Made by a program: the position numbers and the translations under genes. Positions 1 to 64,000 of a stretch of DNA of 64,000 nucleotides are shown here, piece after piece; the stretch's first letter is position 1, and each line of letters starts with the position of its first letter. The notes beneath the pieces were generated by a model. That model had not been told where the DNA came from, ran no database searches, and was given only the letters and a program-made list of their open reading frames with translations. The stretch covers positions 566 through 64,565 of the forward strand of contig JBDLUA010000001.1 of the NCBI GenBank assembly GCA_039805545.1. Direction: 5' to 3'. Source of the DNA: Candidatus Parcubacteria bacterium. Lineage in GTDB: Bacteria; Patescibacteriota; Minisyncoccia; Phycocordibacterales; JAACPR01.

Positions 1-10
1 GGAGGGTGCA

Positions 11-229
11 ATGCAAATTCGAAAATATGTAACCGAACTCGGAAAGCATTTAAAGTCATACGAAGATTATCATAATAAACTTGGAAAAAATCTTGGTACT
101 GTTGTGAATCAATATAATCTTTCAAATAAAGAATTCAAAAAAATTGATAAAGATATTTTAAAAATTACCGAAAGTTCTGCCGATCTTGATCCTGTGTTGA
201 TAGAGGAGAGTATTAAAATTGAAGAGTAA
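11..229 (+). CDS. hypothetical small protein, possibly the 3' part of a gene that starts upstream
   Basis: 72-aa ORF running from the window edge region and ending before a bidirectional hairpin terminator at 250-280. No recognisable motifs. Confidence 0.3.
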   Translation: MQIRKYVTELGKHLKSYEDYHNKLGKNLGTVVNQYNLSNKEFKKIDKDILKITESSADLDPVLIEESIKIEE

Positions 230-249
230 TCTTTTACTAAAATTTAAAA

Positions 250-280
250 GGCCCCGCGACGCATGTTGCGCGACGGGGCC
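250..280. terminator. GC-rich hairpin between convergent genes, probably a bidirectional intrinsic terminator
   Basis: GGCCCCG...CGGGGCC stem, flanked by an A-run upstream and a T-rich stretch downstream. Confidence 0.5.
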
Positions 281-286
281 TTGTAT

Positions 287-670
287 TCAATCTCCAAAGA
301 ACGTTCCTTTGAGTAGGAATCCTTTTGCTCCTGTTGGAGTTTGAAAAAGCTGGGGCATTTTGTTTTCCACAATATGCACCTCTGAATCAGGTAGAATCTC
401 AGGCTTTCCCTCTAGGTCTAATCCTGTTGTCCAGAACATGATTCCAATAAAGTCTTTGATCTCCACGTTGGGAGGTGGAGACTCTAGGTACTCAAAGATC
501 TGAACTTCTTCAGATTGGAGTGCTCCGATGAGTACTTCAATCTTTTGTTGGTAGTTGATGCATGAAGTGGTCAGGCGAGTCCGGTCTTTTTCAAGTTGGT
601 CCTTCTCCTTGTCAGGTAAGATGAGTCCGAGTAGTAGACCCATACACATACAGATGAAGTAGTTTTTCAT
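287..670 (-). CDS. hypothetical secreted or membrane-anchored protein
   Basis: 127-aa ORF with a hydrophobic N-terminus (MKNYFICMCMGLLLGLIL) consistent with a signal peptide. Confidence 0.35.
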   Translation of the reverse strand: MKNYFICMCMGLLLGLILPDKEKDQLEKDRTRLTTSCINYQQKIEVLIGALQSEEVQIFEYLESPPPNVEIKDFIGIMFWTTGLDLEGKPEILPDSEVHIVENKMPQLFQTPTGAKGFLLKGTFFGD

Positions 671-789
671 TTTTGATTTTGTTGGTGGTTCGGGGTTCTG
701 AAATATAATAAAATATATTTATATAATGTCAAATTTTATTTAAATTTACATCTGTATAATCACTTGCAAAACTCTCAAAATAGGGTAGA

Positions 790-1131
790 ATGGGCGAACA
801 TATGAAAAAAGCCGTAGAAAAAAAGGAATATGCAATCATCGAAACTGGTGCAAAACAATACATTGTGGCAGTTGGAGATAAGCTAAAAATTGAAAAAATT
901 GAAGGTGTAAAAACTGGCGACACTATTGAATTTGATAAGGTTCTCCTTGTTGATAATGGTTCAGAGGCTAAAGTTGGAACTCCTTTCCTTTCTTCAAAAG
1001 TTAAGGCTAATGTAATCGAAATTGCTAAAGACAAAAAAGTTCAAGTTATTAAATATAAATCAAAGAGTCGATACTTTGTAAAACAAGGACACCGACAGAC
1101 TTTGATGAAGGTTGAGATTCTTTCTATCTAA
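790..1131 (+). CDS. rplU: 50S ribosomal protein L21
   Basis: EYAIIETGAKQYIVAVGDKLKIEKIEG... matches the L21 N-terminal signature (YAIIxTGGKQY). The true start may be the internal M at 802. Confidence 0.85.
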   Translation: MGEHMKKAVEKKEYAIIETGAKQYIVAVGDKLKIEKIEGVKTGDTIEFDKVLLVDNGSEAKVGTPFLSSKVKANVIEIAKDKKVQVIKYKSKSRYFVKQGHRQTLMKVEILSI

Positions 1132-1161
1132 GCTGTTAGCGATTAGCTATGAGCTTTTAGC

Positions 1162-1190
1162 AAAAGGCGGGCCCTTCGGGCCCGCCTTTT
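1162..1190 (+). terminator. intrinsic terminator after rplU with a UUCG-loop hairpin
   Basis: AAAAGGCGGGCCCTTCGGGCCCGCCTTTT. It is nearly identical to the hairpin module at 13930-13965. Confidence 0.6.
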
Positions 1191-1502
1191 GCATTAATTT
1201 TGTACTATGCTAATGTTCCTTTTAGAAAGAACACATACTATGAACATCAAATTTCGCAAAGGCACATATCGTGCAGCACTTGTAATGGGGCCCATAACCT
1301 TCAAATTCATCTATCTGCGTTGGAGCTGCCTTAGGAGAATTTTGAGATCATGGGAATATTGCAGGTTTCTAATTATTCGTGGAATGTTTGCGAACATCAC
1401 AGAATTTTTTACTTGGAAGTCTCTCAAAGTTCCTTTTCTTGCTCCTACGTACTTTTCTTTCTTTGGTATATTGAATATTCAAAAAACTATTAAAGGAGAT
1501 AA

Positions 1503-1740
1503 GGTGGGTTGTTTTGAACATATCAGAAATGTTTTGAAACAGTTGCCAGAGAACAAGAGGGGTACATGGAACTTTATTGAAGCACATTCACTTTGGACTA
1601 ACTCTGGCTGGAGGAAAACAGAGCAGGGTTACATTTTGTTTGACTACGGAGATTGTTTCATGAATGGCTGGCCTTTTTCAACGATTTTGTGTCGTGACAA
1701 AAAAGAACTTCAAGAAATCCTCTCAAAGCAAGAGCTCTGA
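1503..1740 (+). CDS. hypothetical small protein, likely a GTG-initiated 79-aa product
   Basis: A strong RBS (AAAGGAGA) sits 4 nt before an in-frame GTG at 1503. The N-terminal 100 codons of the long ORF 1207..1740 have non-protein-like composition (W/C/R/F-rich). Confidence 0.3.
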
Positions 1741-1782
1741 ATTTCGATACACCCCAATAGGAAACTGCTGGGGTGTTTTCTT

Positions 1783-2376
1783 TTACCCTCGATTCTTCAA
1801 CGCATTCTTAATGGTCTCTGTATCCACATATTCAATTTCAACCCCCGTAGAGATTCCTCGTCCAAGCATTGTGATTTTAATATCAGGTTTATGTTTCTGA
1901 ATGAAGTTTTTTACAAGGTGAGCAGTGTGATCTCCTTCAGGGTTTACGGGCAACGAAATAATAATCTCTTCTGGTTTTTTTGTATTAATAAGTGCAATGA
2001 GTGAATGAATGTCTATATATTTTTCCAAATCTTTTTCCATTAATCCGAGAGTTGAACCAAGTACAAAATATAATCCATCATAGATATGAGTTTTTTCAAT
2101 GGTTTCAAGATCGGTATCTTTTGCAACAACCATTAATAGTTTTGTATCTCGTTTATTGTTGCTACAGATTTCACACAACTGACTGTTGCTTGAAAAGAAT
2201 CTGTTACATTGCGGGCAGTGTTTTGTAAGTGATTTTAAATTTTGAATTTCTGATACAAGTTTTTCGGTGTAGGATCGATTTTTTCGAAGGAGAAAAAATA
2301 CAAATCGTTTTGCTTGTCGTGGACCAATTCCAGGGAATTGTCTAAATAATTCTGCGAGTTCATCTATGTGATTCAT
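1783..2376 (-). CDS. recR: recombination protein RecR
   Basis: FPGIGPRQAKRFVFFLL HhH motif, a C4 zinc finger (CPQC...CEIC), and a Toprim-like C-terminus. Confidence 0.9.
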   Translation of the reverse strand: MNHIDELAELFRQFPGIGPRQAKRFVFFLLRKNRSYTEKLVSEIQNLKSLTKHCPQCNRFFSSNSQLCEICSNNKRDTKLLMVVAKDTDLETIEKTHIYDGLYFVLGSTLGLMEKDLEKYIDIHSLIALINTKKPEEIIISLPVNPEGDHTAHLVKNFIQKHKPDIKITMLGRGISTGVEIEYVDTETIKNALKNRG

Positions 2377-2379
2377 ATA

Positions 2380-3747
2380 TTAAAAGTCATCAATTCCATT
2401 TCCATAATTACCACTATCAATATCAAGATATTTTGTTTTCTTACTATCAAAGAATAATTCACAAATACCAACAGGACCGTTTCGGTGTTTTTCAATCATA
2501 ATTTCTGCAATGTTAGGTTTATCAGTCTCAGGGTTATATTTGTCTTCTCTATGAATAAACATAACGATATCGGCATCTTGCTCAATAGAACCAGAGTCTC
2601 GAAGGTCTGAGAGACGTGGTTTTCCTCCTCGTGATTCTACTGCTCGAGAAAGCTGTGAAAGGGCAATAACAGGTACATCCATTTCTCGGGCGAGTTGCTT
2701 GAGTCCTCGAGAAATCTCTGTAACTTGAGTCACTACGTTATCAGTCTTTGTCATTGGTGTCATAAGTTGAAGATAATCAACAACAACAAGGCCAAGACCG
2801 TGTTCACTCTTCACCCGTCGACACACCGAACGCATTTTCATAAGATTGATACCTGCCTCATCATTAATAAAGATGGGTGCATCAGAGAGGCGAGAGATAG
2901 CTGCTCCAATTGCCTCAAAATCGCTCTCCTTAAGCCCTTTACCTGTTCGAATGCTCCATAGGTCCACTTCTGATTCGGCCGACACCATACGGTCTACAAG
3001 CTGATCGGCACCCATTTCTAGTGAAAATACTTGCACAGGGATTTTGTGATTAAGGGCAGCTCGTCGTGCCATATCAAGTACAAGAGAAGTTTTTCCGACG
3101 GCAGGTCGGGCGGCGAGAATAATGAGATCTGATTTTTGAAATCCTGAGAGTTTGTTATCGAGAGCCTTGAATCCCGTTGGTACACCTCGAAGAGCATCTT
3201 TGGTTGCATGAATTCTTTCAAGTCTCTCGAATGCTTCACCTACAACATTTTTAAGGGCAATTATATTGGTATTTGTAGTCATGTTTGTAACTTCAAAAAT
3301 TCTTTTTTCTGCACTGTCTAAAATTTCTTCAAGATCTTTTGATTCATCAAATCCAAGTCCAGAGATATGATCTGCAGCATTGAGAAGATCACGCATAATT
3401 TTTTTCTTTTGAATAGTAGTACAGTAGTGCTTGATGTTTGCAGTGCTTGGTACAAAGTCGATAAGCTCTGCAAGATACGCGGCACCACCTGATCGCTCAA
3501 GAAGTCCTTGGTCTTTGAGGTAATCAAGAACAGATACAGAATCAATCGGAGCGCCTTTTCTGTTTAAGTTAAGGATTGCGTCATACACAATTTTATTTCG
3601 TGAAGAGTAGAAAGATTCTGGAGTGAGAACATCAGTAATATCATAAATACTATCTGGTCGTTGGAGGAGGGCACCAAGAACAGCCATTTCAGACTCAAGA
3701 CTTTGAGGTGGGATTCGTAGATTTTTACCTGAATTTTGTTCTGCCAT
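2380..3747 (-). CDS. dnaB: replicative DNA helicase DnaB
   Basis: DnaB N-terminal domain plus Walker A (AARPAVGKTS) and the RecA-like helicase core. The start is 4 nt downstream of recR. Confidence 0.9.
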   Translation of the reverse strand: MAEQNSGKNLRIPPQSLESEMAVLGALLQRPDSIYDITDVLTPESFYSSRNKIVYDAILNLNRKGAPIDSVSVLDYLKDQGLLERSGGAAYLAELIDFVPSTANIKHYCTTIQKKKIMRDLLNAADHISGLGFDESKDLEEILDSAEKRIFEVTNMTTNTNIIALKNVVGEAFERLERIHATKDALRGVPTGFKALDNKLSGFQKSDLIILAARPAVGKTSLVLDMARRAALNHKIPVQVFSLEMGADQLVDRMVSAESEVDLWSIRTGKGLKESDFEAIGAAISRLSDAPIFINDEAGINLMKMRSVCRRVKSEHGLGLVVVDYLQLMTPMTKTDNVVTQVTEISRGLKQLAREMDVPVIALSQLSRAVESRGGKPRLSDLRDSGSIEQDADIVMFIHREDKYNPETDKPNIAEIMIEKHRNGPVGICELFFDSKKTKYLDIDSGNYGNGIDDF

Positions 3748-3856
3748 GTGTAGTTTAAGAGTACCTAATTAGAAGGCCAAAAGTAAATAGATAAGTTGTA
3801 CACAGGTGTGCACATATTTTATGGCTTAAAATAAAGATGAAAAATAAATAAACCGT

Positions 3857-4180
3857 ATGGAATATATATGGAAAACTTGCAAAATGAAGTGTGGTAGTAT
3901 CTATATATTGATGAAGAAATTAACTCCAAAACAAAGAGAAGAGACTGTGACAAAAGGATTTTTATATGAACAGAATTTTGTCACTAAGGAATACCTAGAT
4001 AAAAAACTCGAACCATATGTAACAAAAGAATACCTGGATAAAAAATTAAAAGAACAAAGTGCGGAATTTCGACAACATATCGATACCCTTATAGAGCATC
4101 AACTTGATCAGATACAAATTTTCATGGAACAAATGGACAAGAGATATGTGCTGAGGAGGGAGTGGAATGTGCTGAAATAA
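3857..4180 (+). CDS. hypothetical small protein with an internal tandem repeat
   Basis: Repeat VTKEYLDKKL(E/K) appears twice. The start may be the internal M at about 3917. Confidence 0.3.
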   Translation: MEYIWKTCKMKCGSIYILMKKLTPKQREETVTKGFLYEQNFVTKEYLDKKLEPYVTKEYLDKKLKEQSAEFRQHIDTLIEHQLDQIQIFMEQMDKRYVLRREWNVLK

Positions 4181-4198
4181 AAAACACTCCGTCCAAAG

Positions 4199-5587
4199 TT
4201 ATTTCTTCTCAACACTAAACCCAACTTCACTTGCAGTATCTTTTATGATGTATCCTGCTTTTTCAATTTCTTCTCGTAGGGCGTCCGCAAGTGCAAAGTC
4301 TCTATTATCTCGCGCGTCTTTTCTTCGCTGTGCAAGTTCAATAACTTGAGGAGGAATTTCTATTGTTTTTTCTTTTTTATCTAATTCAAGTTTAAGAACT
4401 TTATCAAAGTCTAAAATCGTAACTTTTTTATCTTCATCAGCAATTGAGTTGTCTTTTAATAAATCAAAAATAAGAGCAATTGCTTTTGAAGTGTTAAGAT
4501 CTTCGTTTATGTATGAAGTAAATTTTTCTTTGTAGGGGAGTGACACACTTCCTGGATCCTCGCCTCCGCGAGGATGACGTACTAAGAAGTCTTTTATTTT
4601 TTGTAATCCAATTTGTGCTGCTTGTACTGATTCAATAGTAAAGTTTGAAAGGGTAGAGTAGTGTGAAGTGTAAAGCCAATACTTGTATGCTGCAGGTGAA
4701 ATATTTTTTGAAATTAAATCTTCAAGATAGAGTGTATTACCAATAGACTTAGAAATCTTTTTTCCATCAATAGTGATGTGATTTACATGAAGCCAATAGT
4801 GTGCAAGAGGAGCATTATGTGCACATACTGACTGAGCAATTTCGTTTTGATGGTGAGTAGGAATATGATCAACTCCACCTGTATGAATATCAAATGTAGT
4901 TCCAAGATATTTGTTTGCCATTGCCGAACATTCAATATGCCACCCAGGAAATCCTACACCCCAAGGAGATTCCCATTCTTGCTGCCTTTTTTCTTTTGAA
5001 AATTTCCAAAGCGCAAAGTCTGTACTGTTTCTTTTTTCTGTATTTGCTTCAACTCGTGCACCTTCTTTGAGTCCTTCAATATCAATATGTCCAAGTTCAC
5101 CATATGCAGGAAATTTAGAAGTATCAAAGTATACACCATCTGACGTGATGTATGTGAATCCTTTTGTTTCAAGTTCTTTAATCAAATCAATTTGTTCTTG
5201 AATATGCTCTGATGCTTTTGGAAATTCAATTGTAGAGACATCAATATTGAGTGCCGTGAGAGCATCCATGAAGTCTTGTGTATATCTTTCTGTAATTACT
5301 TTTGCATCAAGGTGTTCTTTCTTTGCTTGTTCTTCAACCTTATCTGCACCTTCGTCGCTATCTGATACAAGATGTCCTACATCAGTAATATTAATTACTT
5401 GATGAACATTGTACCCATTATAGATGAGAGTATTTTTGATTAAATCAGCAAAGATATACGCCCTAAGATTTCCAATGTGAGGCTTACCGTATACTGTAGG
5501 TCCACAATTGTACATGCCAACAGTATTAGGGTTAATCGGTTTAAATTCTTCTATTTTTCCTGACAGAGTATTCTTAAAATAAATCAT
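4199..5587 (-). CDS. cysS: cysteinyl-tRNA synthetase carrying an in-frame palindromic repeat insertion
   Basis: HIGN (HIGH) and KISKS (KMSKS) motifs and the CGPTVYG N-terminus. The repeat at 4551-4586 encodes RHPRGGEDPGS in-frame. Confidence 0.9.
   Translation of the reverse strand: MIYFKNTLSGKIEEFKPINPNTVGMYNCGPTVYGKPHIGNLRAYIFADLIKNTLIYNGYNVHQVINITDVGHLVSDSDEGADKVEEQAKKEHLDAKVITERYTQDFMDALTALNIDVSTIEFPKASEHIQEQIDLIKELETKGFTYITSDGVYFDTSKFPAYGELGHIDIEGLKEGARVEANTEKRNSTDFALWKFSKEKRQQEWESPWGVGFPGWHIECSAMANKYLGTTFDIHTGGVDHIPTHHQNEIAQSVCAHNAPLAHYWLHVNHITIDGKKISKSIGNTLYLEDLISKNISPAAYKYWLYTSHYSTLSNFTIESVQAAQIGLQKIKDFLVRHPRGGEDPGSVSLPYKEKFTSYINEDLNTSKAIALIFDLLKDNSIADEDKKVTILDFDKVLKLELDKKEKTIEIPPQVIELAQRRKDARDNRDFALADALREEIEKAGYIIKDTASEVGFSVEKK
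4551..4586. repeat. palindromic repeat element (GGATCCTCGC-CTCC-GCGAGGATGAC family), in-frame inside cysS
   Basis: CCTGGATCCTCGCCTCCGCGAGGATGACGT recurs at 13969, 27971/28062, 32871/32960, 49494 and 52166. Confidence 0.8.
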
Positions 5588-5596
5588 AGGGGTATA

Positions 5597-6517
5597 TTAC
5601 AACCAATTCTTTCGTTTGAAAATAAGCGTAGAAATAAAGGTAATGATAGCCATAAGGAGTACTACAATCCAAAAATCGTAAGAGTTTCCGGAAAGCGGTG
5701 TGCTTTCAACATTCATTCCAAATAATCCAGTAATAACTGATAGGGGAAGAATTATAAAGTTTACGACTGTAAGAGTTTTCATGATTTCGTTTTGTTTTGT
5801 AGAAAGAAGAGAATCATTTGTTTTTCGAAGTTCATTTGCATATTCTTTTGTAAGAGATACAAGGCGTTCTGTTTTTGAATATTCGTGTAATATTTTGTCT
5901 TCAAGAAGTTCAAAATGATGATCAAACATTTTTGGTCCTACTTTGCTGAGTACTTCCAAACCTCGTTTTTGTGTAAGAAGTGAATCTCTAAAATAAATAA
6001 GAACTCGACTAATCATAGAAAGTTCATATACCATCTCTCTTTCTTTTCCTGAAAAAATATTTTCCTCGTAGGCACTCAATGTTGTTTGAATATCGTCAAC
6101 TCTGTCTTGAATAGACCTGTACATCGTATAGAGAATTTCAACAAAGATGTGCGCAGATGTCTTTGTTTCATGATTGTGCAGAAGAGAACTTGTTTCAAAA
6201 GCTCTTGAAAATGTAATAAGTGTATCAATTGGTGCATAATGCGTTGTGATTACAAAGTTTTTTCCTATTACAAAATCTATTTCTTCACTTCTTTTGTCAA
6301 AAGTTTTATTTTTTTGATATGTATGACGAGGGAAGTGAAATACAAAATAAAGCATGTCTTTATATGCATCTGCTCGAGTTCGAATAGTTGGATCGATTAA
6401 ATCTTCTGCTATTTCAGGATGAATTCCATACTCATCCATGAGTTGTCTAATTTCATCTTTTGTTGGATTTTCTACATCAACCCAAGTAAGTTTTTCGTGT
6501 GTATATGTTGAAATCAT
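5597..6517 (-). CDS. corA: CorA-family magnesium/cobalt transporter
   Basis: Two C-terminal TM helices with a GMN motif (GLFGMNVE). Confidence 0.85.
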   Translation of the reverse strand: MISTYTHEKLTWVDVENPTKDEIRQLMDEYGIHPEIAEDLIDPTIRTRADAYKDMLYFVFHFPRHTYQKNKTFDKRSEEIDFVIGKNFVITTHYAPIDTLITFSRAFETSSLLHNHETKTSAHIFVEILYTMYRSIQDRVDDIQTTLSAYEENIFSGKEREMVYELSMISRVLIYFRDSLLTQKRGLEVLSKVGPKMFDHHFELLEDKILHEYSKTERLVSLTKEYANELRKTNDSLLSTKQNEIMKTLTVVNFIILPLSVITGLFGMNVESTPLSGNSYDFWIVVLLMAIITFISTLIFKRKNWL

Positions 6518-6554
6518 AAATGCTATATAAAGTATATCATTTATTTTTTTTATT

Positions 6555-7784
6555 TTGACTTTTTATACACAAATTGAGATACTGCTTGATATGAATTCAA
6601 AAATAAGAACACAACTTTTTGGTGGAATATTGCTTGCTATTGTACTTTCATTTGGTATGGGGTTTTATATTGGAAACGGCGGAATATCTTTTCGGTCTAC
6701 ACAAGCAAGTGAAGATGTAGACATGGCTCCTTTTTGGAAAACATGGAATATATTAAATGAAAAATTTGTTTCAGCATCTACTACTAAGCAAATTTCTAAT
6801 CAAGAAAAAGTATACGGAGCAATTAGCGGAATGGTCTCGTCACTCGGAGATCCATATACTGTATTCTTTACCCCAGAAGAAAAACAAAAATTTGATGAAT
6901 CAATCGAGGGTACCTTTGAGGGGGTAGGAATGGAAGTAGGAATTAGAGATAAAGTGCTTACAGTTGTTGCACCTCTCAAAAATTCTCCTGCAGAAAAGGC
7001 TGGAATTGAAAGTGGGGATATTATTGTAAAAATTGATGAAAAGGATTCTCTTAATATGAAAGTGGAAGAGGCAGTTTCTTTGATTCGTGGTGCAAAGGGT
7101 ACAATGGTAACTCTTACAATACTCAAAAAAGATGCAGAAAAACCTGTTGAAATAAAGGTAATGCGAGATAAGATTATTGTTCCTACCATCGAGACCGAAA
7201 TTATCAATACTACTTTTGTTATAAGACTATACAGTTTTGGAGCAACATCAGAATCAGAATTTAAGACCGCAATTGAACAATATCAAAAATCAGGCAAGAA
7301 GAGATTGATTATTGATTTAAGAGGGAATCCAGGTGGATATTTTGATTCAGCAGTTGATATTGCAAGTTGGTTCTTACCTGCAGGAAAGACTATTGTCACA
7401 GAGGACTTTGGTTCAAATATTACTCCAAAAATATTCAGAAGTAAGGGATATAATGTTTTTGATTTAAATAAAAATAAAATGGTTATCCTTATTGATGAAG
7501 GTTCTGCATCTGCCTCCGAAATCCTTGCTGGAGCATTGCAAGAACATGGAGTTGCAAAATTAGTAGGAACAAAATCTTTTGGAAAAGGATCAGTTCAAGA
7601 GTTGATAGATATCACAAAAGATACTGCTCTTAAAGTAACAATTGCACGATGGCTTACTCCAAATGGAAAATCTATTTCTGCGGGCGGCCTTGCGCCTGAT
7701 TATGAGGTTCAATTTGATGCGGATAAGTTTAAGAAACATAACGAAGACCTACAGTTGCAAAAAGCGCTTGAATTATTAAAATAA
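6555..7784 (+). CDS. ctpA: carboxy-terminal processing peptidase (S41 family, Tsp/CtpA-like)
   Basis: PDZ domain (GIESGDIIVKIDE) and S41 catalytic region (DLRGNPGGY, GSASASEILAGALQ). Confidence 0.85.
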   Translation: MTFYTQIEILLDMNSKIRTQLFGGILLAIVLSFGMGFYIGNGGISFRSTQASEDVDMAPFWKTWNILNEKFVSASTTKQISNQEKVYGAISGMVSSLGDPYTVFFTPEEKQKFDESIEGTFEGVGMEVGIRDKVLTVVAPLKNSPAEKAGIESGDIIVKIDEKDSLNMKVEEAVSLIRGAKGTMVTLTILKKDAEKPVEIKVMRDKIIVPTIETEIINTTFVIRLYSFGATSESEFKTAIEQYQKSGKKRLIIDLRGNPGGYFDSAVDIASWFLPAGKTIVTEDFGSNITPKIFRSKGYNVFDLNKNKMVILIDEGSASASEILAGALQEHGVAKLVGTKSFGKGSVQELIDITKDTALKVTIARWLTPNGKSISAGGLAPDYEVQFDADKFKKHNEDLQLQKALELLK

Positions 7785-7792
7785 CCCACATT

Positions 7793-8230
7793 ATGAAAGT
7801 TATATTATTGAAAGACGTCCCAAAGATTGGAAAGAAGAACGAAATAAAGGATGTAGCAGATGGGTTTGCTCAAAACTCACTTTTGCCTCGAAAACTTGCT
7901 CAAGTTGCAACTCCTCAAGCCATCGCTGCCCTTAAGGATGCACAAGCAAAAGCTGAACAAATTCATACTCAAGAAATAGAAGGAATAAAAAAAGCAATTG
8001 AGAATCTTAATGGTCATAACATCACGCTCGAGTTGGCTGCAAATGCTCAAGGACATTTATTCTCAAAATTCAAAATAGAACAACTAAAAAAAGTATTTAA
8101 AGATAAAAATATTACGTTTGATACAAAATATATTGTTCCATTTGAATTTAAAGAAGTAGGAATTCATACAATTAAAATCAAGTCTCCACAGGTAGTAGGG
8201 GAGTTTCAGATAGAAATTAAAAGTTTGTAG
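7793..8230 (+). CDS. rplI: 50S ribosomal protein L9
   Basis: MKVILLKDVPKIGKKNEIKDVADGFAQNSLLP matches the L9 N-terminal domain. Confidence 0.85.
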   Translation: MKVILLKDVPKIGKKNEIKDVADGFAQNSLLPRKLAQVATPQAIAALKDAQAKAEQIHTQEIEGIKKAIENLNGHNITLELAANAQGHLFSKFKIEQLKKVFKDKNITFDTKYIVPFEFKEVGIHTIKIKSPQVVGEFQIEIKSL

Positions 8231-8237
8231 ATAAAAC

Positions 8238-8276
8238 AAAAGCGGCGGACCCTTCGGGTCCGCCGCTTTTGTTTTT
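8238..8276. terminator. bidirectional intrinsic terminator between rplI and rpmA
   Basis: AAAAGCGGCGGACCCTTCGGGTCCGCCGCTTTTGTTTTT. Confidence 0.6.
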
Positions 8277-8278
8277 AA

Positions 8279-8551
8279 TTAGATAACTTCTACAAGTTTT
8301 CGAACAACAGTTTTTCCATCAAATCGAGTTTTTCGTTTGTTTGAAAATTTAACGACACCTTCTTTAAGGGCAAAGATAGTGTGGTCTTTTCCAATATCTG
8401 TGTTTGAACCTGCGAGGTATCGTGTTCCTCGTTGTCGAACGATGATTGAACCTGCTTTTGCTTTTTGTCCATCAGCAACTTTGACACCTAGGAATTTAGG
8501 CTTTGAATCGCTCAGGTTTTTTGCTACTCCTCCTGCTTTAACTTTAGACAT
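8279..8551 (-). CDS. rpmA: 50S ribosomal protein L27
   Basis: GSIIVRQRGTRYLAGSNTDIGKDHTIFA matches the L27 signature. Confidence 0.85.
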   Translation of the reverse strand: MSKVKAGGVAKNLSDSKPKFLGVKVADGQKAKAGSIIVRQRGTRYLAGSNTDIGKDHTIFALKEGVVKFSNKRKTRFDGKTVVRKLVEVI

Positions 8552-8595
8552 ACTTTATATTTAATTTAACTGTTTCGATTAAGATTAGTTGTCAA

Positions 8596-8961
8596 ATGAT
8601 AGTATATTTTTCTAGAAAAAGCAAGGAGGTATGTCTCGTATGGTCAAGTGTAGCATTGGCTGTTTTGGTTCTTGTATATCTGTTGTATGTGGCCGAAATG
8701 ATATCAATTCACAAACAATCAACTATTCAAATTATTAGAAATACGAGTAATTTTGAGAGTAGAGTAGGGGTAGAAGAGTCAAATCCTCAGGTATCCTCGC
8801 TTCAGGATGATTTTGTCTTCGTAGCTTCCAAAAAGGGAGTGTATTATTACCCAATAAATTGCAATAAAGCACAAGCACTTTCGGTCAAAAATATGTTGTA
8901 TTTTAAGGATAAAATGACTGCTGAAGGGGCAGGGTATAAGCCCTATTTAGGGTGTTTTTGA
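8596..8961 (+). CDS. hypothetical protein with an N-terminal TM helix
   Basis: 121-aa ORF with TM segment VALAVLVLVYLLYV and a Cys-containing C-terminus. Confidence 0.3.
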   Translation: MIVYFSRKSKEVCLVWSSVALAVLVLVYLLYVAEMISIHKQSTIQIIRNTSNFESRVGVEESNPQVSSLQDDFVFVASKKGVYYYPINCNKAQALSVKNMLYFKDKMTAEGAGYKPYLGCF

Positions 8962-9076
8962 TTGATTTTTTGACCAATCTATGCTATGATATATCTTAAG
9001 TCTGGAGTATATCCAGACCTTATGTTTTAGGGCCGGTAAACCGGATTTACCCCTAAGGCCTGCACCCGATAGACCT

Positions 9077-9565
9077 TTGTTGCATGTGCAGATTACCATT
9101 ACGAATAGGCTTATAATACAGATGATCGGACTTGCAATGTTGATCGCTTCAGTTAACGACACACAAGTTGCTGGAGCACCAACAAATACTGGAACCGAAA
9201 GTATTGTTGATGAGACTTATTCTGAAATTTCAGAACAAGTAAAAGTAAGAACTACTGAAGAAATTATTGCGGAGCACTTTGCAAATACACCAATTCTCAA
9301 AAAAATTGCGTCTTGTGAATCACAAAACCGACAATTTAATGAGACAGGAGCAGTACTTCGAGGAAAGGTAAACTCTCAAGACGTTGGAGTTTTCCAAATT
9401 AATGAGAAGTACCACTTAGAAGCAGCTAAGAAGCTTGGACTCGATATTTACACCCTAGAGGGTAATCTCGACTACGCTAAGCATCTCTACAAAACTCAAG
9501 GAGTAAAACCTTGGGTACACTCTTCAACCTGTTGGGATAAAGCAAATCAATTTGCCCTTAGATAA
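9077..9565 (+). CDS. secreted lytic transglycosylase-like (lysozyme-like fold) protein
   Basis: Signal-like MIGLAMLIASV, then CESQNRQFNETG...GVFQINEKYH, which resembles the SLT/goose-type ES...GxxQI catalytic motif. Confidence 0.5.
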   Translation: MLHVQITITNRLIIQMIGLAMLIASVNDTQVAGAPTNTGTESIVDETYSEISEQVKVRTTEEIIAEHFANTPILKKIASCESQNRQFNETGAVLRGKVNSQDVGVFQINEKYHLEAAKKLGLDIYTLEGNLDYAKHLYKTQGVKPWVHSSTCWDKANQFALR

Positions 9566-9598
9566 TTTCCTAAGATCAATTACAATTGCATTAAATAG

Positions 9599-9627
9599 AA
9601 AAAGTCACGCCACAAGCGTGACTTTTT
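9599..9627 (+). terminator. intrinsic terminator
   Basis: AAAAGTCACGCCACAAGCGTGACTTTTTC. Confidence 0.55.
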
Positions 9628-9686
9628 CTATTTGTTGACAAATCTTTATATAAATTGTATTTTTATATCAGAAACCAATTCTGCAT

Positions 9687-10235
9687 ATGATCTTTAAAAA
9701 TATTTTCGAGGCCTGTCAAAAGCAATTGCTTCAAGACAGAGTAGGGGTGCGTAGTCACCGAAAGTCCAAAAAGTGCAAGGCACACATCATCAGACTTGTT
9801 CGGGAATACCGACAAGATTCACATCATCTTGAGGCTCTCTGTAAGACTTTGCTCTTGTGGCGTTGTCTTATGGAATTTCCTTTGGGTACCAATAAACGGG
9901 TACACAAGGAAATTCACCGAAAGGTGGTTCGCTCTTTCTTTTATCTTCTGAAATCAACAACTCCTGAGGATGCTGGGTTTCTGGAGGAACTCAAGAAGGA
10001 GGTGAACAATGGGACAATCTTAGATTCGATGCTTGAGCTTCGTATTATCGAGTTGCTTATGGTGGCTCGTGAGGAGACTCTCAAAAAGCTCAAGAGTCCA
10101 CATCACCAAGCTCAATCCCCAGACCGACTGGAGTCCCTTTGGATAGAGATTGTGGCAACATTTGATGGAAGATACCTCCGGGTGCCACCATATGGGACGG
10201 TTCAATCAAGGCCAATTTGGACAAGTACTTCCTAG
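9687..10235 (+). CDS. hypothetical protein (GC-richer than its surroundings)
   Basis: 182-aa ORF with no motifs, followed by a hairpin terminator at 10255-10294. Confidence 0.35.
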   Translation: MIFKNIFEACQKQLLQDRVGVRSHRKSKKCKAHIIRLVREYRQDSHHLEALCKTLLLWRCLMEFPLGTNKRVHKEIHRKVVRSFFYLLKSTTPEDAGFLEELKKEVNNGTILDSMLELRIIELLMVAREETLKKLKSPHHQAQSPDRLESLWIEIVATFDGRYLRVPPYGTVQSRPIWTSTS

Positions 10236-10324
10236 GAGAATCCAAAAATCGATAGGCACCCAGCGATCATATCAACGGGTGCCTTTTCTTTTTGTTTTAA
10301 ATGGAGTAAGTTAGGAGTGTATTT

Positions 10325-11143
10325 ATGTCTCAAATTAAAAAAAGATTTTTTGTAGAAGCTATTGAAAACGCTGCAAGAGAGCAGGGTATAGAGACTCATT
10401 GGATGTCTGACAGTTGGATTTGTGAACTTAAAAAGGGAAGTCAAACCTCATATATTTATGGATATAACTTTCCTCTTAATTCTGCAACTGCGTGGGAGGT
10501 TGCACGAGATAAGACTGCAACATCAAAGGTTCTTATAAAAAATAAAATAGCGTGTGTTGAGCATAATGTATTTATTCGACCAACTTTTGATTCGTATAAA
10601 CTTAAAGAAACTCATTCAGATTTAGTTTTTGAATACGCAGAGAAAATCGGATATCCTCTTGTCTGTAAAGATAATTGTGGAGCTGCAGGTAAGAACGTAT
10701 TTAAAGTAAATTCAAAACAAGAACTCAAAGATACACTTTCTCTTGTTTGGAAAAATTCTCGAGGTGCTGCACTTTGTTCTTTTTATGATATTGAATGTGA
10801 GTACAGATTTTTTGTTTTAGATGGTGAAGTTCAATTTGTTTTTAAAAAAGTTTTAAAAAGTTCAGAAGAGTGGAAATTTAATTTGAATCAAGGAGGGGAG
10901 GTTGTATATGAAACTCTTGAAGAGATTCCTTGGGAGTTATACAAGATGGCTGTTGATGCCGCATCTGCTCTTACACTCAACCTCTGCTCTATCGATATTA
11001 TTAAATTAAAGGGAAGTGCCTCTCACCTAATACTTGAAGTTAATACTTCTATCACTACCGAACATTTTTCTCAGATCTCCAAGGCTGCTAAGGATGTATC
11101 TCTAAATTTATATAAAAATATTTTAAAGAAAATATTTGAATAG
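10325..11143 (+). CDS. ATP-grasp family protein (RimK / D-Ala-D-Ala ligase-like)
   Basis: YPLVCKDNCGAAGKNVFKV resembles the ATP-grasp central-domain glycine loop. Length and layout fit the fold. Confidence 0.5.
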   Translation: MSQIKKRFFVEAIENAAREQGIETHWMSDSWICELKKGSQTSYIYGYNFPLNSATAWEVARDKTATSKVLIKNKIACVEHNVFIRPTFDSYKLKETHSDLVFEYAEKIGYPLVCKDNCGAAGKNVFKVNSKQELKDTLSLVWKNSRGAALCSFYDIECEYRFFVLDGEVQFVFKKVLKSSEEWKFNLNQGGEVVYETLEEIPWELYKMAVDAASALTLNLCSIDIIKLKGSASHLILEVNTSITTEHFSQISKAAKDVSLNLYKNILKKIFE

Positions 11144-11472
11144 ACTTTATTTGTTTATATGTGTAGAGGGAAGGATTATATATGTATGTCGCACAATATA
11201 TCTTTGCGACACTATACATATACAATAAGGCTTTATATATCAATCTGGGCTCGTTTTTTAAAAGCGTTGATTTTACTAGTTTGTTTGACCTTCTATTTGC
11301 CCCTAGGAGCTTCGATAACTTTTTGGCTGAGTGTTCTATCCTCTTGGATATGTGGTATGAGTCATTTTATTTTTAAAATATGTACCTCTAAAATTTATTC
11401 CCCAAAATAGGGGACTCTCTTCCCTATTTTTATAAATCGTGTATAGTTCATTAGAATCAAATAAAAACGAAC

Positions 11473-11694
11473 ATGAAAATAAAACTCGCCCTATGGGCCT
11501 TTCTTACCGGCGGTGTTCTTCTTTCAACACTGACAGCCTTTTTTTGGAGGGATCTGAATCTGTTCTTTGTGATTATGATGATTATCTCTGCAATTGCTTG
11601 CTTTGTAGGCTCTCTCATTTGTCACCTCATTGTGAGAATTTCAAGGTCTGAAGAAGAGGAGGAGGACGCAGATGAAGGTTTTTATGGTCAGTGA
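11473..11694 (+). CDS. hypothetical small membrane protein
   Basis: Two predicted TM helices and an acidic C-terminus (SEEEEEDADE). A terminator follows at 11713-11743. Confidence 0.3.
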   Translation: MKIKLALWAFLTGGVLLSTLTAFFWRDLNLFFVIMMIISAIACFVGSLICHLIVRISRSEEEEEDADEGFYGQ

Positions 11695-11938
11695 TTCCTT
11701 TCGTCTTTTCGTTAACGCGCTCGCCACACAGCTGAGCGCGTTTTACTTTTTATTTTAAATTTGTATTATATCTCGACATGCAATCGTTCTTTGAATCAAC
11801 TGTTACAGTCTGTTGTTTTGTATTTGTTGGATCCATTGCAATGTTTGGTTTATGTTTTTACTTGTTTGTACAGGACCAAAAAAAGATGGATTCAAAAAAT
11901 CAGGACAAAAAAACATCGAGTTAATTCTCGGTTGTTTT

Positions 11939-13189
11939 TTATTTTAGACAATGTATACCTGCAACAAACCCAGTGGTCCAACAGAGTTGCAATGAAAATC
12001 CACCTGAAGGTCGTCTGATGTCCAAAAGGTCTCCTGTAACATACAGATTAGTAATCTTCTTTGATTGCATTGTTCGAGTATCTATTTCACTTAATGGAAC
12101 TCCTCCGTCGGCTACAATAGATTTGTTGTAGCCTTCAAGTCCGGTAACTGTAATAGGAATTTTTTTAAGAAGTTGTACGAGTGATTTCCGAAATTCTTTT
12201 GAAACTGAGTTTACTGATGTTTCAAAATCATATGGATCATGTTTCTTTATTAAAAATTCTGAAACGGGAAGCTTTGTGATCTGTGAGAGAACATTTTTGA
12301 GTTTTTTGTTTTTATTCTCTTCAAAAATAGTAAGAATTAAATCATCGACTTCTTTATGATTCAATTCTGGATACATATCAATAAATGTTTCTAGTTCTCC
12401 ACTATATAGAGCATCTTGAAGTTTGTTTGAATGATTTAAAATAAGTGGTCCGGATAATCCAGTATGGGTACAGAGTATTTTGCCTGTGCATGAAAAATAT
12501 TTTTTACCATCAACTTGTACAGTTATTTTGCAAGCATCAATTGAGGTTCCAGAATTGTCGCGAATCCAAATATCAGAAACTTTCCACGGTACAAGTGTTG
12601 GTGTCGGTTGTTTAACTGTATGACCTAGTTGTGTAAGCCAATTAAAACCATCACCTGTAGAACCTGTTTCTGGACTTGCAAGTCCGCCTGTCGCAAATAT
12701 ATACGATTGGGCAGAGTATTTCTCCCCTTTTGTGGTTTCAATATGTTGAATTTTTGCCTCTGCGAGGACAATATTTTTTACAGCTGTATTTGTTTTGATG
12801 ATAATGTTAGGGTGAGAACAATAGTCAGTCATAACCTTTGTTACATCTGTTGCTTTTTGTGATTTGGGAAATACTCGATTATATGCTTCGGTCACAAGTG
12901 GCAAGTTTCTTTTTTGAAAAAAAGTAAATGTATCTTGTACAGAAAATTGATCAAAGGTTGAATATAGATATTTCTCTGCTGAGCCGTATTTTTTTAAAAA
13001 ATCTTTAGTGTCAAAAATCGCATTTGTAATATTACATCGTCCTCCTCCTGTAATAGAAAGTTTCTCCCCTAGTTTTTTATTTTTTTCTAAAAGTAAAATT
13101 TTTGCATGTGGGTGATGCTGTGAAATAGTTCCTGCGGCCATCATACCTGATGGACCTCCACCAATAATAATTACATCGTATTGTTCCAT
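11939..13189 (-). CDS. NAD(P)/FAD-dependent oxidoreductase, HI0933/BaiN-like flavoprotein family
   Basis: N-terminal Rossmann motif DVIIIGGGPSGMMAAG, followed by GGGRCNITN, which is typical of HI0933-like proteins. Confidence 0.8.
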   Translation of the reverse strand: MEQYDVIIIGGGPSGMMAAGTISQHHPHAKILLLEKNKKLGEKLSITGGGRCNITNAIFDTKDFLKKYGSAEKYLYSTFDQFSVQDTFTFFQKRNLPLVTEAYNRVFPKSQKATDVTKVMTDYCSHPNIIIKTNTAVKNIVLAEAKIQHIETTKGEKYSAQSYIFATGGLASPETGSTGDGFNWLTQLGHTVKQPTPTLVPWKVSDIWIRDNSGTSIDACKITVQVDGKKYFSCTGKILCTHTGLSGPLILNHSNKLQDALYSGELETFIDMYPELNHKEVDDLILTIFEENKNKKLKNVLSQITKLPVSEFLIKKHDPYDFETSVNSVSKEFRKSLVQLLKKIPITVTGLEGYNKSIVADGGVPLSEIDTRTMQSKKITNLYVTGDLLDIRRPSGGFSLQLCWTTGFVAGIHCLK

Positions 13190-13226
13190 ATATCCCGAGA
13201 GTATAACATATGATAGTATAGATGCT

Positions 13227-13904
13227 ATGAAATATATTAGAGAGCATATTGTATCAATACTAATTTTGGGAGTGCTTGCACTGTTATCTTTTGGAAGTTT
13301 TTTTATTGATTTAAATACTATTCGAGTAAGTATTGAATCTGCAGGAGTGTGGGCGCCAGTACTTTATATTCTAACAAAGGCTTCTACGGTTATATTTGCT
13401 CCACTTTCTGGAACACCTCTTTATGTTTTTTCTGTACCGCTGTTTGGGTTTTGGCATGGGGTCATGTATTCGTTTATTGGAGATTTTATCGGCGCTGTTG
13501 TTACATTCTATATCAGTAGATTTTTTGGTCGTCCGGTTGTTGAGTATCTTGCAGGAAAAAAGAATATGCCTCACATTGAAGATGCACTTGAATTGATGGC
13601 AACTCCAAAAGGTTTTGTAACAATGCGGATTGCCGCATTAAGTATGCCTGAGATAGCAAGTTATGCGGCAGGACTTACACCGATTAATTTCTTCTTTTTT
13701 ATCGTGGTGCACATGCTTGTAGATATTATTCCAATCTTTGTAATCTCAAGTCCTGGACTATTCTTTACTCAACATTTTCCTGCGTGGGCCGTAACTCTTG
13801 GTGTAGTGTCTGCTGGTGCAGTGACTGTGATAAGTATCTTGATATTTGTGGCAATGTTAAAGAAAGCTCATAAGAAACATTTGAAGAATAAGGCGGAAAA
13901 ATAA
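13227..13904 (+). CDS. DedA / TVP38-TMEM64 family membrane protein
   Basis: Multi-TM protein with a conserved SNARE-associated core (FAPLSGTPLYVFSVPLFGFWHG...FIGDFIGAVVTF). Confidence 0.75.
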   Translation: MKYIREHIVSILILGVLALLSFGSFFIDLNTIRVSIESAGVWAPVLYILTKASTVIFAPLSGTPLYVFSVPLFGFWHGVMYSFIGDFIGAVVTFYISRFFGRPVVEYLAGKKNMPHIEDALELMATPKGFVTMRIAALSMPEIASYAAGLTPINFFFFIVVHMLVDIIPIFVISSPGLFFTQHFPAWAVTLGVVSAGAVTVISILIFVAMLKKAHKKHLKNKAEK

Positions 13905-13911
13905 AAGACTT

Positions 13912-14001
13912 CTTAGCACGTCATCCTTAGCAAAAGGCAGGCCCTTCGGGCCTGCCTTTTGCAATCCTGGATCCTCGCCTTCGCGAGGATGACGTGCTAA
14001 G
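13912..14001. mobile_element. composite palindromic repeat element: inverted ends CTTAGCACGTCATCC / GGATGACGTGCTAAG enclosing a terminator-hairpin module and the core palindrome
   Basis: The left end is at 13912-13926, the internal UUCG-loop hairpin at 13930-13965 (near-identical to 1162-1190), and the right palindrome GGATCCTCGCCTTCGCGAGGATGACGTGCTAAG at 13969-14001. Confidence 0.7.
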
Positions 14002-14021
14002 TGTTTTATTTGATGTAACTC

Positions 14022-14219
14022 TTACCTCGCCATTTCCCACGCCTTTGCAAGTAATTTAATGAGGAACCCAATGGCTTTTACAAATAGATTAAGTACAAAT
14101 TCAAATACTGGTTTTATCTTTTCCCATAACTCAACAGGGTCTTTTCCAAAATAATATGCAAGTATCACAAACACAATTATAAGAACAATAATTTGTATAA
14201 AACCAGAATTTTTTTTCAT
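14022..14219 (-). CDS. hypothetical small membrane protein
   Basis: 65-aa ORF with one TM helix. Confidence 0.35.
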   Translation of the reverse strand: MKKNSGFIQIIVLIIVFVILAYYFGKDPVELWEKIKPVFEFVLNLFVKAIGFLIKLLAKAWEMAR

Positions 14220-14254
14220 ACAAAAATTATAGCATGAATTTTTTTAAAATATAA

Positions 14255-14535
14255 AAAGAAAACCCCTTGGCGGACCAAGGGGTTTGATTTTCTTCGTGAT
14301 GCCGGAACTTTTTTCGAGAGGGTCACTCAAGAATAAAGTTCCGGCGAATCAGGTATTTGTTTTCATGGCTGTGGAAGCTGGGGTTTCACAGTGTGAACCG
14401 GACGGCACCTTCAGAAGAGAAGGCGCCGCCGGATCAGGCGATGATGGTGCCGGCCGAGTACGTGAGCAAATTGGATTTCAGGTTCACGGATTCGGGGCAA
14501 CATCGGGTAATGTACATGCTTTTCATAGCGTCTAT
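14255..14535 (-). ncRNA. candidate structured small RNA (~280 nt, class undetermined)
   Basis: GC-rich island in an AT-rich genome. On the minus strand it has a near-consensus sigma70 promoter, TTGACA (14564-14559), 16 nt, TATATT (14542-14537). The 3' end is a perfect intrinsic terminator, CCCCTTGG-CGGA-CCAAGGGG plus a U-tract at 14290-14255. It contains an 11-bp perfect stem, GCCGGAACTTT / AAAGTTCCGGC. The overlapping plus ORF 14284..14538 is not protein-like. Confidence 0.4.
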
Positions 14536-14626
14536 TAATATACACTATCCATAAACTTTGTCAAGCATTTAAAAGTATTGCCTAATTATAGCAAGATTCC
14601 GGCTCAAGCCCGGGATGACAGAGAGA

Positions 14627-15940
14627 TTACAAACTCGGTAAATAACTCATAGGATCAAGGTAGGCATCAAGGTCAGCAAAAGGCCCTGAGGCATCGGTAG
14701 CGGCACACCCTGCTCCGCCAGGCTTATATGTACCATACTTCCCTACCTTAACTCCTTGTGAAGCATATATAGTTAAGTGAAGGTGTGGACCCGTACTTAC
14801 TCCAGAGTTTCCTGAGAGAGCAATAACTTCTCCTGCACTCACTGTCTGTCCTCGTTCAACAAGAATGCTTGAAAGGTGTGCGTAAAGACTTGAGAGGCCG
14901 TTGTCGTGGTCTACAAGTATCCAACGACCCCACGCATAACAACCAGGATAGGCATCTGTGTTTCCAAAGTCTCGCACTTTTCCACTTGATACTGACATGA
15001 CTTTTGTTCCGATTGGTGTACCAAAGTCTGTTCCTGGGTGATATGCTCGTCCATAAATTCCGGGATTTTGTTTTGCGAATTCAGAACCACCAAATTGTTG
15101 CGTTACGATAATATTTGCGAGTGGCCATGAAAGCACTCCACGCTTTGCACTTGGATATGAACTTGGATCAATAAGAATTTGAATTTTTGATTCGATATCT
15201 TTTACTAATGATTCAAATTGTTGTTTTTGAGCTTGTTTTTGTGCGAGAAGCTGTTCGTATTTTGCTTGCTCACCCTTTGTTGCTGCAAGAAGACCTGATT
15301 TTGTTTTTTCAGTTGAGAGAACCGTATCATGCTGACCTGCAAGTATTTGTTTTTCTTTTTCTAATTCTTCTTTTGTTTTTTCTTCGTCTGTTTTTTGTAC
15401 ATTAAGTTCACGACTAATATTTAAAAGTTCATATTTTTTGTCTATCAGTTTTTCTTTGAATCTTTGTATTTCAAAAACTTGTTCAAAGAAGTTAGACATT
15501 GAACCTGTTTTAAAAGCCAATTCAAATATATTTGAATCAGAATTTTTTTCGAGATTTCTCATTGATTGTGCAAGCCCTTCTTGGAGTTCTACAATTTTCC
15601 GTTGTTTATCTGTTATCTCAATTCCTAACTTTTCAATAGTGAGCTCACTTTTTTTGATAACATTTTGAGTTCTACTTATATCTTTTTGTAGTTTATTTCG
15701 AGTTGCTGTAAGAGTGTTGATTTGAGATTGAATTTCTCCTGCCTTTGCTGATGTTGTCTGAATAAGTTTTCGTTGTTCTTCGATTTCTGCATCTATTTGT
15801 TTTATTTTTGCTTGATACTCATCAATTTGGTCATTGAGTTGATCTACTGTTTCTGCAAATACAAAAGGAAATGAAAATAATTTAAATCCACAGAGAAGGA
15901 TAAAAATAAGTATGTAAGAACTAAATTTTTTCGATGGCAT
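14627..15940 (-). CDS. M23 family peptidoglycan endopeptidase with an N-terminal coiled coil (EnvC/LytM-like)
   Basis: Signal/TM region, a long coiled-coil region, and a LytM domain with HxxxD (YHPGTDFG) and HxH (GPHLHLTIY). Confidence 0.85.
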   Translation of the reverse strand: MPSKKFSSYILIFILLCGFKLFSFPFVFAETVDQLNDQIDEYQAKIKQIDAEIEEQRKLIQTTSAKAGEIQSQINTLTATRNKLQKDISRTQNVIKKSELTIEKLGIEITDKQRKIVELQEGLAQSMRNLEKNSDSNIFELAFKTGSMSNFFEQVFEIQRFKEKLIDKKYELLNISRELNVQKTDEEKTKEELEKEKQILAGQHDTVLSTEKTKSGLLAATKGEQAKYEQLLAQKQAQKQQFESLVKDIESKIQILIDPSSYPSAKRGVLSWPLANIIVTQQFGGSEFAKQNPGIYGRAYHPGTDFGTPIGTKVMSVSSGKVRDFGNTDAYPGCYAWGRWILVDHDNGLSSLYAHLSSILVERGQTVSAGEVIALSGNSGVSTGPHLHLTIYASQGVKVGKYGTYKPGGAGCAATDASGPFADLDAYLDPMSYLPSL

Positions 15941-17237
15941 TCCTTAATCTTACCAAACTTTTTTCTTTTCCAAGAATTTCCATAAGAGTAAAAGGATCCG
16001 GTGATTTGTCTTGTCCTGATAAGGCAAATCGTGTAGGCCAGAGTACTGCACCTCTTCCCTTCTCTGTCGCATAATCCCAAATTAAATCTTTGAGATTTGA
16101 TCCGGTAAAATCATCTGCCGATTCGAGAATTGAAACAACGTGTGCAAGATATTCTTTTGTTTGTTCAGAATTTGAATCTTTCCAAATGGTTTTAGAATAA
16201 TCTGTGATAGAAATATCATGTAGAAGTGGACCAAATTCTCCTTCAGGTGTAAGAAGTGGTGCAATATCTGAGAAGACTGTGATTCGTTCTTTGATAAGTG
16301 TAATAAGTGTTGGATGTGTAATCGATACTCCTGATTGTTCTTTAATGATATTTACAAAATCAGATTCCGGAATCTGATTGATATACTCTTTGTTGAACCA
16401 GTTTAATTTTTCTAGATCAAAAATGGCCCCACCTTTTTGGATTCGTGTAATATCAAATTGAGAAATTAATTCTTCAATAGAAAGAATCTCGACGTCACCC
16501 TCGGGATGCCATCCAAGAAACGCAAGAAAGTTAATAAGTGCATCTTTGAGATAACCAATATTTTTGTATTCTACAAGTGAAGTTGCACCATCTCGTTTTG
16601 AAAGTTTCTTTCGTTCTTTTGAGAGGATGAGTGGAATGTGTGCATATGTGGGCTGTGTCGCACCAATTGCTTGTCCAATGAGAATTTGTCTTGGGGTGTT
16701 AGAGATATGATCTTCTCCTCGAATCACATGTGAAATTTTCATTTCATGATCATCAACTACTACTGCAAGGTGAAAGAGGGGTTCTTCTATTGATTTTGCA
16801 ATTACAAAATCTCCAAGTTCTGTAGTATCAAATGTAATTTCACCTCGAATCATGTCTGTGAATGTTACAGCCTTATTTGGATTTTTAAATCGGATAACAG
16901 AATCTCTTTGACCTTCTTCTGTCACTTCCTCTTTTGATTCGTATGCAAAGCCATCATCAATAAGTTTTTTGAGATAATTTTTATATATTTCAGTTCGATC
17001 TGATTGCTTGTAGAATTCATCCCATGTAAGACCAAGCCATGTAAGTCCATCAAGAATGTTTTGTTCAAATTCTGGCTTACTTCGTTCTTTGTCTGTATCT
17101 TCAATTCGTATTACAAATGTTCCTCCGTTTTGTTTTGCAAAGAGATAATTAAAAAGTGCTGTTCGAGTTGTACCGATGTGAAGGTTACCTGTTGGTGATG
17201 GGGCTATTCGAACCCGTATATCTGAATTATTTTTCAT
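15921..17237 (-). CDS. gltX: glutamyl-tRNA synthetase
   Basis: RIAPSPTGNLHIGTTRTALFNYLFA (HIGH region) and a KLSKR motif. Confidence 0.9.
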   Translation of the reverse strand: MKNNSDIRVRIAPSPTGNLHIGTTRTALFNYLFAKQNGGTFVIRIEDTDKERSKPEFEQNILDGLTWLGLTWDEFYKQSDRTEIYKNYLKKLIDDGFAYESKEEVTEEGQRDSVIRFKNPNKAVTFTDMIRGEITFDTTELGDFVIAKSIEEPLFHLAVVVDDHEMKISHVIRGEDHISNTPRQILIGQAIGATQPTYAHIPLILSKERKKLSKRDGATSLVEYKNIGYLKDALINFLAFLGWHPEGDVEILSIEELISQFDITRIQKGGAIFDLEKLNWFNKEYINQIPESDFVNIIKEQSGVSITHPTLITLIKERITVFSDIAPLLTPEGEFGPLLHDISITDYSKTIWKDSNSEQTKEYLAHVVSILESADDFTGSNLKDLIWDYATEKGRGAVLWPTRFALSGQDKSPDPFTLMEILGKEKSLVRLRNAIEKI

Positions 17238-18354
17238 GTGAGACTAATGTATCAATTATTTGTCGCGCAATCAATCTTCCTGCATCTGGCTTAGAGAATT
17301 GCTTTGCCCCTTCTTTCATATCCTCTAATAGTTCTGGTCGTGTAAATAAACGGTTGATTTCAGCTACAAAAATCTCTGGGGTGAGATTGTTTTCTTCAAT
17401 AACTACACATGCTCCTGATCGTGCATAGTAGTAGGCATTCTTTCGTTGATGGTCGTTATTGGTCTCTGTAATTGGAATGAGAATACTTGGTTTGTTCCAT
17501 GAAGCAATTTCAAAAATAGTTGAACCTGCTCTTGAAATAATTAAATCAGCTGCTCCTGCAGACATTTTCATGGCAAGATCATTGAGGTAAGGAAAACATA
17601 CATATCGTTCTGCATATGGATGAGTTTTGAGAAGAAGATCCGTAGTTGCCTTTACTTCTTTAAAATTATTTTTTCCTGTTTGATGAATAATTTGATATGA
17701 CTCAATAAGAGTTGGTACGGTATCAATCAAAATATTATTTATAATCTGTGCCCCCTGTGATCCTCCAAGGATAAGGATTGTTTTTATCTTTGAATCAAAC
17801 TTCAGATATTCGTGCGCACCGTCCATTACTGGTTTTTTGATTTCTTCTCGAACAGGATTCCCTGTCCACGCAACTTTCTTTTGATCAAAATAATGTGCAG
17901 CTTCTGGATATGAGATTGCAACCTTCTCAGCATACTTTCCTGCCCAAAGATTTGCTCGGCCTGGAGCACTATCTGATTCGTGGATGATTACCGGAATTCT
18001 CCAAAACTTTGCAGCAAATACTACAGGAACACTTCCATATCCCCCTTTACTAAATACAACATCAGGATAAATCCAAAACATTTTCCAAATTGCTTCAACA
18101 ATTCCAAAAGCAATTTTGAGTTTGTCTGTATAATTTAAAATAGAAAAATACACTCGTTGCTTTCCTGACATTACTCGCTTGTATGTGATTCCGTTATCAA
18201 AAAGAATTCCTCTATTGTATGGATCTGGCGCCATGAAATACATTTGAGGATCTATAAGGTGTTCCTCTTTTATAATTTTTCGGAGCTCTTGTGCAACTCC
18301 AATAATAGGATAAAAATGTCCCCCTGTTTGGCCACCTGTAAATACAATTTTCAT
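17227..18354 (-). CDS. murG: UDP-N-acetylglucosamine--N-acetylmuramyl-(pentapeptide) pyrophosphoryl-undecaprenol N-acetylglucosamine transferase
   Basis: MKIVFTGGQTGGHFYPIIGVAQEL matches the MurG N-terminal glycine-rich motif. It has GT-B fold length. Confidence 0.9.
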   Translation of the reverse strand: MKIVFTGGQTGGHFYPIIGVAQELRKIIKEEHLIDPQMYFMAPDPYNRGILFDNGITYKRVMSGKQRVYFSILNYTDKLKIAFGIVEAIWKMFWIYPDVVFSKGGYGSVPVVFAAKFWRIPVIIHESDSAPGRANLWAGKYAEKVAISYPEAAHYFDQKKVAWTGNPVREEIKKPVMDGAHEYLKFDSKIKTILILGGSQGAQIINNILIDTVPTLIESYQIIHQTGKNNFKEVKATTDLLLKTHPYAERYVCFPYLNDLAMKMSAGAADLIISRAGSTIFEIASWNKPSILIPITETNNDHQRKNAYYYARSGACVVIEENNLTPEIFVAEINRLFTRPELLEDMKEGAKQFSKPDAGRLIARQIIDTLVSHEK

Positions 18355-18453
18355 GTAGAGATTATACTATATTTTTGTTTTAAAGTATTAGGTTATTAAG
18401 ATATTTGCATTTCTAAAATAGAGTGGTTATATATATTAAAAAGCTCACCTACT

Positions 18454-18909
18454 ATGAAAACTAAATCTAATTATTGGGATTACAAACTTTTTTGTGCAGG
18501 ACGATATACTTCTGACAATATCTTGGAGCAAATAAAAGATCCTATATTTGAAAGTGTTCACCGACTGATTGAATGGGTTTGTTTTGAAGATGTTCCTCAT
18601 AAAGCACCAATTGTCAGGGCGGATCTTGAACCTAGAGAAAGAATCTATTCGTACGGATTTAAACGACCTGCAACTTTGTTTGAACTCGTGTGGTTTGCAA
18701 GGAGGTTCCCGGATTTCTTTTTTCTGCATGGTTCGATCGAGACTTATTTTGATCCTTATCTTCATGCATACATGAGACGCAAACAAAGAAGACTCAATGT
18801 TGCTGTTGTTCGTTATTGCGAGGAATTGGATGGATTAGAACTAACTCTTGATGAATATGACAAACAACGCAAGTCTGATTATTTGTTGGTTGCACCCTAT
18901 GTGTCATGA
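18454..18909 (+). CDS. hypothetical protein
   Basis: 151-aa ORF followed by a hairpin terminator at 18914-18943. No motifs. Confidence 0.35.
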   Translation: MKTKSNYWDYKLFCAGRYTSDNILEQIKDPIFESVHRLIEWVCFEDVPHKAPIVRADLEPRERIYSYGFKRPATLFELVWFARRFPDFFFLHGSIETYFDPYLHAYMRRKQRRLNVAVVRYCEELDGLELTLDEYDKQRKSDYLLVAPYVS

Positions 18910-18941
18910 ATTTGCGGGCCGACGTAGTCGGCCCGCTTTTT

Positions 18942-19868
18942 CTATATATTCTTCAGTTTATTTTTTAATTCTTTCCAAAAAATTTCTTTTGAAATCTTTT
19001 CATCAGAATTTAAAATATTTTTTATTTCTACATCTATTCGTGCATCTTCAAATTCTTCTTCAAAAGTTTTATTATGTGGAATTAATTTTAAATCATACAG
19101 TTTGTTATCTGAATAACCTGTAAATGTTCGTGCGAATGTCCATGGAATACTTCCTTTATTTACTCTGTTGGCAGAATCAGCTAATACATTTGTACAGTTA
19201 GATGTGATGGTATTATAAAATTCAGCTTGCGTTTCTAATTTTTCTGTCTGATGTGCTAAATCAACAAATAGTCGTTTTGTTGTATCTTTTGAAATCAAAA
19301 GAGGATACATATATAAATCTTCATTGTGATATACCGCTCTTCTCGAAAATAAGTCTGCTCCACTACCCCACACATACCACATTTCATAAGTATTAAATAA
19401 ACCTCGAACAGCAGAATATGGAACCCCTTCTTCTCTTCGTGCTTCTACAGATATCGAAACTGTCTTTTGGTCTTCAAATTCAAAGAGAAAGAATGTGTGT
19501 CCTACTCCTTCCCATTTTCCAAATGGATTAAGTAAAAAATATACAGAAGTAATTTTTTCTGGATCAAAAGATTCAGTATAAAAATCTTTTGAAGTTACAT
19601 TTCCTTGTGTGTATCGCCAGTCTCTTATGTTTTTAATTTCTATCGTTGAAGTTCCAAATGTTACATCAGGCAATATCTGAGCATCATCTGTCCAGGTTTT
19701 GTTGTGTGTTGGTTGTTTTAAAAAAATATGTAAAACAAGAACAATGCAGACAAAAATTAGAATTATTAAAATTCGAAATAAAAGTTTTTTGACCATATGA
19801 ATAGTATAACACCATATATTTGATATTTTTTTGATTCTATTCTCTTCTACAAAATTTGTTTGACACAC
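18942..19868 (-). CDS. hypothetical membrane-anchored protein (possibly DUF4105-like)
   Basis: N-terminal TM helix (LLFRILIILIFVCIVLVL), followed by a W/Y-rich extracytoplasmic domain. Confidence 0.35.
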   Translation of the reverse strand: MCQTNFVEENRIKKISNIWCYTIHMVKKLLFRILIILIFVCIVLVLHIFLKQPTHNKTWTDDAQILPDVTFGTSTIEIKNIRDWRYTQGNVTSKDFYTESFDPEKITSVYFLLNPFGKWEGVGHTFFLFEFEDQKTVSISVEARREEGVPYSAVRGLFNTYEMWYVWGSGADLFSRRAVYHNEDLYMYPLLISKDTTKRLFVDLAHQTEKLETQAEFYNTITSNCTNVLADSANRVNKGSIPWTFARTFTGYSDNKLYDLKLIPHNKTFEEEFEDARIDVEIKNILNSDEKISKEIFWKELKNKLKNI

Positions 19869-19909
19869 CTTTTATTTTTTGAATATTATGAGATCAGAAT
19901 CGTACTCCT

Positions 19910-20428
19910 ATGAAAGAAACTGGAATTTCCGTTTTCATTCAAATCGGATTGCCGTACCTTTTGCTCATTAGTCTGGGTCCAATGTTTTTTCTTCTCCATC
20001 GCAAGATGAATGTGTGTGTTGAACGCTACATTATGAGGGCGATCAAGAAGAGATTTCATGTCCGGATACTAAAGCATCAACATCCGCGCAATCCGCGGTA
20101 TAAGCAATGTCATCGAGCTTTTGGGTTTGGACATGTGTGGTATATGCATGTTCGGCCCGGTCTCTTGGAAGTAAGTCTTCCCCAAACAATTTCGTATGAG
20201 TTTGAGGTCGAAAAGAGATTGAAAGTTCGTTGGCTTCAGGAGTGTGTTATGACTTCACTGCCCAGTGATCGTTATACTCTCAAAGCTTTGCCTCGTCAAA
20301 AGATGGTTGATATAAACTTTGAGGTGTTTGATAGGAAAAAGAAGTCGAGACTTGAAGTTCGAATTATACGCCTCCAAGATGACGTTCATCATCGGAAATA
20401 CCGCCTTGTCACAACTTGGCTTTCGTGA
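19910..20428 (+). CDS. hypothetical protein (compositionally distinct, R/H/K-rich)
   Basis: 172-aa ORF with its own GC hairpin terminator at 20429-20463. Confidence 0.3.
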   Translation: MKETGISVFIQIGLPYLLLISLGPMFFLLHRKMNVCVERYIMRAIKKRFHVRILKHQHPRNPRYKQCHRAFGFGHVWYMHVRPGLLEVSLPQTISYEFEVEKRLKVRWLQECVMTSLPSDRYTLKALPRQKMVDINFEVFDRKKKSRLEVRIIRLQDDVHHRKYRLVTTWLS

Positions 20429-20514
20429 ATCCTCCCCGTCACCACGGGGAGGATGTTCATTTTACTTTTAAGAAAAAAAGAGTAGTCTAAAATAAACTTT
20501 AATCAGATCTTCCT

Positions 20515-20910
20515 ATGAACACCAATTATTTGATAATCGGCCTTGCTTTCTTACTTATCACTGTCCTCATCACTTTGACTGCTTTTCGACGTTTTCGAAT
20601 TAGGACTGCAATAACTTTGCTCCGCCGATTCGAAAAATTTGAATCGCCAGAGTTCTACAACTTTGACTTCTCTCCGGAGGCTCAACATATTCTGTTTTGC
20701 ACTCATTTGTCTTTGGACAGGATGATGAAGTGGCTTCAAAAAAAGATGGAAACACAGTTTTTCTATGAGTATGTGGACCAAGGTTGCGATTCACAAAATC
20801 TCACTGGTCGATTTTCGGTCATCATTGGTGGTCGAACAATTCCCTTTGAACTGGTGATGTCTCATAAACCAGAGAACACAGAATTTATTTGTGTACTCAG
20901 GCCTCGGTAG
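20515..20910 (+). CDS. hypothetical protein with an N-terminal TM helix
   Basis: 131-aa ORF starting MNT..., with one TM helix and its own hairpin terminator at 20926-20953. Confidence 0.3.
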   Translation: MNTNYLIIGLAFLLITVLITLTAFRRFRIRTAITLLRRFEKFESPEFYNFDFSPEAQHILFCTHLSLDRMMKWLQKKMETQFFYEYVDQGCDSQNLTGRFSVIIGGRTIPFELVMSHKPENTEFICVLRPR

Positions 20911-21002
20911 CTTCTTTTCGAAGTACCCCCTCTCGCGAGGGGGTTTACTTTTTATAAAAAAGTTGTAATGTTTTATAGAACACAAATTGCACCCCCACAC
21001 CC

Positions 21003-21470
21003 ATGAACACCGAAAATCCCACGAACATTTTTACGCGTATCCTCATCCTGATATTCCTTGGTTTTACTGGAATTTCTCGTTGGAGGCATTCTATTCAGGA
21101 GCGAGACAGAAAAAGACAATTACAACAATGTGCCCAGTCTGAGCTCTTTTCCAAAATTGAGCGAGGTTTTCGAAGATTGTCCTATGATCTCCCATATTAC
21201 TTCACCACTCATTTTCCTGTCGCAGAAATCACATTCAAAACAAGAATGGAACCAGTAGTCATACATCAAGCACTTCTTGCTGTGTTGTCTGGCAACGAGC
21301 TTCTCATCCGTGAAAAGGTCGAGGAATTCAAGCAATTTTACAATAGAAGCAAGTTTGTTTTGCCAGCCAAATTCAAAGGTTTTTCTTTCTGTGTAGAAGT
21401 GCTCCATCACGACTTACAAGAAGGAGGTAAAACTCTGCATTGCTTCATTGTCAAAGTCGAAGCTCAATAA
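21003..21470 (+). CDS. hypothetical protein with an N-terminal TM helix
   Basis: 155-aa ORF starting MNT..., with a TM helix (ILILIFLGFTGI) and a hairpin terminator at 21477-21515. Confidence 0.3.
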   Translation: MNTENPTNIFTRILILIFLGFTGISRWRHSIQERDRKRQLQQCAQSELFSKIERGFRRLSYDLPYYFTTHFPVAEITFKTRMEPVVIHQALLAVLSGNELLIREKVEEFKQFYNRSKFVLPAKFKGFSFCVEVLHHDLQEGGKTLHCFIVKVEAQ

Positions 21471-21493
21471 TTTCGTGGAAGCCTCCCATCCTC

Positions 21494-22480
21494 CTAGGGT
21501 ACGGGAGGCTTTTCCGTACATGTACCTTTGTGTCTTGTGCTTTTAAAATACATTTCAGTTGTTGTGGAAATTTTTTTATTTTCAAATATAACAGTTACAC
21601 CCATACCGTTTTGAACATCTTCTTGAAAGTACTGATCAAAAATAAAGTTACCTAATGAATAATAGATTGGAACACCCTTGTATACTTCATGTTCTTGAAT
21701 TACATGGGGATGTGCGCCGATTACAAGGTCTGCCCCATTTGAAACAAAACTTTTGCCGAGTTCTTTGATATCTGCTCGAGTTGGTACATACTCATCTCCC
21801 CAATGAGCAAAAATAATTTGTACATCAGAAATAGATTGAGTGTTTTTTAAATCTTCAAATGTTTGTTCTTTTGTTCCAAAAAATTGATTGTACGGAATAA
21901 ATGCAAAAGTTGTGTCTCCTATCTTTTGTATTAAAAATCTTTGAGAAATATTTTTTCGTGGATCTCCAAATATACCTAGGTTTATTGTGCTTGCATTCTC
22001 AACTGTTTGTCTTATTCCTTCATCTCCAAAATCTCTAATGTGATTATTTGCAAGAGATACAGTAGAAAGCCCTAAATCTTTTAATGCTCGAACTGCTTCA
22101 ATATCAAATGTAAAACGAAAACTTTCGGGAGCTTGGTAAGAAGCATCTCTACTTACTGAATTAAAGTTTGTTATCGTTCCTTCAAGATTTCCTATTACTG
22201 CGTCATGTTTTGAGAATTCTTCTTTTAAACAGGAAAATAGATTTGCATATCCATATTGCTCCCCATCTTTTCGAATTGTCCTATCAAGCATAATATCTCC
22301 TACGAATAAGAGAGATACAGGTTTTGATTTTAGTTTAATTTTTTCTTCAAGTGTCTGAACCATGTTTTGTTTTTGGGGCTGACTTTTTGAATATAAAAAA
22401 GTTTCAAAACTAACATATAAAATAAGAAGAATGAAAAAAACTACAAGAAATATGAGAATAAGTTCCTTTTTCGGTTTCAT
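21494..22480 (-). CDS. capA: CapA / PGA_cap family metallophosphoesterase-like protein
   Basis: N-terminal TM, LLFVGDIMLDR..., ANNHIRDFGDEG and GAHPHVIQ, which are typical of CapA (YwtB). Confidence 0.8.
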   Translation of the reverse strand: MKPKKELILIFLVVFFILLILYVSFETFLYSKSQPQKQNMVQTLEEKIKLKSKPVSLLFVGDIMLDRTIRKDGEQYGYANLFSCLKEEFSKHDAVIGNLEGTITNFNSVSRDASYQAPESFRFTFDIEAVRALKDLGLSTVSLANNHIRDFGDEGIRQTVENASTINLGIFGDPRKNISQRFLIQKIGDTTFAFIPYNQFFGTKEQTFEDLKNTQSISDVQIIFAHWGDEYVPTRADIKELGKSFVSNGADLVIGAHPHVIQEHEVYKGVPIYYSLGNFIFDQYFQEDVQNGMGVTVIFENKKISTTTEMYFKSTRHKGTCTEKPPVP

Positions 22481-22498
22481 ATAAATAGTATATCTCTC

Positions 22499-23596
22499 CT
22501 ATGCTTTTATACTAGTCGACATATCAAGAATTATTCCGACAATACAAAGATTAATCATAAGTGCTGTACCTCCTTGGCTAATGAACACAAGAGGCATACC
22601 TACAACTGGAAGTATTCCAAGCATAGATGCCATATTGATAAAACTTTGAGTAATGATAAGGGTTACAGATCCAACGATAAAATATTTTGCAAAATTATCT
22701 TTTGATACTGCTGCTAGTTTATACCCTCGAAGTGCCCAAGCGGTATACAAAAGGATTAGAACTACTGCACCAACAAAACCCATTTCTTCCGAATATACTG
22801 CAAAGATAGAATCCCCCGCTGGTTCTGGAAGATATTTAAATTTTTGAACACTTTGTCCATATCCTTTTCCAAAAAAACCTCCTGAACCTACTGCGATAAG
22901 TGCTTGCTGTACTTGAAAATTTGCTCCTCGGGAATCGTGATTGATATTTATAAAAGATAATGCACGAGTTCGCACATGATCGATAGATAAGCCGACCGTT
23001 CCAAGCAGAAGCACTCCTATCGTTCCAAAAATTATGATTTCTTTGAGGGGTGCCTTAGATGTACATAAAATTGCAATGAGTGGAATTGCCAAGATAATAA
23101 TTCCATCAAAGTCTGGTTGAAGTATGAGTGGTACTGCAGCGATTACAATAATCACCGCGAGAGAAAAAATTCCAAACCGAGTCTTCTCATTTCTTTTTTG
23201 AAACTTTGCTATCCATGCTGAAAAAAAGATAATACTTGAAATTTTAACAAGTTCTATTGGTTGAAATGAAACACCAAATATATCAATCCATCGCTTCGCT
23301 CCATTGTATCCATACCCAAGACCAGGAATAAAAACTAAAAAGAGAGAGATTATTGAAAACACAAAAATCCAAGGAGCTATTCTTTTGAGGAATTTATATT
23401 TGATAGAAAAAACTATGAATGCAAGAAGTGAACCAGCACAAAGTCCTATGATAAGTTGATTAAAAATAAGCCCTGAATATTCTAAATTTTGTCTGGAAGC
23501 AAATCCAAGTGCTGCAGAATAAAAAATAAAAATCCCTGAGATGATAAGAGCAAGTGACAATATAAAGAACGGTTTATCTATTTTTTTATCTACCAT
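22499..23596 (-). CDS. ftsW: SEDS family peptidoglycan polymerase (FtsW/RodA)
   Basis: Ten-TM topology with conserved FtsW/RodA segments (PIELVKISSIIFFSAWIA; SIFAVYSEEMGFVGA). Confidence 0.85.
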   Translation of the reverse strand: MVDKKIDKPFFILSLALIISGIFIFYSAALGFASRQNLEYSGLIFNQLIIGLCAGSLLAFIVFSIKYKFLKRIAPWIFVFSIISLFLVFIPGLGYGYNGAKRWIDIFGVSFQPIELVKISSIIFFSAWIAKFQKRNEKTRFGIFSLAVIIVIAAVPLILQPDFDGIIILAIPLIAILCTSKAPLKEIIIFGTIGVLLLGTVGLSIDHVRTRALSFININHDSRGANFQVQQALIAVGSGGFFGKGYGQSVQKFKYLPEPAGDSIFAVYSEEMGFVGAVVLILLYTAWALRGYKLAAVSKDNFAKYFIVGSVTLIITQSFINMASMLGILPVVGMPLVFISQGGTALMINLCIVGIILDMSTSIKA

Positions 23597-23602
23597 TTGT
23601 TA

Positions 23603-24679
23603 TTAGCGAATTATTATACTTAGTATAACTCCAAGTGTTGCGCAAATCACTCCAAATATCCAGTATCGCATTGTAACTTTATATGAGGGCCATCCAAGTG
23701 CTTCAAAGTGATGATGAATTGGTGTTGAATGAAAAATCTTTTTTCCGTTTCTGAGTTTTTTTGATGCTAATTGAATCATAACGGAGAGAACTGTAAGTAC
23801 GAGAGGTAGTGCGATAATTGGAAGAACAAGAAGTCCTGCTCCATCACCAAGTTTGTCTGTCATAAGTGCAATCGTTGTAAGCGTAATGGTGAGTGCCATT
23901 GAACCTGTCTCAGACATATAAAATCGTGCGGGAGGAATATTAAACCAAAGAAATGCAAGAGTTGATCCAACAATCAATGCACAAAAGGCCGCGATATCAA
24001 TTTGATGATTCGAAAATGCAATGATTGCGTATGCTCCGAACGCAACTGTAAAGACACCTCCTGCAAGTCCGTCTACCCCATCAATTACACCTCCTGAATA
24101 CATAAAGAGCATAAGAAGCATAAAGAACGGAATGAAGAAGATTCCTAGGTCAAAATAGCCCAAAAAAGGCACAAAAATGGCTGAGATTTCGAGTTTTGTG
24201 TAAAACCAGAATCCTATAGCAATTGCAACCAAACCCACAAATAGAAGCCGTTTCTTGGCTGAAAGACCTCCGGCCTTCTGGTCTGCTGCACCTTTGATTT
24301 CCATAAGGTCATCCACGAGTCCTACGAGTGCTCCGAGGATAAGTGTAGAGAAAGGAATCCAAGTTTGATTTCGGTTGATAAATTCAAGAGTAGTAAAAGC
24401 ATCAATATGAACTATTTTTGCCAAAAACCAAACAACAAAAGCAGTTATAAGCGCAGAGAGCCAAATAATTGCACCTCCCATCCGTGGTGTGTTTACTTCT
24501 TTGTCTTTGTGAAGTGACATGAAGACGGTCGCTTCGCGACCGTCGACTGTGACAGACTTCACTTTCTTCTTCCACATTTTATTTTTATATAAATAGTCTG
24601 TAACTGTTGGAGTAATACCAATTCCTACTAAGAATCCCAATACAGCTGGGAGCAAAACTTTTACTACATCTAAAATCAT
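23603..24679 (-). CDS. mraY: phospho-N-acetylmuramoyl-pentapeptide transferase
   Basis: NTPRMGGAIIW, VDGLAGG and HHHFEALGW motifs. Confidence 0.9.
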   Translation of the reverse strand: MILDVVKVLLPAVLGFLVGIGITPTVTDYLYKNKMWKKKVKSVTVDGREATVFMSLHKDKEVNTPRMGGAIIWLSALITAFVVWFLAKIVHIDAFTTLEFINRNQTWIPFSTLILGALVGLVDDLMEIKGAADQKAGGLSAKKRLLFVGLVAIAIGFWFYTKLEISAIFVPFLGYFDLGIFFIPFFMLLMLFMYSGGVIDGVDGLAGGVFTVAFGAYAIIAFSNHQIDIAAFCALIVGSTLAFLWFNIPPARFYMSETGSMALTITLTTIALMTDKLGDGAGLLVLPIIALPLVLTVLSVMIQLASKKLRNGKKIFHSTPIHHHFEALGWPSYKVTMRYWIFGVICATLGVILSIIIR

Positions 24680-24760
24680 ATGCGCTAAGTATAAGATATT
24701 TGAAGAGGTTGGGCTAGATAGTTATTCTTCCCTTAATAGCATCGCGCACTTTGCAAAGTT

Positions 24761-25708
24761 CTATCTCATCCTCTCCCTCACTTGTTTAAAGTATGCTTCT
24801 TGCAATTTGAGCACATCTTCAAATCGAGAATCTTTTGTTGGTGATTTGAGAACAACAAACGCAGTTGGTTCATTGAGTCCCATATCAGCTACAACAGCAA
24901 GGTTTCCTCCTGCAAGATCTGTGTATCCTGTTTTTGATACAAGAAGACCAGGAATCTTATCTGCGATTTCATTTGTGTTTGTCGCAGCTTGCACACCTTC
25001 TGGAGTATCTATGTTGATATTCTTATGTTGAGTTTTTTCATATAAAGGAAGATCTGTTTTTATTACGTATGAAAGTATTTTCGAAACATCAGCCGCAGTT
25101 CCCTTTGATGCAATTACACCTCTTGAATCATCATCTAGACCTGTTTCATTATAAAATCGTGTATTAACAAGACCGATTGATGCAACAAGTGAATTCATGT
25201 TTTGAATAAAATTTTCAGGAGATTTTGTATTTTGAGCAAGCGAGTGTGCTCCATCATTAGAAGAAGTTACAAGGGTATATTGAATCAATTCTTTTTTGTT
25301 CCAAGAATCATTCTCAACAAGTCGAGCATCTCCGTATTCGGCAAAGTCTGTCATTTTATCAACTGACACATTGTTTGAATTAATTTGATCGTCAGCAACT
25401 TTTGCTGTTACTAGTTTTGTGAGAGATGCGAGAGGTAGTTGCTTATCTGGATTTTTTTCATATATAACAGAATTTGTATTAAGTGAGACAACAATTGCAG
25501 AATATGCTTCTGTTTGAATTTTATTATTTAAATTTATAGAAATTTGCTCTATTGGTTCGGGTTGTGCGAGTTCTTGTACTTTTTTCTTAGAGTCTTCGAG
25601 ATATAAAAAATAGATTGCAACAAATAGAGGCAAAAACAAAACAAGCGTTGTGAGATACAACACTCGGATTTGTTTTGCTTTTGCTTTTACGAGATCATTG
25701 ATTTGCAT
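24761..25708 (-). CDS. dacA: D-alanyl-D-alanine carboxypeptidase (S11, PBP5-like)
   Basis: SxxK (ASLTK), SxN (TSSND) and KTG (KTGYT) motifs. Confidence 0.8.
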   Translation of the reverse strand: MQINDLVKAKAKQIRVLYLTTLVLFLPLFVAIYFLYLEDSKKKVQELAQPEPIEQISINLNNKIQTEAYSAIVVSLNTNSVIYEKNPDKQLPLASLTKLVTAKVADDQINSNNVSVDKMTDFAEYGDARLVENDSWNKKELIQYTLVTSSNDGAHSLAQNTKSPENFIQNMNSLVASIGLVNTRFYNETGLDDDSRGVIASKGTAADVSKILSYVIKTDLPLYEKTQHKNINIDTPEGVQAATNTNEIADKIPGLLVSKTGYTDLAGGNLAVVADMGLNEPTAFVVLKSPTKDSRFEDVLKLQEAYFKQVRERMR

Positions 25709-26243
25709 TGTTTGAGTTTTCTTTAATAAATTGTGCTAATTCGTGTTTAATTTCCTTAAAATTAGGCAATTCGTCTAACTTATTTAAACCTAAAAACTTG
25801 ATTGTGTCTAGTGTGACATTGTACATAGGAGTTTTTGAGTTTTGGTCTCGTTCTACAAGACCCCGGACAAGTAGACTTCGTAGTGTAAACTGTGAGTTCA
25901 CTCCTCTAATAAAATCAATCATACTTCGAGCGATTGGACCCATATACAAGATAATGCTGAGAGTCTCGAGAGAAGCATTACTCAATTCTGTTTCGAGTTC
26001 TTGCTTTTGAAGTTTGCTAATAACTTCTGCAGTCTCTGTTGTTGTTACGAGTTCTGCTTCAATATCATTAAAAGTAATTGTAATTCCCTTCCCTACATAT
26101 TCTTGTGCGAGTTCTGCGACAAACTTTTTTGCCTCGTCCTTATCTATTTCAAGTATTGATGAAATTTCTTTATAAGAAACAGGCTGCCCTTTAAATAAAA
26201 GAATTGATTCGATATATTTTTTTGTATCTGTATTATGCTCCAT
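25695..26243 (-). CDS. scpB: segregation and condensation protein B
   Basis: Winged-helix ScpB pattern (LETLSIILYMGPIARSMIDFIRGVNSQFTLRSLLVRGLVER). Confidence 0.85.
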   Translation of the reverse strand: MEHNTDTKKYIESILLFKGQPVSYKEISSILEIDKDEAKKFVAELAQEYVGKGITITFNDIEAELVTTTETAEVISKLQKQELETELSNASLETLSIILYMGPIARSMIDFIRGVNSQFTLRSLLVRGLVERDQNSKTPMYNVTLDTIKFLGLNKLDELPNFKEIKHELAQFIKENSNNANQ

Positions 26244-26991
26244 AACTTGGTATGCTTGGTTCTTTTGTTTCTACAAGGATATCTTCAAAAGTAGAATGTT
26301 GATTTGCATCTACATTTCCTAACTTTACAAGTTCTAGTATAGCAAGAAAACTGATAATCACATTCTTTTTTTCCTTATGCTCTTTGCTTAATGTTTTAAA
26401 TGAGATGGTCATGTTTTGCCGTACACGATTAATTACTTTGTTCATCATTTCTTCAAGAGAAATAGTTTTTGTAACCCGTTTCTCTGGTTTCTTTTCTGTC
26501 TTTGGTAAATGATGAAGAACTTGATCAATAAACCATTTCATTTTTAATACGTCAATTTGCTGTGTAGGAGAAAAAGTAATGATTTGCTTCTTTATGTGTA
26601 ATCTTGAAAATTGAGGTTTTTTTCCAAATAAATCTTTTACATCTTTTGATGCTCTTCGAATAATTTGCAAAAGCTTAAGCCTGAGTTCAAGATCTTCTAT
26701 CTCTGTTGTTTCTTCTGGGTTTAAATCAAGTTGTGGAAGAAGACTTTTTGATTTGATAAGAATAAGTGTTGAAGCAATTGAGAGAAAGTCTGTAATTTTG
26801 TATAAATCTTTTTGTTCTAAAATAGAAACAAACTCAAGAAAGTCATTTGTTACCTGAGATAAACTAATTTCATTAATAAGAAGTTTTCGTTTTTCAATTA
26901 AATCAAGAAGCAACGAGAGTGGTCCTTCAAATACTTTTGTTGAAACTGAAAAATCAGTAGACATATATTTATAATTTTGTTCCAATAGCAA
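26233..26991 (-). CDS. scpA: segregation and condensation protein A
   Basis: FEGPLSLLLDLIEKRKLLINEISLSQVTNDF matches the ScpA N-terminus. It overlaps scpB. Confidence 0.85.
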   Translation of the reverse strand: MLLEQNYKYMSTDFSVSTKVFEGPLSLLLDLIEKRKLLINEISLSQVTNDFLEFVSILEQKDLYKITDFLSIASTLILIKSKSLLPQLDLNPEETTEIEDLELRLKLLQIIRRASKDVKDLFGKKPQFSRLHIKKQIITFSPTQQIDVLKMKWFIDQVLHHLPKTEKKPEKRVTKTISLEEMMNKVINRVRQNMTISFKTLSKEHKEKKNVIISFLAILELVKLGNVDANQHSTFEDILVETKEPSIPSYGA

Positions 26992-27940
26992 TTCGAACTT
27001 GATCCATTGTCTTTTCTACTTCCTTTCTAATCTTCTTTTTTCCTGCTTCGAGAACTTTTTTAACCTCTTTATCACTAATTGAATTAAATTTTTCTCGAAT
27101 TGGTGCAATGAATTTTTCTATTGATTCGATACACATGTCTTTTGCCTCCTTATATCCCATTCCCCCATCAAGATACTTTGCTCGTACAGTTTCTTTTTCT
27201 TCATCAGAAAGAAAAAGTGAGTGAATTTTATAGATATTATTTGTATCAGGGTTTTTTGAATCTGCGAGCGCAGCAGAATCTGTAGGAATACTCATTACTG
27301 CTTTTTTAATTTCTTCATATGTTGCAAATAGTGGGATTACATTGTTGTAACTCTTACTCATTTTTTGCCCATCAGTTCCAGGAACAGCTTCCATATCTTC
27401 GATGATATATTCTTGTGGTTCTATAAAAATCTCACCAAATGTATTATTAAACTTTCGCGCAATTTCTCGCGCAATTTCTACATGTTGTTTTTGATCTTTT
27501 CCAACGGGTACTAGATTAATTTTGTTAAGAAGAATATCTGCGGCCATAAGTACAGGATAATCAAAGAGACCAACATTTACTTCTTTGTTCTTTGCTTCTG
27601 CATCCTTGAATGCATGTGCTCTCATAAGATATGGAACCGTAGTGAGACAATTGAATGTCCATGTGAGTTCGGTAACTTCAGGTATGTCAGATTGTTTAAA
27701 GATAGTTGCCTTTTTTGGATTGAGGCCGACTGCAAGATATGTTTTTACAATATTAATAATGTTTTTTTGTAATGCTTCTTTGTTTTGAACTGTGGTAAGT
27801 GCGTGCAAGTCTGCAATAAAAAAATAATTTTCAAAATCAGAATTATTTTGAAAATCGACGAATTGTTTGATTGCTCCAAAATAGTTTCCAATATGTACAT
27901 CCCCTGTTGGTTTAACACCTGATATTACTCGTTTTGACAT
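26969..27940 (-). CDS. trpS: tryptophanyl-tRNA synthetase
   Basis: GVKPTGDVHIGNYFGAI (HIGH) and KMSKS motifs. Confidence 0.9.
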   Translation of the reverse strand: MSKRVISGVKPTGDVHIGNYFGAIKQFVDFQNNSDFENYFFIADLHALTTVQNKEALQKNIINIVKTYLAVGLNPKKATIFKQSDIPEVTELTWTFNCLTTVPYLMRAHAFKDAEAKNKEVNVGLFDYPVLMAADILLNKINLVPVGKDQKQHVEIAREIARKFNNTFGEIFIEPQEYIIEDMEAVPGTDGQKMSKSYNNVIPLFATYEEIKKAVMSIPTDSAALADSKNPDTNNIYKIHSLFLSDEEKETVRAKYLDGGMGYKEAKDMCIESIEKFIAPIREKFNSISDKEVKKVLEAGKKKIRKEVEKTMDQVRIAIGTKL

Positions 27941-27967
27941 GTGGTTAGTATAGCAAAACCTCTCTCA

Positions 27968-28090
27968 CACGTCATCCTCGCGGAGGTGAGGATCAAGGTA
28001 CGAAATAAGATATGTAAAGAAATGGTTTAGATTGCTTTTTACTATTTCTTACAGTGATCCTGGATCCCTGCCTACGCAGGGATGACATGC
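27968..28090. mobile_element. composite double-hairpin palindromic repeat (~125 bp) in the trpS 5' region
   Basis: GTCATCCTCGCGGAGGTGAGGATC at 27971-27994, then an AT-rich spacer, then GGATCCCTGCCTACGCAGGGATGAC at 28062-28086. It is the reverse complement of the copy at 32871-32994. Confidence 0.75.
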
Positions 28091-28119
28091 TGTATTGTCA
28101 CATTCTAGGCATGACTCAT

Positions 28120-28152
28120 ATTAAAAACTACCCACCCTCTTGTGAGGGTGGG
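28120..28152 (-). terminator. intrinsic terminator (minus strand) at the end of a GC-rich segment upstream of trpS
   Basis: CCCACCCTC-TTGTG-AGGGTGGG followed on the minus strand by TAGTTTTTAAT. Confidence 0.55.
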
Positions 28153-28167
28153 TTGTTTCTGGACAAA

Positions 28168-28317
28168 TCAATGTCGGGTCTTACCGCGCTTTCCGCGACG
28201 TCCTCCTTTGTGGAAGAAACGTGGTTTGTGGGTGCGAGTAAAACGCAAGTTTTCGGTAAGTGCGAGTGCCAGAAGAATTTCATGGCTCCAACGGTAGGTG
28301 CGAGGTGCTTCTTTCAT
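28168..28317 (-). CDS. candidate 49-aa highly basic small ORF inside the GC-rich segment (speculative)
   Basis: MKEAPRTYRWSHEILLALALTENLRFTRTHKPRFFHKGGRRGKRGKTRH. AGGA lies 13 nt upstream. It could equally be a non-coding structured RNA. Confidence 0.2.
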   Translation of the reverse strand: MKEAPRTYRWSHEILLALALTENLRFTRTHKPRFFHKGGRRGKRGKTRH

Positions 28318-28355
28318 ACCATTTTTAATCCTAACTCTCCCAAAAAATTTTGCAA

Positions 28356-28856
28356 CTAGTCTGAATGTGAATTTGATGCATAGATAAGTGCAAGTGGAAT
28401 AAGAATAAGAACATAGTATGGAATCTTATCTAGAATAAAAGCACTGAATGGAAAATTGATATTAATAATTTTATCTAATGGAAGAATTTTGTAATACGCG
28501 ATAAAGAGTGAAAAGATTGCAGAAAATGCAAGCATAATCGAATCTAGTATGTGTCGTCCTCCATATCCTCCTCCAAATGCAGTAATTGACCGTTTCATCA
28601 AGAATATAAGTATTGCATATACTACAAGAAATAATAAAACTTTTGCAGACGCCTCTGTTGCCTTAAAAGGAAGTGTTGAATATACAAATGTTGCAACATA
28701 AAAAGGAATAACGAATCGTGCAACACTTTTTTTACTCTTCTTGTATGCTACAAAAAAAGTAAAGATAAAAATTGCTAATAAAATAATGACATCTAATGTC
28801 AAAAAACCAAATTGAATCATGGGTATATTATACTCCGAGATCTTGCAACTCTTCAA
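28356..28856 (-). CDS. hypothetical multi-pass membrane protein
   Basis: 166-aa ORF with 4-5 predicted TM helices. Confidence 0.4.
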
Positions 28857-29703
28857 GCAACTTCTTCGCTTTCTTGTCTAACTTCTTTGGAATATCAATC
28901 GATACAACTACATAGAGATCTCCTCGTGTATGTTTATTGTATTGCACACCTTCTCCTTTTATTCTAAATATTTCTCCAGGTCTTGTTGCTTCTGGAATTT
29001 TTATTTCTATTTCTCTTTCAACACCTTGAATTTTCTTTTTTGTTCCAAGAATTAATTCTGTTGGTTTGAGTTTGAGTTCTGTTTCAAGATGATATCCATT
29101 CTTTACAAGTGTTGGGTGCTTCTCTACATGAACAATTACAAGCAAGTCTCCTGGGTTTCCATCTTGAATAGGTTCTCCCTTACCTGGAACTTTGAGAATT
29201 TGTCTATCTTCAATTCCTGCTGGAATAGAAATTTCAACTTCATGTTTTTGTGAATCTCTTTTTTTATAAAATGAAATCTTTTTTGTAACTCCAAATACAG
29301 ATTCTTTAAATGAAATAGTTACATCTACTTGAATGTTTTGACCTTTTGGTGTTCGCCTCATTCCACCACCAAAGAATTGTGAAAAAATATCTCCAAGATC
29401 AAAGTCTGCATGTTGCCCTCCAAACCCTCCGGTGAACTGTGAAAAATCAAATCCTTCAAACCCTCCAAATCCACCCTGCCCTCCTTGTCCATTAAAGTTT
29501 GCAGAACCAAATGTATCGTATTGCTTTCGCTTCTCTTCATTTCCTAGTATCGAATATGCTTCGTTTATTTCTTTAAACTTTTTTTCATCTCCTGTTTTTT
29601 TATCAGGGTGATATTGTTGTGCAAGCTTTCGAAATGCTTTCTTAATCTCGTCTTGTGACGCGCTCTTCTCTACACCTAGAATTTTGTAATAGTCATGTGC
29701 CAT
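28828..29703 (-). CDS. dnaJ: DnaJ-like co-chaperone (J-domain plus G/F region plus C-terminal domain, no zinc finger; CbpA-like)
   Basis: J-domain [32 protein letters not shown] and a G/F-rich linker. The CxxCxGxG repeats are absent. Confidence 0.8.
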
Positions 29704-29794
29704 AGTGTGCTGATTTTAGCAGAAAATAGGAGAAATGGAAGGCATTGATTCTTTTTAAAGATGAGATAAATTGTAATAAACAGATCCAACAATT

Positions 29795-30280
29795 ATGAAA
29801 ATCAAACACTATCCGCGTCGACACCTGGCGAATATTCGAAATGCACTTAAAGAAATCATCGACATGAGTCACAAAAACAGAATCGATGCTACCTCAGCTG
29901 CCTCTTGTGAACTTATGGCGGAAGATATCCCGTCTGCCAGACAACTTCAGTTGGAGGTCGCGCAAGGCTTGCGCGAAAGAATCGCTGAAAGGAACGCAAG
30001 AATCGAAGCCCTCAAAAAATGGGTAGAAAAAAGGTCTCCGCGCTTTTTCGAGAAAGTCACTTTTGTTCAGGGATACATCACCACCTGGGATCTTGACTTG
30101 CCCGCTATACGCCATGCTCCGGTTGTGGTGGCTCATCCAAGAAAAAAACATTCTGAAGAATTGACCTTAGAGAAGCGCACTGCTCATCTCGAGCGGCGTC
30201 GCTCCGCAATGAAACAATGGTATTGCTTCTTCTTTGGAACGAGTCACTTGGAAAGTCATTCTTTGTTTGAAAAAGATTGA
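29795..30280 (+). CDS. hypothetical protein (GC-richer), antisense-oriented within the dnaK-dnaJ gap
   Basis: 161-aa ORF with balanced charged composition. It is followed by a bidirectional hairpin at 30291-30319. Confidence 0.35.
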   Translation: MKIKHYPRRHLANIRNALKEIIDMSHKNRIDATSAASCELMAEDIPSARQLQLEVAQGLRERIAERNARIEALKKWVEKRSPRFFEKVTFVQGYITTWDLDLPAIRHAPVVVAHPRKKHSEELTLEKRTAHLERRRSAMKQWYCFFFGTSHLESHSLFEKD

Positions 30281-30329
30281 TTTTCTTATCGAAAGCCGCC
30301 CCGTAAGGGGCGGCTCTTCTCATTTTAGA

Positions 30330-32225
30330 TTATTTTTGTTCTTCCTCTTCCGGTTTCACTTCTTCAGCATCCTTTACTTCCGGTTCTCCTTCTGTCTTAG
30401 GTTGCTCGGCGTTAGCTTGTTGCCCTGCTTGATACATCTTAGTAGAAACTTCGTTTAATACTTTTGAAAGTTCTACGGTTGCAGTATCAATGTCAGATGC
30501 ATTGTCAGTTGTGATCTTGCTTCGAAGATTTGTGATTTTATCATTGATTGATTTTTGATCATCTTCTGAAATCTTATCTTTGTTTTCATTGATAAGTTTT
30601 TCTGAAGCGTAGATAGTTTGTTCTGCAGTGTTTTTGTGTTCAACAAGTTTTCGTTTTGCTTCATCCTCGGCAGCATGCATTTCTGCATCCTTTTGCATCT
30701 TTTCAATTTCTTCTTTTGAAAGTCCTGATGACGCTTCGATTCGAATTGATTGCTCCTTGTTTGTTGCTTTATCTTTTGCAGATACCTTGAGAATTCCGTT
30801 TGCATCAATGTCAAATGTTACTTCAACTTGAGGAATACCTCGTGGTGCAGGTGGAATTCCATCAAGAACAAATCGTCCAAGAGACTTGTTATCAGTTGCT
30901 TGCGCTCGTTCTCCTTGTACAATGTGAATTTCTACTTGAGTTTGATTATCTGCTGCGGTTGAGAATACTTGTGATCGTGAAGCTGGAATAGTAGTGTTCT
31001 TTTCGATAAGTTTTGTTGCGATTCCCCCCATTGTTTCGATTCCAAGTGAAAGTGGAATCACATCAAGAAGAAGTACGTCCTTTACATCTCCTCCAAGAAT
31101 TCCTCCTTGAATAGCAGCTCCAAGCGCTACTACTTCATCTGGGTTAATTGATTTGTTTGGCTCTTTACCAAAGAATTCTTTTACCTTTGCTTGGATAAGT
31201 GGCATTCGAGTTTGTCCACCTACGAGAATAATTTCTTGAATGTCTTCTTTCTTAAATGGAGAAGCTTCGAGTGCTCGTTTTGTAATTTCAATTGATCGAT
31301 CAATGAATTCCATTGAAAGTTCTTCAAGCTTTGCTCGTGAAAGTTTTTGAACAAGGTGCTCTGGACCATTTGGACCTGATGCAATAAACGGAATGTTGAT
31401 TTCTGTTTCGTTTGCAGTTGAGAGTTCAATCTTTGCTTTTTCTGATTCTTCGTAGAGTCTTTGAAGCGCAAGTGGATCCTTTGCAAGGTCAATTGCTGTT
31501 TGCTTTTTGAATTCATCAATAATCCATTGAATTACTTTTTGATCAATGTCTTTTCCTCCCATGTGTGAGTCTCCATCTGTAGACTTAACTTCAATCACAT
31601 CATCCCCTACTTCAAGTACAGATACATCAAATGTTCCTCCTCCGAAGTCGAATACAACAATCTTTTCTTCTTTCTTTTTTCCAAACCCATATGCAAGAGC
31701 CGCAGCTGTAGGTTCGTTTATGATTCGTTTTACATCAAGACCTGCAATCTTTCCAGCATCCTTAGTTGCTTGTCGTTGTGCATCGTTAAAGTATGCAGGT
31801 ACAGTAACAATGGCTTCGGTGATGGTTTCACCTGTTCGTGCCTCTGCATCTGCTTTTAATTTAGAAAGAATCATTGCAGAAATTTCTTCTGGTCGATAAT
31901 CTTTTCCAGACATTTCCACAACTACTCCTCCATTGTCAGATTTTTTAATTTGATATGGAACAGTTTTTTTATCTTTTTCTACTGACGCATCATCAAATGA
32001 GTGACCAATAAATCGCTTAATACCAAATACAGTATTTTGAGGATTAGTCACAGATTGTCGTTTTGCTGTTTGTCCAACAAGTCGTTCGTTGTTTTTTGAT
32101 ATTGCAACGATAGATGGTGTTGTTCGTGCACCTTCTGCGTTCTCAATAATCTTTGGCTCAGAGGCTTCGATGATAGCCATTGCTGAGTTTGTTGTCCCTA
32201 AATCGATTCCTAGTATTTTTGCCAT
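30330..32225 (-). CDS. dnaK: molecular chaperone DnaK (Hsp70)
   Basis: [30 protein letters not shown] and full Hsp70 architecture. Confidence 0.95.
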
Positions 32226-32269
32226 AGTATTTTGATTATTAGCCTGATAATTGTGTGCGTATTTTAAAT

Positions 32270-32833
32270 TTATTTTTCGTATTTGTAAACTTTCACTGAT
32301 GCTGCTCGGATAATTCGTGAAGGAGTTCGATATCCTTTCAAAATTACCTGTGCTACCGTATGATCAAGCGTTTCATCATCAGTGGACACCTCCTCTATCG
32401 CCTCGTGTTCTTCAGGCGAAAATGCTTGATTAAGAGGGTTTATCTCTGTCACCCCGTACTCTTCAAGTACTCGTTTGAATTGCTGGTGAACATATTCAAA
32501 CCCAGTAAGCCATTTTTTGAATGAGTCATCAAAGTTTCCCGCAAGAGCCATGTCAAAACTATCAAGTATTGGTAAAAGAGATTCAACAATTGAAATGGTA
32601 GAACTATCTTTTGCTTGAGTAAAGATGGATTCGTTTTGTTTTTTGTAATTAATAAAATCAGCTTGCGCTCTTTGCCAACCAGAAAGATACTCTTCTTTTT
32701 CACTTTGACATTTGTCTAGTTTTTCTTTAAGAGTTTTTATCTTTTTTTGATAGTCTTGACCGACATGAGAGTCTTCACTAAATTCTTCTTCAAGTATGAT
32801 GTCATCAGTTGTGTCTTGATGTTTTTTTGTCAT
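32270..32833 (-). CDS. grpE: nucleotide exchange factor GrpE
   Basis: GrpE C-terminal beta domain and coiled-coil N-terminus. It lies immediately upstream of dnaK. Confidence 0.9.
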
Positions 32834-32870
32834 GTTGAAATTAAGTTAGTGTGCTGAGTTGTCATTCCTG

Positions 32871-32994
32871 CGTAGGCAGGAATCCAGGATCACTGTAAGA
32901 AGTAGTAAGATAAAAATCTAAACCATTTCTTTATATTTCTTGTTTCGTACCTGGATCCCCGCCTTCGCGGGGATGACGTGCTAATAAAACAGGG
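32871..32994. mobile_element. composite double-hairpin palindromic repeat (~125 bp), inverted copy of 27968-28090, between rpsI and grpE
   Basis: GTCATTCCTGCGTAGGCAGGAATCCAGG ... CCTGGATCCCCGCCTTCGCGGGGATGACGTGCTAA, with a conserved internal spacer (AAACCATTTCTTTA...). Confidence 0.75.
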
Positions 32995-32995
32995 A

Positions 32996-33415
32996 TTATC
33001 GCTTACTCCATTGAGCAGCTTTTCGAGCTTTCTTGAGACCGAACTTTCGTCGTTCTTTTGCTCGTGGATCTCGCTTAAGAAATCCTTTCTTTTTGAGGTC
33101 TTTTCGAAGTTCTTCGTTGAACTTTACAAGTGCTCGTGAGATAGCAAGTCGTACACTTTCTGCTTGTGAAGAAATTCCTCCACCGTTTACTTTTGCAGTT
33201 ACTTCAAACTTTGTTGTAAGTTCTGTATCAAGGAAAGCTTCTCCTGCTGTTTTTTGTAGAGTTTCTGTTTTGAAAAATTCAACAACTGGCTTGTCGTTTA
33301 CTGTGATAGAATTTGTCTTTGATTCAAAAAGTCGAACTCGTGCGACTGATTCTTTTCGTCGTCCAATTGCTTCAATATATTTTTCTGATTTTTTTGTTGC
33401 CATATTCTTATTCAC
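32996..33415 (-). CDS. rpsI: 30S ribosomal protein S9
   Basis: Ends ...KKARKAAQWSKR, matching the S9 C-terminus. Confidence 0.9.
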   Translation of the reverse strand: MNKNMATKKSEKYIEAIGRRKESVARVRLFESKTNSITVNDKPVVEFFKTETLQKTAGEAFLDTELTTKFEVTAKVNGGGISSQAESVRLAISRALVKFNEELRKDLKKKGFLKRDPRAKERRKFGLKKARKAAQWSKR

Positions 33416-33749
33416 TAATCTTTAGTTTTTTAATCATTTCTGCTCGAAGTCGATTCTTTGGAAGCATTCCCATGATGGCCTTTCGATATACTTCAGCAAC
33501 ACCTCGCTTTGCGATCATTTGATCCATTGATCGAGTTTTAAGACCACTTGGATATCCTGTAAACCATTTGTATTCTTTTTCATCTTTCTTCTTGTCTGAA
33601 ATATCAGCCTTTGAAGCATTGATGATATGAACTCCTTCTGTAGTAACCTTGTTAGGTTCGTACATTGGTGAGTCTTTACCCATAAGAATCATTGCTGCTT
33701 CTTGAGCTATTCGACCGATTTTTTTGTTTGTTGCGTCAATTGTTTTCAT
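33408..33749 (-). CDS. rplM: 50S ribosomal protein L13
   Basis: L13 core (…YRKAIMGMLPKNRLRAEMIKKLKI) overlapping rpsI by 8 nt. It is shorter than typical L13, so the start may be a non-ATG codon upstream. Confidence 0.8.
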   Translation of the reverse strand: MKTIDATNKKIGRIAQEAAMILMGKDSPMYEPNKVTTEGVHIINASKADISDKKKDEKEYKWFTGYPSGLKTRSMDQMIAKRGVAEVYRKAIMGMLPKNRLRAEMIKKLKISE

Positions 33750-33760
33750 GTTTGATTCTA

Positions 33761-34111
33761 TTATGCTACAAATTCGATATAAGCCATTTTACTTCCGTCA
33801 CTCTTTCGTGGTTCCATCTTCACGATTCGTGTGTATCCTCCGTTTCGGTCTTGCATGTTTGAAGCAATTGATTCGAGTTCTCGTGCTACATCAAAACTTC
33901 CAGTTTGTGATTGGATAACCCGCTTTGTATGTAGATCACTTGTTTTTGATTTAGTAACAAGCTTTTCGATCATTGGTCGAAGTTCCTTTGCTTTTGCTTC
34001 GGTAGTTACAATTCGCTTATATTTTACAAGGTTGTACACCAAACCATTCATCAAAGCATTTCTTTGAGTTTTGGTTCGTCCGAATTTTCGTTTTGTATTG
34101 TGGTGTCTCAT
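33761..34111 (-). CDS. rplQ: 50S ribosomal protein L17
   Basis: MRHHNTKRKFGRTKTQRNALMNGL matches the L17 N-terminus. Confidence 0.9.
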   Translation of the reverse strand: MRHHNTKRKFGRTKTQRNALMNGLVYNLVKYKRIVTTEAKAKELRPMIEKLVTKSKTSDLHTKRVIQSQTGSFDVARELESIASNMQDRNGGYTRIVKMEPRKSDGSKMAYIEFVA

Positions 34112-34157
34112 GGCCTTATAGATTAATATAATTTAAGTATTTTGTAAAGATTGGGTA

Positions 34158-35114
34158 TTAGTCTTTGAGTTCGATTCCGTGTTTTGCAAGAAGTTCTTTG
34201 ATTTCTTCAAGTCCTTTGTTGCCAAACCCTTCGATTTCGAGGATATCAGCAGACTTCTTTCGTGCAAGACCTCCTACTGTTCGGATGTTTGCGTTTGAAA
34301 GTGCATTAATTGTTCGTGCTGAAAGTTCGAGATCTTCGATTCGTGTTTTAAGAAAATCTTCAACATCGATTTCTTCTTTTATATCAGATTCGATTGTTGC
34401 TGATTGCATAGGAAGCTCTACTTCTTCTTTGAATCCAACAACTGCTTTGAGTTGTGTAATCATTGTTGAAATTGATCGTTCAAGTGCTTCTTTTGGAGTG
34501 ATTGTTCCGTCTGTTTCGATAGTAAGTCGAAGTCGGTTGTAATCTGTTCGATCACCTACTCGCATGTTTTCTGATTCGTAGTTTACTCGTCGAATTGGAG
34601 TAAAGATTGCATCAAGTGCAATTGTTCCTACTTCTACTTTATCTTTGTGAAGCATTTCTTTTGGTACAAAACCAATTCCATTCTCCACTTTGATTTCCAT
34701 TTTTACTTCTGTCTTTGTTGTAATTTCAAAAAGCTCAAGATCTTTGTTGATGATCTCAATTTGTGATGGAACATTGATGTCTGCTGCAGTTACTTTCTTT
34801 GGTCCTTTTACATTAAGTTCAACTTTCATTGGTTCGTGATTGTCCATTGTAAGTCGAATTTTCTTAAGGTTAAGAATGATAGAGATAACATCTTCTTTTA
34901 CACCTTCAATTGTTGAGAATTCATGTCCTACACCTTCGATTTTAACTTCTGTTACAGCTGTTCCTGGAAGTGAAGAAAGAATAATTCGTCGGAGTGAGTT
35001 TCCAAGTGTGTGACCGTATCCTGGGTAAAGTCCATCAATTTCGTAAATACCCTTGAAGTTTTCTTCAGATACAATCTTTGGCTTTGATGGAATGGCAATG
35101 TTTTGTTCGATCAT
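34158..35114 (-). CDS. rpoA: DNA-directed RNA polymerase subunit alpha
   Basis: N-terminal dimerisation domain and C-terminal alpha-CTD (…TVGGLARKKSADILEIEGFG). Confidence 0.9.
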   Translation of the reverse strand: MIEQNIAIPSKPKIVSEENFKGIYEIDGLYPGYGHTLGNSLRRIILSSLPGTAVTEVKIEGVGHEFSTIEGVKEDVISIILNLKKIRLTMDNHEPMKVELNVKGPKKVTAADINVPSQIEIINKDLELFEITTKTEVKMEIKVENGIGFVPKEMLHKDKVEVGTIALDAIFTPIRRVNYESENMRVGDRTDYNRLRLTIETDGTITPKEALERSISTMITQLKAVVGFKEEVELPMQSATIESDIKEEIDVEDFLKTRIEDLELSARTINALSNANIRTVGGLARKKSADILEIEGFGNKGLEEIKELLAKHGIELKD

Positions 35115-35135
35115 AATATTTTATGTTACTTAAAA

Positions 35136-35744
35136 TTATTTTTTGTAATATTCCATTACTGAGTTCAAATCGAAATGCAATTCTTGCGGTACATATGTGG
35201 CCTCACCAGTTATTTTTACTGATAAGTCTTTTGCATTTACTTTAAGCCATGCGGGTGTGTTTGCTTCGTTGAGAGATTTTTCTGCGTTTTCAAAGAGTTT
35301 CTTTGATTTACTTCCCTCTCGCACAGCAATCACATCGTCTTTTTTGACTGCATAAGAAGGAATATTTACTCGAACACCATTTACAGTGAAGTGTCCGTGA
35401 GATACAGCTTGTCGAGCCATAAGTCGTGATTTTACAAATCCTGATTTAAGAACTACGTTATCAAGTCGATTTTCGAGAAGTTTAAAGAGAAGGTCTGATT
35501 GACCAGTTTTTGAAGTTTCAATTACTTTCTTTACGTAATTTTTTAGTTGTTTTTCAACGATACAGTATGTGAATCGTACTTTTTGTTTTTCAATAAGTTG
35601 TTGTCCGAATACAGAAGAAGGTCTTTTTTGTCGAAGATTTTTTGTCTTCTTTTGTTCATTCAAAGAGAACTTAGCTGTTTGTGTTTTTTCAAACACTGCA
35701 GATCCAAGTCTTCGAGCGATTTTATATTTTGGTCCTATATGCAT
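35136..35744 (-). CDS. rpsD: 30S ribosomal protein S4
   Basis: S4 N-terminus and S4 RNA-binding domain (RLDNVVLKSGFVKSRLMARQAVSHGH). Confidence 0.9.
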   Translation of the reverse strand: MHIGPKYKIARRLGSAVFEKTQTAKFSLNEQKKTKNLRQKRPSSVFGQQLIEKQKVRFTYCIVEKQLKNYVKKVIETSKTGQSDLLFKLLENRLDNVVLKSGFVKSRLMARQAVSHGHFTVNGVRVNIPSYAVKKDDVIAVREGSKSKKLFENAEKSLNEANTPAWLKVNAKDLSVKITGEATYVPQELHFDLNSVMEYYKK

Positions 35745-35768
35745 AACTCAATCTTTATAAATTAATAA

Positions 35769-36197
35769 TTAAACTCGTCTAGGCTTAGGCGGTTTTGGTC
35801 CGTTGTGAGGTACAGGAGTTCTATCTTTGATAGATTTGATAGCAATTCCCTTTGAGATAAAACCTCGAATTGAAGATTCTCGGCCTGATCCTACACCTTT
35901 TACGATAACATCTACCTCTTTTAATCCAAGCTTCTCTGCTTTTTCTGCAAGCTCTTCAGCTGCTTTTGAAGCGGCAAAAGGAGTACCTTTTTTGGCACCC
36001 TTGAATCCAAGTGCTCCTGATGAAGCTGCACAGATAGCGTTTCCTTTTGTATCTGTAAGAAGAAGCTTTGTGTTGTTAAAAGTTGATTGCACGTACAAAA
36101 TACCTGCATCAAGCTTTTTTCTTGGAAGCTTCTTTCCTGCTCCTGATTTTACAGAAGAGTCATTAGATCCTTTTTTTACGATTCGTTTTTTTCCCAT
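35769..36197 (-). CDS. rpsK: 30S ribosomal protein S11
   Basis: GILYVQSTFNNTKLLLTD...GALGFKGAKKGTPFAA. Confidence 0.9.
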   Translation of the reverse strand: MGKKRIVKKGSNDSSVKSGAGKKLPRKKLDAGILYVQSTFNNTKLLLTDTKGNAICAASSGALGFKGAKKGTPFAASKAAEELAEKAEKLGLKEVDVIVKGVGSGRESSIRGFISKGIAIKSIKDRTPVPHNGPKPPKPRRV

Positions 36198-36203
36198 ACT
36201 ATT

Positions 36204-36584
36204 TTATTTCTTGTCTACGGTTTTTCGTCCTGAACCCATAGTCTTTCGAACATTACCTCGTACTGTTCGAGAGTTTGTTTTGGTTCGTTGACCTCGTGCT
36301 GGTAATTTTCGACTGTGTCGTGTTCCTCTGTAAGCAGAAATATCTTTCAATCGTTTGATATTTGAAGAAATTTCTCGCTTAAGTTCTCCTTCAATTTTAA
36401 TTTTTTCAATAACTTCTCGAATTTTGTTTTCATCATCAGCTGACAAATCAGTTGCTTTTTTTGTTGACTCAATACCAACTTTTGAAAGTATAGACTTTGC
36501 TCGCGCTCGTCCAATACCATAAATAGCTGTAAGTGCAAACTCAAGCTGCTTGTCATCTGGAATTGTTATACCCTGTATTCTCAT
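36204..36584 (-). CDS. rpsM: 30S ribosomal protein S13
   Basis: MRIQGITIPDDKQLEFALTAIYGIGRARAKSIL. Confidence 0.9.
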   Translation of the reverse strand: MRIQGITIPDDKQLEFALTAIYGIGRARAKSILSKVGIESTKKATDLSADDENKIREVIEKIKIEGELKREISSNIKRLKDISAYRGTRHSRKLPARGQRTKTNSRTVRGNVRKTMGSGRKTVDKK

Positions 36585-36644
36585 TGAATTCTCTTTTTTG
36601 TTAGATGCCTAGTGTATCAAAAGAAACCTTTGTTGTAAAGGGTG

Positions 36645-36854
36645 TTATAACCGTTTTACGATTCTTGCCTTGCCACCATATGGATCTTCGAGGACCTCTA
36701 CAGTATCTCCCACCAAAACTCGAATTTTGTGCATTCTCATTTTGCCCGAAAGATACGCAATTGTTTCTTTTTCTCCTCCAATTAAGATTCGAAAAAGCGT
36801 GTTAGGCATTGCTTCAATTACTGTTCCTTTTACCGTTTCTTCTTTACTTTGCAT
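36645..36854 (-). CDS. infA: translation initiation factor IF-1
   Basis: S1-like OB fold (GTVIEAMPNTLFRILIGGEKETIAYLSGKMRMHKIRVLVGDTV). Confidence 0.9.
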   Translation of the reverse strand: MQSKEETVKGTVIEAMPNTLFRILIGGEKETIAYLSGKMRMHKIRVLVGDTVEVLEDPYGGKARIVKRL

Positions 36855-36889
36855 TTCAAATTTGTATCAATATTTAAGGCTTATGTCAA

Positions 36890-38233
36890 TTATTCCTGAA
36901 TAATAACTTCGATTTTTGAAGGGTCTTCTGGGAATGAGGACTTCCAAAATGGTTTAAGCTCTGCTTTTGCGTTTTCAAAAGATGAGTATCCATCGATAAT
37001 TTTTGCAATTTCACTTCGTTTTTTACCGGCAAAGTCTTTTTGAAGCTTTTCAGACTCAGTTGCATATGTAATAAGGCTTGTTCCTGACACTTTTATACCA
37101 TCTTCTCCTATGAGAAATGCGAGTTTTGAAGTATCAAGGGTAAATGTGTCCGTAGTAGACGCTCCACTAATTGAGTTCTGACCAATAAAGTTAGAAAGAT
37201 CTTTTTTTACAAAAGAATACGCATCTACTCGTGCAGTAAGTGTAAGTACTACTGAGTCTCCTTGTGCCTTATCTTGGAGTTCTCCAAATGAGAGTGTACT
37301 CATATCTGGAACAAGCACATACTCAGTTGATTGGTTTTGATCTTGTGAGAATTGATTTTGTAGATCTTGCTCAAGGTCTTTTCGAGCTTGTTCTTTGGCT
37401 TCATCTGATACTACTTTTTGAATACCAATATATCCACCCGTGATATCTCCTATGTTTTCGGCAGTAATCTTGTCGAATTGTTCTTTTCCTGAAAATCCTG
37501 GAATTGTAAATTTAACTTGTCCTGAAGTGTTGTAATCCTCTCCTGCACTGTCAGCAAATACTTCAACATCAAGTGTTCCTGGTACCATTGTTCCTCCGTT
37601 CATTGTATATCCTGGTATTACAATCGAATCTCTGATTCGATAAATAAGTCCGTTTGGAGCTTGGAATCGAGTGTTCTTTACAAGTTCTTGTGGAGCATCC
37701 TTGTGTTTGTTTGTGATTCTTATCTTTCCACTTGCTTGTTTTTCTACTTGTTGCTCGCCTGTTGCAGGAAGAGTCTTGCTTGCTGACTTTGAAAGTTGAG
37801 TCTTTGTTGCCAGTTTGTTTGTTCCATCTGTTGGAATTACAATCGCAACCTCTGCAGTTGTCTTCTTTGGTGTAATTGTGATCTTTGCATCAGTTTGACC
37901 TATAAGAATTGCAAAAAAGATAAGAACACCGATACCAACGGCCATTATAATTTTTTTTGAGCCAGACTTTTTTCTTTTGTGAGGCTTTCGAGGAGCTTCG
38001 TATTCTTCCTCTTCTTCAACTTCTTCTCTTTGATATGCGTGAGGCTCAGGTGCTCTTTGTGGTTCTTCATATGAAGAATATGTAGGAGTTTCAAAAACTT
38101 CTTCTTGAGGTTCTACATCTCGCATCTTTGGTTTTCGAGGTGTTCGTACTTCTTTATGGTTTGGAAGTGGAATATCTCGTATTGATCGTTTTGAACTTGA
38201 TGGAACTACATCTTGTAAGAAATTCTTTTTCAT
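36890..38233 (-). CDS. hypothetical bitopic membrane protein (acidic cytoplasmic N-terminus, one TM, large extracytoplasmic domain)
   Basis: 447 aa. TM helix IIMAVGIGVLIFFAILIG lies after about 95 charged residues. No catalytic motifs. Confidence 0.45.
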   Translation of the reverse strand: MKKNFLQDVVPSSSKRSIRDIPLPNHKEVRTPRKPKMRDVEPQEEVFETPTYSSYEEPQRAPEPHAYQREEVEEEEEYEAPRKPHKRKKSGSKKIIMAVGIGVLIFFAILIGQTDAKITITPKKTTAEVAIVIPTDGTNKLATKTQLSKSASKTLPATGEQQVEKQASGKIRITNKHKDAPQELVKNTRFQAPNGLIYRIRDSIVIPGYTMNGGTMVPGTLDVEVFADSAGEDYNTSGQVKFTIPGFSGKEQFDKITAENIGDITGGYIGIQKVVSDEAKEQARKDLEQDLQNQFSQDQNQSTEYVLVPDMSTLSFGELQDKAQGDSVVLTLTARVDAYSFVKKDLSNFIGQNSISGASTTDTFTLDTSKLAFLIGEDGIKVSGTSLITYATESEKLQKDFAGKKRSEIAKIIDGYSSFENAKAELKPFWKSSFPEDPSKIEVIIQE

Positions 38234-38248
38234 ATCGTGTATGCAACT

Positions 38249-39382
38249 TTAAATTAATGCCTCTAATGTTAAATCTAACTCAATTTCTCCTATCGGAGTC
38301 TTGTAGGTAATTATATCTTTTAACAAAGAGATATCAAAATTAATTATTCTATGGTTTTTGAGGTTCATCTGAGCATTATTTTGCAATGTTTTTGAAAGAA
38401 TCTCGGTAAAAAAGCTCACAACCTTTGGATTTGAGAGTACTAAAAACTTGTGTGGGACATGAGTTCCAAAATATTGAAGAGTTTGAATTACAGAATTCCC
38501 CCATGATTGCATTACCGTATCTAGTTGTACTTGAGATTGTGGAGATTTAATAAGAACTTCTTTTTGATAGAGTAAATCATACTCATATGACTTAATATTT
38601 GTTTGTAGTGCCCGAAGAAAGTCGTGAATACCAATTGGGAATGTTGCAAATTGCACAAGTGCATCATCTTGAATAATTCCAACCTCAGTAATCTCCCCAC
38701 TTACATACACAAAGACAAGATTATCCTCCTTAATCATAAACCGTGTTGTGTTCTCAACAATAGTCATAGGACTTGTTTTGCAATGAGCAGTTTTAGATTC
38801 TGGAAAATACTGTTTAAGAATATCTTTGAGCATTGAGTATGTGTCTTTTGCTATAAAACTTGAATACACATCAATTTGAACATGAGAACATCGAGTATTT
38901 TCAATGTGTGTAATTGTGTATCCGTTTGTTTGAATCTTTGTAATACATTTTTCGAGTACATAGAGCTTATCATCGGCAGGAATCTTTTTAAGTTCTTGTT
39001 CTATAAAATCATCATTAAGTACAATTTCATTTTCAAAATTTAAAGAATCAATTCGTGATGTGAACCAAGGAGTGTGGAGAATAAACACTATAGTGCACGG
39101 GTTATTTTGAATTATTTGTTTGATAGAGGTGTGGTTTTTTTCAAAAGCAGCTTTAAGCTCTTTGATATAAGTGTTGGTATATAGTTTTGGATCTTGAGAG
39201 TTTTGTAAAAAAAGAATATTGCGTTCAACAAACAACACTTCCCTCTTATTGTTTGGAAGAACCTTAATTAATTGAAAATCAATAGAAGAACTTTTTAAAG
39301 AAATGTGTAATGAGTATGTAAAAGTATTCTTAGGTTTTAAGAAAGGCATAGGAGTATTATAGCATAGAACATTTATAAACAA
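38249..39382 (-). CDS. hypothetical protein
   Basis: 377-aa ORF with no motifs recognised. Confidence 0.4.
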   Translation of the reverse strand: MFINVLCYNTPMPFLKPKNTFTYSLHISLKSSSIDFQLIKVLPNNKREVLFVERNILFLQNSQDPKLYTNTYIKELKAAFEKNHTSIKQIIQNNPCTIVFILHTPWFTSRIDSLNFENEIVLNDDFIEQELKKIPADDKLYVLEKCITKIQTNGYTITHIENTRCSHVQIDVYSSFIAKDTYSMLKDILKQYFPESKTAHCKTSPMTIVENTTRFMIKEDNLVFVYVSGEITEVGIIQDDALVQFATFPIGIHDFLRALQTNIKSYEYDLLYQKEVLIKSPQSQVQLDTVMQSWGNSVIQTLQYFGTHVPHKFLVLSNPKVVSFFTEILSKTLQNNAQMNLKNHRIINFDISLLKDIITYKTPIGEIELDLTLEALI

Positions 39383-39384
39383 TT

Positions 39385-39879
39385 CTATTTCTTTACCTTT
39401 TTTGCCATATCGTTTGCAATTTCAGTACAAACCCCAATATTTTTCACACCCTCATTCATTAATTCAAAAACCAATCTATAGAAAGAAGGGAGTTGTTTTT
39501 TTATTTCGCTATTTATTTTCTTTCTGTCTTCTTTTAATAATTTATGAAAAATCTTTTTTCTTAGTAAATTAAATTGTTTTAGTTCATCCAGTAATTGTTT
39601 GTTTTTGTTATATCGTTCAAGTCTTACAATTAGTTCACCCAAAGGAGTTTCCTTATCTTTTTTATCTTCAAATTTAAGATTATATTGCTTAAGTGCTAGA
39701 GATACTGCAATTTCTTGACACTCAATTGCATATTTTATTTTGTCTTCTACTTCAAGTGCATAATATAAAAAAGCTTCCACATAAAATTCATTCAATAACA
39801 GCGTTTTCAATCTCTCTCCGAATGGGTGTAGTTCTTTATTTTTACTATATATTGCAAAAATACTCAAAGTGTTATCCAT
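39385..39879 (-). CDS. hypothetical protein
   Basis: 164-aa, K/E-rich, predicted helical. Confidence 0.4.
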   Translation of the reverse strand: MDNTLSIFAIYSKNKELHPFGERLKTLLLNEFYVEAFLYYALEVEDKIKYAIECQEIAVSLALKQYNLKFEDKKDKETPLGELIVRLERYNKNKQLLDELKQFNLLRKKIFHKLLKEDRKKINSEIKKQLPSFYRLVFELMNEGVKNIGVCTEIANDMAKKVKK

Positions 39880-39884
39880 AAATC

Positions 39885-41657
39885 CTACCCCAACACCCCC
39901 TTAATCCTCCTAACCCCCGCACTCGAACTTTCTTCTTTCAGAATTTTAAAATGTCCGAGGGTTCCTGTGTGTGTCACATGAGGACCCATACAAATCTCAG
40001 TACTAAATGCGCCAGTTGGTGAACCGATTTGATATACAGATACTTTGTCTGAGTATTTGTCAGTGAAGAGTCCGATAGCATTCATCTTCTTTGCTTCGTC
40101 ATAGGTTGTATCGTATCGAGTTACAGGCAAATCCTGTACAATAATCTCGTTTACTTTATCCTCAACTTCTTTAACTTCCTCTGGTGTAAGTGCACGAGTA
40201 AATGAGAAGTCGAATCGCATTCGCTCTGTATTGATATTACTTCCCTTTTGTTCAACAGTTGTTCCGAACATATTTCGAAGTACGGTGTGAAGAATGTGTG
40301 TTGTGGTGTGATACTTGGTTTCTATTTCTGAGTTTCCTGCAAGTCCACCCTTAAACATACCTGCTGAGGCAGTCTTGGATGCTTGTTTGTGTTGCTCGAT
40401 TTCTTTATTGATTTCGTCTTTGTTGTATGAAATCTTTTTTTCATCTAATAATTCGTATGTGAGTTCAAGTGGAAACCCGTATGTCGTATAGAGATTAAAA
40501 ATATCTTTTGAAGAAAATTCTCCGGCAATCATTTTTTCAAAATTCTTCATTCCTGACGAGAGAGTCTTTTGGAATTTTTCTATTTCTTTGATTAATTCTG
40601 TTTGAATGAAGTCCTTTGCGGATGTGAGATTGTATACTGATTCATAAATTTCAAAAATCTTTGTTGTTGCCTCTTGTACATTATCTACAGACAATCCAAG
40701 TACATCAGCAAATCGATATAATCGTCGAATCAATCTTCGAAGTACATATCCTTGTGCAGTATTAGATGGTGCAACTTGTTCACTCAGTATAAGCACCGAT
40801 GTTCGAAGGTGATCAGATACAATTCGAAGTGCTCGAACATCTTGATTCTTCGCATGTTCTTTAAGATATGTGTATACAGGAGAAAATAAATCAGTATCAA
40901 ACACACAATCAACTCCTTGTGATGCCATTACCACTCGCTCAAGTCCTCCTCCAAAGTCTACATTTTGTTGTGCGAGATTCTCTAGGCCTTGTGCTGTTTT
41001 GTTATGAAGCATAAACACCGTGTTCCCTACTTCTACAAGTTTTTGATCTGCATCTGCTTGTTCAAATTGTTCGAGTGTAAGGTCACCAAGGTCTTCGTTT
41101 GAAACATTGTAAAAGATTTCACTATCTGGACCACATGGACCAATCTCTCCTGTTGACCACCAGTTTCCAGGAAGAAAAAGAATTCTCTCCTTAGGAATTC
41201 CGAGCTCCATCCAATATGATGCAGTCTCTTCATCCTTTGGAACAAGATCATTTCCAGAAAAACATGTGATGTATGCTTTGTTAATATCAAAATTAAATCC
41301 TTTGTCGGTGAAATATAATTCGTAACTTGTTTGTACACCAGCCCGCTTGATTGCACCAAATTCTTGTGCACTCTCTGCTCCAAGATACCAGTATCCAATC
41401 ATTTCAAAAAAAGTATCGTGCGTTTTGTCTCCAATCTCATCAATATCTTGTGTTCGAATACATTTTTGAATGTTTGTGATTTTGTTTCCAAGCGGATGCT
41501 TTTCTCCTTTGATATATGGAACAAGTGGTTGTACTCCTGCAGTTGTGAAAAGTACTGATGGATCATTAGTTGGAACAAGTGATGCAGAGTCAACAAGAGC
41601 GAATCCCTTGTTTTGCATAAAAGTCTTTATATTGTCTCGTATTTGAGTGTGTTTCAT
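39885..41657 (-). CDS. alaS: alanyl-tRNA synthetase (short form lacking the C-terminal domain)
   Basis: AlaRS catalytic N-terminus (SASLVPTNDPSVLFTTAGVQP) and editing-domain HxxxH motif (HTTTHILH). It is 590 aa versus about 870 typical. Confidence 0.85.
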   Translation of the reverse strand: MKHTQIRDNIKTFMQNKGFALVDSASLVPTNDPSVLFTTAGVQPLVPYIKGEKHPLGNKITNIQKCIRTQDIDEIGDKTHDTFFEMIGYWYLGAESAQEFGAIKRAGVQTSYELYFTDKGFNFDINKAYITCFSGNDLVPKDEETASYWMELGIPKERILFLPGNWWSTGEIGPCGPDSEIFYNVSNEDLGDLTLEQFEQADADQKLVEVGNTVFMLHNKTAQGLENLAQQNVDFGGGLERVVMASQGVDCVFDTDLFSPVYTYLKEHAKNQDVRALRIVSDHLRTSVLILSEQVAPSNTAQGYVLRRLIRRLYRFADVLGLSVDNVQEATTKIFEIYESVYNLTSAKDFIQTELIKEIEKFQKTLSSGMKNFEKMIAGEFSSKDIFNLYTTYGFPLELTYELLDEKKISYNKDEINKEIEQHKQASKTASAGMFKGGLAGNSEIETKYHTTTHILHTVLRNMFGTTVEQKGSNINTERMRFDFSFTRALTPEEVKEVEDKVNEIIVQDLPVTRYDTTYDEAKKMNAIGLFTDKYSDKVSVYQIGSPTGAFSTEICMGPHVTHTGTLGHFKILKEESSSAGVRRIKGVLG

Positions 41658-41679
41658 AAGGTCAAATGTAGCGTATTTT

Positions 41680-42525
41680 TTAAGATTTGCAAATTTCTCT
41701 AATAGTATCCATGATGACTTCTTGTTTTGATTTTCGAATCTCTATCTCATCAAGCACCTCTGGCTTTGCATTGAGATCTGCACAGGTAAGAATATCTTTT
41801 TCTACAAGCATATCTATCTCCTTTCGTGAAAGTTCTGGAACAAGTCCAATTGGATATAGTTTAAATTCTTCGATATATGAAAGAAGGTTTTTGTCTGCAG
41901 GTCTATTCCAACTCATAAGTTCGTATGCACCAGTACATGAAACATATTGATGAGCAGTATCTGTAAAGTTGGTGTTTGTAACAAGCATTCCTCGAGTGAT
42001 GTGTCGGTATTCTTCACCAATCTTTATTTTTTGCCCCTTTAAGTCATCTATTCGGGATTTTACATATAATGCAACCTTTGTATCAGATCTTAGATGTGGC
42101 TCGTTGTGGAATTTTGCTTCAATACAAATTACATCTGTATCATTATGAGCAAATACATCGACTTCATGCTCAATACAGTGTCCTTGAATAGTTACTCCTG
42201 TGTGTGTGGTATATCCAAGTGCATTAAATATTCGTGCAACAAATTTTTCAAATGGAAACCCAGAAGGTCCGAGTTCCATGATTCCCTTTTTAAGAGAATA
42301 TCTGATTGCATTTGGGTTTCTCTTTCGGTGAGAGTTAAGTTCTTTGAATGCGAGTGCATAAATTTCTCCAGTTGTAATTCCGGGTCTAATTTTTTTCTTA
42401 ATATATGCAACTGTATTTGAGATTTCTATATCAGAGGCGCCAGACTTTCGAAGTGAGCGCATTAATTTTTCTTCACTAAATGTTTCTTCTTTACCATCAC
42501 TTTTTATAACGACTACATCAGACAT
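41680..42525 (-). CDS. ATP-cone domain fused to an Mrr-like (PD-(D/E)xK) restriction endonuclease domain
   Basis: N-terminal VIKSDGKEETFSEEKLMRSL (ATP-cone). Central FEKFVARIFNALGYTT...DVFAHNDTDVICIEAKFH (Mrr_cat-like D...E-x-K). Confidence 0.55.
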   Translation of the reverse strand: MSDVVVIKSDGKEETFSEEKLMRSLRKSGASDIEISNTVAYIKKKIRPGITTGEIYALAFKELNSHRKRNPNAIRYSLKKGIMELGPSGFPFEKFVARIFNALGYTTHTGVTIQGHCIEHEVDVFAHNDTDVICIEAKFHNEPHLRSDTKVALYVKSRIDDLKGQKIKIGEEYRHITRGMLVTNTNFTDTAHQYVSCTGAYELMSWNRPADKNLLSYIEEFKLYPIGLVPELSRKEIDMLVEKDILTCADLNAKPEVLDEIEIRKSKQEVIMDTIREICKS

Positions 42526-42530
42526 ATGCT

Positions 42531-42986
42531 TTATCCTTTTATTTCTAATTTAAATGTATCAATATTCTCTGTGTTTGGAATTACAAATCTATTTGTTTCG
42601 TATTCCACACCATTAATCTTCACGGTTACAATGATATTATCAGGTGCTTGAAATGCTGCCTTGTATTGTTTTTGAGAAATTACTTGTGCACACATTACAT
42701 CGGCCTTAGGAGCAACTGTATCGACTTGAATTTGATATTTTGTTGGAGATAATTGATTTACAACAGTTTTAAGAGAATGACATGGAGTTGGAACATCAAC
42801 TGTTCCTGCAAAAATATATTTGGAATCTTTGTGCTGTTCCTTGAGTTCTTTCACCTCTTTAATATCTGCTTGAGTGTTTATTTCAGGAGCTTCAATTACA
42901 GGTTTTTTAAAAATTAATTCATATCCATACACAATAATAAATAATGCTGCAAGTAATGACACGATTGCAATGATTGTGTTTTTCAT
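42531..42986 (-). CDS. hypothetical secreted protein
   Basis: 151-aa with an N-terminal signal/TM (IIAIVSLLAALFIIVYG). Confidence 0.4.
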   Translation of the reverse strand: MKNTIIAIVSLLAALFIIVYGYELIFKKPVIEAPEINTQADIKEVKELKEQHKDSKYIFAGTVDVPTPCHSLKTVVNQLSPTKYQIQVDTVAPKADVMCAQVISQKQYKAAFQAPDNIIVTVKINGVEYETNRFVIPNTENIDTFKLEIKG

Positions 42987-43028
42987 ATGGAGAATTATAG
43001 CACAAAGACCGAAGAGAATGTGAAATAG

Positions 43029-43056
43029 TTGACAGATATTTTAAATAGTGTATAAT
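43029..43056 (+). promoter_or_regulatory. consensus sigma70-type promoter driving candidate sRNA
   Basis: TTGACA (43029-43034), 16 nt, TATAAT (43051-43056). Confidence 0.55.
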
Positions 43057-43062
43057 GCATTC

Positions 43063-43280
43063 CATACATGTCCTTCCAAGACCGAGGAAGAGGGCTGACG
43101 GATGGTTAGTCCATCTGAAATACTCTTCGTGAGATTGCGTAAGCTTTTCACAAAAGAGAGCATGTGAGGCAGATGAGAGCAGTCACCGACTCTGCCAGCA
43201 GGGAGGCTTTCGCAAGGATTGGTCATCTCCCTCAAATCCCGCCGCGCACCAGTAGGCCACTGGTGCGCGGTATTTTCTTT
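43063..43280 (+). ncRNA. candidate structured small RNA (~220 nt, class undetermined)
   Basis: GC-rich island between a perfect promoter and an intrinsic terminator (CGCGCACCAG-TAGGCC-ACTGGTGCGCG plus a U-tract at 43243-43280). The 5' GAGGGCUGAC can pair with 3' GUCAUCUCCCUC (long-range closing helix). It also contains a GC-GUAA-GC GNRA hairpin. Overlapping minus ORFs are not protein-like. Confidence 0.45.
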
Positions 43281-44363
43281 TTAATACAGAATTTTCTCCA
43301 CCACTCCACCTCCCACGCAGTGCTCACCTTGGTATAAAACCGCAGACTGTCCTTGTGCAATAAATGTAGGGAGTTCCTTATCAAATACAATTCGTGTTGA
43401 TTTATCTTCGAATACAAGTGTTCCTTTGAGGGGCTTTTGTCTATATCTAAATTGAACTTGTATATCTGTTTTATTTTCTACTAATGTATGAAAAATCGTG
43501 TCGGCAAGTTCTACTTCTTTTATAAATGGTGCTACTGAACCCACAATAAGTTTATTATTTTTAATGTCCTTATCGATTACAAACAATACTTCATCATTTG
43601 TATTCTTGTATTCTGGTGAAATAGAAAATCCATGTCTCTCACCTATTGTGTATAACTCAACTCCTTCATGAGTTCCAATCTCTGTTCCATTAAGCGTGTG
43701 CACTGTTCCTGGTTTTGTGGTGATAAGTTTTTTGAGAAAAGTTTTCATGTCAACAGGTCCGATAAAGCAAAGTCCTTGTGAATCTTTTTTTTCTGCGGTA
43801 AACAAACCATGTGCTTCGGCAATCTTTCGTACTTCACTTTTTTCTAAATGTCCTATTGGAAACAAGATGTGTTCAAATTTTTCTGTAGAAACATTCCAAA
43901 TAAAATAACTTTGATCTTTGTTTGTATCATGTCCTCGATAGAGCTGTGAGGCTTTATTTTGAGCGTAGTGCCCTGTTGCGACTGCATCGAAGCCATTTCT
44001 CATTGCAAAGTCATAGATAAAGCCAAACTTAATATGTGTATTACACATTACATCGGGATTTGGTGTTCGACCCGCTTGATATTCACTCATCATATAGTCA
44101 GCAACATGCTGTTTGTATTCAACTTCGAGATTTAAAAAATGAAATGGAATCTCGAGCTTGGCACATACTCGCATTGCGTCTTTCATTTCATCTCGCCATG
44201 TACATTCAACAAAGTCAGGTTGCCACACCTTTGCAAAGACACCTTCTACTTGATAGCTGGCTTTTTTGAGTAATATCGCAGCAACAGAAGAATCAACCCC
44301 GCCCGAGATACCGACGAGAACTTTTTTATTCTTGTGTAAAGTATTTATCTTTGTTTGCTTCAT
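43281..44363 (-). CDS. mnmA: tRNA-specific 2-thiouridylase MnmA
   Basis: PP-loop SGGVDSSVAA and conserved MnmA catalytic Cys region. Confidence 0.9.
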   Translation of the reverse strand: MKQTKINTLHKNKKVLVGISGGVDSSVAAILLKKASYQVEGVFAKVWQPDFVECTWRDEMKDAMRVCAKLEIPFHFLNLEVEYKQHVADYMMSEYQAGRTPNPDVMCNTHIKFGFIYDFAMRNGFDAVATGHYAQNKASQLYRGHDTNKDQSYFIWNVSTEKFEHILFPIGHLEKSEVRKIAEAHGLFTAEKKDSQGLCFIGPVDMKTFLKKLITTKPGTVHTLNGTEIGTHEGVELYTIGERHGFSISPEYKNTNDEVLFVIDKDIKNNKLIVGSVAPFIKEVELADTIFHTLVENKTDIQVQFRYRQKPLKGTLVFEDKSTRIVFDKELPTFIAQGQSAVLYQGEHCVGGGVVEKILY

Positions 44364-45270
44364 GTTGTTTTAAAGTTTGAGCATAATACATCTTTCCGTC
44401 ATCCCCTGTCAAAAAGTACAAGTTCTTAGTTGCTTTTGGAAAGGCTGCGGCCTTGAGTGCGGCAATACCTGGATTAGAGATTGGTGTCGGAGTTAATCCA
44501 TATCGAATATATGTGTTGTATGGAGAGTCTTCTTTGAGATCATCTGTAGAAAGTTCAAAGGTGTGCTTACCTCTTTCATATACAAAACTTGCATCAACTT
44601 GAAGGGGCATATCAATAGCGATTCGGTGCCAGAGAATGTTTGAAACTTCTTGCATCGAATCTGCGGTTGCCTCTTTTTCAATAATAGACGCCATAATTAC
44701 AATATCTTTGAGAGATTTTTTTGATGTAAGAATATCTTTTTGTTCTGCTATTTTTTCATCAAATGTAGTTCGCATCTTTGCGATCACCTCTTCTGATTTT
44801 ACATTTTCTACAAAATAATATGTATCAGGAAAAAGATACCCCTCATATGGAAGTGCTTTTTCTATAAATTCGGTAGTTGAAATATTGTAAAATTCTTTTG
44901 ATAAGATATTCGACATTTCTGTTACCGTAAGACCTTCTATAAGAGTAACTTTTTTGACCTCGATTCCGTATTCTCCTTTTGAAATTCTACGCAATACTTC
45001 AAACATATTGTTTGTATCTTTGAATATATAATCCCCCGCGACAATCTTACTGTCTAATTTAAATAGAATAACAATATTTGTAAAAAGAGCTTCAGATACA
45101 ATTACATCGTTTTCTTTTAAATTATGTGCAATAACTTTTACACTATCTCCTTTTGAGATAGTTACTATCGTTCCAGATTTAAATGTAAGTGGTGTTGATG
45201 TAAGAATAACCCACAAAAGTGCGAGTATGGATACTGTTATAAATATTTTTTGTGTAATCGGATTCGGCAT
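44326..45270 (-). CDS. mltG: endolytic murein transglycosylase MltG (YceG-like)
   Basis: N-terminal TM. YceG domain with MPLQVDASFVY and SPYNTYIRYGLTPTPISNPG. Confidence 0.8.
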   Translation of the reverse strand: MPNPITQKIFITVSILALLWVILTSTPLTFKSGTIVTISKGDSVKVIAHNLKENDVIVSEALFTNIVILFKLDSKIVAGDYIFKDTNNMFEVLRRISKGEYGIEVKKVTLIEGLTVTEMSNILSKEFYNISTTEFIEKALPYEGYLFPDTYYFVENVKSEEVIAKMRTTFDEKIAEQKDILTSKKSLKDIVIMASIIEKEATADSMQEVSNILWHRIAIDMPLQVDASFVYERGKHTFELSTDDLKEDSPYNTYIRYGLTPTPISNPGIAALKAAAFPKATKNLYFLTGDDGKMYYAQTLKQHEANKDKYFTQE

Positions 45271-46508
45271 TATATAGGTAGATTATCAGGCGGAGTTTCT
45301 TTTCGCGAATCAACTCGTGAAAGTGTAGGTGTTTGAGCAACTTTTCCTGGGAAGTGATAGATTGTGGCAAGTTCTTCTGTATTTAATACAAAATACTTTC
45401 TGCTTTCTTTTTTATAATTACTCTTCCAGAAATAATCTCTTAGTTGATATGCTTCAAGCATTTCTGCTTTCATTTTTTTGATTCTTCGTCCAAGTGGATC
45501 TTGCCATGGATAATCAAAACTTGTAATCATTAGTGGTTTAAAACTGTTTAGTTCAGGAGAATTAAACTGCTTAAGCATTCCATTCATAAGACCCAACATA
45601 TTTTCATAGGAACCCTTTTTCCCAATATTAAGCATCCGGATTCCTGTATCAAAACTAAATTTAGTAACACTTCGTTCAAGTGCTATGATTGCACGTTTTT
45701 GTGCTTCTGTTTGAACATTTTGTTTTCGCTTCCTGTCCCCTTCATCAAATTCCATGAAGGACTCTTCTTTAATCTTTTTAATTTCAGATTTTGCAGCATC
45801 TTTCCAATTATCAACTTTTTTAGAAAAACTAGGAAAGAGTTTTGTGGGATCAGGATCTTCAGGTTTGTGTGCTCGCACAATAATTTGTAAACAGATATAG
45901 TTATTTTCTTTAACGGTAGTTAAAAACTCGAGGAGTGGTGTGATAGGATCAATCTTTGAATCTTCTTCTTGATCTCCTTTTTCAAGTTGATAATCAATAT
46001 ATGTTTTTATTGGCCAAGGATCGGGCTTTGTGAGCTGAACTTCAACTGCAACCATATCATATTGTTCTTGGTTAAACTTTGCGGCATAATCTTCTGAAAC
46101 GCGTATTTCACTCCCGGGGTATTGCGCATATATTTGGGATTCAATGTATTTTTGAAGTTTCTTTTCACAATTAAGATAAAAATGTACACGTCCTTCGATA
46201 GAAACTATTTCGAGTGTAAACCATGTTCTCACCTTACCTTTTACCCACCGGTCTATCCACGTTGATTCTCCTCCTGTTTGGTATAAGGCAAGAAGAAAAA
46301 GTTCCATTGCAGCCGGAGAGCGCATATGTTCTTGTGGTGGAATAATTTCAAGTAAGACCCATTCAAGAGAGTTATAGTATTTGGCACGATTGTAATCAAT
46401 ATATACATGAAAAAGAAAATACATCAATGCAAGTGGTACTGCAATTGGAATAAGATAGACGAGAAAATCTAGAGCAACAACAAACAAATCTAAAATACTT
46501 GCAATCAT
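45270..46508 (-). CDS. hypothetical membrane protein
   Basis: 412-aa with two N-terminal TM helices followed by a large soluble domain. No motifs. Confidence 0.45.
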   Translation of the reverse strand: MIASILDLFVVALDFLVYLIPIAVPLALMYFLFHVYIDYNRAKYYNSLEWVLLEIIPPQEHMRSPAAMELFLLALYQTGGESTWIDRWVKGKVRTWFTLEIVSIEGRVHFYLNCEKKLQKYIESQIYAQYPGSEIRVSEDYAAKFNQEQYDMVAVEVQLTKPDPWPIKTYIDYQLEKGDQEEDSKIDPITPLLEFLTTVKENNYICLQIIVRAHKPEDPDPTKLFPSFSKKVDNWKDAAKSEIKKIKEESFMEFDEGDRKRKQNVQTEAQKRAIIALERSVTKFSFDTGIRMLNIGKKGSYENMLGLMNGMLKQFNSPELNSFKPLMITSFDYPWQDPLGRRIKKMKAEMLEAYQLRDYFWKSNYKKESRKYFVLNTEELATIYHFPGKVAQTPTLSRVDSRKETPPDNLPI

Positions 46509-46555
46509 TGCATTTATTTTATCATAAAAAATAAAATTGAAAGTAAGTTATACAA

Positions 46556-47584
46556 TTAGATAGCTGTATATTTTCCGAGCTTGTCTTTTTTGAAATACTT
46601 TTGATTTTGGAGATTCACCAAAATAGTATTTTCTTTCACATATCGTTCTTTGAGAACCTTTGAGATGATTTCTTCTTTTGTAAGAGGTCCATGTTTATCA
46701 ATAATGTTTTTGATAACATCTCGAACAACTCCAGAAGCATATCCCCAGTCTGTAAGTGCATACAGACCTCGTCCTACAAGTACAAATCTAGGATCTTTAA
46801 TCAATTCATTGTGACATGTTGCAACATGAGCTTTTTTATCAAACATTTTGTTGATTTGTTGTGCAACTTCTCTAAAGTGAATTGGAGAACCATGTCGTCT
46901 AATTACAAGAAAGGCATAGTCTCGAATACCTTTCACATTAATATTTGGAGATTCGGCTCGTCCCCATTCACCAAGTGGGTTTCGTCCAATTCGTTTTGAC
47001 ATATTAAGCCATCGTCGAACAATTTCTTCTTTTTGATATTGAGGTGCAACATCTTCAAGATATTTAAGAAGAGATGCAGTTATCTCTGAATCAGAAATAA
47101 GAGCGTCTTTTGTAAGTTCTTTGTATAGATTTCGGATTGCAGCTTCGATTTTTTCTGCAACTTGTCCATCTACATACCATCGATGCTTGAAGTAGTCATC
47201 TTCTTTTGATTTTTTAAATTCATTTCCCAAAACAAGGAGGAAGTGGATATGGTTTCGAATACTTTCGTTTTTTGAGATATGATCAAGTAATTCTGTCTCT
47301 GAAATAATTGTTCCAAGCTCTATAAGTACGTTATGAAGCTCAGTGAACACTTCTTGAGTCTTTTTAAATTCTTCTGACTTTCGAATTGAAGCAAGTGCAT
47401 TCTCTTCAATTTGTCGAACTCGTTCTCGTGTGATTCCATATTCTTTACCAATTGCCTCAAGTGTAAGGTGATCAGCAGACACACCAATACCGTATCGTTT
47501 TGTGATAACGTCTTGAGATCGTTGTGGCAAAATCTTAACCAATTTCTTGGTTATTTGTTTTGGTTGAAATGATAATTTAATCAT
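46556..47584 (-). CDS. protein with an N-terminal sigma-70 region-4-like HTH and a long uncharacterised C-terminal domain
   Basis: ITKRYGIGVSADHLTLEAIGKEYGITRERVRQIEENALASIRK resembles sigma70_r4 at residues about 20-70. The remaining ~270 aa match nothing. Confidence 0.5.
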   Translation of the reverse strand: MIKLSFQPKQITKKLVKILPQRSQDVITKRYGIGVSADHLTLEAIGKEYGITRERVRQIEENALASIRKSEEFKKTQEVFTELHNVLIELGTIISETELLDHISKNESIRNHIHFLLVLGNEFKKSKEDDYFKHRWYVDGQVAEKIEAAIRNLYKELTKDALISDSEITASLLKYLEDVAPQYQKEEIVRRWLNMSKRIGRNPLGEWGRAESPNINVKGIRDYAFLVIRRHGSPIHFREVAQQINKMFDKKAHVATCHNELIKDPRFVLVGRGLYALTDWGYASGVVRDVIKNIIDKHGPLTKEEIISKVLKERYVKENTILVNLQNQKYFKKDKLGKYTAI

Positions 47585-47704
47585 GTGTAATTAATAATTA
47601 TTAGCGTATTTTGTTAAAATACACGAATGTCATACACTCCAAACTATCATATTTTTACAATATGTCAAATGGTATAATGAAGGCTCTGAATAAGGCTACT
47701 TTTG

Positions 47705-50278
47705 TTACCCTTTAATAACGAAACTCACCAATTTTTGAGGAACATAAATTTCTTTAACAATCTCTTTACCTTCTATCCATCGAAGTACTTCAGGATTTGA
47801 TTTTGCTTGAGCAAGAATTTCTTCTTTTGAAAGATTTGGATCAACTTCAAGTACTGTTCGCGTCTTTCCGTTCACTTGAACGGCAATTTTGAGCTTCTGA
47901 TCGGCAAGTATAGATACATCAGGGGTACTAAATAATTGATTGTAAATCAAATCACTCTCTCCTATTGATGACCAGATCTCTTGTGCAAGGTGTGGCGCAT
48001 ATGTTTCAAATACTACTAAGAATTTTTTGAATGTATCTTTTGAAAATTCTGTTTTTTCCAAAGAATTAATACATACCATTAATTTAGAAAGGCCTGTATT
48101 AAATTTAAGTTGTTCAAAATCAGTTGTGATTTGTGAAAGAAGTGTGTTTATTGCAACAAGTGCCTCTTTTGAATCTTGCGTGGAAACTTTTTCTACAAGT
48201 GAATACACTCGTTCAAAGAATCTTCGAATTCCAACTACACCGTTTGGATCCCATGGATAATTTCCTGCTTCTCCATATGGCCCCATAAATGCAAGATATG
48301 CACGCACCACATCAGCGCCAACTCGTTCCACTACTTCATCAGGATTAATTACATTTCCTTTTGACTTACTCATCTTATCTCCATCTGTCCCAAGAATAAG
48401 TCCTCTGTTATTTCTCTTATTAAAAGGTTCTGATTGCGGAACAATTCCAAGGTCATACATTACTTTGTATACAAATCGTGCATACAATAAGTGTCGTGTA
48501 GTATGTTCACTTCCTCCAGAATAAAAATCAATCGGAAGCCATGTCTTCTTTGCTTGTTCTGAGGCAATTTCTGTATCATTCTTAGGATCAATGTATCGTG
48601 TGTAATACCAACTTGAATCAACAAATGTATCAAGAGTATCTGTCTCTCGCTCTGCTTTGCTGCCACATTGAGGACAAGATGCCTCTACCCACTCATGATT
48701 GTGTGCAAGTGGAGACTTACCGTCATCTCGCATTTCGATCTTATCCATATCAGGAAGAACAACAGGAAGCTGATCCTCAGGTACAGGAATAGTTCCACAA
48801 GATGTACAATGAATCATCGGAATAGGACAACCCCAATATCGTTGCCGTGATACTGACCAATCTTGAAGTTTGTATGTTGTTGTCTTTTCTCCGTATTTTG
48901 ATGTGATAGCATCTTTGGCTTGTTCTGATGTAAGTCCGTTGAATTCTCCGGAGTTAAAGATTAGAGCATTATCGCCTACAAAAGGTTTCTTTCCATTTAG
49001 ATAATCTTCATTGAGTTTTGTTAGTTCTTCAGTAGAATCAAAATCTTTGTTAAAAGAACCATCAACCCTAATAACATTTGGCCGTAAAACAACTTTAATC
49101 TCTAAATTATATTTTTGAGCAAATTCAAAATCTCTATCATCATGTGCAGGTACTGCCATTACACACCCTGTTCCGTATGTTGCGATTACATAATCAGAAA
49201 TAAACACAGGAATTTCTCTTCCTGTCGCTGGATGAAGTGCTTTGATTCCTTTAAGTTCAACCCCTGTCTTATCTTTGTTTGTTTGTCTATCAAGATCAGT
49301 TTTTTTATTTGTTTGATCAATATAGGTTTGAACTTCTGACCAATTTGAAATAGATGGTTTTAATGTTTGAACAAGATCGTGTTCTGGCGCAACAACAACA
49401 TAAGTAACACCCATAAATGTATCTGGTCGTGTAGTGAAGACTTTTATTTGAAGGTTACCTTGTGCATTAGTGAAGTCTGCAAGCGGAGTTTGGTGATCCT
49501 GGATCCTCGCCTCCGCGAGGATGACGTCATTGGGAGCAGGGATGACACCACCCGTTCCTTTAATATCGAATGTAAAAAAAGTTCCATGGCTTCGTCCAAT
49601 CCAATTCTTTTGTGCTTCTTTGATGTGATGGGGCCAATTAAGAGAATCAAGATCATCGATAAGTCTATCTGCATACTTTGTAATCTCGATATTCCATTGT
49701 TTCATTTCTTTTTGTTCAACGGCGCTACTGCATCGTTCACATACTCCACCTTCGAGTTGTTCATTTGCAAGAACAGTTTTACAAGAAGGACACCAATTCA
49801 CATGAGTTTGCTCGTGCTTTACTAATCCTTTTTTATAAAATTGAAGAAACAACCATTGCGTCCATTTATAATATTCTGGATCAGATGTAACAACCTTGGT
49901 ATCCCAGTCAATCATTGTTCCCATACTCTTTACCTGTTCAATCATCTTTTCGATATTCGAATAGGTCCAAGTCTTAGGATTAAGGCCTCGCTTGATAGCG
50001 GCGTTCTCAGCAGGAAGACCAAAAGAATCAAAACCAAATGGAAATAGCACATCTTTACCAAGATGGTGCATATATCGCGCAAAAATATCAGTCACGGCAA
50101 AGGCATACCAATGCCCTACATGAAGATCTCCTGAAGGATACGGAAATTCTACAAGGAGATATGATTTATCTTTTGGATTTGGATTTGTTTTGAAAAGGTT
50201 TTTTGATTCCCATTCTTTTTGCCATTTAGATTCGATTTCTTTATGATTGTAGTCTTTCATATGTAGTGATGATACCAC
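47705..50278 (-). CDS. leuS: leucyl-tRNA synthetase carrying an in-frame palindromic repeat insertion
   Basis: HVGHWYAF (HIGH) and KMSKSKGN motifs and the CP1 editing domain. The repeat at 49494-49530 encodes NDVILAEARIQD in-frame. Confidence 0.95.
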   Translation of the reverse strand: MVSSLHMKDYNHKEIESKWQKEWESKNLFKTNPNPKDKSYLLVEFPYPSGDLHVGHWYAFAVTDIFARYMHHLGKDVLFPFGFDSFGLPAENAAIKRGLNPKTWTYSNIEKMIEQVKSMGTMIDWDTKVVTSDPEYYKWTQWLFLQFYKKGLVKHEQTHVNWCPSCKTVLANEQLEGGVCERCSSAVEQKEMKQWNIEITKYADRLIDDLDSLNWPHHIKEAQKNWIGRSHGTFFTFDIKGTGGVIPAPNDVILAEARIQDHQTPLADFTNAQGNLQIKVFTTRPDTFMGVTYVVVAPEHDLVQTLKPSISNWSEVQTYIDQTNKKTDLDRQTNKDKTGVELKGIKALHPATGREIPVFISDYVIATYGTGCVMAVPAHDDRDFEFAQKYNLEIKVVLRPNVIRVDGSFNKDFDSTEELTKLNEDYLNGKKPFVGDNALIFNSGEFNGLTSEQAKDAITSKYGEKTTTYKLQDWSVSRQRYWGCPIPMIHCTSCGTIPVPEDQLPVVLPDMDKIEMRDDGKSPLAHNHEWVEASCPQCGSKAERETDTLDTFVDSSWYYTRYIDPKNDTEIASEQAKKTWLPIDFYSGGSEHTTRHLLYARFVYKVMYDLGIVPQSEPFNKRNNRGLILGTDGDKMSKSKGNVINPDEVVERVGADVVRAYLAFMGPYGEAGNYPWDPNGVVGIRRFFERVYSLVEKVSTQDSKEALVAINTLLSQITTDFEQLKFNTGLSKLMVCINSLEKTEFSKDTFKKFLVVFETYAPHLAQEIWSSIGESDLIYNQLFSTPDVSILADQKLKIAVQVNGKTRTVLEVDPNLSKEEILAQAKSNPEVLRWIEGKEIVKEIYVPQKLVSFVIKG
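49494..49530. repeat. palindromic repeat element, in-frame inside leuS
   Basis: TGATCCTGGATCCTCGCCTCCGCGAGGATGACGTCAT. It is a perfect match to the cysS copy over the core. Confidence 0.8.
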
Positions 50279-50550
50279 TATTCTTGTATTTTTAAAGTAT
50301 AAAAAAGAAAAAGCGCACCCTGCCCACAGTGCGCTTAGTTCGAAACAATCGTTTCTCTCTTTTTTTCAAGATAGTCCTTGACGGCAAGATGAACCAGTTC
50401 TCACAATGAGCAAAGTCCTTTAATGGGGCAAGAAGACTCATAAGGCGACTCTCTGATCCCGTCACAAAACCCTCACCGGATGAAGTGAAATTGAATCAGA
50501 TATATTCCTCTGAGTAAGATAAGTATATTTATTTTATTAAACAAAGCAAG

Positions 50551-51645
50551 TTAAACCAAAAACTCCATCACATCTCCATCAATCACTACATGATCTTTCC
50601 CCACTGTTTTAATCCAGCCCTTCTCTCGAGCTGCTGCGTGTGAACCGGCTTCGATAAGCTTGTCCCATGGAATAAGTGTTGCTCGAATAAATTTTTCTCT
50701 AAAATCTGTATGGATAGATGCTCCTGCCTCAGGTGCAGTTGCTCCAAGATGAGTTGTCCAGGCTCGTGTTTCCTTCTCACCTGTTGTGAAATATGTAATA
50801 AGTCCAAGCATTTCGTATGACTTTTTGATAAGTGCATCAAGCCCTCCATCAATCCCCATTTCTCTCTTCATTTCTGTCCGCTCTTCTTCTGAGAGTTCAT
50901 TCATATCAAGTTCACTTGCTGCATCAACTTTTACATAGGTAAAATTATGTTCTTGAAAATAATCAATGAGTTTGATATATCGTTCATCATTTAAGTCATC
51001 AAGATTCTTTCCTCCTGTTTTCTTATTTAGTGCATATAAAATTGGTTTTGCAGACATAAGGTGAAGTCCTTTGAGAAGTTTTTCTTCATCTTCATCAAGT
51101 TCGAGTTGATTTGCCATCTTCTCTGATTCAAGAACTTCTTTTACTTTTGTAAGAAGATCTGCTTCTTTTACTGCATTCTTATCACCTCGCTTCGCATCCT
51201 TCTCAATTGTTCCAAGTCTTTTGTTTACGGTTTCAAGATCAGCCATAATTAATTCAAGATTAATTACTTGAATATCAGAAAGAGGATCAACACTCCCGTG
51301 TACATGTGTAATGTTTGAATCTTCAAATATTCGAACCACTTCAAGAATCGCATCTGTCTCTCGAATGTTTGCGAGGAATTTGTTTCCGAGCCCTTCACCC
51401 TTTGATGCACCTTTCACAAGACCGGCAATGTCTGTAAATTCTACAACAGCAGGAATAGTTTTTTGTGTTTTAGAAAAATCTGAAAGTTTGTAGAGTCGAT
51501 CGTCTGGCACAGGAACAATTCCAACTGATGGATCAATTGTACAAAAAGGATAGTTCTCAGCTGGAACTGAGTTCTTTGTTAATGCATTGAATAAAGTTGA
51601 TTTACCTACGTTTGGGAGGCCTACAACGCCGATTGATAGTGACAT
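50551..51645 (-). CDS. ychF: ribosome-binding ATPase YchF (Obg-family GTPase)
   Basis: G1 motif GVVGLPNVGKSTLFNALT and a C-terminal TGS domain. Confidence 0.9.
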   Translation of the reverse strand: MSLSIGVVGLPNVGKSTLFNALTKNSVPAENYPFCTIDPSVGIVPVPDDRLYKLSDFSKTQKTIPAVVEFTDIAGLVKGASKGEGLGNKFLANIRETDAILEVVRIFEDSNITHVHGSVDPLSDIQVINLELIMADLETVNKRLGTIEKDAKRGDKNAVKEADLLTKVKEVLESEKMANQLELDEDEEKLLKGLHLMSAKPILYALNKKTGGKNLDDLNDERYIKLIDYFQEHNFTYVKVDAASELDMNELSEEERTEMKREMGIDGGLDALIKKSYEMLGLITYFTTGEKETRAWTTHLGATAPEAGASIHTDFREKFIRATLIPWDKLIEAGSHAAAREKGWIKTVGKDHVVIDGDVMEFLV

Positions 51646-51647
51646 AC

Positions 51648-51881
51648 CTACTTCTTATACTTCATCATTGCTCTTTGGAGCTCATCTTTGTGATCCATCA
51701 TTACTTGCATCATTGCAGTTTGTTGGTCAATTCCTTTCTTTACCTTTGCTTGAATTTCAGTCGAAATAGTCTTGAGAAGTTCTGGATTCTCATCAATAAG
51801 GTTCATAATCATTTCTTGTTGGTCCTTAGGCATGTCTTTAATTTGCCGTTTTACCATTTGTTTCATTACAAAATTTAACAT
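51648..51881 (-). CDS. hypothetical small Met/Gln-rich protein
   Basis: About 77 aa from internal M (MLNFVMKQ...). The longer annotated ORF would run through the upstream terminator hairpin at 51921-51944. Confidence 0.3.
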   Translation of the reverse strand: MLNFVMKQMVKRQIKDMPKDQQEMIMNLIDENPELLKTISTEIQAKVKKGIDQQTAMMQVMMDHKDELQRAMMKYKK

Positions 51882-52165
51882 AGTGGTTAGAGTGTACAAT
51901 AAAATGGATAAAAATGAAATGGCGGCGGGCCGTACGGCCCGCCCCCAAGTGGAATTAGACGTGTGGGAATTTCCCAAAGAAATCGGTCTCCCTCAATGGA
52001 TGTTTTTCTTCATCTTGAGTTGAAGCAGAGCGAAGTCTTCGCTCAAATTCCTGATTCAGAATATTTCTATCAAAGGGTGTAGTGAATTTACCCTGTGAGA
52101 GACCAAGAATCTCAAACCAGTTATTATCTGGTTCAGAGGAGCTATGCATAAACTGATACTAACAT

Positions 52166-52240
52166 GAGATCCTCGCCTCCGCGAGGATGACGAAAAATAT
52201 AGTCCCCCTCGTCTTCACGAGGGTCCTTGTTTTTCGTCAC
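52166..52240. mobile_element. variant palindromic repeat element (core palindrome plus a second CCCTCG/CGAGGG hairpin, flanked by short inverted repeats GACGAAAAA / TTTTTCGTC)
   Basis: GATCCTCGCCTCCGCGAGGATGACG at 52166-52192. TCCCCCTCGTCTTCACGAGGGTCC at 52203-52226. Confidence 0.65.
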
Positions 52241-53187
52241 TTCAAATAATACCTCACATTCTTCTTATGTTGATCATATGTAGTTGAGCAATGAATGTTT
52301 CCTCTTTTGTCATGTAAATAGAATATACAGTCTGTTTTAAGTGGGTTAAGGGCAGCCTTGATTGCCTCCTTACCAGGAGTTGCAATTGGTGTTGGTGGAA
52401 GACCAATATTTTGGTATGTGTTGTATGGAGACTCTAGTTTTTTGTCTTCTGCTTTAGGTGCAGGCCACCAATTTTCTTCATCTCCTTTGATATATTGAAG
52501 TGTTGCATCAATTTGAAGTGGCATACCAATTTCAATTCGATTATGAATAATTCCAGAAATAATACGCATATCTGACTTTCCTGCGGCTTCTCTTTGAATT
52601 AAAGATGCAATAGTAATAACTTGTGGAATTGAAATGTCTTTTTTATTTAAACCAAGTTCTTTAATAACTTCTTGAAAAGTATCTTGCATTGTTTGTTCAA
52701 CAATATCCGCATCTTCTTCCTTGTGTATTAAGTATGTTCCAGACGCAAGAAAACCTTCTTGACCTTTAAGCGGGCATACTGGTTGAACTTCTGCGAGTGT
52801 AATTATTTTTTCTTTTTCCCAATCAAGCTTTGTTCCTATAAGATCTGCAATTTGCCCCTTTCGATACCCTTCTGGAATAGAAACATATTTATATTCTGGT
52901 TCATCCAAAGCAACAGCAGTCGATACTGCACCCATTCCCTTTGAAAACACATACTCTCCTGGTTCTAAATCATTTTTGAATGAAAGCATTACTTGTACGA
53001 GCAATTGAGAAAAACCATTTGTAATGAGACCTTTTTCTTTAAGAGTATTTATAAAAGATTCCTTATCTCCAGTATACGGAACATACACAACACTTTTTGA
53101 TTGAGATTTTGAAATCGCAATAAAGAGCATAAAACAAAAAAATATAACAAAAAAGGATTTAAATGTATGAGTAGAAATGTATTTCAT
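52237..53187 (-). CDS. MltG/YceG-like endolytic transglycosylase (second paralog)
   Basis: N-terminal TM. MPLQIDATLQYIKG and SPYNTYQNIGLPPTPIATPG parallel the copy at 44326-45270. Confidence 0.75.
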   Translation of the reverse strand: MKYISTHTFKSFFVIFFCFMLFIAISKSQSKSVVYVPYTGDKESFINTLKEKGLITNGFSQLLVQVMLSFKNDLEPGEYVFSKGMGAVSTAVALDEPEYKYVSIPEGYRKGQIADLIGTKLDWEKEKIITLAEVQPVCPLKGQEGFLASGTYLIHKEEDADIVEQTMQDTFQEVIKELGLNKKDISIPQVITIASLIQREAAGKSDMRIISGIIHNRIEIGMPLQIDATLQYIKGDEENWWPAPKAEDKKLESPYNTYQNIGLPPTPIATPGKEAIKAALNPLKTDCIFYLHDKRGNIHCSTTYDQHKKNVRYYLK

Positions 53188-53240
53188 GTAACATCATTAT
53201 TATATCAGTACATTTTTTATATATGAAAATATTTGTACAC

Positions 53241-53279
53241 AAAAGTGGCGGACTCTTCGGGTCCGCCACTTTATGTTTT
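53241..53279 (-). terminator. intrinsic terminator with a UUCG-loop hairpin
   Basis: AAAAGTGGCGGACTCTTCGGGTCCGCCACTTT. Confidence 0.55.
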
Positions 53280-53293
53280 AAACTAAACTATAA

Positions 53294-54082
53294 TTAAATA
53301 GCTCCGTTTACATTATTAAGTGTAATTCCACTTAATACATAATCAGTAATGTTTGTATTAAATACATTTACTGCACCTGATGTAGAATTGTTTTTATATT
53401 CAATTCCTGTAAGTGTAAGTATTCCATTTAGTAAAGCTGATGTGTTACCAAGATTTTCAAGAGTTATATTTGTTGAAAATGATGCAGTTGCATTTGGAGA
53501 AACTTTCCAATAGCTTCCAACATCTGTTGCATCAGCACTTGTTACAGTTGCAGTAACACTTGAAACAGATCCTGTTGCGGGTGTGCCGTTTAATTTTACA
53601 TAATCCAAGTTCACTGTTTTTGGCATATAGAGATCTACATTAGATGCAGTTACATTAAATCTAAATCCGTATCGTCCTGATGTGTATGTATCAAGAACTC
53701 GTGTTGTTCCTACAAACCCAAATGTTTCACTTCCATCTGGTGTAACAGTTGGTGTTTCGGAATCTTCATCTCCTTCAGTGTTGTCTGTGGTTGTTGAGTT
53801 TGACATTGAACTTCGAAGTGCAAAAGCTGCTTCGTATAAATCTTTAAGAGTAATAGTTCCGTTTGTTTTATCAGAAGCGCCCATAAATTCTCCAGAACCA
53901 AGTTCTGCTGTTGTTGATGCAGTAATAAGATTATAGATTTCTTCGATACTGTACATTGTTTCTCCTGGTGCTGATGTTGGGTACAGAGTACCTGTTCCGG
54001 CTGACACAGCTGCAGATGCTGATGTTACATTGATACCAACAAAGGCTGCTGCAACAATTGATGTAATTATTATATTTTTCAT
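53294..54082 (-). CDS. secreted Ser/Thr-rich protein
   Basis: Signal peptide (MKNIIITSIVAAAFVGINVTSASA) and a low-complexity T/S/N-rich mature region. Confidence 0.45.
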   Translation of the reverse strand: MKNIIITSIVAAAFVGINVTSASAAVSAGTGTLYPTSAPGETMYSIEEIYNLITASTTAELGSGEFMGASDKTNGTITLKDLYEAAFALRSSMSNSTTTDNTEGDEDSETPTVTPDGSETFGFVGTTRVLDTYTSGRYGFRFNVTASNVDLYMPKTVNLDYVKLNGTPATGSVSSVTATVTSADATDVGSYWKVSPNATASFSTNITLENLGNTSALLNGILTLTGIEYKNNSTSGAVNVFNTNITDYVLSGITLNNVNGAI

Positions 54083-54097
54083 ACGATTATTTTTAAT

Positions 54098-55009
54098 TTA
54101 GAAACCTTTTAATGCAAGAAAAGCTCGTGTAATTGGTCCAAAATATCCAGAAGCAGGAATAATTCCGTTATCTGCTTGATATTTAGCAAGAGCTGTTTTT
54201 GTAAGAAGACCAAAGTATTCAGTCTCGTTTCCAGGAGAACCTGGTCCTGATTCTGCTAATTTGTATCCAAGACTATTAAGTAATTGCTGTAATTTTTTAA
54301 CATTTGGATGTGTCATTCCAAAATATAAATCAATTGTACTAGAAGAAATTCTATTACCATCTAAAGAAGAGCCGTCTGGTTGATTTGTTGCCGGATAAAT
54401 CATTTCAGATGCAGAAAGTGTTCCAGCTGGAGCAGAAGAAGTATTGTTTGAACTTGTTCTTCGTCCACCAGTTCTTGTTTTAGAACTACCTGAATTGTTT
54501 CCAGAATCTGTTGATGTTGCAGTATCGCCACCATCGGTTGATGTTGCAACAGTATCTTTCTTCCAAGAAGTTGATACTTTAAAACTAATATCTTCGCATG
54601 TGCCTGTATTTAAACAGTTAAATGATACATATCCGACATTTGGAGAATATGCATATCCAAGAAAATCTCCATTAGCATCAATAGATACACCACTAAAGTC
54701 TATCCATCCAATGTTCTCTCCCCACGCATATCCACTCAACATACCTTCTCCATTATTTGTAACTCCATATTCGACAGAATCACAGTTTTCAGTATTGGAA
54801 CAATTGAGAGATATCCAGCCCGTATTACTACTATACGCATAGCCGTTTAATTCAGAGCCTGTAACCTCAGTATTACCGAGATCTGAACCAAAGTCTATCC
54901 ATCCAATGTTCTCTCCCCACGCATATCTATTAAATGAGTCTATATTCGTAGCTCCTGCATACTGAGGCGCAAGAACTAGCATAGACAAAACCACTATTGC
55001 TTTTTTCAT
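54098..55009 (-). CDS. secreted protein with GW-type repeats and a C-terminal peptidoglycan-binding (PG_binding_1-like) domain
   Basis: Signal peptide. Repeats GYAWGENIGWIDF and GYAYSxNxGWISxNC. An S/T/G-rich linker. C-terminal LQQLLNSLGYKL...TKTALAKYQADNGI. Confidence 0.55.
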   Translation of the reverse strand: MKKAIVVLSMLVLAPQYAGATNIDSFNRYAWGENIGWIDFGSDLGNTEVTGSELNGYAYSSNTGWISLNCSNTENCDSVEYGVTNNGEGMLSGYAWGENIGWIDFSGVSIDANGDFLGYAYSPNVGYVSFNCLNTGTCEDISFKVSTSWKKDTVATSTDGGDTATSTDSGNNSGSSKTRTGGRRTSSNNTSSAPAGTLSASEMIYPATNQPDGSSLDGNRISSSTIDLYFGMTHPNVKKLQQLLNSLGYKLAESGPGSPGNETEYFGLLTKTALAKYQADNGIIPASGYFGPITRAFLALKGF

Positions 55010-55133
55010 ACCTCATTTCAGACTATAACTCTTCCTGAGTTTGTCAAGCACTCTTAAAAGCCACCCTCCCATAATAGAGAAAGAAAATCCACCACGCGTG
55101 ACGTGGCGGATTTTGGGTTCGAAAGCAAATCCC

Positions 55134-55370
55134 TCAGGATTGCGCGATTTTGTCACGCAAAAGATTAGAGAGAAAAGTCATCGAAGTGAAGTGCTGCCTT
55201 CTTGCAGATTGTTCAGCTCTTTCATAGAGCGCAGACCGAGCAGGGTTTTGTTCTTTGAGTTGAGAAAGTCTCGTCATCTCAGAAGCAAACTCTTGTGTGC
55301 AACGCTCCTGCCGTGCAAGAATGTCTTGCACGAAGGCTTGTGCCCACTCAACTGCTTGAGCGTCTTCCAT
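55134..55370 (-). CDS. small hypothetical ORF. An in-frame upstream segment (55387-55454) is separated from it by a single TGA. It may be a pseudogene or two small ORFs.
   Basis: The minus-strand product has balanced, helical composition. The overlapping plus ORF 55041..55496 is L/S/R/C-rich and looks antisense. Confidence 0.25.
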   Translation of the reverse strand: MEDAQAVEWAQAFVQDILARQERCTQEFASEMTRLSQLKEQNPARSALYERAEQSARRQHFTSMTFLSNLLRDKIAQS

Positions 55371-55537
55371 CCTTGCAAGTCATTGCTTGAATTGGGCAAG
55401 GAGTTCTTGCAAAGTCTCCTCTGCTGTTTGGAGCAATTTTTCAGGGTCGTTCATCGGTGTCTGAGGTATATGTTTGTTCGGGTTGTCAGTATTTAAACAC
55501 TGAATGTGTGGTGTGTCAACACTCTAAGCCAAAACCT

Positions 55538-56077
55538 CTACTCGGTTTCTACAATCGTTTTTAAAAGCGATTTATTATATGAATTAGTTTTCTTCATTTC
55601 GTCAATTTCTGAAGCACTTAATAAACTCGTCACGATTTCAAATTTAAAATTGGAATTCATTTGATCTATAAGAATAATGGTCTCTCTCATATCATCTTTT
55701 GTTGCTCCATCCACATCTAATTTTTTAAATGCTTTACCAAGTAAAATACTATTATTTGCGAATTTATTCATCTGCATCTTCCCTTCTATACAAGTAAGAG
55801 AAGTCGATTCCCATTCATATTCATAATTTTGGCAATCAATTCCTTTTGCAATTTCAAGTATCTCTTGCCCGTCGGTAATAAATGATGAGCCCACTGTATC
55901 CCAAGAAGCTAAGTCTTCTTCTTTTACATTATTTACATATTGTTCTGCTTGTTCCTGTGTTAACCCTGTATCATTTGCAAAATTTTTAGCAACATCAGTT
56001 TGACTAATAGTATAAGCAGTACCTCCAACCAATAATGTAATAACTCCCCCAATAACCGCATTTTTAATATTATTCAT
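55538..56077 (-). CDS. hypothetical secreted or membrane-anchored protein
   Basis: 179-aa with N-terminal TM (AVIGGVITLLVGGTAYTI). Confidence 0.4.
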   Translation of the reverse strand: MNNIKNAVIGGVITLLVGGTAYTISQTDVAKNFANDTGLTQEQAEQYVNNVKEEDLASWDTVGSSFITDGQEILEIAKGIDCQNYEYEWESTSLTCIEGKMQMNKFANNSILLGKAFKKLDVDGATKDDMRETIILIDQMNSNFKFEIVTSLLSASEIDEMKKTNSYNKSLLKTIVETE

Positions 56078-56204
56078 ATTTTTAATTTGTTTAATCTGAT
56101 TTTATGCAAAAAGATTGACCTAAGTTCTATTTATATTTTTGCATATTCACTATCTAAAGCCTACTCCTTTAGAAAAAATAATCAAATAAATTAATATTCT
56201 CGAC

Positions 56205-56400
56205 AGGACTTGACCCACAGGTACTAAGCTCACTGCGTCGCAAGCTCCTTGTTCACTAAGTACTGTTGGGTCGCGGCTCGGCCATCCCAGATCTGCTTCA
56301 CTCCGTTTCGCAGATGCAGGGGCCCTAGGCCTCCGCCGTTCAACTCCTGCGGATTCCACTAAAAATCAAAAACCGAAATGCATTCGCATTTCGGTTCTGA
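56205..56400 (+). ncRNA. candidate GC-rich small RNA (~190 nt), strand and class uncertain
   Basis: GC-rich island between a -10 TAATAT (56192-56197, weak -35 TTAGAA) and a bidirectional hairpin terminator at 56371-56406. The 5' CAGGACUUGAC can pair with the 3' GUUCAACUCCUG. There is an internal local hairpin CCCACAGGUACUAAG / CUAAGUACUGUUGGG. The annotated 69-aa minus ORF is not protein-like. Confidence 0.35.
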
Positions 56401-56487
56401 TTTTTATGTGGACTTGGATATTTTTTTGTTGAACCAGGTTATGAAAGAGTTGATAGTATTAAAAGAAATTTTGAAATGAGAGATATC

Positions 56488-58377
56488 CTAATCTTTCCAT
56501 TTTTCAAGTAAGTTTATAGTTTGACTTATTGGCTGATTCTTCTTACTTTTAATTTCACCAACTTTCACAACAACTGGGATTTGAGCCAATAAACCTGCAA
56601 TTATACAAGTCCCTCTAGCAAGATTAGGTATAGAATCAGCAGAAACTTTATCTAAATATGCGATTGTTTTTTCGACCGCAAACAAATCATTATTGTTAAT
56701 TAGTCTATGTAAAAAATAATTATGAAGTTGAGATATAATTGTTGATGATATGTCCGAAGGTCTTTGACTTGAAATAGTTAGAAAAGTATCAAACTTACGA
56801 CCCTCTTTTATAATTTCTTCAAAGGTTTCGAGACGGTAATCTTTCCATTGTTCGCTCTCTCTTTCTGAATTAGAAGACAGTATATTATGCGCTTCATCAA
56901 TAATTAGATGAAGAGAGCTTTCATTGTTCTTGCTTTTCTTTTTTGTATCATAAAGTTCCTTTGATATAAGAAGAGGGAGCATCTTTCTTATGTCGAGATT
57001 CACATCTTTCAGTGAGATCACTGTTAAATTCTTTGTAAATCTAACCCCTCCTTTTACATAGAGAACCTTTTCTAAATCAAGTACTCTTTTTTCCATTCTT
57101 TTGATTAGAGGAGATAAATGTTCCCTATTTGAAAATCCTCTAATCATTTCATCATAATATTTAACGATGATTCTTAATCCAATTTTTTTAATCTCAGATA
57201 AATTTGAAATGTTCAGATCTCTGACCAAACTTATTTGATCATTTATTTTTTCTTTAAATGCAGGCTTATCGCTAAAAATCTTATCATTAGGTGAAGACTG
57301 ACTAGTTTTTAAATAAAAACTGATGTTATCATTTCCTCCTGAAAGATTTTCCTTAAAATAATGTCCCATCTTTCGCAAACTATCATTATTCAGAAAAGAT
57401 GCTAGTTCATATAACAAATCTACCGTAAGAGCCCTATCTGTATTTTTCCCACTTACCGCTGTAGCTTCAATAATTTTTTCTGCAACCAAATTCTTAAAAT
57501 TTTCTTCTGTATTCAATCTAGATTCAATATAGGAATCCTTAATAGCTCTATTTATAAAAGGGATTTGAGTTTTTTCTGTTGCTTCAAGAAAAATGCCCCA
57601 AAAGGAACTATCTTTTAAGGTTTCTTTTTTAATTGGGAATTTGTCTCCTTCTGTCACTAAATCTGTTGAAAGTTTATATATATTTTTATATTTTTTCTCG
57701 ATAATAACATCATCACCAGCATATTCTCCATTAAAATCAATAAAGAAAAATTTTGCTCGATTTTTGAAGTTTGTATTATCTTTAAATTTTTTAAAAAGTT
57801 CTCGATATAATTTTGTAAGTGTGTAGGATTTTCCACTTCCAGTATTACCAAAAATTCCTATATGACTAGCGAACAAACTATTGATTCCTAAATCAATAGT
57901 TTGTCCATCATCATATTCCAATGTTCCTATCGAAATTCTTTCATCTCCTTCTTTAATAAAATTATGTATTTCTTCAAACTCTTCTTTTCTTAGTAAAAAA
58001 CATTTATTATCTATGAGAGGGAGTTCCTTGATCCCCCTGTAAAACACACTATTTTCGATAAAACCAAGAATTTTTATACTAAGAATTCTGTTTATCTTCT
58101 CCTGATTGTTTCGATACTTATTTTTTGAAAAATCCTTATCCTCTGTAATCGATTCTCCTTCAATTTTCCCAATCATTTCAGAAAAACCCTTCTTTATCTT
58201 TATGTACCCACCTACGGAGATGTTTTGAATAAGAGCACCTTTATAGAGAACTGAGGATGTATTTTTACCCTTATCAACTTTTACTTTAATAATTTGTCCT
58301 TCAACAGAAAAAACTACCCCTATTCTAAAAATTGAATTATCAACAATATAAGTATCGGTCGTATTATGGTTATTCAT
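56488..58377 (-). CDS. herA: HerA-like (FtsK/HerA superfamily) ATPase, partner of SIR2 in a SIR2-HerA defense pair
   Basis: Walker A GIFGNTGSGKSYTL and Walker B LHLIIDEAHN. It is about 630 aa and overlaps the upstream SIR2 gene by 8 nt. Confidence 0.7.
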   Translation of the reverse strand: MNNHNTTDTYIVDNSIFRIGVVFSVEGQIIKVKVDKGKNTSSVLYKGALIQNISVGGYIKIKKGFSEMIGKIEGESITEDKDFSKNKYRNNQEKINRILSIKILGFIENSVFYRGIKELPLIDNKCFLLRKEEFEEIHNFIKEGDERISIGTLEYDDGQTIDLGINSLFASHIGIFGNTGSGKSYTLTKLYRELFKKFKDNTNFKNRAKFFFIDFNGEYAGDDVIIEKKYKNIYKLSTDLVTEGDKFPIKKETLKDSSFWGIFLEATEKTQIPFINRAIKDSYIESRLNTEENFKNLVAEKIIEATAVSGKNTDRALTVDLLYELASFLNNDSLRKMGHYFKENLSGGNDNISFYLKTSQSSPNDKIFSDKPAFKEKINDQISLVRDLNISNLSEIKKIGLRIIVKYYDEMIRGFSNREHLSPLIKRMEKRVLDLEKVLYVKGGVRFTKNLTVISLKDVNLDIRKMLPLLISKELYDTKKKSKNNESSLHLIIDEAHNILSSNSERESEQWKDYRLETFEEIIKEGRKFDTFLTISSQRPSDISSTIISQLHNYFLHRLINNNDLFAVEKTIAYLDKVSADSIPNLARGTCIIAGLLAQIPVVVKVGEIKSKKNQPISQTINLLEKWKD

Positions 58378-59455
58378 CTATTTCAGGTATTAAAGGAGGT
58401 TTTAATGCAAAACACTCATCTCCAGTGATAGTAATTTTCTCAAATATCTCAGTATTCAAAGTCTCAAAGTTATACTTTTTTCCTTCTTCGGGAAGAATAA
58501 TTTTTATATTCTTATTTTTTGCGCTTTCTTCCATTTTTTGATAAATATCACTTTTTGTTTCATGAGCAAAAATATAAACTTTTAATGTTGGATTAGAACC
58601 AGCAACTCTCATAGTTAAATCTCGTATGTGCTCATCCTCAAAGGAAAAACCCATTACGAACAGAACACTGTTTTCCTTTTCTAACTCATTTGAATAAATT
58701 CTTAATAAATCATAATAGTACTGTCCAAGTAAAGTTACTTCGAATTTCTCTTTTGTAGGATTAACGATATTAAGATCCTTGTACTTTTCTTCAAACTGAA
58801 TAGTGTTTTTATAATTTTCAATCTCTTTTACGAGATCAAGATCTTTATCAAGATATATTAGATCTTTATTGTTTCCCTTTGTAAATTTCCAGGTTAAAGA
58901 TCCATGAATTTTTAATATATTAAACACAGGAATTTCAGATGTATTTTCATAATGAAGACTTTTCTTGAAGTAAGATTTTTTAAAATTTCCAAGATCAAAT
59001 ATTGGATTAAATCTACCATTAAACCCATCATTAAATTCAACACCAGTCTCTTCGATTGCCTTTTCTGAGAAAATATCAATATTTGTAGTGAAAATATTAA
59101 CTTGTTTTGTAAGTAAGGAATTTTCTCTCCTCAAAACAATATTGTTCAAGAGTCTGTAAAAGTTTCTGTAATTATCTAGCACAATATCCTTATTTGAATC
59201 CACATCTCCATTTAATATTTTTAAGTTACCCAACATCACAACATCAAAAAATTCTTTTTTCTTCTCCAAAATTTCTTCAGGGGTTTTTGTCTTATCAGAA
59301 AGAAAAACTTCAATTCCATTTAACACATTAAGGAAGGGTCTAGAAAGACCTGAGCCAAACAAGAAGTTAATGTTTGCACTGTCTATTGTTTTTCGGATTT
59401 CTCCGATTAGGGCTGTCTGATTAGGCATAAAAAGATTATGCAATATTTTTTTCAT
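58370..59455 (-). CDS. SIR2-family (sirtuin-like NADase) protein of a SIR2-HerA defense pair
   Basis: FLFGSGLS (GAGIS-like), FTTNIDIF (TQNID-like) and KIHGSL (catalytic HG) motifs. Confidence 0.7.
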   Translation of the reverse strand: MKKILHNLFMPNQTALIGEIRKTIDSANINFLFGSGLSRPFLNVLNGIEVFLSDKTKTPEEILEKKKEFFDVVMLGNLKILNGDVDSNKDIVLDNYRNFYRLLNNIVLRRENSLLTKQVNIFTTNIDIFSEKAIEETGVEFNDGFNGRFNPIFDLGNFKKSYFKKSLHYENTSEIPVFNILKIHGSLTWKFTKGNNKDLIYLDKDLDLVKEIENYKNTIQFEEKYKDLNIVNPTKEKFEVTLLGQYYYDLLRIYSNELEKENSVLFVMGFSFEDEHIRDLTMRVAGSNPTLKVYIFAHETKSDIYQKMEESAKNKNIKIILPEEGKKYNFETLNTEIFEKITITGDECFALKPPLIPEIDE

Positions 59456-59593
59456 TTTTTCAATATGGATATTTGTTTCTAAAACGCCTAAATAAGAATT
59501 CCCTTTTAAAACTAATGTGTTAAAATATGAAAGACAACCGAATATTCCGAAGACCTAACCCTACTAAAGCAATTTACTAGGTATGGTCAAAAT

Positions 59594-59636
59594 CGCGTTC
59601 AACATAAAAAACCCATCATTTAGGGCGTTGAACGCG
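59594..59636. promoter_or_regulatory. perfect 10-bp dyad CGCGTTCAAC-N23-GTTGAACGCG in the divergent intergenic region, a candidate operator
   Basis: It lies between the SIR2 start (59455) and the plus-strand operon start (59722). Confidence 0.3.
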
Positions 59637-59721
59637 TTGCATCGGGAAACTGATGTAGGGGTCCTCGGACTCTCCTAGTGGTGGGCTTTTTGTTTACTAC
59701 TAGGACAATTGATTTCATTTT

Positions 59722-60165
59722 ATGAATACAATAAGTACCAAAGGAATACTTGATCACGAAATACTCTCTTTTAAGAACTATCTTAATTATAAGTCAGAAG
59801 CACACAATCAGATATCTTCTAGAATTTTCTGGAAACTCTTCTATAAAAAGTATAAAAAATTTGTGTGGTTCCATGATGGAAAAATATATAAGATAAGTAC
59901 AAGCCCTTTCGAAATGTATGAATTAAATACGGAGAGAGAATCTATATTTTTATCTAGAGAAACCTTAGAAAAACAAACATTCAAAATTACTATTCTACTT
60001 ATACTCTTTATATTGTTTATATTACTAAGAATACCCCAGGATTCTTTATTTGTATTAGAAAAGTATTATCCTTTGAGCATTTGGGGTTTACTATTATTTG
60101 TTTTTATATCTTTTAAAATACCTCGATTGATTTATAAGTTTAGATTTAAGATATTAAAAAAATAA
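59722..60165 (+). CDS. hypothetical protein with a soluble N-domain and two C-terminal TM helices
   Basis: 147-aa, first gene of a tightly packed plus-strand operon. Confidence 0.4.
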   Translation: MNTISTKGILDHEILSFKNYLNYKSEAHNQISSRIFWKLFYKKYKKFVWFHDGKIYKISTSPFEMYELNTERESIFLSRETLEKQTFKITILLILFILFILLRIPQDSLFVLEKYYPLSIWGLLLFVFISFKIPRLIYKFRFKILKK

Positions 60166-60166
60166 C

Positions 60167-60514
60167 ATGTCTTCCCTATCCTTTTGCGAGTGCAATAAAT
60201 GTGGGTTCTTAGTAAAAAACTCTTTTGGATTTCCATATCACAAAAATAAAGAGAATAATGAAATAACCTTTCTTACAATTCCTGTTGGTACAGAAGTACA
60301 AAATTCAGGGACGATAACCGGATACAAACACTCACTATATTGCAAAAAGTGTCGGGATTATAAAGATTTATTTTTTGATACTGATCAGAGAGAAAAACCA
60401 TTTGTGTGCCCAACATGTAATGAACCTGGTAACTTCTTAAATCCTCAAGATACATGTCCCCATTGTAATGATGGTGTAATGGAAATAAATGGAAGTTTAC
60501 AAGTATTATTTTAA
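60167..60514 (+). CDS. double zinc-ribbon protein
   Basis: CxC..C / CKKC / CPTC / CPHC motifs. It starts 1 nt after the previous stop. Confidence 0.45.
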   Translation: MSSLSFCECNKCGFLVKNSFGFPYHKNKENNEITFLTIPVGTEVQNSGTITGYKHSLYCKKCRDYKDLFFDTDQREKPFVCPTCNEPGNFLNPQDTCPHCNDGVMEINGSLQVLF

Positions 60515-60842
60515 TTTTATGAAAAAAACAAAAACTCAGAGAAATATAAGTGCAATCATATTTTTACTTTTGCTCTTAGTGATATCAATAAGAAGTAGCT
60601 TTATGCCTCAAGGTTTTGGGTATTTATTAGGTCCCCTGATTCTCACATATCTTTTCTGGTTCTTATTACATAAGTCTGCAAAAATAAAAAAAGATTTGAT
60701 GAGAGTACCACTATTGATATTTTTTTCTCTATGTTTTGGAGTGGTCTTAGCTCAAGTTGTTGGTCTAGATTCTGTATTTGCACTTATCTTCACGGGCATA
60801 ACAATGATTTATATATTTAATAAGAAAGTAAATAATGATTGA
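60489..60842 (+). CDS. hypothetical 4-TM membrane protein
   Basis: It overlaps the upstream gene by 26 nt. Confidence 0.4.
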   Translation: MEVYKYYFNFMKKTKTQRNISAIIFLLLLLVISIRSSFMPQGFGYLLGPLILTYLFWFLLHKSAKIKKDLMRVPLLIFFSLCFGVVLAQVVGLDSVFALIFTGITMIYIFNKKVNND

Positions 60843-61080
60843 GATAATAAAAACATACTTCCTCACCTTCTTTTACTTCATACTTGTATTGCCAAGATTC
60901 TTTCTTGCATTAGCATTACTCGTTACCCCCTACTGGTTAGCAACATTTGCAATAGATTACTTATTTCAAACAAGCGTAGGAGCAATAACTTTAATTCTCT
61001 GGATGTATTTGTTTTTTAAAATGCAGGAAGAAGATCATTGGTACCCAAGACTTATACATAAAGTAGCCCCTTTTCTATAG
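60835..61080 (+). CDS. hypothetical 2-TM membrane protein
   Basis: It overlaps the upstream gene by 8 nt. Confidence 0.35.
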   Translation: MIEIIKTYFLTFFYFILVLPRFFLALALLVTPYWLATFAIDYLFQTSVGAITLILWMYLFFKMQEEDHWYPRLIHKVAPFL

Positions 61081-61084
61081 AGAT

Positions 61085-61630
61085 ATGAAACAAACACAAA
61101 GAACAGAATATTTTGAAGTATTGGGAGAAAGATTTTCAAAGATACACTATCCTGAGCTTTATAGCATGTACAAAATCTCTCCAAAGAATCTTGAGGTTCA
61201 ACTCTCATCTCTTGCAGAAAAGTGGCACAATGGGAGCATTAACTCAGCTTCGCGTTGTTTTGAAAGTGATCTTGAACAACTTACAGGAGCAAATACAAAA
61301 CTTGTTTGGCTACCAGATGAACTAAACAATTTATTTGGACAGGAAGTATATACTTTCAATCTTAAAGACAGGAACTCGTTTTGTGTTCGATCAAGCAAGC
61401 TATATCAGGCAGGTAAAAAACAAGATGATGATATCCAAAAGAAAAATCCCCTCCTAAAAAGAGGAGGTTTTTCTATGTTTGAAAAGCTTCACGCAAAGGC
61501 AGTAATTGATTCTGAAGGTATTTTAGAGGTATCAGACAGATATAAAGATATCTTTTCATACGATAAACCACCCTCTTTTGAAATAATAGATAAGAATTAT
61601 TTCATAGTACACTTTGATCATGAAAACTAA
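61085..61630 (+). CDS. hypothetical soluble protein
   Basis: 181-aa with no motifs. It starts 4 nt after the previous stop. Confidence 0.4.
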   Translation: MKQTQRTEYFEVLGERFSKIHYPELYSMYKISPKNLEVQLSSLAEKWHNGSINSASRCFESDLEQLTGANTKLVWLPDELNNLFGQEVYTFNLKDRNSFCVRSSKLYQAGKKQDDDIQKKNPLLKRGGFSMFEKLHAKAVIDSEGILEVSDRYKDIFSYDKPPSFEIIDKNYFIVHFDHEN

Positions 61631-62033
61631 TATTCAACTACCAAAAGAATATGCTGACATTTTTAATAGACCCTTAAATATCATTGAGGGTCCAAATAAT
61701 GCAGTGTTTTTATATACTCATGAACAATTTTCTGCTTTTTTAGAAAAGATATCTGAAAATAAAAACACAGATAGGAATATAGATTATTCAACTTTTAAAA
61801 GATTCAAAGATAGGGGTATCTATACAGGAACAGTTTCAGAAGAAGGTATCTTAAAAATTCCTGTAAATCTACAACTAATACTTAATGATGGAGAACTTAA
61901 TATAAAAAGAGGTCCTTATTGGGTTGAAATTCGCTATATTCACGAATTAAGTTGTCATTGTGATATCTTTATGTGTTCTAAATGTGTACATGGAAATTGC
62001 AAAGACAAGAATTGTAATATGCATAAATTCTAA
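61614..62033 (+). CDS. hypothetical protein with a possible AbrB/MazE-like swapped-hairpin N-region and a Cys/His-rich C-terminus
   Basis: KIPVNLQLILNDGELNIKRGPYWVEIRYI. C-terminal CHCDIFMCSKCVHGNCKDKNCNMH. It overlaps the upstream gene by 17 nt, and its stop overlaps the convergent gene. Confidence 0.35.
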   Translation: MIMKTNIQLPKEYADIFNRPLNIIEGPNNAVFLYTHEQFSAFLEKISENKNTDRNIDYSTFKRFKDRGIYTGTVSEEGILKIPVNLQLILNDGELNIKRGPYWVEIRYIHELSCHCDIFMCSKCVHGNCKDKNCNMHKF

Positions 62034-63448
62034 GGTGTTTCTTTTATTGCTATCTCAGCTAATTCTTTTAAATTCTCATTAGACCTTATTTCATCTAATG
62101 GAATTTTTAATGACTCAATTTCCTCAATTAAACGTTTTGCTGATTGAATTGATATTTTTTCTTTTAGATAACCAATCATTTCAAAATATTTTTGCTGACA
62201 TAATTTTATACGTAGTTTACTCGATATAATATCACTAAAAATCAAACCTATTGCATAAATAGACTGCCTTGGATTAAAGCCTTTTATAAGATCAAGATAT
62301 ATATCATTGGCAGAATTAGCAACACCATTTCCATTCGTTAAAAAAACTTCAACTAGAGTTGCTATATATTTTTGTTCTATTCCATTTGGTATTTTAGGGG
62401 GATTCCCCAAAACAGACCGCAACCTCTTTGCGGGTAAAACTTCATTATAAAAATTATTAAACTCGCCATGTGCATTTTTGAGCTCTTCAAGTATTGTAGA
62501 AACCTCAACTGTCCTATGAGGATCAGTAATATACTTAAGTCCATCCACTACGGCCAAAAATTCTTTAGCAAACCCTTTTTCTGCAATATTATTATTTGCA
62601 CTGAAATAAGCATGTTTTATACCTAATGACTTTCTTATATTTTCATCAACATAAGGCCACAATAATGGTGCTAAAAGTCTGATATTTTGCCTTACAGGTT
62701 CAGTTGTTTCTCTCTTGTAAAAAATACCAAAAAGACCCTCAGTTAAACGTTGAATAGGTTCTGGTCCCATTGCCGCAAAATGAACTGCAACATCTTTTGC
62801 ATCTTCTTTGCTCATTTCTGTGTTTTTTATATTTTCAAGCAATTTTTGAACTGCAATTGCAGCAGGAGGAATAGGTGTTGAAATTATCTCTCTTAAACAA
62901 TCTTCCGCCATTGATGTAAGCTTCAAGCCTGTTATTTTTAATTGATTAGGATGTGCCGCACTTGCATTATTTCTCATATATTTAATAAGATCTATATTCC
63001 TGTATCCTACTTCTGTTATTAAATCTATTTTAAGAGCACCTTTTAAAAGCTCATCATCAGTTAACTTGGAAATATCATCAATGGTTTTTAAGTCTTTTCT
63101 TTTTTCTGGAGAGGCAGCAATTTCATAAAAGTACTCCAGATCATAGACCTCGATTCTTTTTCTTAATTGAAGAATCGTTTCATCCCAAATATAGTTTAAA
63201 GCCGCATCAAACAAGCCGACACTCACTGCAGCAAAAAATTTAGAAATATAAACAGCTTGAAATTTTTGTTCTGGACTCATTTGAGCAAGTAAAGAACTTG
63301 CATTAGAAAAAAATATGGTTCTTTCTTTAATTGGCACGAATATATCATTGATGGGCAAACCAACACTCTCTAACAGTGACAGAAAATGCCCTTCTTTTGA
63401 TTCAAGCTCTTGATTGTAAGATATTACTTTTTTATTTTCTTTGCTCAT
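62030..63448 (-). CDS. large protein with a HEPN-like Rx6H motif (possible Abi-type RNase)
   Basis: RNNASAAHPN fits the HEPN Rx4-6H signature. It is 472 aa, predicted helical, and sits in the defense-island context. Confidence 0.4.
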   Translation of the reverse strand: MSKENKKVISYNQELESKEGHFLSLLESVGLPINDIFVPIKERTIFFSNASSLLAQMSPEQKFQAVYISKFFAAVSVGLFDAALNYIWDETILQLRKRIEVYDLEYFYEIAASPEKRKDLKTIDDISKLTDDELLKGALKIDLITEVGYRNIDLIKYMRNNASAAHPNQLKITGLKLTSMAEDCLREIISTPIPPAAIAVQKLLENIKNTEMSKEDAKDVAVHFAAMGPEPIQRLTEGLFGIFYKRETTEPVRQNIRLLAPLLWPYVDENIRKSLGIKHAYFSANNNIAEKGFAKEFLAVVDGLKYITDPHRTVEVSTILEELKNAHGEFNNFYNEVLPAKRLRSVLGNPPKIPNGIEQKYIATLVEVFLTNGNGVANSANDIYLDLIKGFNPRQSIYAIGLIFSDIISSKLRIKLCQQKYFEMIGYLKEKISIQSAKRLIEEIESLKIPLDEIRSNENLKELAEIAIKETP

Positions 63449-63703
63449 ATTTTGTTACATTGTAAACAAACATTATCATAAAAATTATCTTGAAGTAAAG
63501 ATAAAAGAAGAAAATCAAACTCTTTATTTAAGAGACTATTATACCCTTTAAATAAAGGTTATTTATACTCTACAAGCGACTTTGATACCCCACGATGGAA
63601 CTCGGACTTAAAACTGAAGATACTAGAGGGTAAAAACTCTTTAAAATTAGCCCTTGCATTATATGGGTTGTTAACATATTAACACTATGCTTATATGTAA
63701 ATA

Positions 63704-64000
63704 ATGAAAACAAAAATAAAAAGCAAAGTATTAAACTTTCTTCAAGATCTAATTAGAAGAGAATCCTTTATTAAGACAATCAAACTCTTAAGAAAAAAAT
63801 ATAAGATTCCTGAAGAAGGTTTTCCTCTAGATAAAAGATATTCTATGGGTGATTTACCTAAAGAAATGAAGAGTTCTAACAAAAATAAAGATTTAAAAAT
63901 ATATCGAAATATTTTTAAAGATATAGAAAAAGAGATAGAAAAAAAATATTACAAAGATAAATTGAGTTTAGGTTCAATAATTGCTTGTCATCTATTTTTT
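63704..64000 (+). CDS. hypothetical protein, 3'-truncated by the window edge
   Basis: Open frame from ATG 63704 to the end of the window (99 codons, no stop). K/E-rich. Confidence 0.3.
   Translation, partial: MKTKIKSKVLNFLQDLIRRESFIKTIKLLRKKYKIPEEGFPLDKRYSMGDLPKEMKSSNKNKDLKIYRNIFKDIEKEIEKKYYKDKLSLGSIIACHLFF

Follow-up and report, generated by a model that had tools for sequence, protein, structure and literature searches.

One short hairpin motif has been described in three literatures under different names, as RPE, as dRS3 or CGTC-REP, and as NTS with its nuclease Ssn. Two further kinds of palindrome are useful for comparison. GTAG REPs and REPINs, known from E. coli and Pseudomonas, are GC-rich hairpins that carry a GTAG tag, form inverted dimers, and are served by RAYT, a Y1 transposase that acts on ssDNA hairpins. 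The Rickettsia element RPE-1, which Ogata et al. are said to have described in 2000 and 2002, is reportedly ~100-150 bp long, its encoded module being 30-50 aa.

The CGTC REPs surveyed in 2013 by Di Nocera, De Gregorio and Rocco (BMC Genomics 14:522; PMC3733652) are dispersed, mostly intergenic near the 3' ends of genes, and frequently arranged as inverted pairs; some lie wholly inside the ORFs of known proteins, including tRNA synthetases. Their CGTC-1 group is defined by an unpaired CGTC tag (variants TGTC and CCTC), an 8-bp stem that opens with the pairs A-T and T-A, a 4-nt loop, and a short tail that fits CCA. The superfamily includes Neisseria dRS3 and the R. conorii elements RPE-4 and RPE-6, CGTC-1 being equated with RPE-6 and CGTC-4 with RPE-4, and the hosts listed were Proteobacteria, Chlorobi, Bacteroidetes, Spirochaetes and Thermotogae; Patescibacteria/CPR are not listed there (PMC3733652). 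More recently, Chenal et al. 2025 (Nat Commun 16:2388, PMC11893778) described the NTS, which extends dRS3, and generalised it as the "Ssn-related motif" (SRM), with the pattern HGTCWYN(0-2)YYVSBRHN(0-5)WNVSBRGN(0-2)RNCYNB. Ssn is a small GIY-YIG nuclease of the cd10448 type that, in other bacteria, binds the ssDNA hairpin and cuts just 5' of it, and ssn genes are typically flanked by the repeats (PMC11893778).

The window analysed here is a stretch of 64 kb from a Parcubacteria genome. An earlier note on this DNA had reported a 36-bp palindrome, CCTGGATCCTCGCCTCCGCGAGGATGACGTACTAAG, at 4551-4586 of the plus strand, inside an uninterrupted CysRS ORF that runs on the minus strand. We located the sequence at that position, and the ORF, which matches the Pfam family tRNA-synt_1e and CysRS entries in the PDB, does read through the element between CysRS flanks as ..FLVRHPRGGEDPGSVS... 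In our assessment this repeat is very probably a CGTC-1 REP that has expanded in this Parcubacteria genome, and two of whose copies, in class I synthetase genes, are tolerated as passengers. The features on which the analysis draws are as follows.

4199..5587, minus strand: cysS, cysteinyl-tRNA synthetase, 462 aa, uninterrupted
4551..4579, minus strand: putative CGTC-1 REP/SRM copy in cysS, 5'-CGTC ATCCTCGC GGAG GCGAGGAT CCAGG-3', encoding RHPRGGEDPG, residues 337-346
4537..4593, minus strand: cysS block of 57 nt (the element with 14 nt of flank at either end) without counterpart in the element-free orthologues L001 and L002, which align ~45 nt there
13897..13927, plus strand: partial head fragment, AAAAATAAAAGACTTCTTAGCACGTCATCCT, 97% identical to cysS 4571-4601
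13967..13995, minus strand: intergenic copy, loop GAAG, located downstream of a gene with a VTT domain; conforms to the strict SRM pattern
14595..14620, minus strand: degenerate family member with a TGTC tag, just 3' of an M23 peptidase gene (plus strand GATTCCGG CTCAAGC CCGGGATGACA); recognised by eye, outside the eight clear copies
20424..20454, plus strand: 11-bp hairpin GAATCCTCCCCG TCAC CACGGGGAGGATG lacking the CGTC tag; uncertain, possibly a distant relative or a simple terminator
27968..28090: two-hairpin module with copies at 27970-27998 (plus) and 28059-28087 (minus, TGTC tag), tags outward, ~60 nt apart
32860..32980: two-hairpin module, an inverted duplicate, with copies at 32860-32888 (plus, TGTC tag) and 32950-32978 (minus), between grpE and rpsI
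47705..50278, minus strand: leuS, leucyl-tRNA synthetase, probable start ATG 50260, 851 aa
49450..49568, minus strand: leuS block of ~120 nt absent from the relative L003 (24 nt there), encoding GTGGVIPAPNDVILAEARIQDHQTPLADFTNAQGNL
49498..49526, minus strand: in-frame copy in leuS, core identical to the cysS copy, read as VILAEARIQ
52164..52192, minus strand: intergenic copy upstream of a YceG-like gene, stem and loop as in cysS and leuS, variant tail CTCAT

The tagless hairpin at 20424-20454 sits at the 3' end of ORF 19910..20428.

The family unit is 29 nt long, from CGTC to CCAGG; the additional TACTAAG is common to only three or four copies. Written as ssDNA, the element strand is 5'-TTAGTACGTCATCCTCGCGGAGGCGAGGATCCAGG-3', in which tag, stem, loop, second half of the stem and tail follow one another. 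When we aligned the eight window copies, the tag directly 5' of the stem was CGTC in six and TGTC in two, the stem comprised eight pairs of which the first two were invariant (AU and UA), the loop was four nucleotides in every copy (GGAG, GAAG or GTAG), and the tail was CCAGG in six, with CAAGG and CTCAT as variants. All 64 cells of this alignment were paired, double (compensatory) changes occurred in three of the eight pairs, and the covariation score was reached by none of 500 shuffles, while slid controls collapsed. As ssDNA, the unit is predicted to fold into a hairpin of about -8.7 kcal/mol (z -2.5 to -4.4). Five of its six reading frames are free of stops, and no tRNA and no Rfam family overlaps any window copy.

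The tag, the 8-bp stem that begins A-T/T-A, the 4-nt loop, the CCA tail, the dispersed and mainly intergenic multi-copy distribution near the 3' ends of genes, the inverted dimers and the presence of coding copies are all shared with CGTC-1 REPs, and on this sequence evidence we assign the window repeat to the CGTC-1 family of CGTC-tagged REPs (Di Nocera 2013). It differs from the described CGTC-1 REPs in its dominant stem, CCTCGC/GCGAGG rather than CCCCGC or CCCGGC, in the high coding share (two of eight copies in the window), and in the recurrence of coding copies at the same orthologous sites. It is thus a known family of element in a new host and not a new kind of element, and it extends the CGTC-REP/NTS/SRM superfamily to CPR (Parcubacteria), a group outside the two defining papers.

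Comparison with the Neisseria NTS points the same way. All eight copies lie two to seven mismatches from the NTS consensus, CGTCATTCCCGCGMAVGCGGGAATCYRG, mostly through paired stem changes, and the copy at 32950-32978 has only two. The literal SRM pattern is matched by only two of the eight (13967 and 32951); the cysS copy, with five NTS mismatches, fails it. Tag, geometry and tail are shared with NTS/SRM, as is the flanking of particular genes, here grpE-dnaK-dnaJ and in Neisseria the genes bordered by NTS clusters. In N. meningitidis only 2% of NTS lie inside genes, whereas two of eight do so here, a figure that describes this window only. A further difference is that searches of the window and the relatives gave no ssn gene; a predicted ssDNA hairpin is a trait in common.

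The likeness to Rickettsia elements that the earlier note had proposed is well founded. Like RPE-4 and RPE-6, to which the 2013 survey provides the link, the repeat is a short CGTC-tagged hairpin that occurs in-frame in housekeeping genes, singly or as a dimer, and adds ~10-30 residues; the phylum and lifestyle of the host are different. In both CysRS and LeuRS the copy is in-frame in an intact ORF, occupies a loop position, and is missing from orthologues. Because the 2013 survey equates RPE-6 and RPE-4 with CGTC groups (PMC3733652), the resemblance is more than analogy, and the CGTC-1 traits, the use of two frames, the empty close orthologues and the loop position together bear out the reading of a selfish palindrome in a housekeeping gene. 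CGTC-REP, dRS3, NTS and SRM are nevertheless more precise names for the cysS element. The note had also considered in-frame palindromes to be uncommon in reports on CPR; we found none for CPR in the literature, although other phyla have already been reported (PMC3733652).

With RPE-1 the repeat has in common that a selfish palindrome lies in-frame, in more than one frame, within surface regions of essential proteins. Its unit of 29 nt (10 aa) is, however, clearly below the size of RPE-1, and the 120-nt leuS block is itself no long palindrome. GTAG REPs resemble the repeat in being short GC-rich hairpins that bear an unpaired tetranucleotide tag and form inverted dimers, and in having a partner enzyme for ssDNA hairpins. 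They differ in that the window tag is CGTC or TGTC and that the repeat has no associated Y1 transposase; for the CGTC motif a GIY-YIG nuclease is so far the sole known partner.

We asked how often the repeat recurs. A tag-plus-hairpin detector called eight clear copies in the 64-kb window against 0.375 in shuffles, and ATCCTCGC-N4-GCGAGGAT with at most two mismatches matched six times against 0.01 expected, so that the core recurs far beyond the 0.01-0.4 copies expected by chance. The density is approximately one copy per 8 kb, compared with zero copies in ~40 kb from the relatives L001-L003. Five loci other than cysS had been counted previously, and the repeat does lie at five, at 13.9, 28.0, 32.9, 49.5 and 52.2 kb, in two of them as two inverted copies each. 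They are not all intergenic, as had been thought: the 49.5-kb copy lies in-frame in the LeuRS ORF, in another frame from that of cysS, within ..NDVILAEARIQDHQ... Six of the eight copies are intergenic, often in inverted pairs, and two are coding. The window contains two inverted two-unit modules and one pair at 13.9 kb, in which the head fragment at 13897-13927 and the 13967 copy face each other with a terminator-like hairpin (13928-13962) between them.

These counts bear on the possibility that the cysS segment is native sequence, a chance likeness, or an assembly artefact that joined repeat reads. Loop length at this position varies in all CysRS, the E. coli and Borrelia loops being of similar size, and MAG assemblies can be chimeric at repeats. 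Yet 29-36 nt are identical to other loci where none would be expected, the reading frames are intact, and assemblies from independent samples (P0005, P0038/L245, L243, L244) carry the element at the same sites. We consider this explanation effectively refuted.

Comparison of alleles shows what the cysS copy displaced. The ~57 nt at 4537-4593 replace ~45 nt of the closest element-free orthologues (L001 and L002, 88.6% and 82.6% nt identity), leaving the gene 12 nt (4 aa) longer overall. The expectation of a lineage-specific insertion of ~11 aa was thus correct insofar as close orthologues do lack the element, but there is no clean insertion of 36 bp and 11 aa; as the alignment reads, a stretch of the gene was replaced by a slightly longer one, which is not a simple insertion. 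The L245 cysS carries the same 57-nt block, with its stem eroding. In leuS, the empty site of L003 (97% nt identity) has 24 nt against 120 nt in the window, where the block consists of a half copy (49536-49547), the full copy and a 48-nt tail. We also considered a recent horizontal transfer of this block from lineages like L243 or L244. This is not supported because the identity of the block (0.82) is no higher than that of its flanks (0.71-0.85).

In line with the surface position expected of the inserts, AlphaFold models put both peptides in loops. CysRS residues 337-346 fall between predicted helices 318-337 and 350-361, before the anticodon-binding domain. The LeuRS insert falls between predicted strands 223-234 and 270-276, where the chain enters the editing domain; in T. 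thermophilus LeuRS the place of the insert, ahead of TTRPDT, is occupied by an EGKE turn. Residues 241-261, inside the insert, are the sole segment of the model with pLDDT below 50.

Identical element DNA yields RHPRGGEDPG in CysRS but VILAEARIQ in LeuRS, and the use of two reading frames in two synthetases therefore indicates an element that exists at the level of DNA and not a protein motif. We weighed the alternative that the two enzymes gained the peptide as a lineage-specific adaptation, for example a new interaction surface, with the DNA repeat merely its source. Both inserts do lie in intact essential genes at functional junctions, and related inserts persist in several lineages. The different frames, however, leave no common peptide, conservation between copies resides in the DNA hairpin rather than in amino acids, the inserts are low-confidence loops in the models, and the closest relatives lack them, which makes this explanation extremely improbable. 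Coding copies persist because the unit is open in five of six frames, is short, contributes Gly, Pro and charged residues, and sits in surface loops, and we conclude from these properties that CysRS and LeuRS most likely tolerate the element as a passenger.

Coding copies are found repeatedly at matching positions of orthologues, with a concentration in class I aaRS, including MetRS and GluRS in other low-GC genomes; among 120 AlaRS examined as a control, none had a coding copy. The closest relatives are empty at leuS and cysS, and it is more distant ones that have filled alleles, a distribution that requires repeated gain, loss or exchange of alleles. Even at 97% genome identity, one genome can have the filled allele and the other the empty one. 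One might suppose that the Parcubacteria hairpins are non-randomly placed, at the same codon-level sites in class I aaRS genes (CysRS, LeuRS, also MetRS/GluRS), with a stem variant peculiar to each genome. Insertion or replacement would then be site-directed, through a homing-like process or gene conversion from other copies, and possibly independent of Ssn. We regard this as unlikely. Were it true, these loci would offer the first natural before/after pairs for working out how CGTC REPs move. In any case the filled and empty leuS at 97% identity, the compensated stems in orthologues and the class I bias supply comparative material, in the form of allele pairs, against which models of spread can be tested.

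The same observations could be explained if the hairpins were selected cis-acting elements, either Ssn or recombination barriers ("NTS-gene-NTS") that protect particular genes against incoming DNA, or RNA/DNA hairpins through which synthetase and chaperone genes are modulated in their transcription, mRNA stability or translation. The module at 27968-28090, which has trpS on one side and the dnaJ end of the chaperone operon on the other, and the module at 32860-32980 are 88-94% identical inverted copies with grpE-dnaK-dnaJ between them, and they bracket these genes exactly, as NTS clusters do in Neisseria (PMC11893778). Orthologous leuS stems stay paired through compensatory changes across genomes that are ~80% identical; such differences among orthologous coding copies suggest that the hairpin is maintained and not merely tolerated, which leaves room for a function in cis, and the recurrence at orthologous sites, the class I bias and the AlaRS control can be taken in the same sense. 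Close relatives do without any copy, however, including at leuS at 97% identity, the L245 cysS copy is eroding, the orientation of the modules to the downstream gene is inconsistent, and there is no Ssn gene in the window. Compensatory stems can equally be the product of conversion by copies elsewhere in the genome. On balance we judge a selected cis-acting role decidedly unlikely. Separately, a TTAGCAC flank and the nearby dnaK operon had suggested a CIRCE/HrcA operator, but the whole window contains no CIRCE-like site within three mismatches.

The paired modules raise one more alternative, that the ~123-bp two-hairpin units are complete MITEs moved by a classical transposase and that solo hairpins are their remnants. 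Both modules do have a hairpin at each end with tags outward, and the 13.9-kb locus shares the tags-outward layout. Unlike MITEs, however, the repeats show no target-site duplication at the cysS and leuS junctions and have no transposase near any window copy; moreover, the ~60-nt module interior was not found at the other repeat loci in the window, and the 2013 survey found no transposase with CGTC REPs (PMC3733652). We consider a MITE origin very improbable. At the same two junctions ~14-24 nt of flank also differ, and unclean junctions without target-site duplication fit recombination or repair better than simple transposition. The sequence AAATAAAAG(A/T)CTTC was rejected as a common target motif: in cysS it lies upstream of the element, but in leuS it is downstream of the block and is native conserved coding sequence (KIKVF).

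Returning to the passenger REP that we favour, we propose that the repeat acts as DNA and not as protein, its hairpin folding when the DNA is single-stranded. On this view its copy number has expanded in this genome, mostly between genes, with two copies landing in the class I synthetases cysS and leuS, where the peptides are probably functionally neutral. Spread may have proceeded via an ssDNA intermediate on which an Ssn-like enzyme acts, its gene lying in another part of the genome, or else by recombination or gene conversion between copies. By analogy, cleavage of the window hairpins by Ssn is a candidate mechanism, bearing in mind that Ssn is a nuclease and not a proven mobilising enzyme and that no transposase was found. 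We searched for Ssn with phmmer and with an HMM built from four Ssn homologues adjoining SRMs (in L018, L055, L064 and L082). No Ssn/GIY-YIG homologue was found among six-frame ORFs of the 64-kb window and L001-L003 (best E = 25), Ssn was also absent from the low-GC metagenome loci searched, and none of the small ORFs adjoining window copies qualified as a GIY-YIG protein.

Perfect hairpins with shared flanks occur in many phyla, at more than 119 loci in genomes and more than 120 in metagenomes; Ssn-type GIY-YIG genes adjoin six of these loci. A literature search on the peptide read-outs of the element (VIPAKAGIQ, WIPAFAGMT and others) gave nothing relevant. For annotation, the motif accounts for odd, low-confidence loops of 10-30 aa in metagenome proteins, and it explains many spurious small ORFs that encode peptides of the VIPAKAGIQ, WIPAFAGMT or RHSREGGNP type.

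The earlier note had placed a 36-bp palindromic string at 4551-4586 within an uninterrupted ORF, and both were located in the window as claimed, the string on the plus strand. The ORF (cysS, 4199..5587, minus strand, 462 aa, no interruption) encodes cysteinyl-tRNA synthetase (CysRS): it carries Pfam tRNA-synt_1e, matches solved CysRS structures at ~1e-86, and its product is 100% identical to a protein from a Candidatus Parcubacteria MAG. The reported recurrence of the core also held, with 6 matches to ATCCTCGC-N4-GCGAGGAT at no more than 2 mismatches against 0.01 expected. A detector for tag plus hairpin (GTC, then an 8-bp stem that begins AT, then C) called 8 copies in the window, compared with 0.375 in shuffles. 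The five other loci had all been described as intergenic, which is not so for the copy at 49.5 kb: it lies in-frame inside an 857-codon ORF (47705..50278, minus strand) that encodes leucyl-tRNA synthetase (LeuRS, leuS), with HVGH and KMSKS motifs present.

Copies of the repeat in the window
4551-4579, minus strand: copy in cysS
13897-13927: truncated head, intergenic
13967-13995, minus strand: copy, intergenic
14595-14620: degenerate copy
27970-27998, plus strand: copy, intergenic, module 1
28059-28087, minus strand: copy, intergenic, module 1
32860-32888, plus strand: copy, intergenic, module 2
32950-32978, minus strand: copy, intergenic, module 2
49498-49526, minus strand: copy in leuS
52164-52192, minus strand: copy, intergenic

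Oriented as both host genes, the unit reads 5'-CGTC / ATCCTCGC / GGAG / GCGAGGAT / CCAGG-3'. As single-stranded DNA, every copy is predicted to form a 4-nt loop closed by an 8-bp stem (~-8.7 to -9.7 kcal/mol, z -2.5 to -4.4), and 64 of 64 stem cells are paired over the eight copies. Three of the eight stem pairs are changed on both sides (CCTCGC/GCGAGG, CCCTGC/GCAGGG, CCCCGC/GCGGGG, TCCTGC/GCAGGA); the covariation score was reached by 0 of 500 shuffles, and pairing was lost when the 3' arm was slid. The tag and tail are conserved and unpaired, and the unit is stop-free in five of six frames.

These features place the element in a known family. CGTC-tagged REPs were defined by Di Nocera et al. 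2013 (PMC3733652). In that paper, family CGTC-1 is recognised by its tag (CGTC or TGTC), by a stem of 8 bp that opens with A-T/T-A and bears a 4-nt loop, and by a CCA tail; the window element shows all of these. That survey equates Neisseria CGTC-1 with dRS3 and R. conorii CGTC-1/CGTC-4 with the Rickettsia palindromic elements RPE-6/RPE-4, and R. conorii RPEs end in CGTC (PMC3733652). The likeness to RPEs first proposed is thus sound at the superfamily level and fails for RPE-1, which is 100-150 bp long and quite unlike this unit. The Neisseria Transformation Sequence (NTS), CGTCATTCCCGCGMAVGCGGGAATCYRG, extends the dRS3 repeat ATTCCC-N8-GGGAAT and has been generalised to the Ssn-related motif, SRM (Chenal et al. 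2025, PMC11893778). Window copies differ from NTS by 2-7 mismatches, most of them stem changes that come in pairs; the SRM pattern, taken literally, is matched by two copies. A scan of public genomes, one per species, with CCTGGATCC-N12-GGATGACGT found at least 119 loci; among the matches listed, ~100 of 122 share this design as perfect hairpins, and hosts include Alpha-, Beta-, Gamma- and Deltaproteobacteria, Magnetococcales, Bdellovibrionales, Bacteroidia, Verrucomicrobiia, Dehalococcoidales, Acidobacteria, and others. Metagenome contigs matching this lineage's own stem, among those listed, ranged from 31 to 71% GC. The family is one already described in 2013 and 2025, for which Parcubacteria is a new host phylum and this element a new member.

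Ssn-type GIY-YIG proteins adjoin the repeat in six public loci (L018, L055, L064, L082, L178, L233). No Ssn homologue was found in six-frame ORFs of the 64-kb window (best E = 25), the related loci L001-L003, or low-GC metagenome loci; Ssn may nonetheless be involved in this genome, of which 64 kb was seen. Modules 1 and 2 (27968-28090 and 32860-32980) are two-hairpin, ~123-bp inverted duplicates, 88-94% complementary, that bracket grpE (32270-32833), dnaK (30330-32225), and dnaJ (28828-29703), an arrangement resembling the NTS-gene-NTS layout of Neisseria (PMC11893778). A cis function for the repeat, as a recombination barrier or in an RNA or DNA structural role, seems to us improbable. The evidence best supports a CGTC-1 REP/SRM hairpin repeat whose expansion in this Parcubacteria lineage is recent, with two copies tolerated within permissive loops of class I synthetases.

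In cysS, the 36-bp string encodes ..KIKDFLVRHPRGGEDPGSVS... Where the window reads QKIKDFLVRHPRGGEDPGSVSLPYKEKF, the closest orthologues that lack the element (87-90% aa; L001 88.6% nt) have QKIISFIGQIKEEGSIDTTYKEKF. What had been taken for a clean ~11-aa insertion is, in this alignment, a replacement of ~45 nt by ~57 nt (4537-4593), a net gain of 4 aa. Element-type peptides occupy the same site in orthologues P0005 (RHPRGGGDPG), P0038 (ARHSREGGNPG; its copy, at L245, has an eroding stem), P0010, P0014 (double), and P0030. The AlphaFold2 model (mean pLDDT 89.3) sets R337-G346 (locally lower, 79-84) in a loop between helices 318-337 and 350-361, preceding the anticodon-binding helices.

In leuS, the identical 25-nt core reads VILAEARIQ, compared with RHPRGGEDP in the cysS product; because the same nucleotides are read in two frames in two proteins, the conserved entity is the DNA and not the peptide. 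The closest orthologue, P0121 at locus L003 (95% protein identity; 96-97% DNA over 12 kb, collinear), has FPIKDSEEKIKVF where the window has FDIKGTGGVIPAPNDVILAEARIQDHQTPLADFTNAQGNLQIKVF, or 24 nt in place of ~120 nt (49450-49568). The empty form is common to many distant orthologues and is therefore ancestral. Besides the full copy, the block contains a half copy (49536-49547) and a tail of 48 nt; P0124, P0126, and P0136 (75-83% identity) share this architecture at the same site, where P0125 and P0128 have a solo hairpin (GVIPAEAGIQ). Compensatory changes distinguish the stems at L243 and L244 (ATTCCTGC/GCAGGAAT and ATTCCCGC/GTGGGAAT) from that of the window, and block identity with these loci (0.82) is not above that of the flanks (0.71-0.85). 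In alignment to T. thermophilus LeuRS (1H3N), the insert takes the place of the EGKE turn directly preceding the TTRPDT editing motif; in the model (mean pLDDT 84.9) it contains the sole segment below 50, 241-261, between strands 223-234 and 270-276. Separately, many Parcubacteria LeuRS orthologues (~940-985 aa; P0122-P0128, P0131, P0133, P0136, others), including those at L243 (1194-4121) and L244 (2544-5459), contain an inserted NUDIX domain (PF00293) that the window LeuRS and P0121 lack.

L001, L002, and L003 (~40 kb, most of it in synteny with the window) contain 0 copies, compared with 8 in the window's 64 kb, and the expansion is therefore lineage-specific. The repeat would have spread and been homogenised through recombination or repair of single-stranded intermediates; this fits better than classical cut-and-paste because flanks are altered, no target-site duplication is visible at the cysS or leuS junctions, the filled/empty pattern is patchy, and stems are genome-specific. 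Once corrected in these respects, the original observation is real, and its interpretation as a selfish palindrome in a housekeeping gene was essentially right.

We surveyed gene bias in the low-GC (<45%) public loci among the matches listed, in which long open frames are meaningful. Copies well inside recognisable proteins fell in MetRS (L124, immediately ahead of the anticodon domain; L189), GluRS (L146, where the catalytic/anticodon junction carries an inverted dimer), and a SpoU methylase (L165). Remaining candidates were at ORF ends or were false positives. Class I synthetases thus account for 3 of 4 independent coding cases (P ~6e-5 if synthetase genes of this class occupy 2.5% of coding DNA, a rough, post hoc estimate), the window's two being additional. 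For AlaRS, the window's class II enzyme, taken as the control, 0 of the 120 closest orthologues had an element-type peptide, and the 32 closest lacked internal insertions (589-606 aa; length sd 3.2, versus 8.3 for CysRS). REPs within tRNA synthetases of three proteobacteria were already listed in 2013 (PMC3733652); REPs in synthetases are precedented, whereas a bias of this strength and the return of copies to the same sites are not. The site and gene bias of coding copies is potentially interesting.

Other features were also noted. The truncated head at 13897-13927 shares 31 nt (97%) with cysS 4571-4601, including 15 nt (AAAAATAAAAGACTT, coding KIKDF) outside the repeat's tag, which may reflect either a longer 5' extension of the subfamily or a copy moved together with the cysS flank. 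A second GC-rich hairpin family, AAAAGGCGGGCCC TTCG GGGCCCGCCTTTT with flanking A and T runs, lies at gene ends and probably represents bidirectional intrinsic terminators; at 13.9 kb, one member separates the repeat's two units.

Hairpins of the second family
1158-1200
8236-8278
13928-13962
53239-53281

Between a 65-aa ORF and an M23 peptidase gene, 14290-14560 is non-coding, GC-rich (47-60% in a 35% GC genome), and strongly folded (z = -6.45 versus shuffles); it matched neither tRNA nor tmRNA nor, even with the cutoff at E < 0.01, any Rfam family, and it may represent a structured RNA not yet described. L002 likewise has a non-coding spacer at the syntenic position (1726-2201). A ~260-nt non-coding stretch (28095-28355) between module 1 and ORF 28356..28856 has no Rfam match, a fold z-score of -3.4 on the minus strand, and within it a strong hairpin, CCCACCCTC TTGT GAGGGTGGG. 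The Rfam match to Rickettsia sRNA47 at 7482-7605 (-) (61.7 bits; gathering score 60), antisense within S41 peptidase ORF 6555..7784, is most likely conserved coding sequence and is unrelated to the hairpin repeat. The Rfam LOOT RNA (RF03000) is matched over its full length at 59552-59673 (+), with 72.4 bits (gathering score 46.4). Finally, the 96-97% identical genomes differ in two accessory segments, small variable islands adjoining an Mrr-like gene: those of L003 (12771-13915 and 8612-9653) hold a TIR-domain gene plus two small ORFs, and their window counterparts (39364-39891, 43008-43282) either an ORF of 164 aa or a short spacer.

Follow-up and report, generated by a model that had tools for sequence, protein, structure and literature searches.

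The window, a stretch of 64,000 nucleotides from a Candidatus Parcubacteria genome, carries six co-oriented open reading frames that fill positions 59722-62033 of the plus strand, far more than expected by chance. These frames, henceforth referred to as ORF1 to ORF6, and the features around them are listed below.

56488-58377, minus strand: HerA (PADLOC, 1.5e-175)
58370-59455, minus strand: SIR2 (PADLOC, 1e-64)
59518-59526, plus strand: extended -10 promoter-like box, TGtTAAAAT, read from the sequence ~25 nt upstream of LOOT
59552-59673, plus strand: LOOT RNA (Rfam RF03000), 72.4 bits vs a gathering score of 46.4
59552-59692, plus strand: LOOT RNA including its conserved 3' extension
59673-59705, plus strand: alternative 14-bp hairpin enclosing the U-tract between LOOT and ORF1, from a terminator-like scan
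59722-60165, plus strand: ORF1, 147 aa
60167-60514, plus strand: ORF2, 115 aa
60489-60842, plus strand: ORF3, 117 aa as the longest frame; 107 aa from the ATG at 60519 in the public gene call
60835-61080, plus strand: ORF4, 81 aa
61085-61630, plus strand: ORF5, 181 aa
61614-62033, plus strand: ORF6, 139 aa as the longest frame; 137 aa from the ATG at 61620 in the public gene call
62030-63448, minus strand: 472-aa HEPN-like protein (phrog_27609, a widespread stand-alone family)

The original prediction gave spacings of 1, -26, -8, 4 and -17 nt for the six plus-strand frames, which is correct for the longest frames; with the public gene calls the spacings are 1, +4, -8, +4 and -11 nt. The final stop codon does overlap the convergent 472-aa gene, by 4 nt, as had been described. 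In 2000 shuffles, the combined length of the six frames was never matched; the longest ORF of a shuffle averaged 68 aa. Comparison of the window with orthologues from other metagenomes at 41-64% identity gave rough dN/dS values of 0.18-0.29, indicative of purifying selection, with pN/pS of 0.36-0.54 and codon-position identity in the order 2 > 1 > 3. A spurious-ORF explanation was rejected on the shuffle test, orthologue conservation and codon-position constraint. The six frames are genuine genes, coupled in translation, and their junctions are kept across unrelated contigs. All five public copies of the exact locus were identical, and loci L001-L004 were 100% identical to the window.

Hydropathy profiles and motif counts reproduced the predicted features of the products: two C-terminal TM helices in ORF1, four CxxC motifs in ORF2, four TM helices in ORF3, a membrane protein in ORF4 and a Cys/His cluster in ORF6. 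ORF1 (family O1) consists of a ~90-aa soluble N-domain (FWKLFY..YK..VW...Y.I), the two TM helices and a basic C-terminal tail, IYKFRFKILKK. Its dN/dS is about 0.18-0.26, again with codon-position identity in the order 2 > 1 > 3, and its homologues are P0004 (59%), P0007, P0014, P0026 and the copy in locus L155. Such P-numbered proteins were found by an exhaustive HMMER search with a concatenated ORF query. ORF2 (O2, ~110 aa) carries four invariant or near-invariant CxxC pairs (C9/C12, C59/C62, C81/C84 and C97/C100), and the C-terminal Phe is invariant in its family. Conservation is weakest for the 4-TM protein ORF3, which L155 lacks; the sole homologue found for it is a 110-aa TM protein directly after LOOT in L160 (hmmsearch 2.6e-10). 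ORF4 (O4) is a small 2-TM protein ending in MQEEDHWYPRLIHKVAPFL, with homologues P0005 (96%) and P0032 (41%) and an L155 orthologue at 6e-27; nucleotide identity at its codon positions 1, 2 and 3 was 0.49, 0.78 and 0.47, respectively.

Searched singly against Pfam, PADLOC, PHROGs and NCBIfam, the six ORFs gave nothing significant, and tblastn of the six products against 50,697 phage records returned no match. In PADLOC-DB 2.0 the six ORFs and the 472-aa protein had 0 matches at E ≤ 1, with SIR2 and HerA as positive controls. No significant match came from sequence or profile searches of the PDB with O1, O2, the N-terminal domain of ORF5 (O5N) or the 472-aa protein; O2 also had no significant Pfam family, and a search of metagenome and viral collections for related O2 loci returned nothing. 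O1, O2, O4 and O5N define families unrecognised in Pfam, NCBIfam, PHROGs and PADLOC.

The original prediction stated that none of the products matches a recognisable family. This held for known defence, phage and housekeeping families but was too strong overall, because ORF5 and ORF6 are both MraZ-like. Residues 1-110 of ORF6 (O6) form an MraZ-like double SpoVT/AbrB-type domain, and an invariant cluster, C-x-C-x4-C-x2-C-x4-C-x4-C-x2-H, spans C112-H135 (61953-62024). The O6 family profile matched the MraZ structures 1n0e (E 2.3e-8, profile positions 9-113) and 9qlr, 9sx6 and 9qlg (about 5e-6), which bears out the swapped-hairpin-like region and Cys/His cluster proposed earlier. Pfam MraZ (PF02381) was matched by 5 of 13 O6 members, with a best value of 6e-6; the window ORF6 alone fell below its threshold. 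A Gal4-type Zn2Cys6 cluster was also considered for ORF6 and rejected, with only a weak match (E 0.02-0.04) and a spacing different from CX2CX6CX5-12CX2CX6-8C.

In ORF5, the O5N domain is a new domain of ~60 aa (residues ~5-66, 61097-61282; motif A..WH.G.I.SA....ESDL), and residues ~71-181 form an MraZ-like double domain without the Cys cluster. The paralogy of ORF5 and ORF6 was seen by hhalign, which aligned the MraZ-like cores (96%), and their 11-nt overlap in the window, CATGAAAACTA, recurs in L155 and L168. O5N is fused to MraZ-like domains in P0009, P0010, P0016 and P0057, to TM segments in ~10 proteins and to a Zn ribbon in P0035; P0013 is a receiver domain fused to an MraZ-like domain. 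A word-indexed search with ORF5 returned only itself, and a search for O6-related loci yielded a single short contig, from the metagenome collection, with no viral match. The single-sequence AF2 model of ORF6, at a pLDDT of 44, was unusable; the AF2 model of ORF5, built with an alignment, was confident in O5N and poor in the C-terminal half.

MraZ is the transcriptional regulator of the dcw cluster (mraZ-rsmH-ftsL...) and a member of the SpoVT/AbrB swapped-hairpin superfamily, with a DxxxR (DxxGR) motif conserved in each half-domain. ORF6 and the ORF5 core, which makes up the C-terminal two thirds of that protein, align with MraZ (PF02381; PDB 1N0E, 9QLR) over both half-domains, so that a DNA-binding oligomer is likely. 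Unlike MraZ, the first half of O6 begins at IQLPKEY with no DxxGR before it, and in the second half (SEEGILKIP) the Gly is kept and the Arg replaced (alignment A6). ORF6 further adds the C-terminal Cys6His cluster, a new architecture in combination with MraZ, and ORF5 adds O5N. Neither gene heads a dcw (mraZ-rsmH) cluster; they are neighbouring paralogues carried by a mobile element, with ORF6 next to ORF5 and the HEPN-like gene in the window and beside DUF3800 or terminase-like genes in other loci.

Antitoxins classically have the AbrB/MazE fold and Pfam labels MraZ "putative antitoxin-like", so the cassette was weighed as an addiction module in which ORF1, ORF3 and ORF4 would be membrane-damaging toxins and ORF5 and ORF6 antitoxin-repressors that stabilise the element. 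It resembles type II toxin-antitoxin systems with AbrB/MazE-fold antitoxins in being small, tightly coupled, located on a mobile element and equipped with AbrB-superfamily proteins, and in L161 and L167 MazE-like and HicAB genes occur close to genes that are O1-like or bear O5N. It differs in having five or six genes rather than two, membrane and Zn-ribbon partners, and candidate antitoxins that come last rather than first, and ORF1-4 match no known toxin family in Pfam, NCBIfam, PADLOC or PHROGs. The O5N-TM fusions suggest cooperation of soluble and membrane parts rather than neutralisation, and an addiction module is considered rather improbable.

Most of the divergent intergenic region between SIR2 and ORF1 is occupied by the LOOT RNA, which the original prediction had missed. 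LOOT is encoded on the strand of ORF1, 30-50 nt ahead of it, and matched the RF03000 model over its full length (positions 1-121 of 121, E 1e-13). The L155 LOOT scored 74.3 bits and is ~95% identical to that of the window, while between the two loci the dS of the LOOT-adjacent genes is 1.2-2.2 and synonymous sites are near saturation. In the 3' extension, which is kept in 60 aligned LOOTs, GTGGTGGG (59678-59685) is the pairing partner of CCCATCAT (59612-59619), and CTTTTTG (59686-59692) comes after GTGGTGGG. Covariation of this long-range helix was evident as 7.67 bp with the RNA's own hairpin vs 5.15 ± 0.12 bp with permuted partners. The hairpin at 59673-59705 is a possible expression platform; comparable enclosing hairpins were judged by eye to occur in several other LOOT loci. 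The sequence block around the -10 box is conserved between the window and L155 despite the near-saturated synonymous sites in the adjacent genes, and the box is a likely promoter for LOOT and, via read-through, for the operon. ORF1 starts 64 nt past the end of the LOOT pattern, and the median over 110 loci is 66 nt. Since read-through is deduced only from spacing, LOOT could instead be an independent sRNA. The Rfam entry describes LOOT only as an sRNA of unknown function, and the searchable literature holds a passing mention. A structured region at 56150-56360 was also evaluated as SRP RNA or tmRNA and had no Rfam support.

Gene order and junctions of the block are kept in the following loci.

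L155: LOOT-O1-O2-O4-O5-O6
L157: TM-O1-O2-O5
L164: LOOT-TM-O2-O5N
L165: O1-O2-[O6+O5N]
L166: TM-O5N-O6
L168: O5-O6

The O1/O2 junction of 1-2 nt is common to the window, L155, L157 and L165. LOOT lies upstream in 5 of 7 O1/O2-family loci, counting loci with upstream sequence, and is the real conserved partner of the cassette. Directly 3' of LOOT, the six genes represent one version of a conserved cassette that comprises the membrane protein O1, the four-CxxC protein O2, small TM proteins that vary, O5N and an MraZ-like protein bearing the Cys6His cluster. The block is conserved, is under purifying selection and maps to no housekeeping family.

Approximately 120 other LOOT loci were found, nearly all in CPR bacteria. 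A co-oriented ORF begins ≤120 nt 3' of LOOT in 100 of 110 independent loci, and 77 LOOT-following ORFs (~70%) have a TM helix vs 20% of control ORFs, a set that includes spurious ORFs. The slot holds hypervariable envelope proteins, superinfection-exclusion types included, and Ltp, Imm_superinfect, SNase and DndB are among its first genes in other genomes. The cassette itself is rare: the full O1-O6 block was present in 0 of 120 LOOT loci of GTDB representatives, with one weak O6-like match only, and the cassette was not found in IMG/VR. A LOOT DNA-pattern search of IMG/VR was discarded, as 26 of its 27 matches were due to chance, mostly in Streptococcus phages.

Serine integrases and terminase-like genes occur near LOOT loci, and the serine recombinase family of the window is present in 44 of 121 of them, alongside terminase-like genes. 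In the window, the cassette lies in the cargo region of a host element of roughly 10-11 kb in a Parcubacteria genome, with a backbone of LOOT ... RHH protein, a ~70-aa protein, a large serine recombinase and tRNA-Ala, in an order common to L158. The last two features, numbered on the identical contig L001, are as follows.

L001 14337-15908: 523-aa large serine recombinase with an N-terminal YCRVSTKEQ motif
L001 15826-15902: tRNA-Ala, in antisense overlap with the 3' end of the recombinase gene

The same antisense arrangement was found for 6 of 12 large serine recombinase genes checked at LOOT loci, and the region is best described as a putative integrative element with the recombinase at its end beside the attachment site. 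Long flanking repeats are not expected for serine recombinases; the search for direct repeats flanking the island gave only an unconvincing 16-nt near-match to the tRNA T-arm region.

The position of LOOT in this backbone, beside integrase and RHH genes, raises the question of whether the cassette regulates or maintains the element (lysogeny, excision, transfer or membrane anchoring) through MraZ-like repressors and confers no immunity. By similarity, ORF5 and ORF6 are DNA-binding proteins of the MraZ/AbrB type and could be mere regulators of the element itself; the homologue P0013 is a response regulator output domain, and the cassette abuts terminase-like genes in L165 and L029. A core function would be expected to be widespread, but the full block is missing from the 120 LOOT loci of GTDB representatives, where the slot holds unrelated genes. 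Candidate regulators (RHH and the ~70-aa protein) already lie beside the integrase, and three or four membrane proteins are left unexplained. Element maintenance is regarded as unlikely, albeit the likeliest of the rival readings.

The terminase-like genes near related loci also bear on another reading, in which a cryptic prophage of CPR bacteria would encode here its lysis functions, namely holin, antiholin and their regulators; the small 2-4 TM proteins have a holin-like size and a 126-aa neighbour in L029 gave faint Rz-like spanin matches (E 0.04). No endolysin or cell-wall hydrolase was found in or beside the cassette, the 25 commonest Pfam families of 110 LOOT-slot first genes include no catalytic lysin, and the window island has no structural phage genes, all of which leaves a lysis function very improbable.

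The neighbourhood is rich in defence genes in the window and at homologous loci, where PDC-S28, a type I S subunit and type IIG RM were identified. SIR2 and HerA are indeed present upstream on the other strand; the association implied by calling the operon divergent from them is not conserved. Neither was found near the homologous cassettes (L155, L157, L164-L166 and L168) or in 120 LOOT loci. The proposed HEPN motif of the convergent 472-aa protein was upheld: M-R-N-x2-S-A-A-H-P-N is invariant in 12 sequences from at least 5 phyla and contains R159-x6-H166, which fits the Rx4-6H motif of the HEPN superfamily, although the protein had no Pfam or PDB sequence match. Immediate adjacency, divergent or convergent, could suggest that the six genes are accessories or sensors of SIR2-HerA or of the HEPN-like gene. 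In L155, however, the SIR2-HerA position upstream is taken by a PDC-S28 helicase and the downstream side by DUF3800/HsdS, and in L165 the neighbours are a terminase-like gene and RM genes. The 472-aa gene is absent beside the operon in both, and its family stands alone across many phyla; PADLOC treats SIR2-HerA as a two-gene system that is complete by itself. The synteny data largely refute an accessory role of either kind, which is hardly credible.

Our leading reading, plausible but held tentatively from sequence comparison, is a LOOT-gated, membrane-coupled regulatory or phage-exclusion/abortive-infection-type cassette on a mobile element, with its own regulator. Transcription would start at the extended -10 box upstream of LOOT, and LOOT would act as a structured 5' leader whose covarying terminal helix and U-tract decide whether RNA polymerase enters the cassette. 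O1, O3 and O4 would insert in the membrane, and the O5N domain of ORF5 would couple these partners to an MraZ-type oligomer formed with the paralogue ORF6; this coupling role is proposed because O5N is fused to TM, Zn-ribbon and MraZ-like proteins in other genomes. The zinc-cluster MraZ-like protein would bind DNA as the regulatory output. An envelope-linked phage-exclusion or abortive-infection role appears the most likely one because of the envelope proteins in the LOOT slot and the defence neighbours, although a defence neighbourhood on a mobile element is weak evidence for such a role. Abortive infection in particular is something we purely infer, because no effector or sensor family was identified: ORF1-6 match no defence or effector family in PADLOC, PHROG, Pfam or NCBIfam, and no enzymatic or pore-forming effector was recognised among them. 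A bolder and doubtful extension is that LOOT works in cis, as a riboswitch-like or protein-controlled leader, to gate the hypervariable cargo slot of a widespread family of CPR elements that integrate at tRNA genes with a serine recombinase, and that the O1-O2-O5N-MraZ/Zn cassette is a new membrane-coupled anti-phage system acting by exclusion or abortive infection. Its signalling core would be O5N, as a new domain that tethers a zinc-cluster MraZ-type DNA-binding oligomer to small membrane proteins.

Prophage moron and superinfection-exclusion systems include Ltp of TP-J34, T4 Imm and lambda RexAB/SieB. The cassette is similar in placing envelope-located accessory proteins in a variable slot, and Ltp and Imm_superinfect occupy the same LOOT slot elsewhere; it differs in having no sequence similarity and in being a multi-gene block with MraZ-like regulators behind a conserved structured RNA. 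Analogies for LOOT are offered by P1/P7 c4 RNA, P4 CI RNA, HK022 put RNA and riboswitch-type attenuators. Like these leader and immunity RNAs, LOOT appears as a conserved structured RNA heading an operon on a temperate element, with a covarying helix beside a U-tract; unlike them, it shares no homology with any of the group. This locus and about 120 others show LOOT, a structured RNA with strong covariation, heading variable cassettes, mostly of membrane proteins, on CPR integrative elements, which turns an orphan RNA into a testable question of whether it is a leader or attenuator of mobile-element cargo. Even if the cassette only regulates the element, its MraZ-like/zinc-cluster/O5N triad would represent a new type of membrane-linked transcription control.

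To our knowledge, the mobile elements of CPR/Patescibacteria and their defence genes are poorly characterised, and a compact element with SIR2-HerA, a pan-phylum HEPN-like gene and the cassette is a tractable entry point to CPR defence. Small integrative elements and satellites of the P2/P4 type carry defence hotspots, and SIR2-HerA in the window and PDC-S28 in L155 occupy the same position, divergent from LOOT. The present elements differ from P2/P4-type hotspots in their CPR/Patescibacteria host, in a backbone of LOOT, RHH and a tRNA-integrating serine recombinase, and in having an RNA as the anchor. Gene fusions join the O1, O2, O4, O5N and MraZ-Cys6His parts in one functional network.

Six plus-strand open reading frames (ORF1 to ORF6) lie at 59722-62033, and their positions, lengths and spacings were exactly as given in the original prediction. 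Public gene calls for the same contig start ORF3 at ATG 60519 (107 aa) and ORF6 at ATG 61620 (137 aa), so that two of the overlaps become +4 and -11 nt. The run of open frames is not a chance product of this 30% G+C region, since none of 2000 shuffles attained its summed length (mean longest shuffled ORF, 68 aa). Hydropathy and motif counts agreed with the earlier description of the products as small membrane, zinc-ribbon, soluble and Cys/His-cluster proteins. Purifying selection was evident for each ORF in comparisons with the related loci L155 and L157, where nucleotide identity was highest at codon position 2, then 1, then 3, and pN/pS was 0.36-0.54. In the same comparisons dN was 0.26-0.53 and dS 1.1-2.2, giving a dN/dS of ~0.18-0.29 that is only rough because dS is near saturation. 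None of the six products maps to a housekeeping family, and the original prediction withstood all three of its own grounds for refutation (no conserved block, no purifying selection, housekeeping families). The six ORFs are thus firmly supported as real genes.

The six products were joined into a single query for an exhaustive HMMER search, and homologues were obtained for five of them. These comprised P0004 (59%), P0007, P0014 and P0026 for ORF1, nine proteins of ~110 aa for ORF2, P0005 and P0032 for ORF4, ~30 proteins matching the first 65 residues of ORF5, and ~12 proteins for ORF6; ORF3 matched only itself. The locus arrangements listed below were obtained by context look-ups and HMM annotation, with families O1 to O6 named after the ORFs, O5N denoting the N-terminal domain of ORF5 and LOOT the structured RNA family Rfam RF03000.

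Arrangement of related loci (TM, transmembrane)
L155: LOOT (74 bits), O1, O2, O4, O5, O6
L157: TM protein, O1, O2, O5 (contig end)
L164: LOOT (81 bits), TM protein, O2, O5N (contig end)
L165: O1, O2, O6+O5N fusion, then a convergent GP3_package terminase-like gene
L166: TM protein, 63-aa stand-alone O5N, O6, tRNA (947-1019, directly behind the O5N-O6 pair)
L168: O5, O6
L160/L159: LOOT (60 bits), O3-like TM protein, O1-like, weak O5N-like 110-aa protein; next, in L159, a 209-aa Zn-ribbon protein
L158: LOOT (80 bits), two other genes, O1-like

Versions of the predicted block were recovered in other loci, and junctions were kept as well: in four loci the stop of O1 is followed after 1-2 nt by the ATG of O2, and in three the 11-nt O5/O6 overlap, CATGAAAACTA, is retained. 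The cassette is firmly supported as conserved and LOOT-led. It is also rare; it was not found in IMG/VR, and a single weak O6-like match was present among 120 GTDB LOOT loci.

The earlier statement that no product belongs to a recognised family held for the individual sequences, as no meaningful match to any of the six was obtained in PADLOC, Pfam or NCBIfam, but it did not hold for the ORF6 family profile. This profile matched crystal and cryo-EM structures of MraZ across both half-domains (1n0e, E 2.3e-8; three others, ~5e-6), and Pfam MraZ was matched by 5 of 13 family members. In ORF5, residues 71-181 are paralogous to the MraZ-like core of ORF6 but lack the cysteines (hhalign 96%, E 2e-9), which firmly supports ORF5 and ORF6 as paralogous MraZ-like proteins. 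Behind the core, ORF6 carries an invariant cluster:

61953-62024: ORF6 cluster C-x-C-x4-C-x-K-C-x4-C-x4-C-x2-H, after the MraZ-like core

The profile match of this Cys6His cluster to the fungal Gal4 Zn2Cys6 binuclear cluster was weak and non-significant (E 0.02-0.04), and because the spacing differs a Gal4-type assignment is left unproven. The MraZ-like-Cys6His domain forms the output of a response-regulator receiver in P0013; it is also duplicated behind a TPR-like region in P0020.

O5N (ORF5 residues ~5-66; motif A..WH.G.I.SA....ESDL) was modelled by AF2 from 32 sequences as a beta-hairpin and three helices (pLDDT 95-98). It occurs alone in ~11 representatives, duplicated in L029, at the cytoplasmic C-terminus of proteins carrying 1-3 TM helices in ~10 representatives, fused in either order to MraZ-like-Cys proteins (P0009, P0010, P0016, P0056, P0057) and once fused to a Zn-ribbon protein (P0035). 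P0056 is a 448-aa multidomain protein combining MraZ-like-Cys6His and O5N. These fusions bring together what the window keeps on separate genes: a TM protein, a Zn ribbon, O5N and an MraZ-like protein. O5N is firmly supported as a new domain linking MraZ-like proteins to membrane proteins. ORF1 and ORF2 each form a family of their own with sharply conserved motifs and have no relatives in PDB, Pfam, NCBIfam, PADLOC or PHROGs; altogether, four cassette families and O5N lack a counterpart in Pfam, NCBIfam, PHROGs and PADLOC. Stand-alone 62-63-aa O5N genes were also present on two IMG/VR viral contigs (L153, L154) with very few long ORFs under code 11, which may be stop-codon-recoded phages.

Most of the 266-nt "divergent" spacer upstream of ORF1 is filled by a LOOT RNA, on which the searchable literature offers almost nothing besides strong covariation.

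59518-59526, upstream of LOOT: extended -10 box TGtTAAAAT, in a block kept between the window and L155
59552-59673, plus (operon) strand: LOOT RNA (RF03000), full model, 72.4 bits against a gathering score of 46.4
59612-59619 with 59678-59685, plus strand: long-range helix of CCCATCAT with GTGGTGGG, then CTTTTTG through 59692

Beyond the Rfam model, all LOOTs (the window copy and L032-L151) carry a conserved 3' extension ending in a U-tract, and the ~9 nt just ahead of this tract form a helix with the long hairpin's apical 5' strand. The contiguous helix averaged 7.67 bp with the RNA's own hairpin; when partners were permuted it averaged 5.15 ± 0.12 bp and reached at most 5.54 bp in 200 permutations. 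The long-range helix thus covaries strongly. This helix is in competition with the apical hairpin that RF03000 draws locally, which suggests a switch or pseudoknot. The window and L155 share ~95% identity over LOOT, although the coding genes have diverged (dS 1.1-2.2 against L155/L157). Only 30 nt separate the U-tract from the ORF1 start, too close for an independent ORF1 promoter. Together, the terminal helix, the U-tract, this short gap and the -10 box point to an operon that would be transcribed through LOOT, with the terminal helix and U-tract serving as an attenuator, so that LOOT may gate transcription of the cassette.

The window contig is 100% identical in four other assemblies, and a longer copy (L001) continues past the window end with a 247-aa ORF, an Arc/Omega-like RHH protein, a 70-aa protein and the following features:

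L001 14337-15908 (window-equivalent ~65421-66992, past the window end): large serine recombinase, 523 aa, 3' end antisense through a tRNA
L001 15826-15902: intact tRNA-Ala(TGC), overlapped antisense by the recombinase ORF

Reading antisense through the tRNA gives the recombinase the C-terminal peptide ...DPTGLEPAT..., and the housekeeping genes ddl, uvrC and uvrA follow. On the left, the HerA end adjoins a bidirectional terminator, succeeded by a rise in G+C and housekeeping genes. From these two flanks we infer that the cassette lies inside an integrated element of ~10-11 kb with a putative left boundary near 56.4 kb; that it is cargo of a serine-recombinase element is firmly supported. At the left edge of the island, 56150-56360 (minus strand) is GC-rich and strongly folded (MFE -92.8 kcal/mol, z -4.5 against shuffles), and 16 nt of it nearly match the T-arm region of tRNA-Ala. 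ARAGORN returned nothing there, nor did any Rfam family match even at E<=10, and the segment may be an unrecognised CPR structural RNA.

A degenerate-pattern search yielded more than 120 LOOT loci in a one-genome-per-species collection, nearly all in Patescibacteria/CPR, and one true LOOT (L029) in IMG/VR. When the surrounding ORFs were clustered, a large serine recombinase was found in 44 of 121 loci, typically ~2.3 kb upstream on the other strand, along with terminase small and large subunits and ParB-like, Rep-like and XerC-like genes. The recombinase ORF ran into a tRNA gene (Ala, Glu or Trp) in half of the 12 checked, as in L001, and L158 repeats the island order of LOOT, cargo, RHH, ~70-aa protein and recombinase. 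By this association and shared order, LOOT is a backbone feature of a tRNA-integrating element family. That the cassette regulates the element itself is a reading that we consider rather unlikely.

A co-oriented ORF began within 120 nt of the LOOT pattern end in 100 of 110 loci (median 66 nt; ORF1, 64 nt). At least one TM helix was predicted in 77 of 110 first ORFs and in 257 of 1270 other ORFs, a crude control set. Homology between any two of these first genes is almost never seen, and most of them have no Pfam domain, the few matches including Lipoprotein_Ltp, Imm_superinfect, SNase, DUF2726 and DndB as well as trypsin-like and zinc-ribbon proteins. The position next to LOOT is thus a slot for hypervariable cargo, with a bias toward envelope proteins. 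That the cassette serves in lysis is very improbable.

In the window, SIR2-HerA lies divergently upstream of the cassette, the predicted identities being upheld by PADLOC (1e-64 and 1.5e-175), and a 472-aa gene lies convergently downstream.

L155 3663-6113, minus strand: PDC-S28 candidate-defence helicase (PADLOC 1.4e-150), divergent from LOOT
62030-63448, minus strand: 472-aa protein of a widespread, length-invariant stand-alone family, phrog_27609

The L155 helicase occupies the place held by SIR2-HerA in the window, and this shared position suggests a defence hotspot anchored on LOOT. Downstream, the L155 cassette is followed by a DUF3800 gene and one for a type I S subunit; the neighbours in L165 are a DUF4365 protein and an RM enzyme (restriction-modification) of type IIG, and those in L029 are type I RM genes. 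In L029 (7208-11626), terminase-like genes run convergently to the cassette, which consists of LOOT, TM proteins and a tandem O5N protein and adjoins the type I RM genes. L166 and L029 are consistent with the same element family, and the cassette is repeatedly found within defence-rich mobile DNA. Between loci it retains LOOT and not its protein neighbours, which rules it out as an accessory of SIR2-HerA or the HEPN-like gene and leaves a role as accessory genes of neighbouring defence genes next to no probability.

The HEPN motif ascribed to the 472-aa protein was borne out, MRNxxSAAHPN being invariant and HEPN-like (Rx6H). PADLOC, Pfam and NCBIfam gave no meaningful match, the only one being phrog_27609 (function unknown). 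More than 560 family matches (43-74% identity) span at least five phyla, from Parcubacteria to cyanobacteria, Bacteroidota, Ignavibacteria and Chloroflexota, and the protein looks like an undescribed single-gene defence candidate itself.

No recognisable effector was found in the cassette, which, like its rarity, is a weak point of the interpretation. Its soluble and membrane parts could form a membrane-coupled regulatory unit, and its role may be exclusion or abortive-infection-like defence; this combined reading, with LOOT gating transcription, is tentatively favoured over the others considered. An addiction (toxin-antitoxin) module is improbable. The composition, which the original prediction called novel, corresponds to no described system with this set of parts, and none of the papers searched describes LOOT as connected with mobile elements and a variable slot for membrane proteins. 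The main value lies in opening LOOT function to testing and in providing a candidate system, both compact and clonable, from a clade that has been little explored.

Elsewhere in the window, 7482-7605 (minus strand) gave a borderline, partial match to Rfam Rp_sR47 (Rickettsia sRNA47; 61.7 bits against a gathering score of 60, model 34-157 of 316) and is probably not that sRNA but some conserved region, coding or otherwise.
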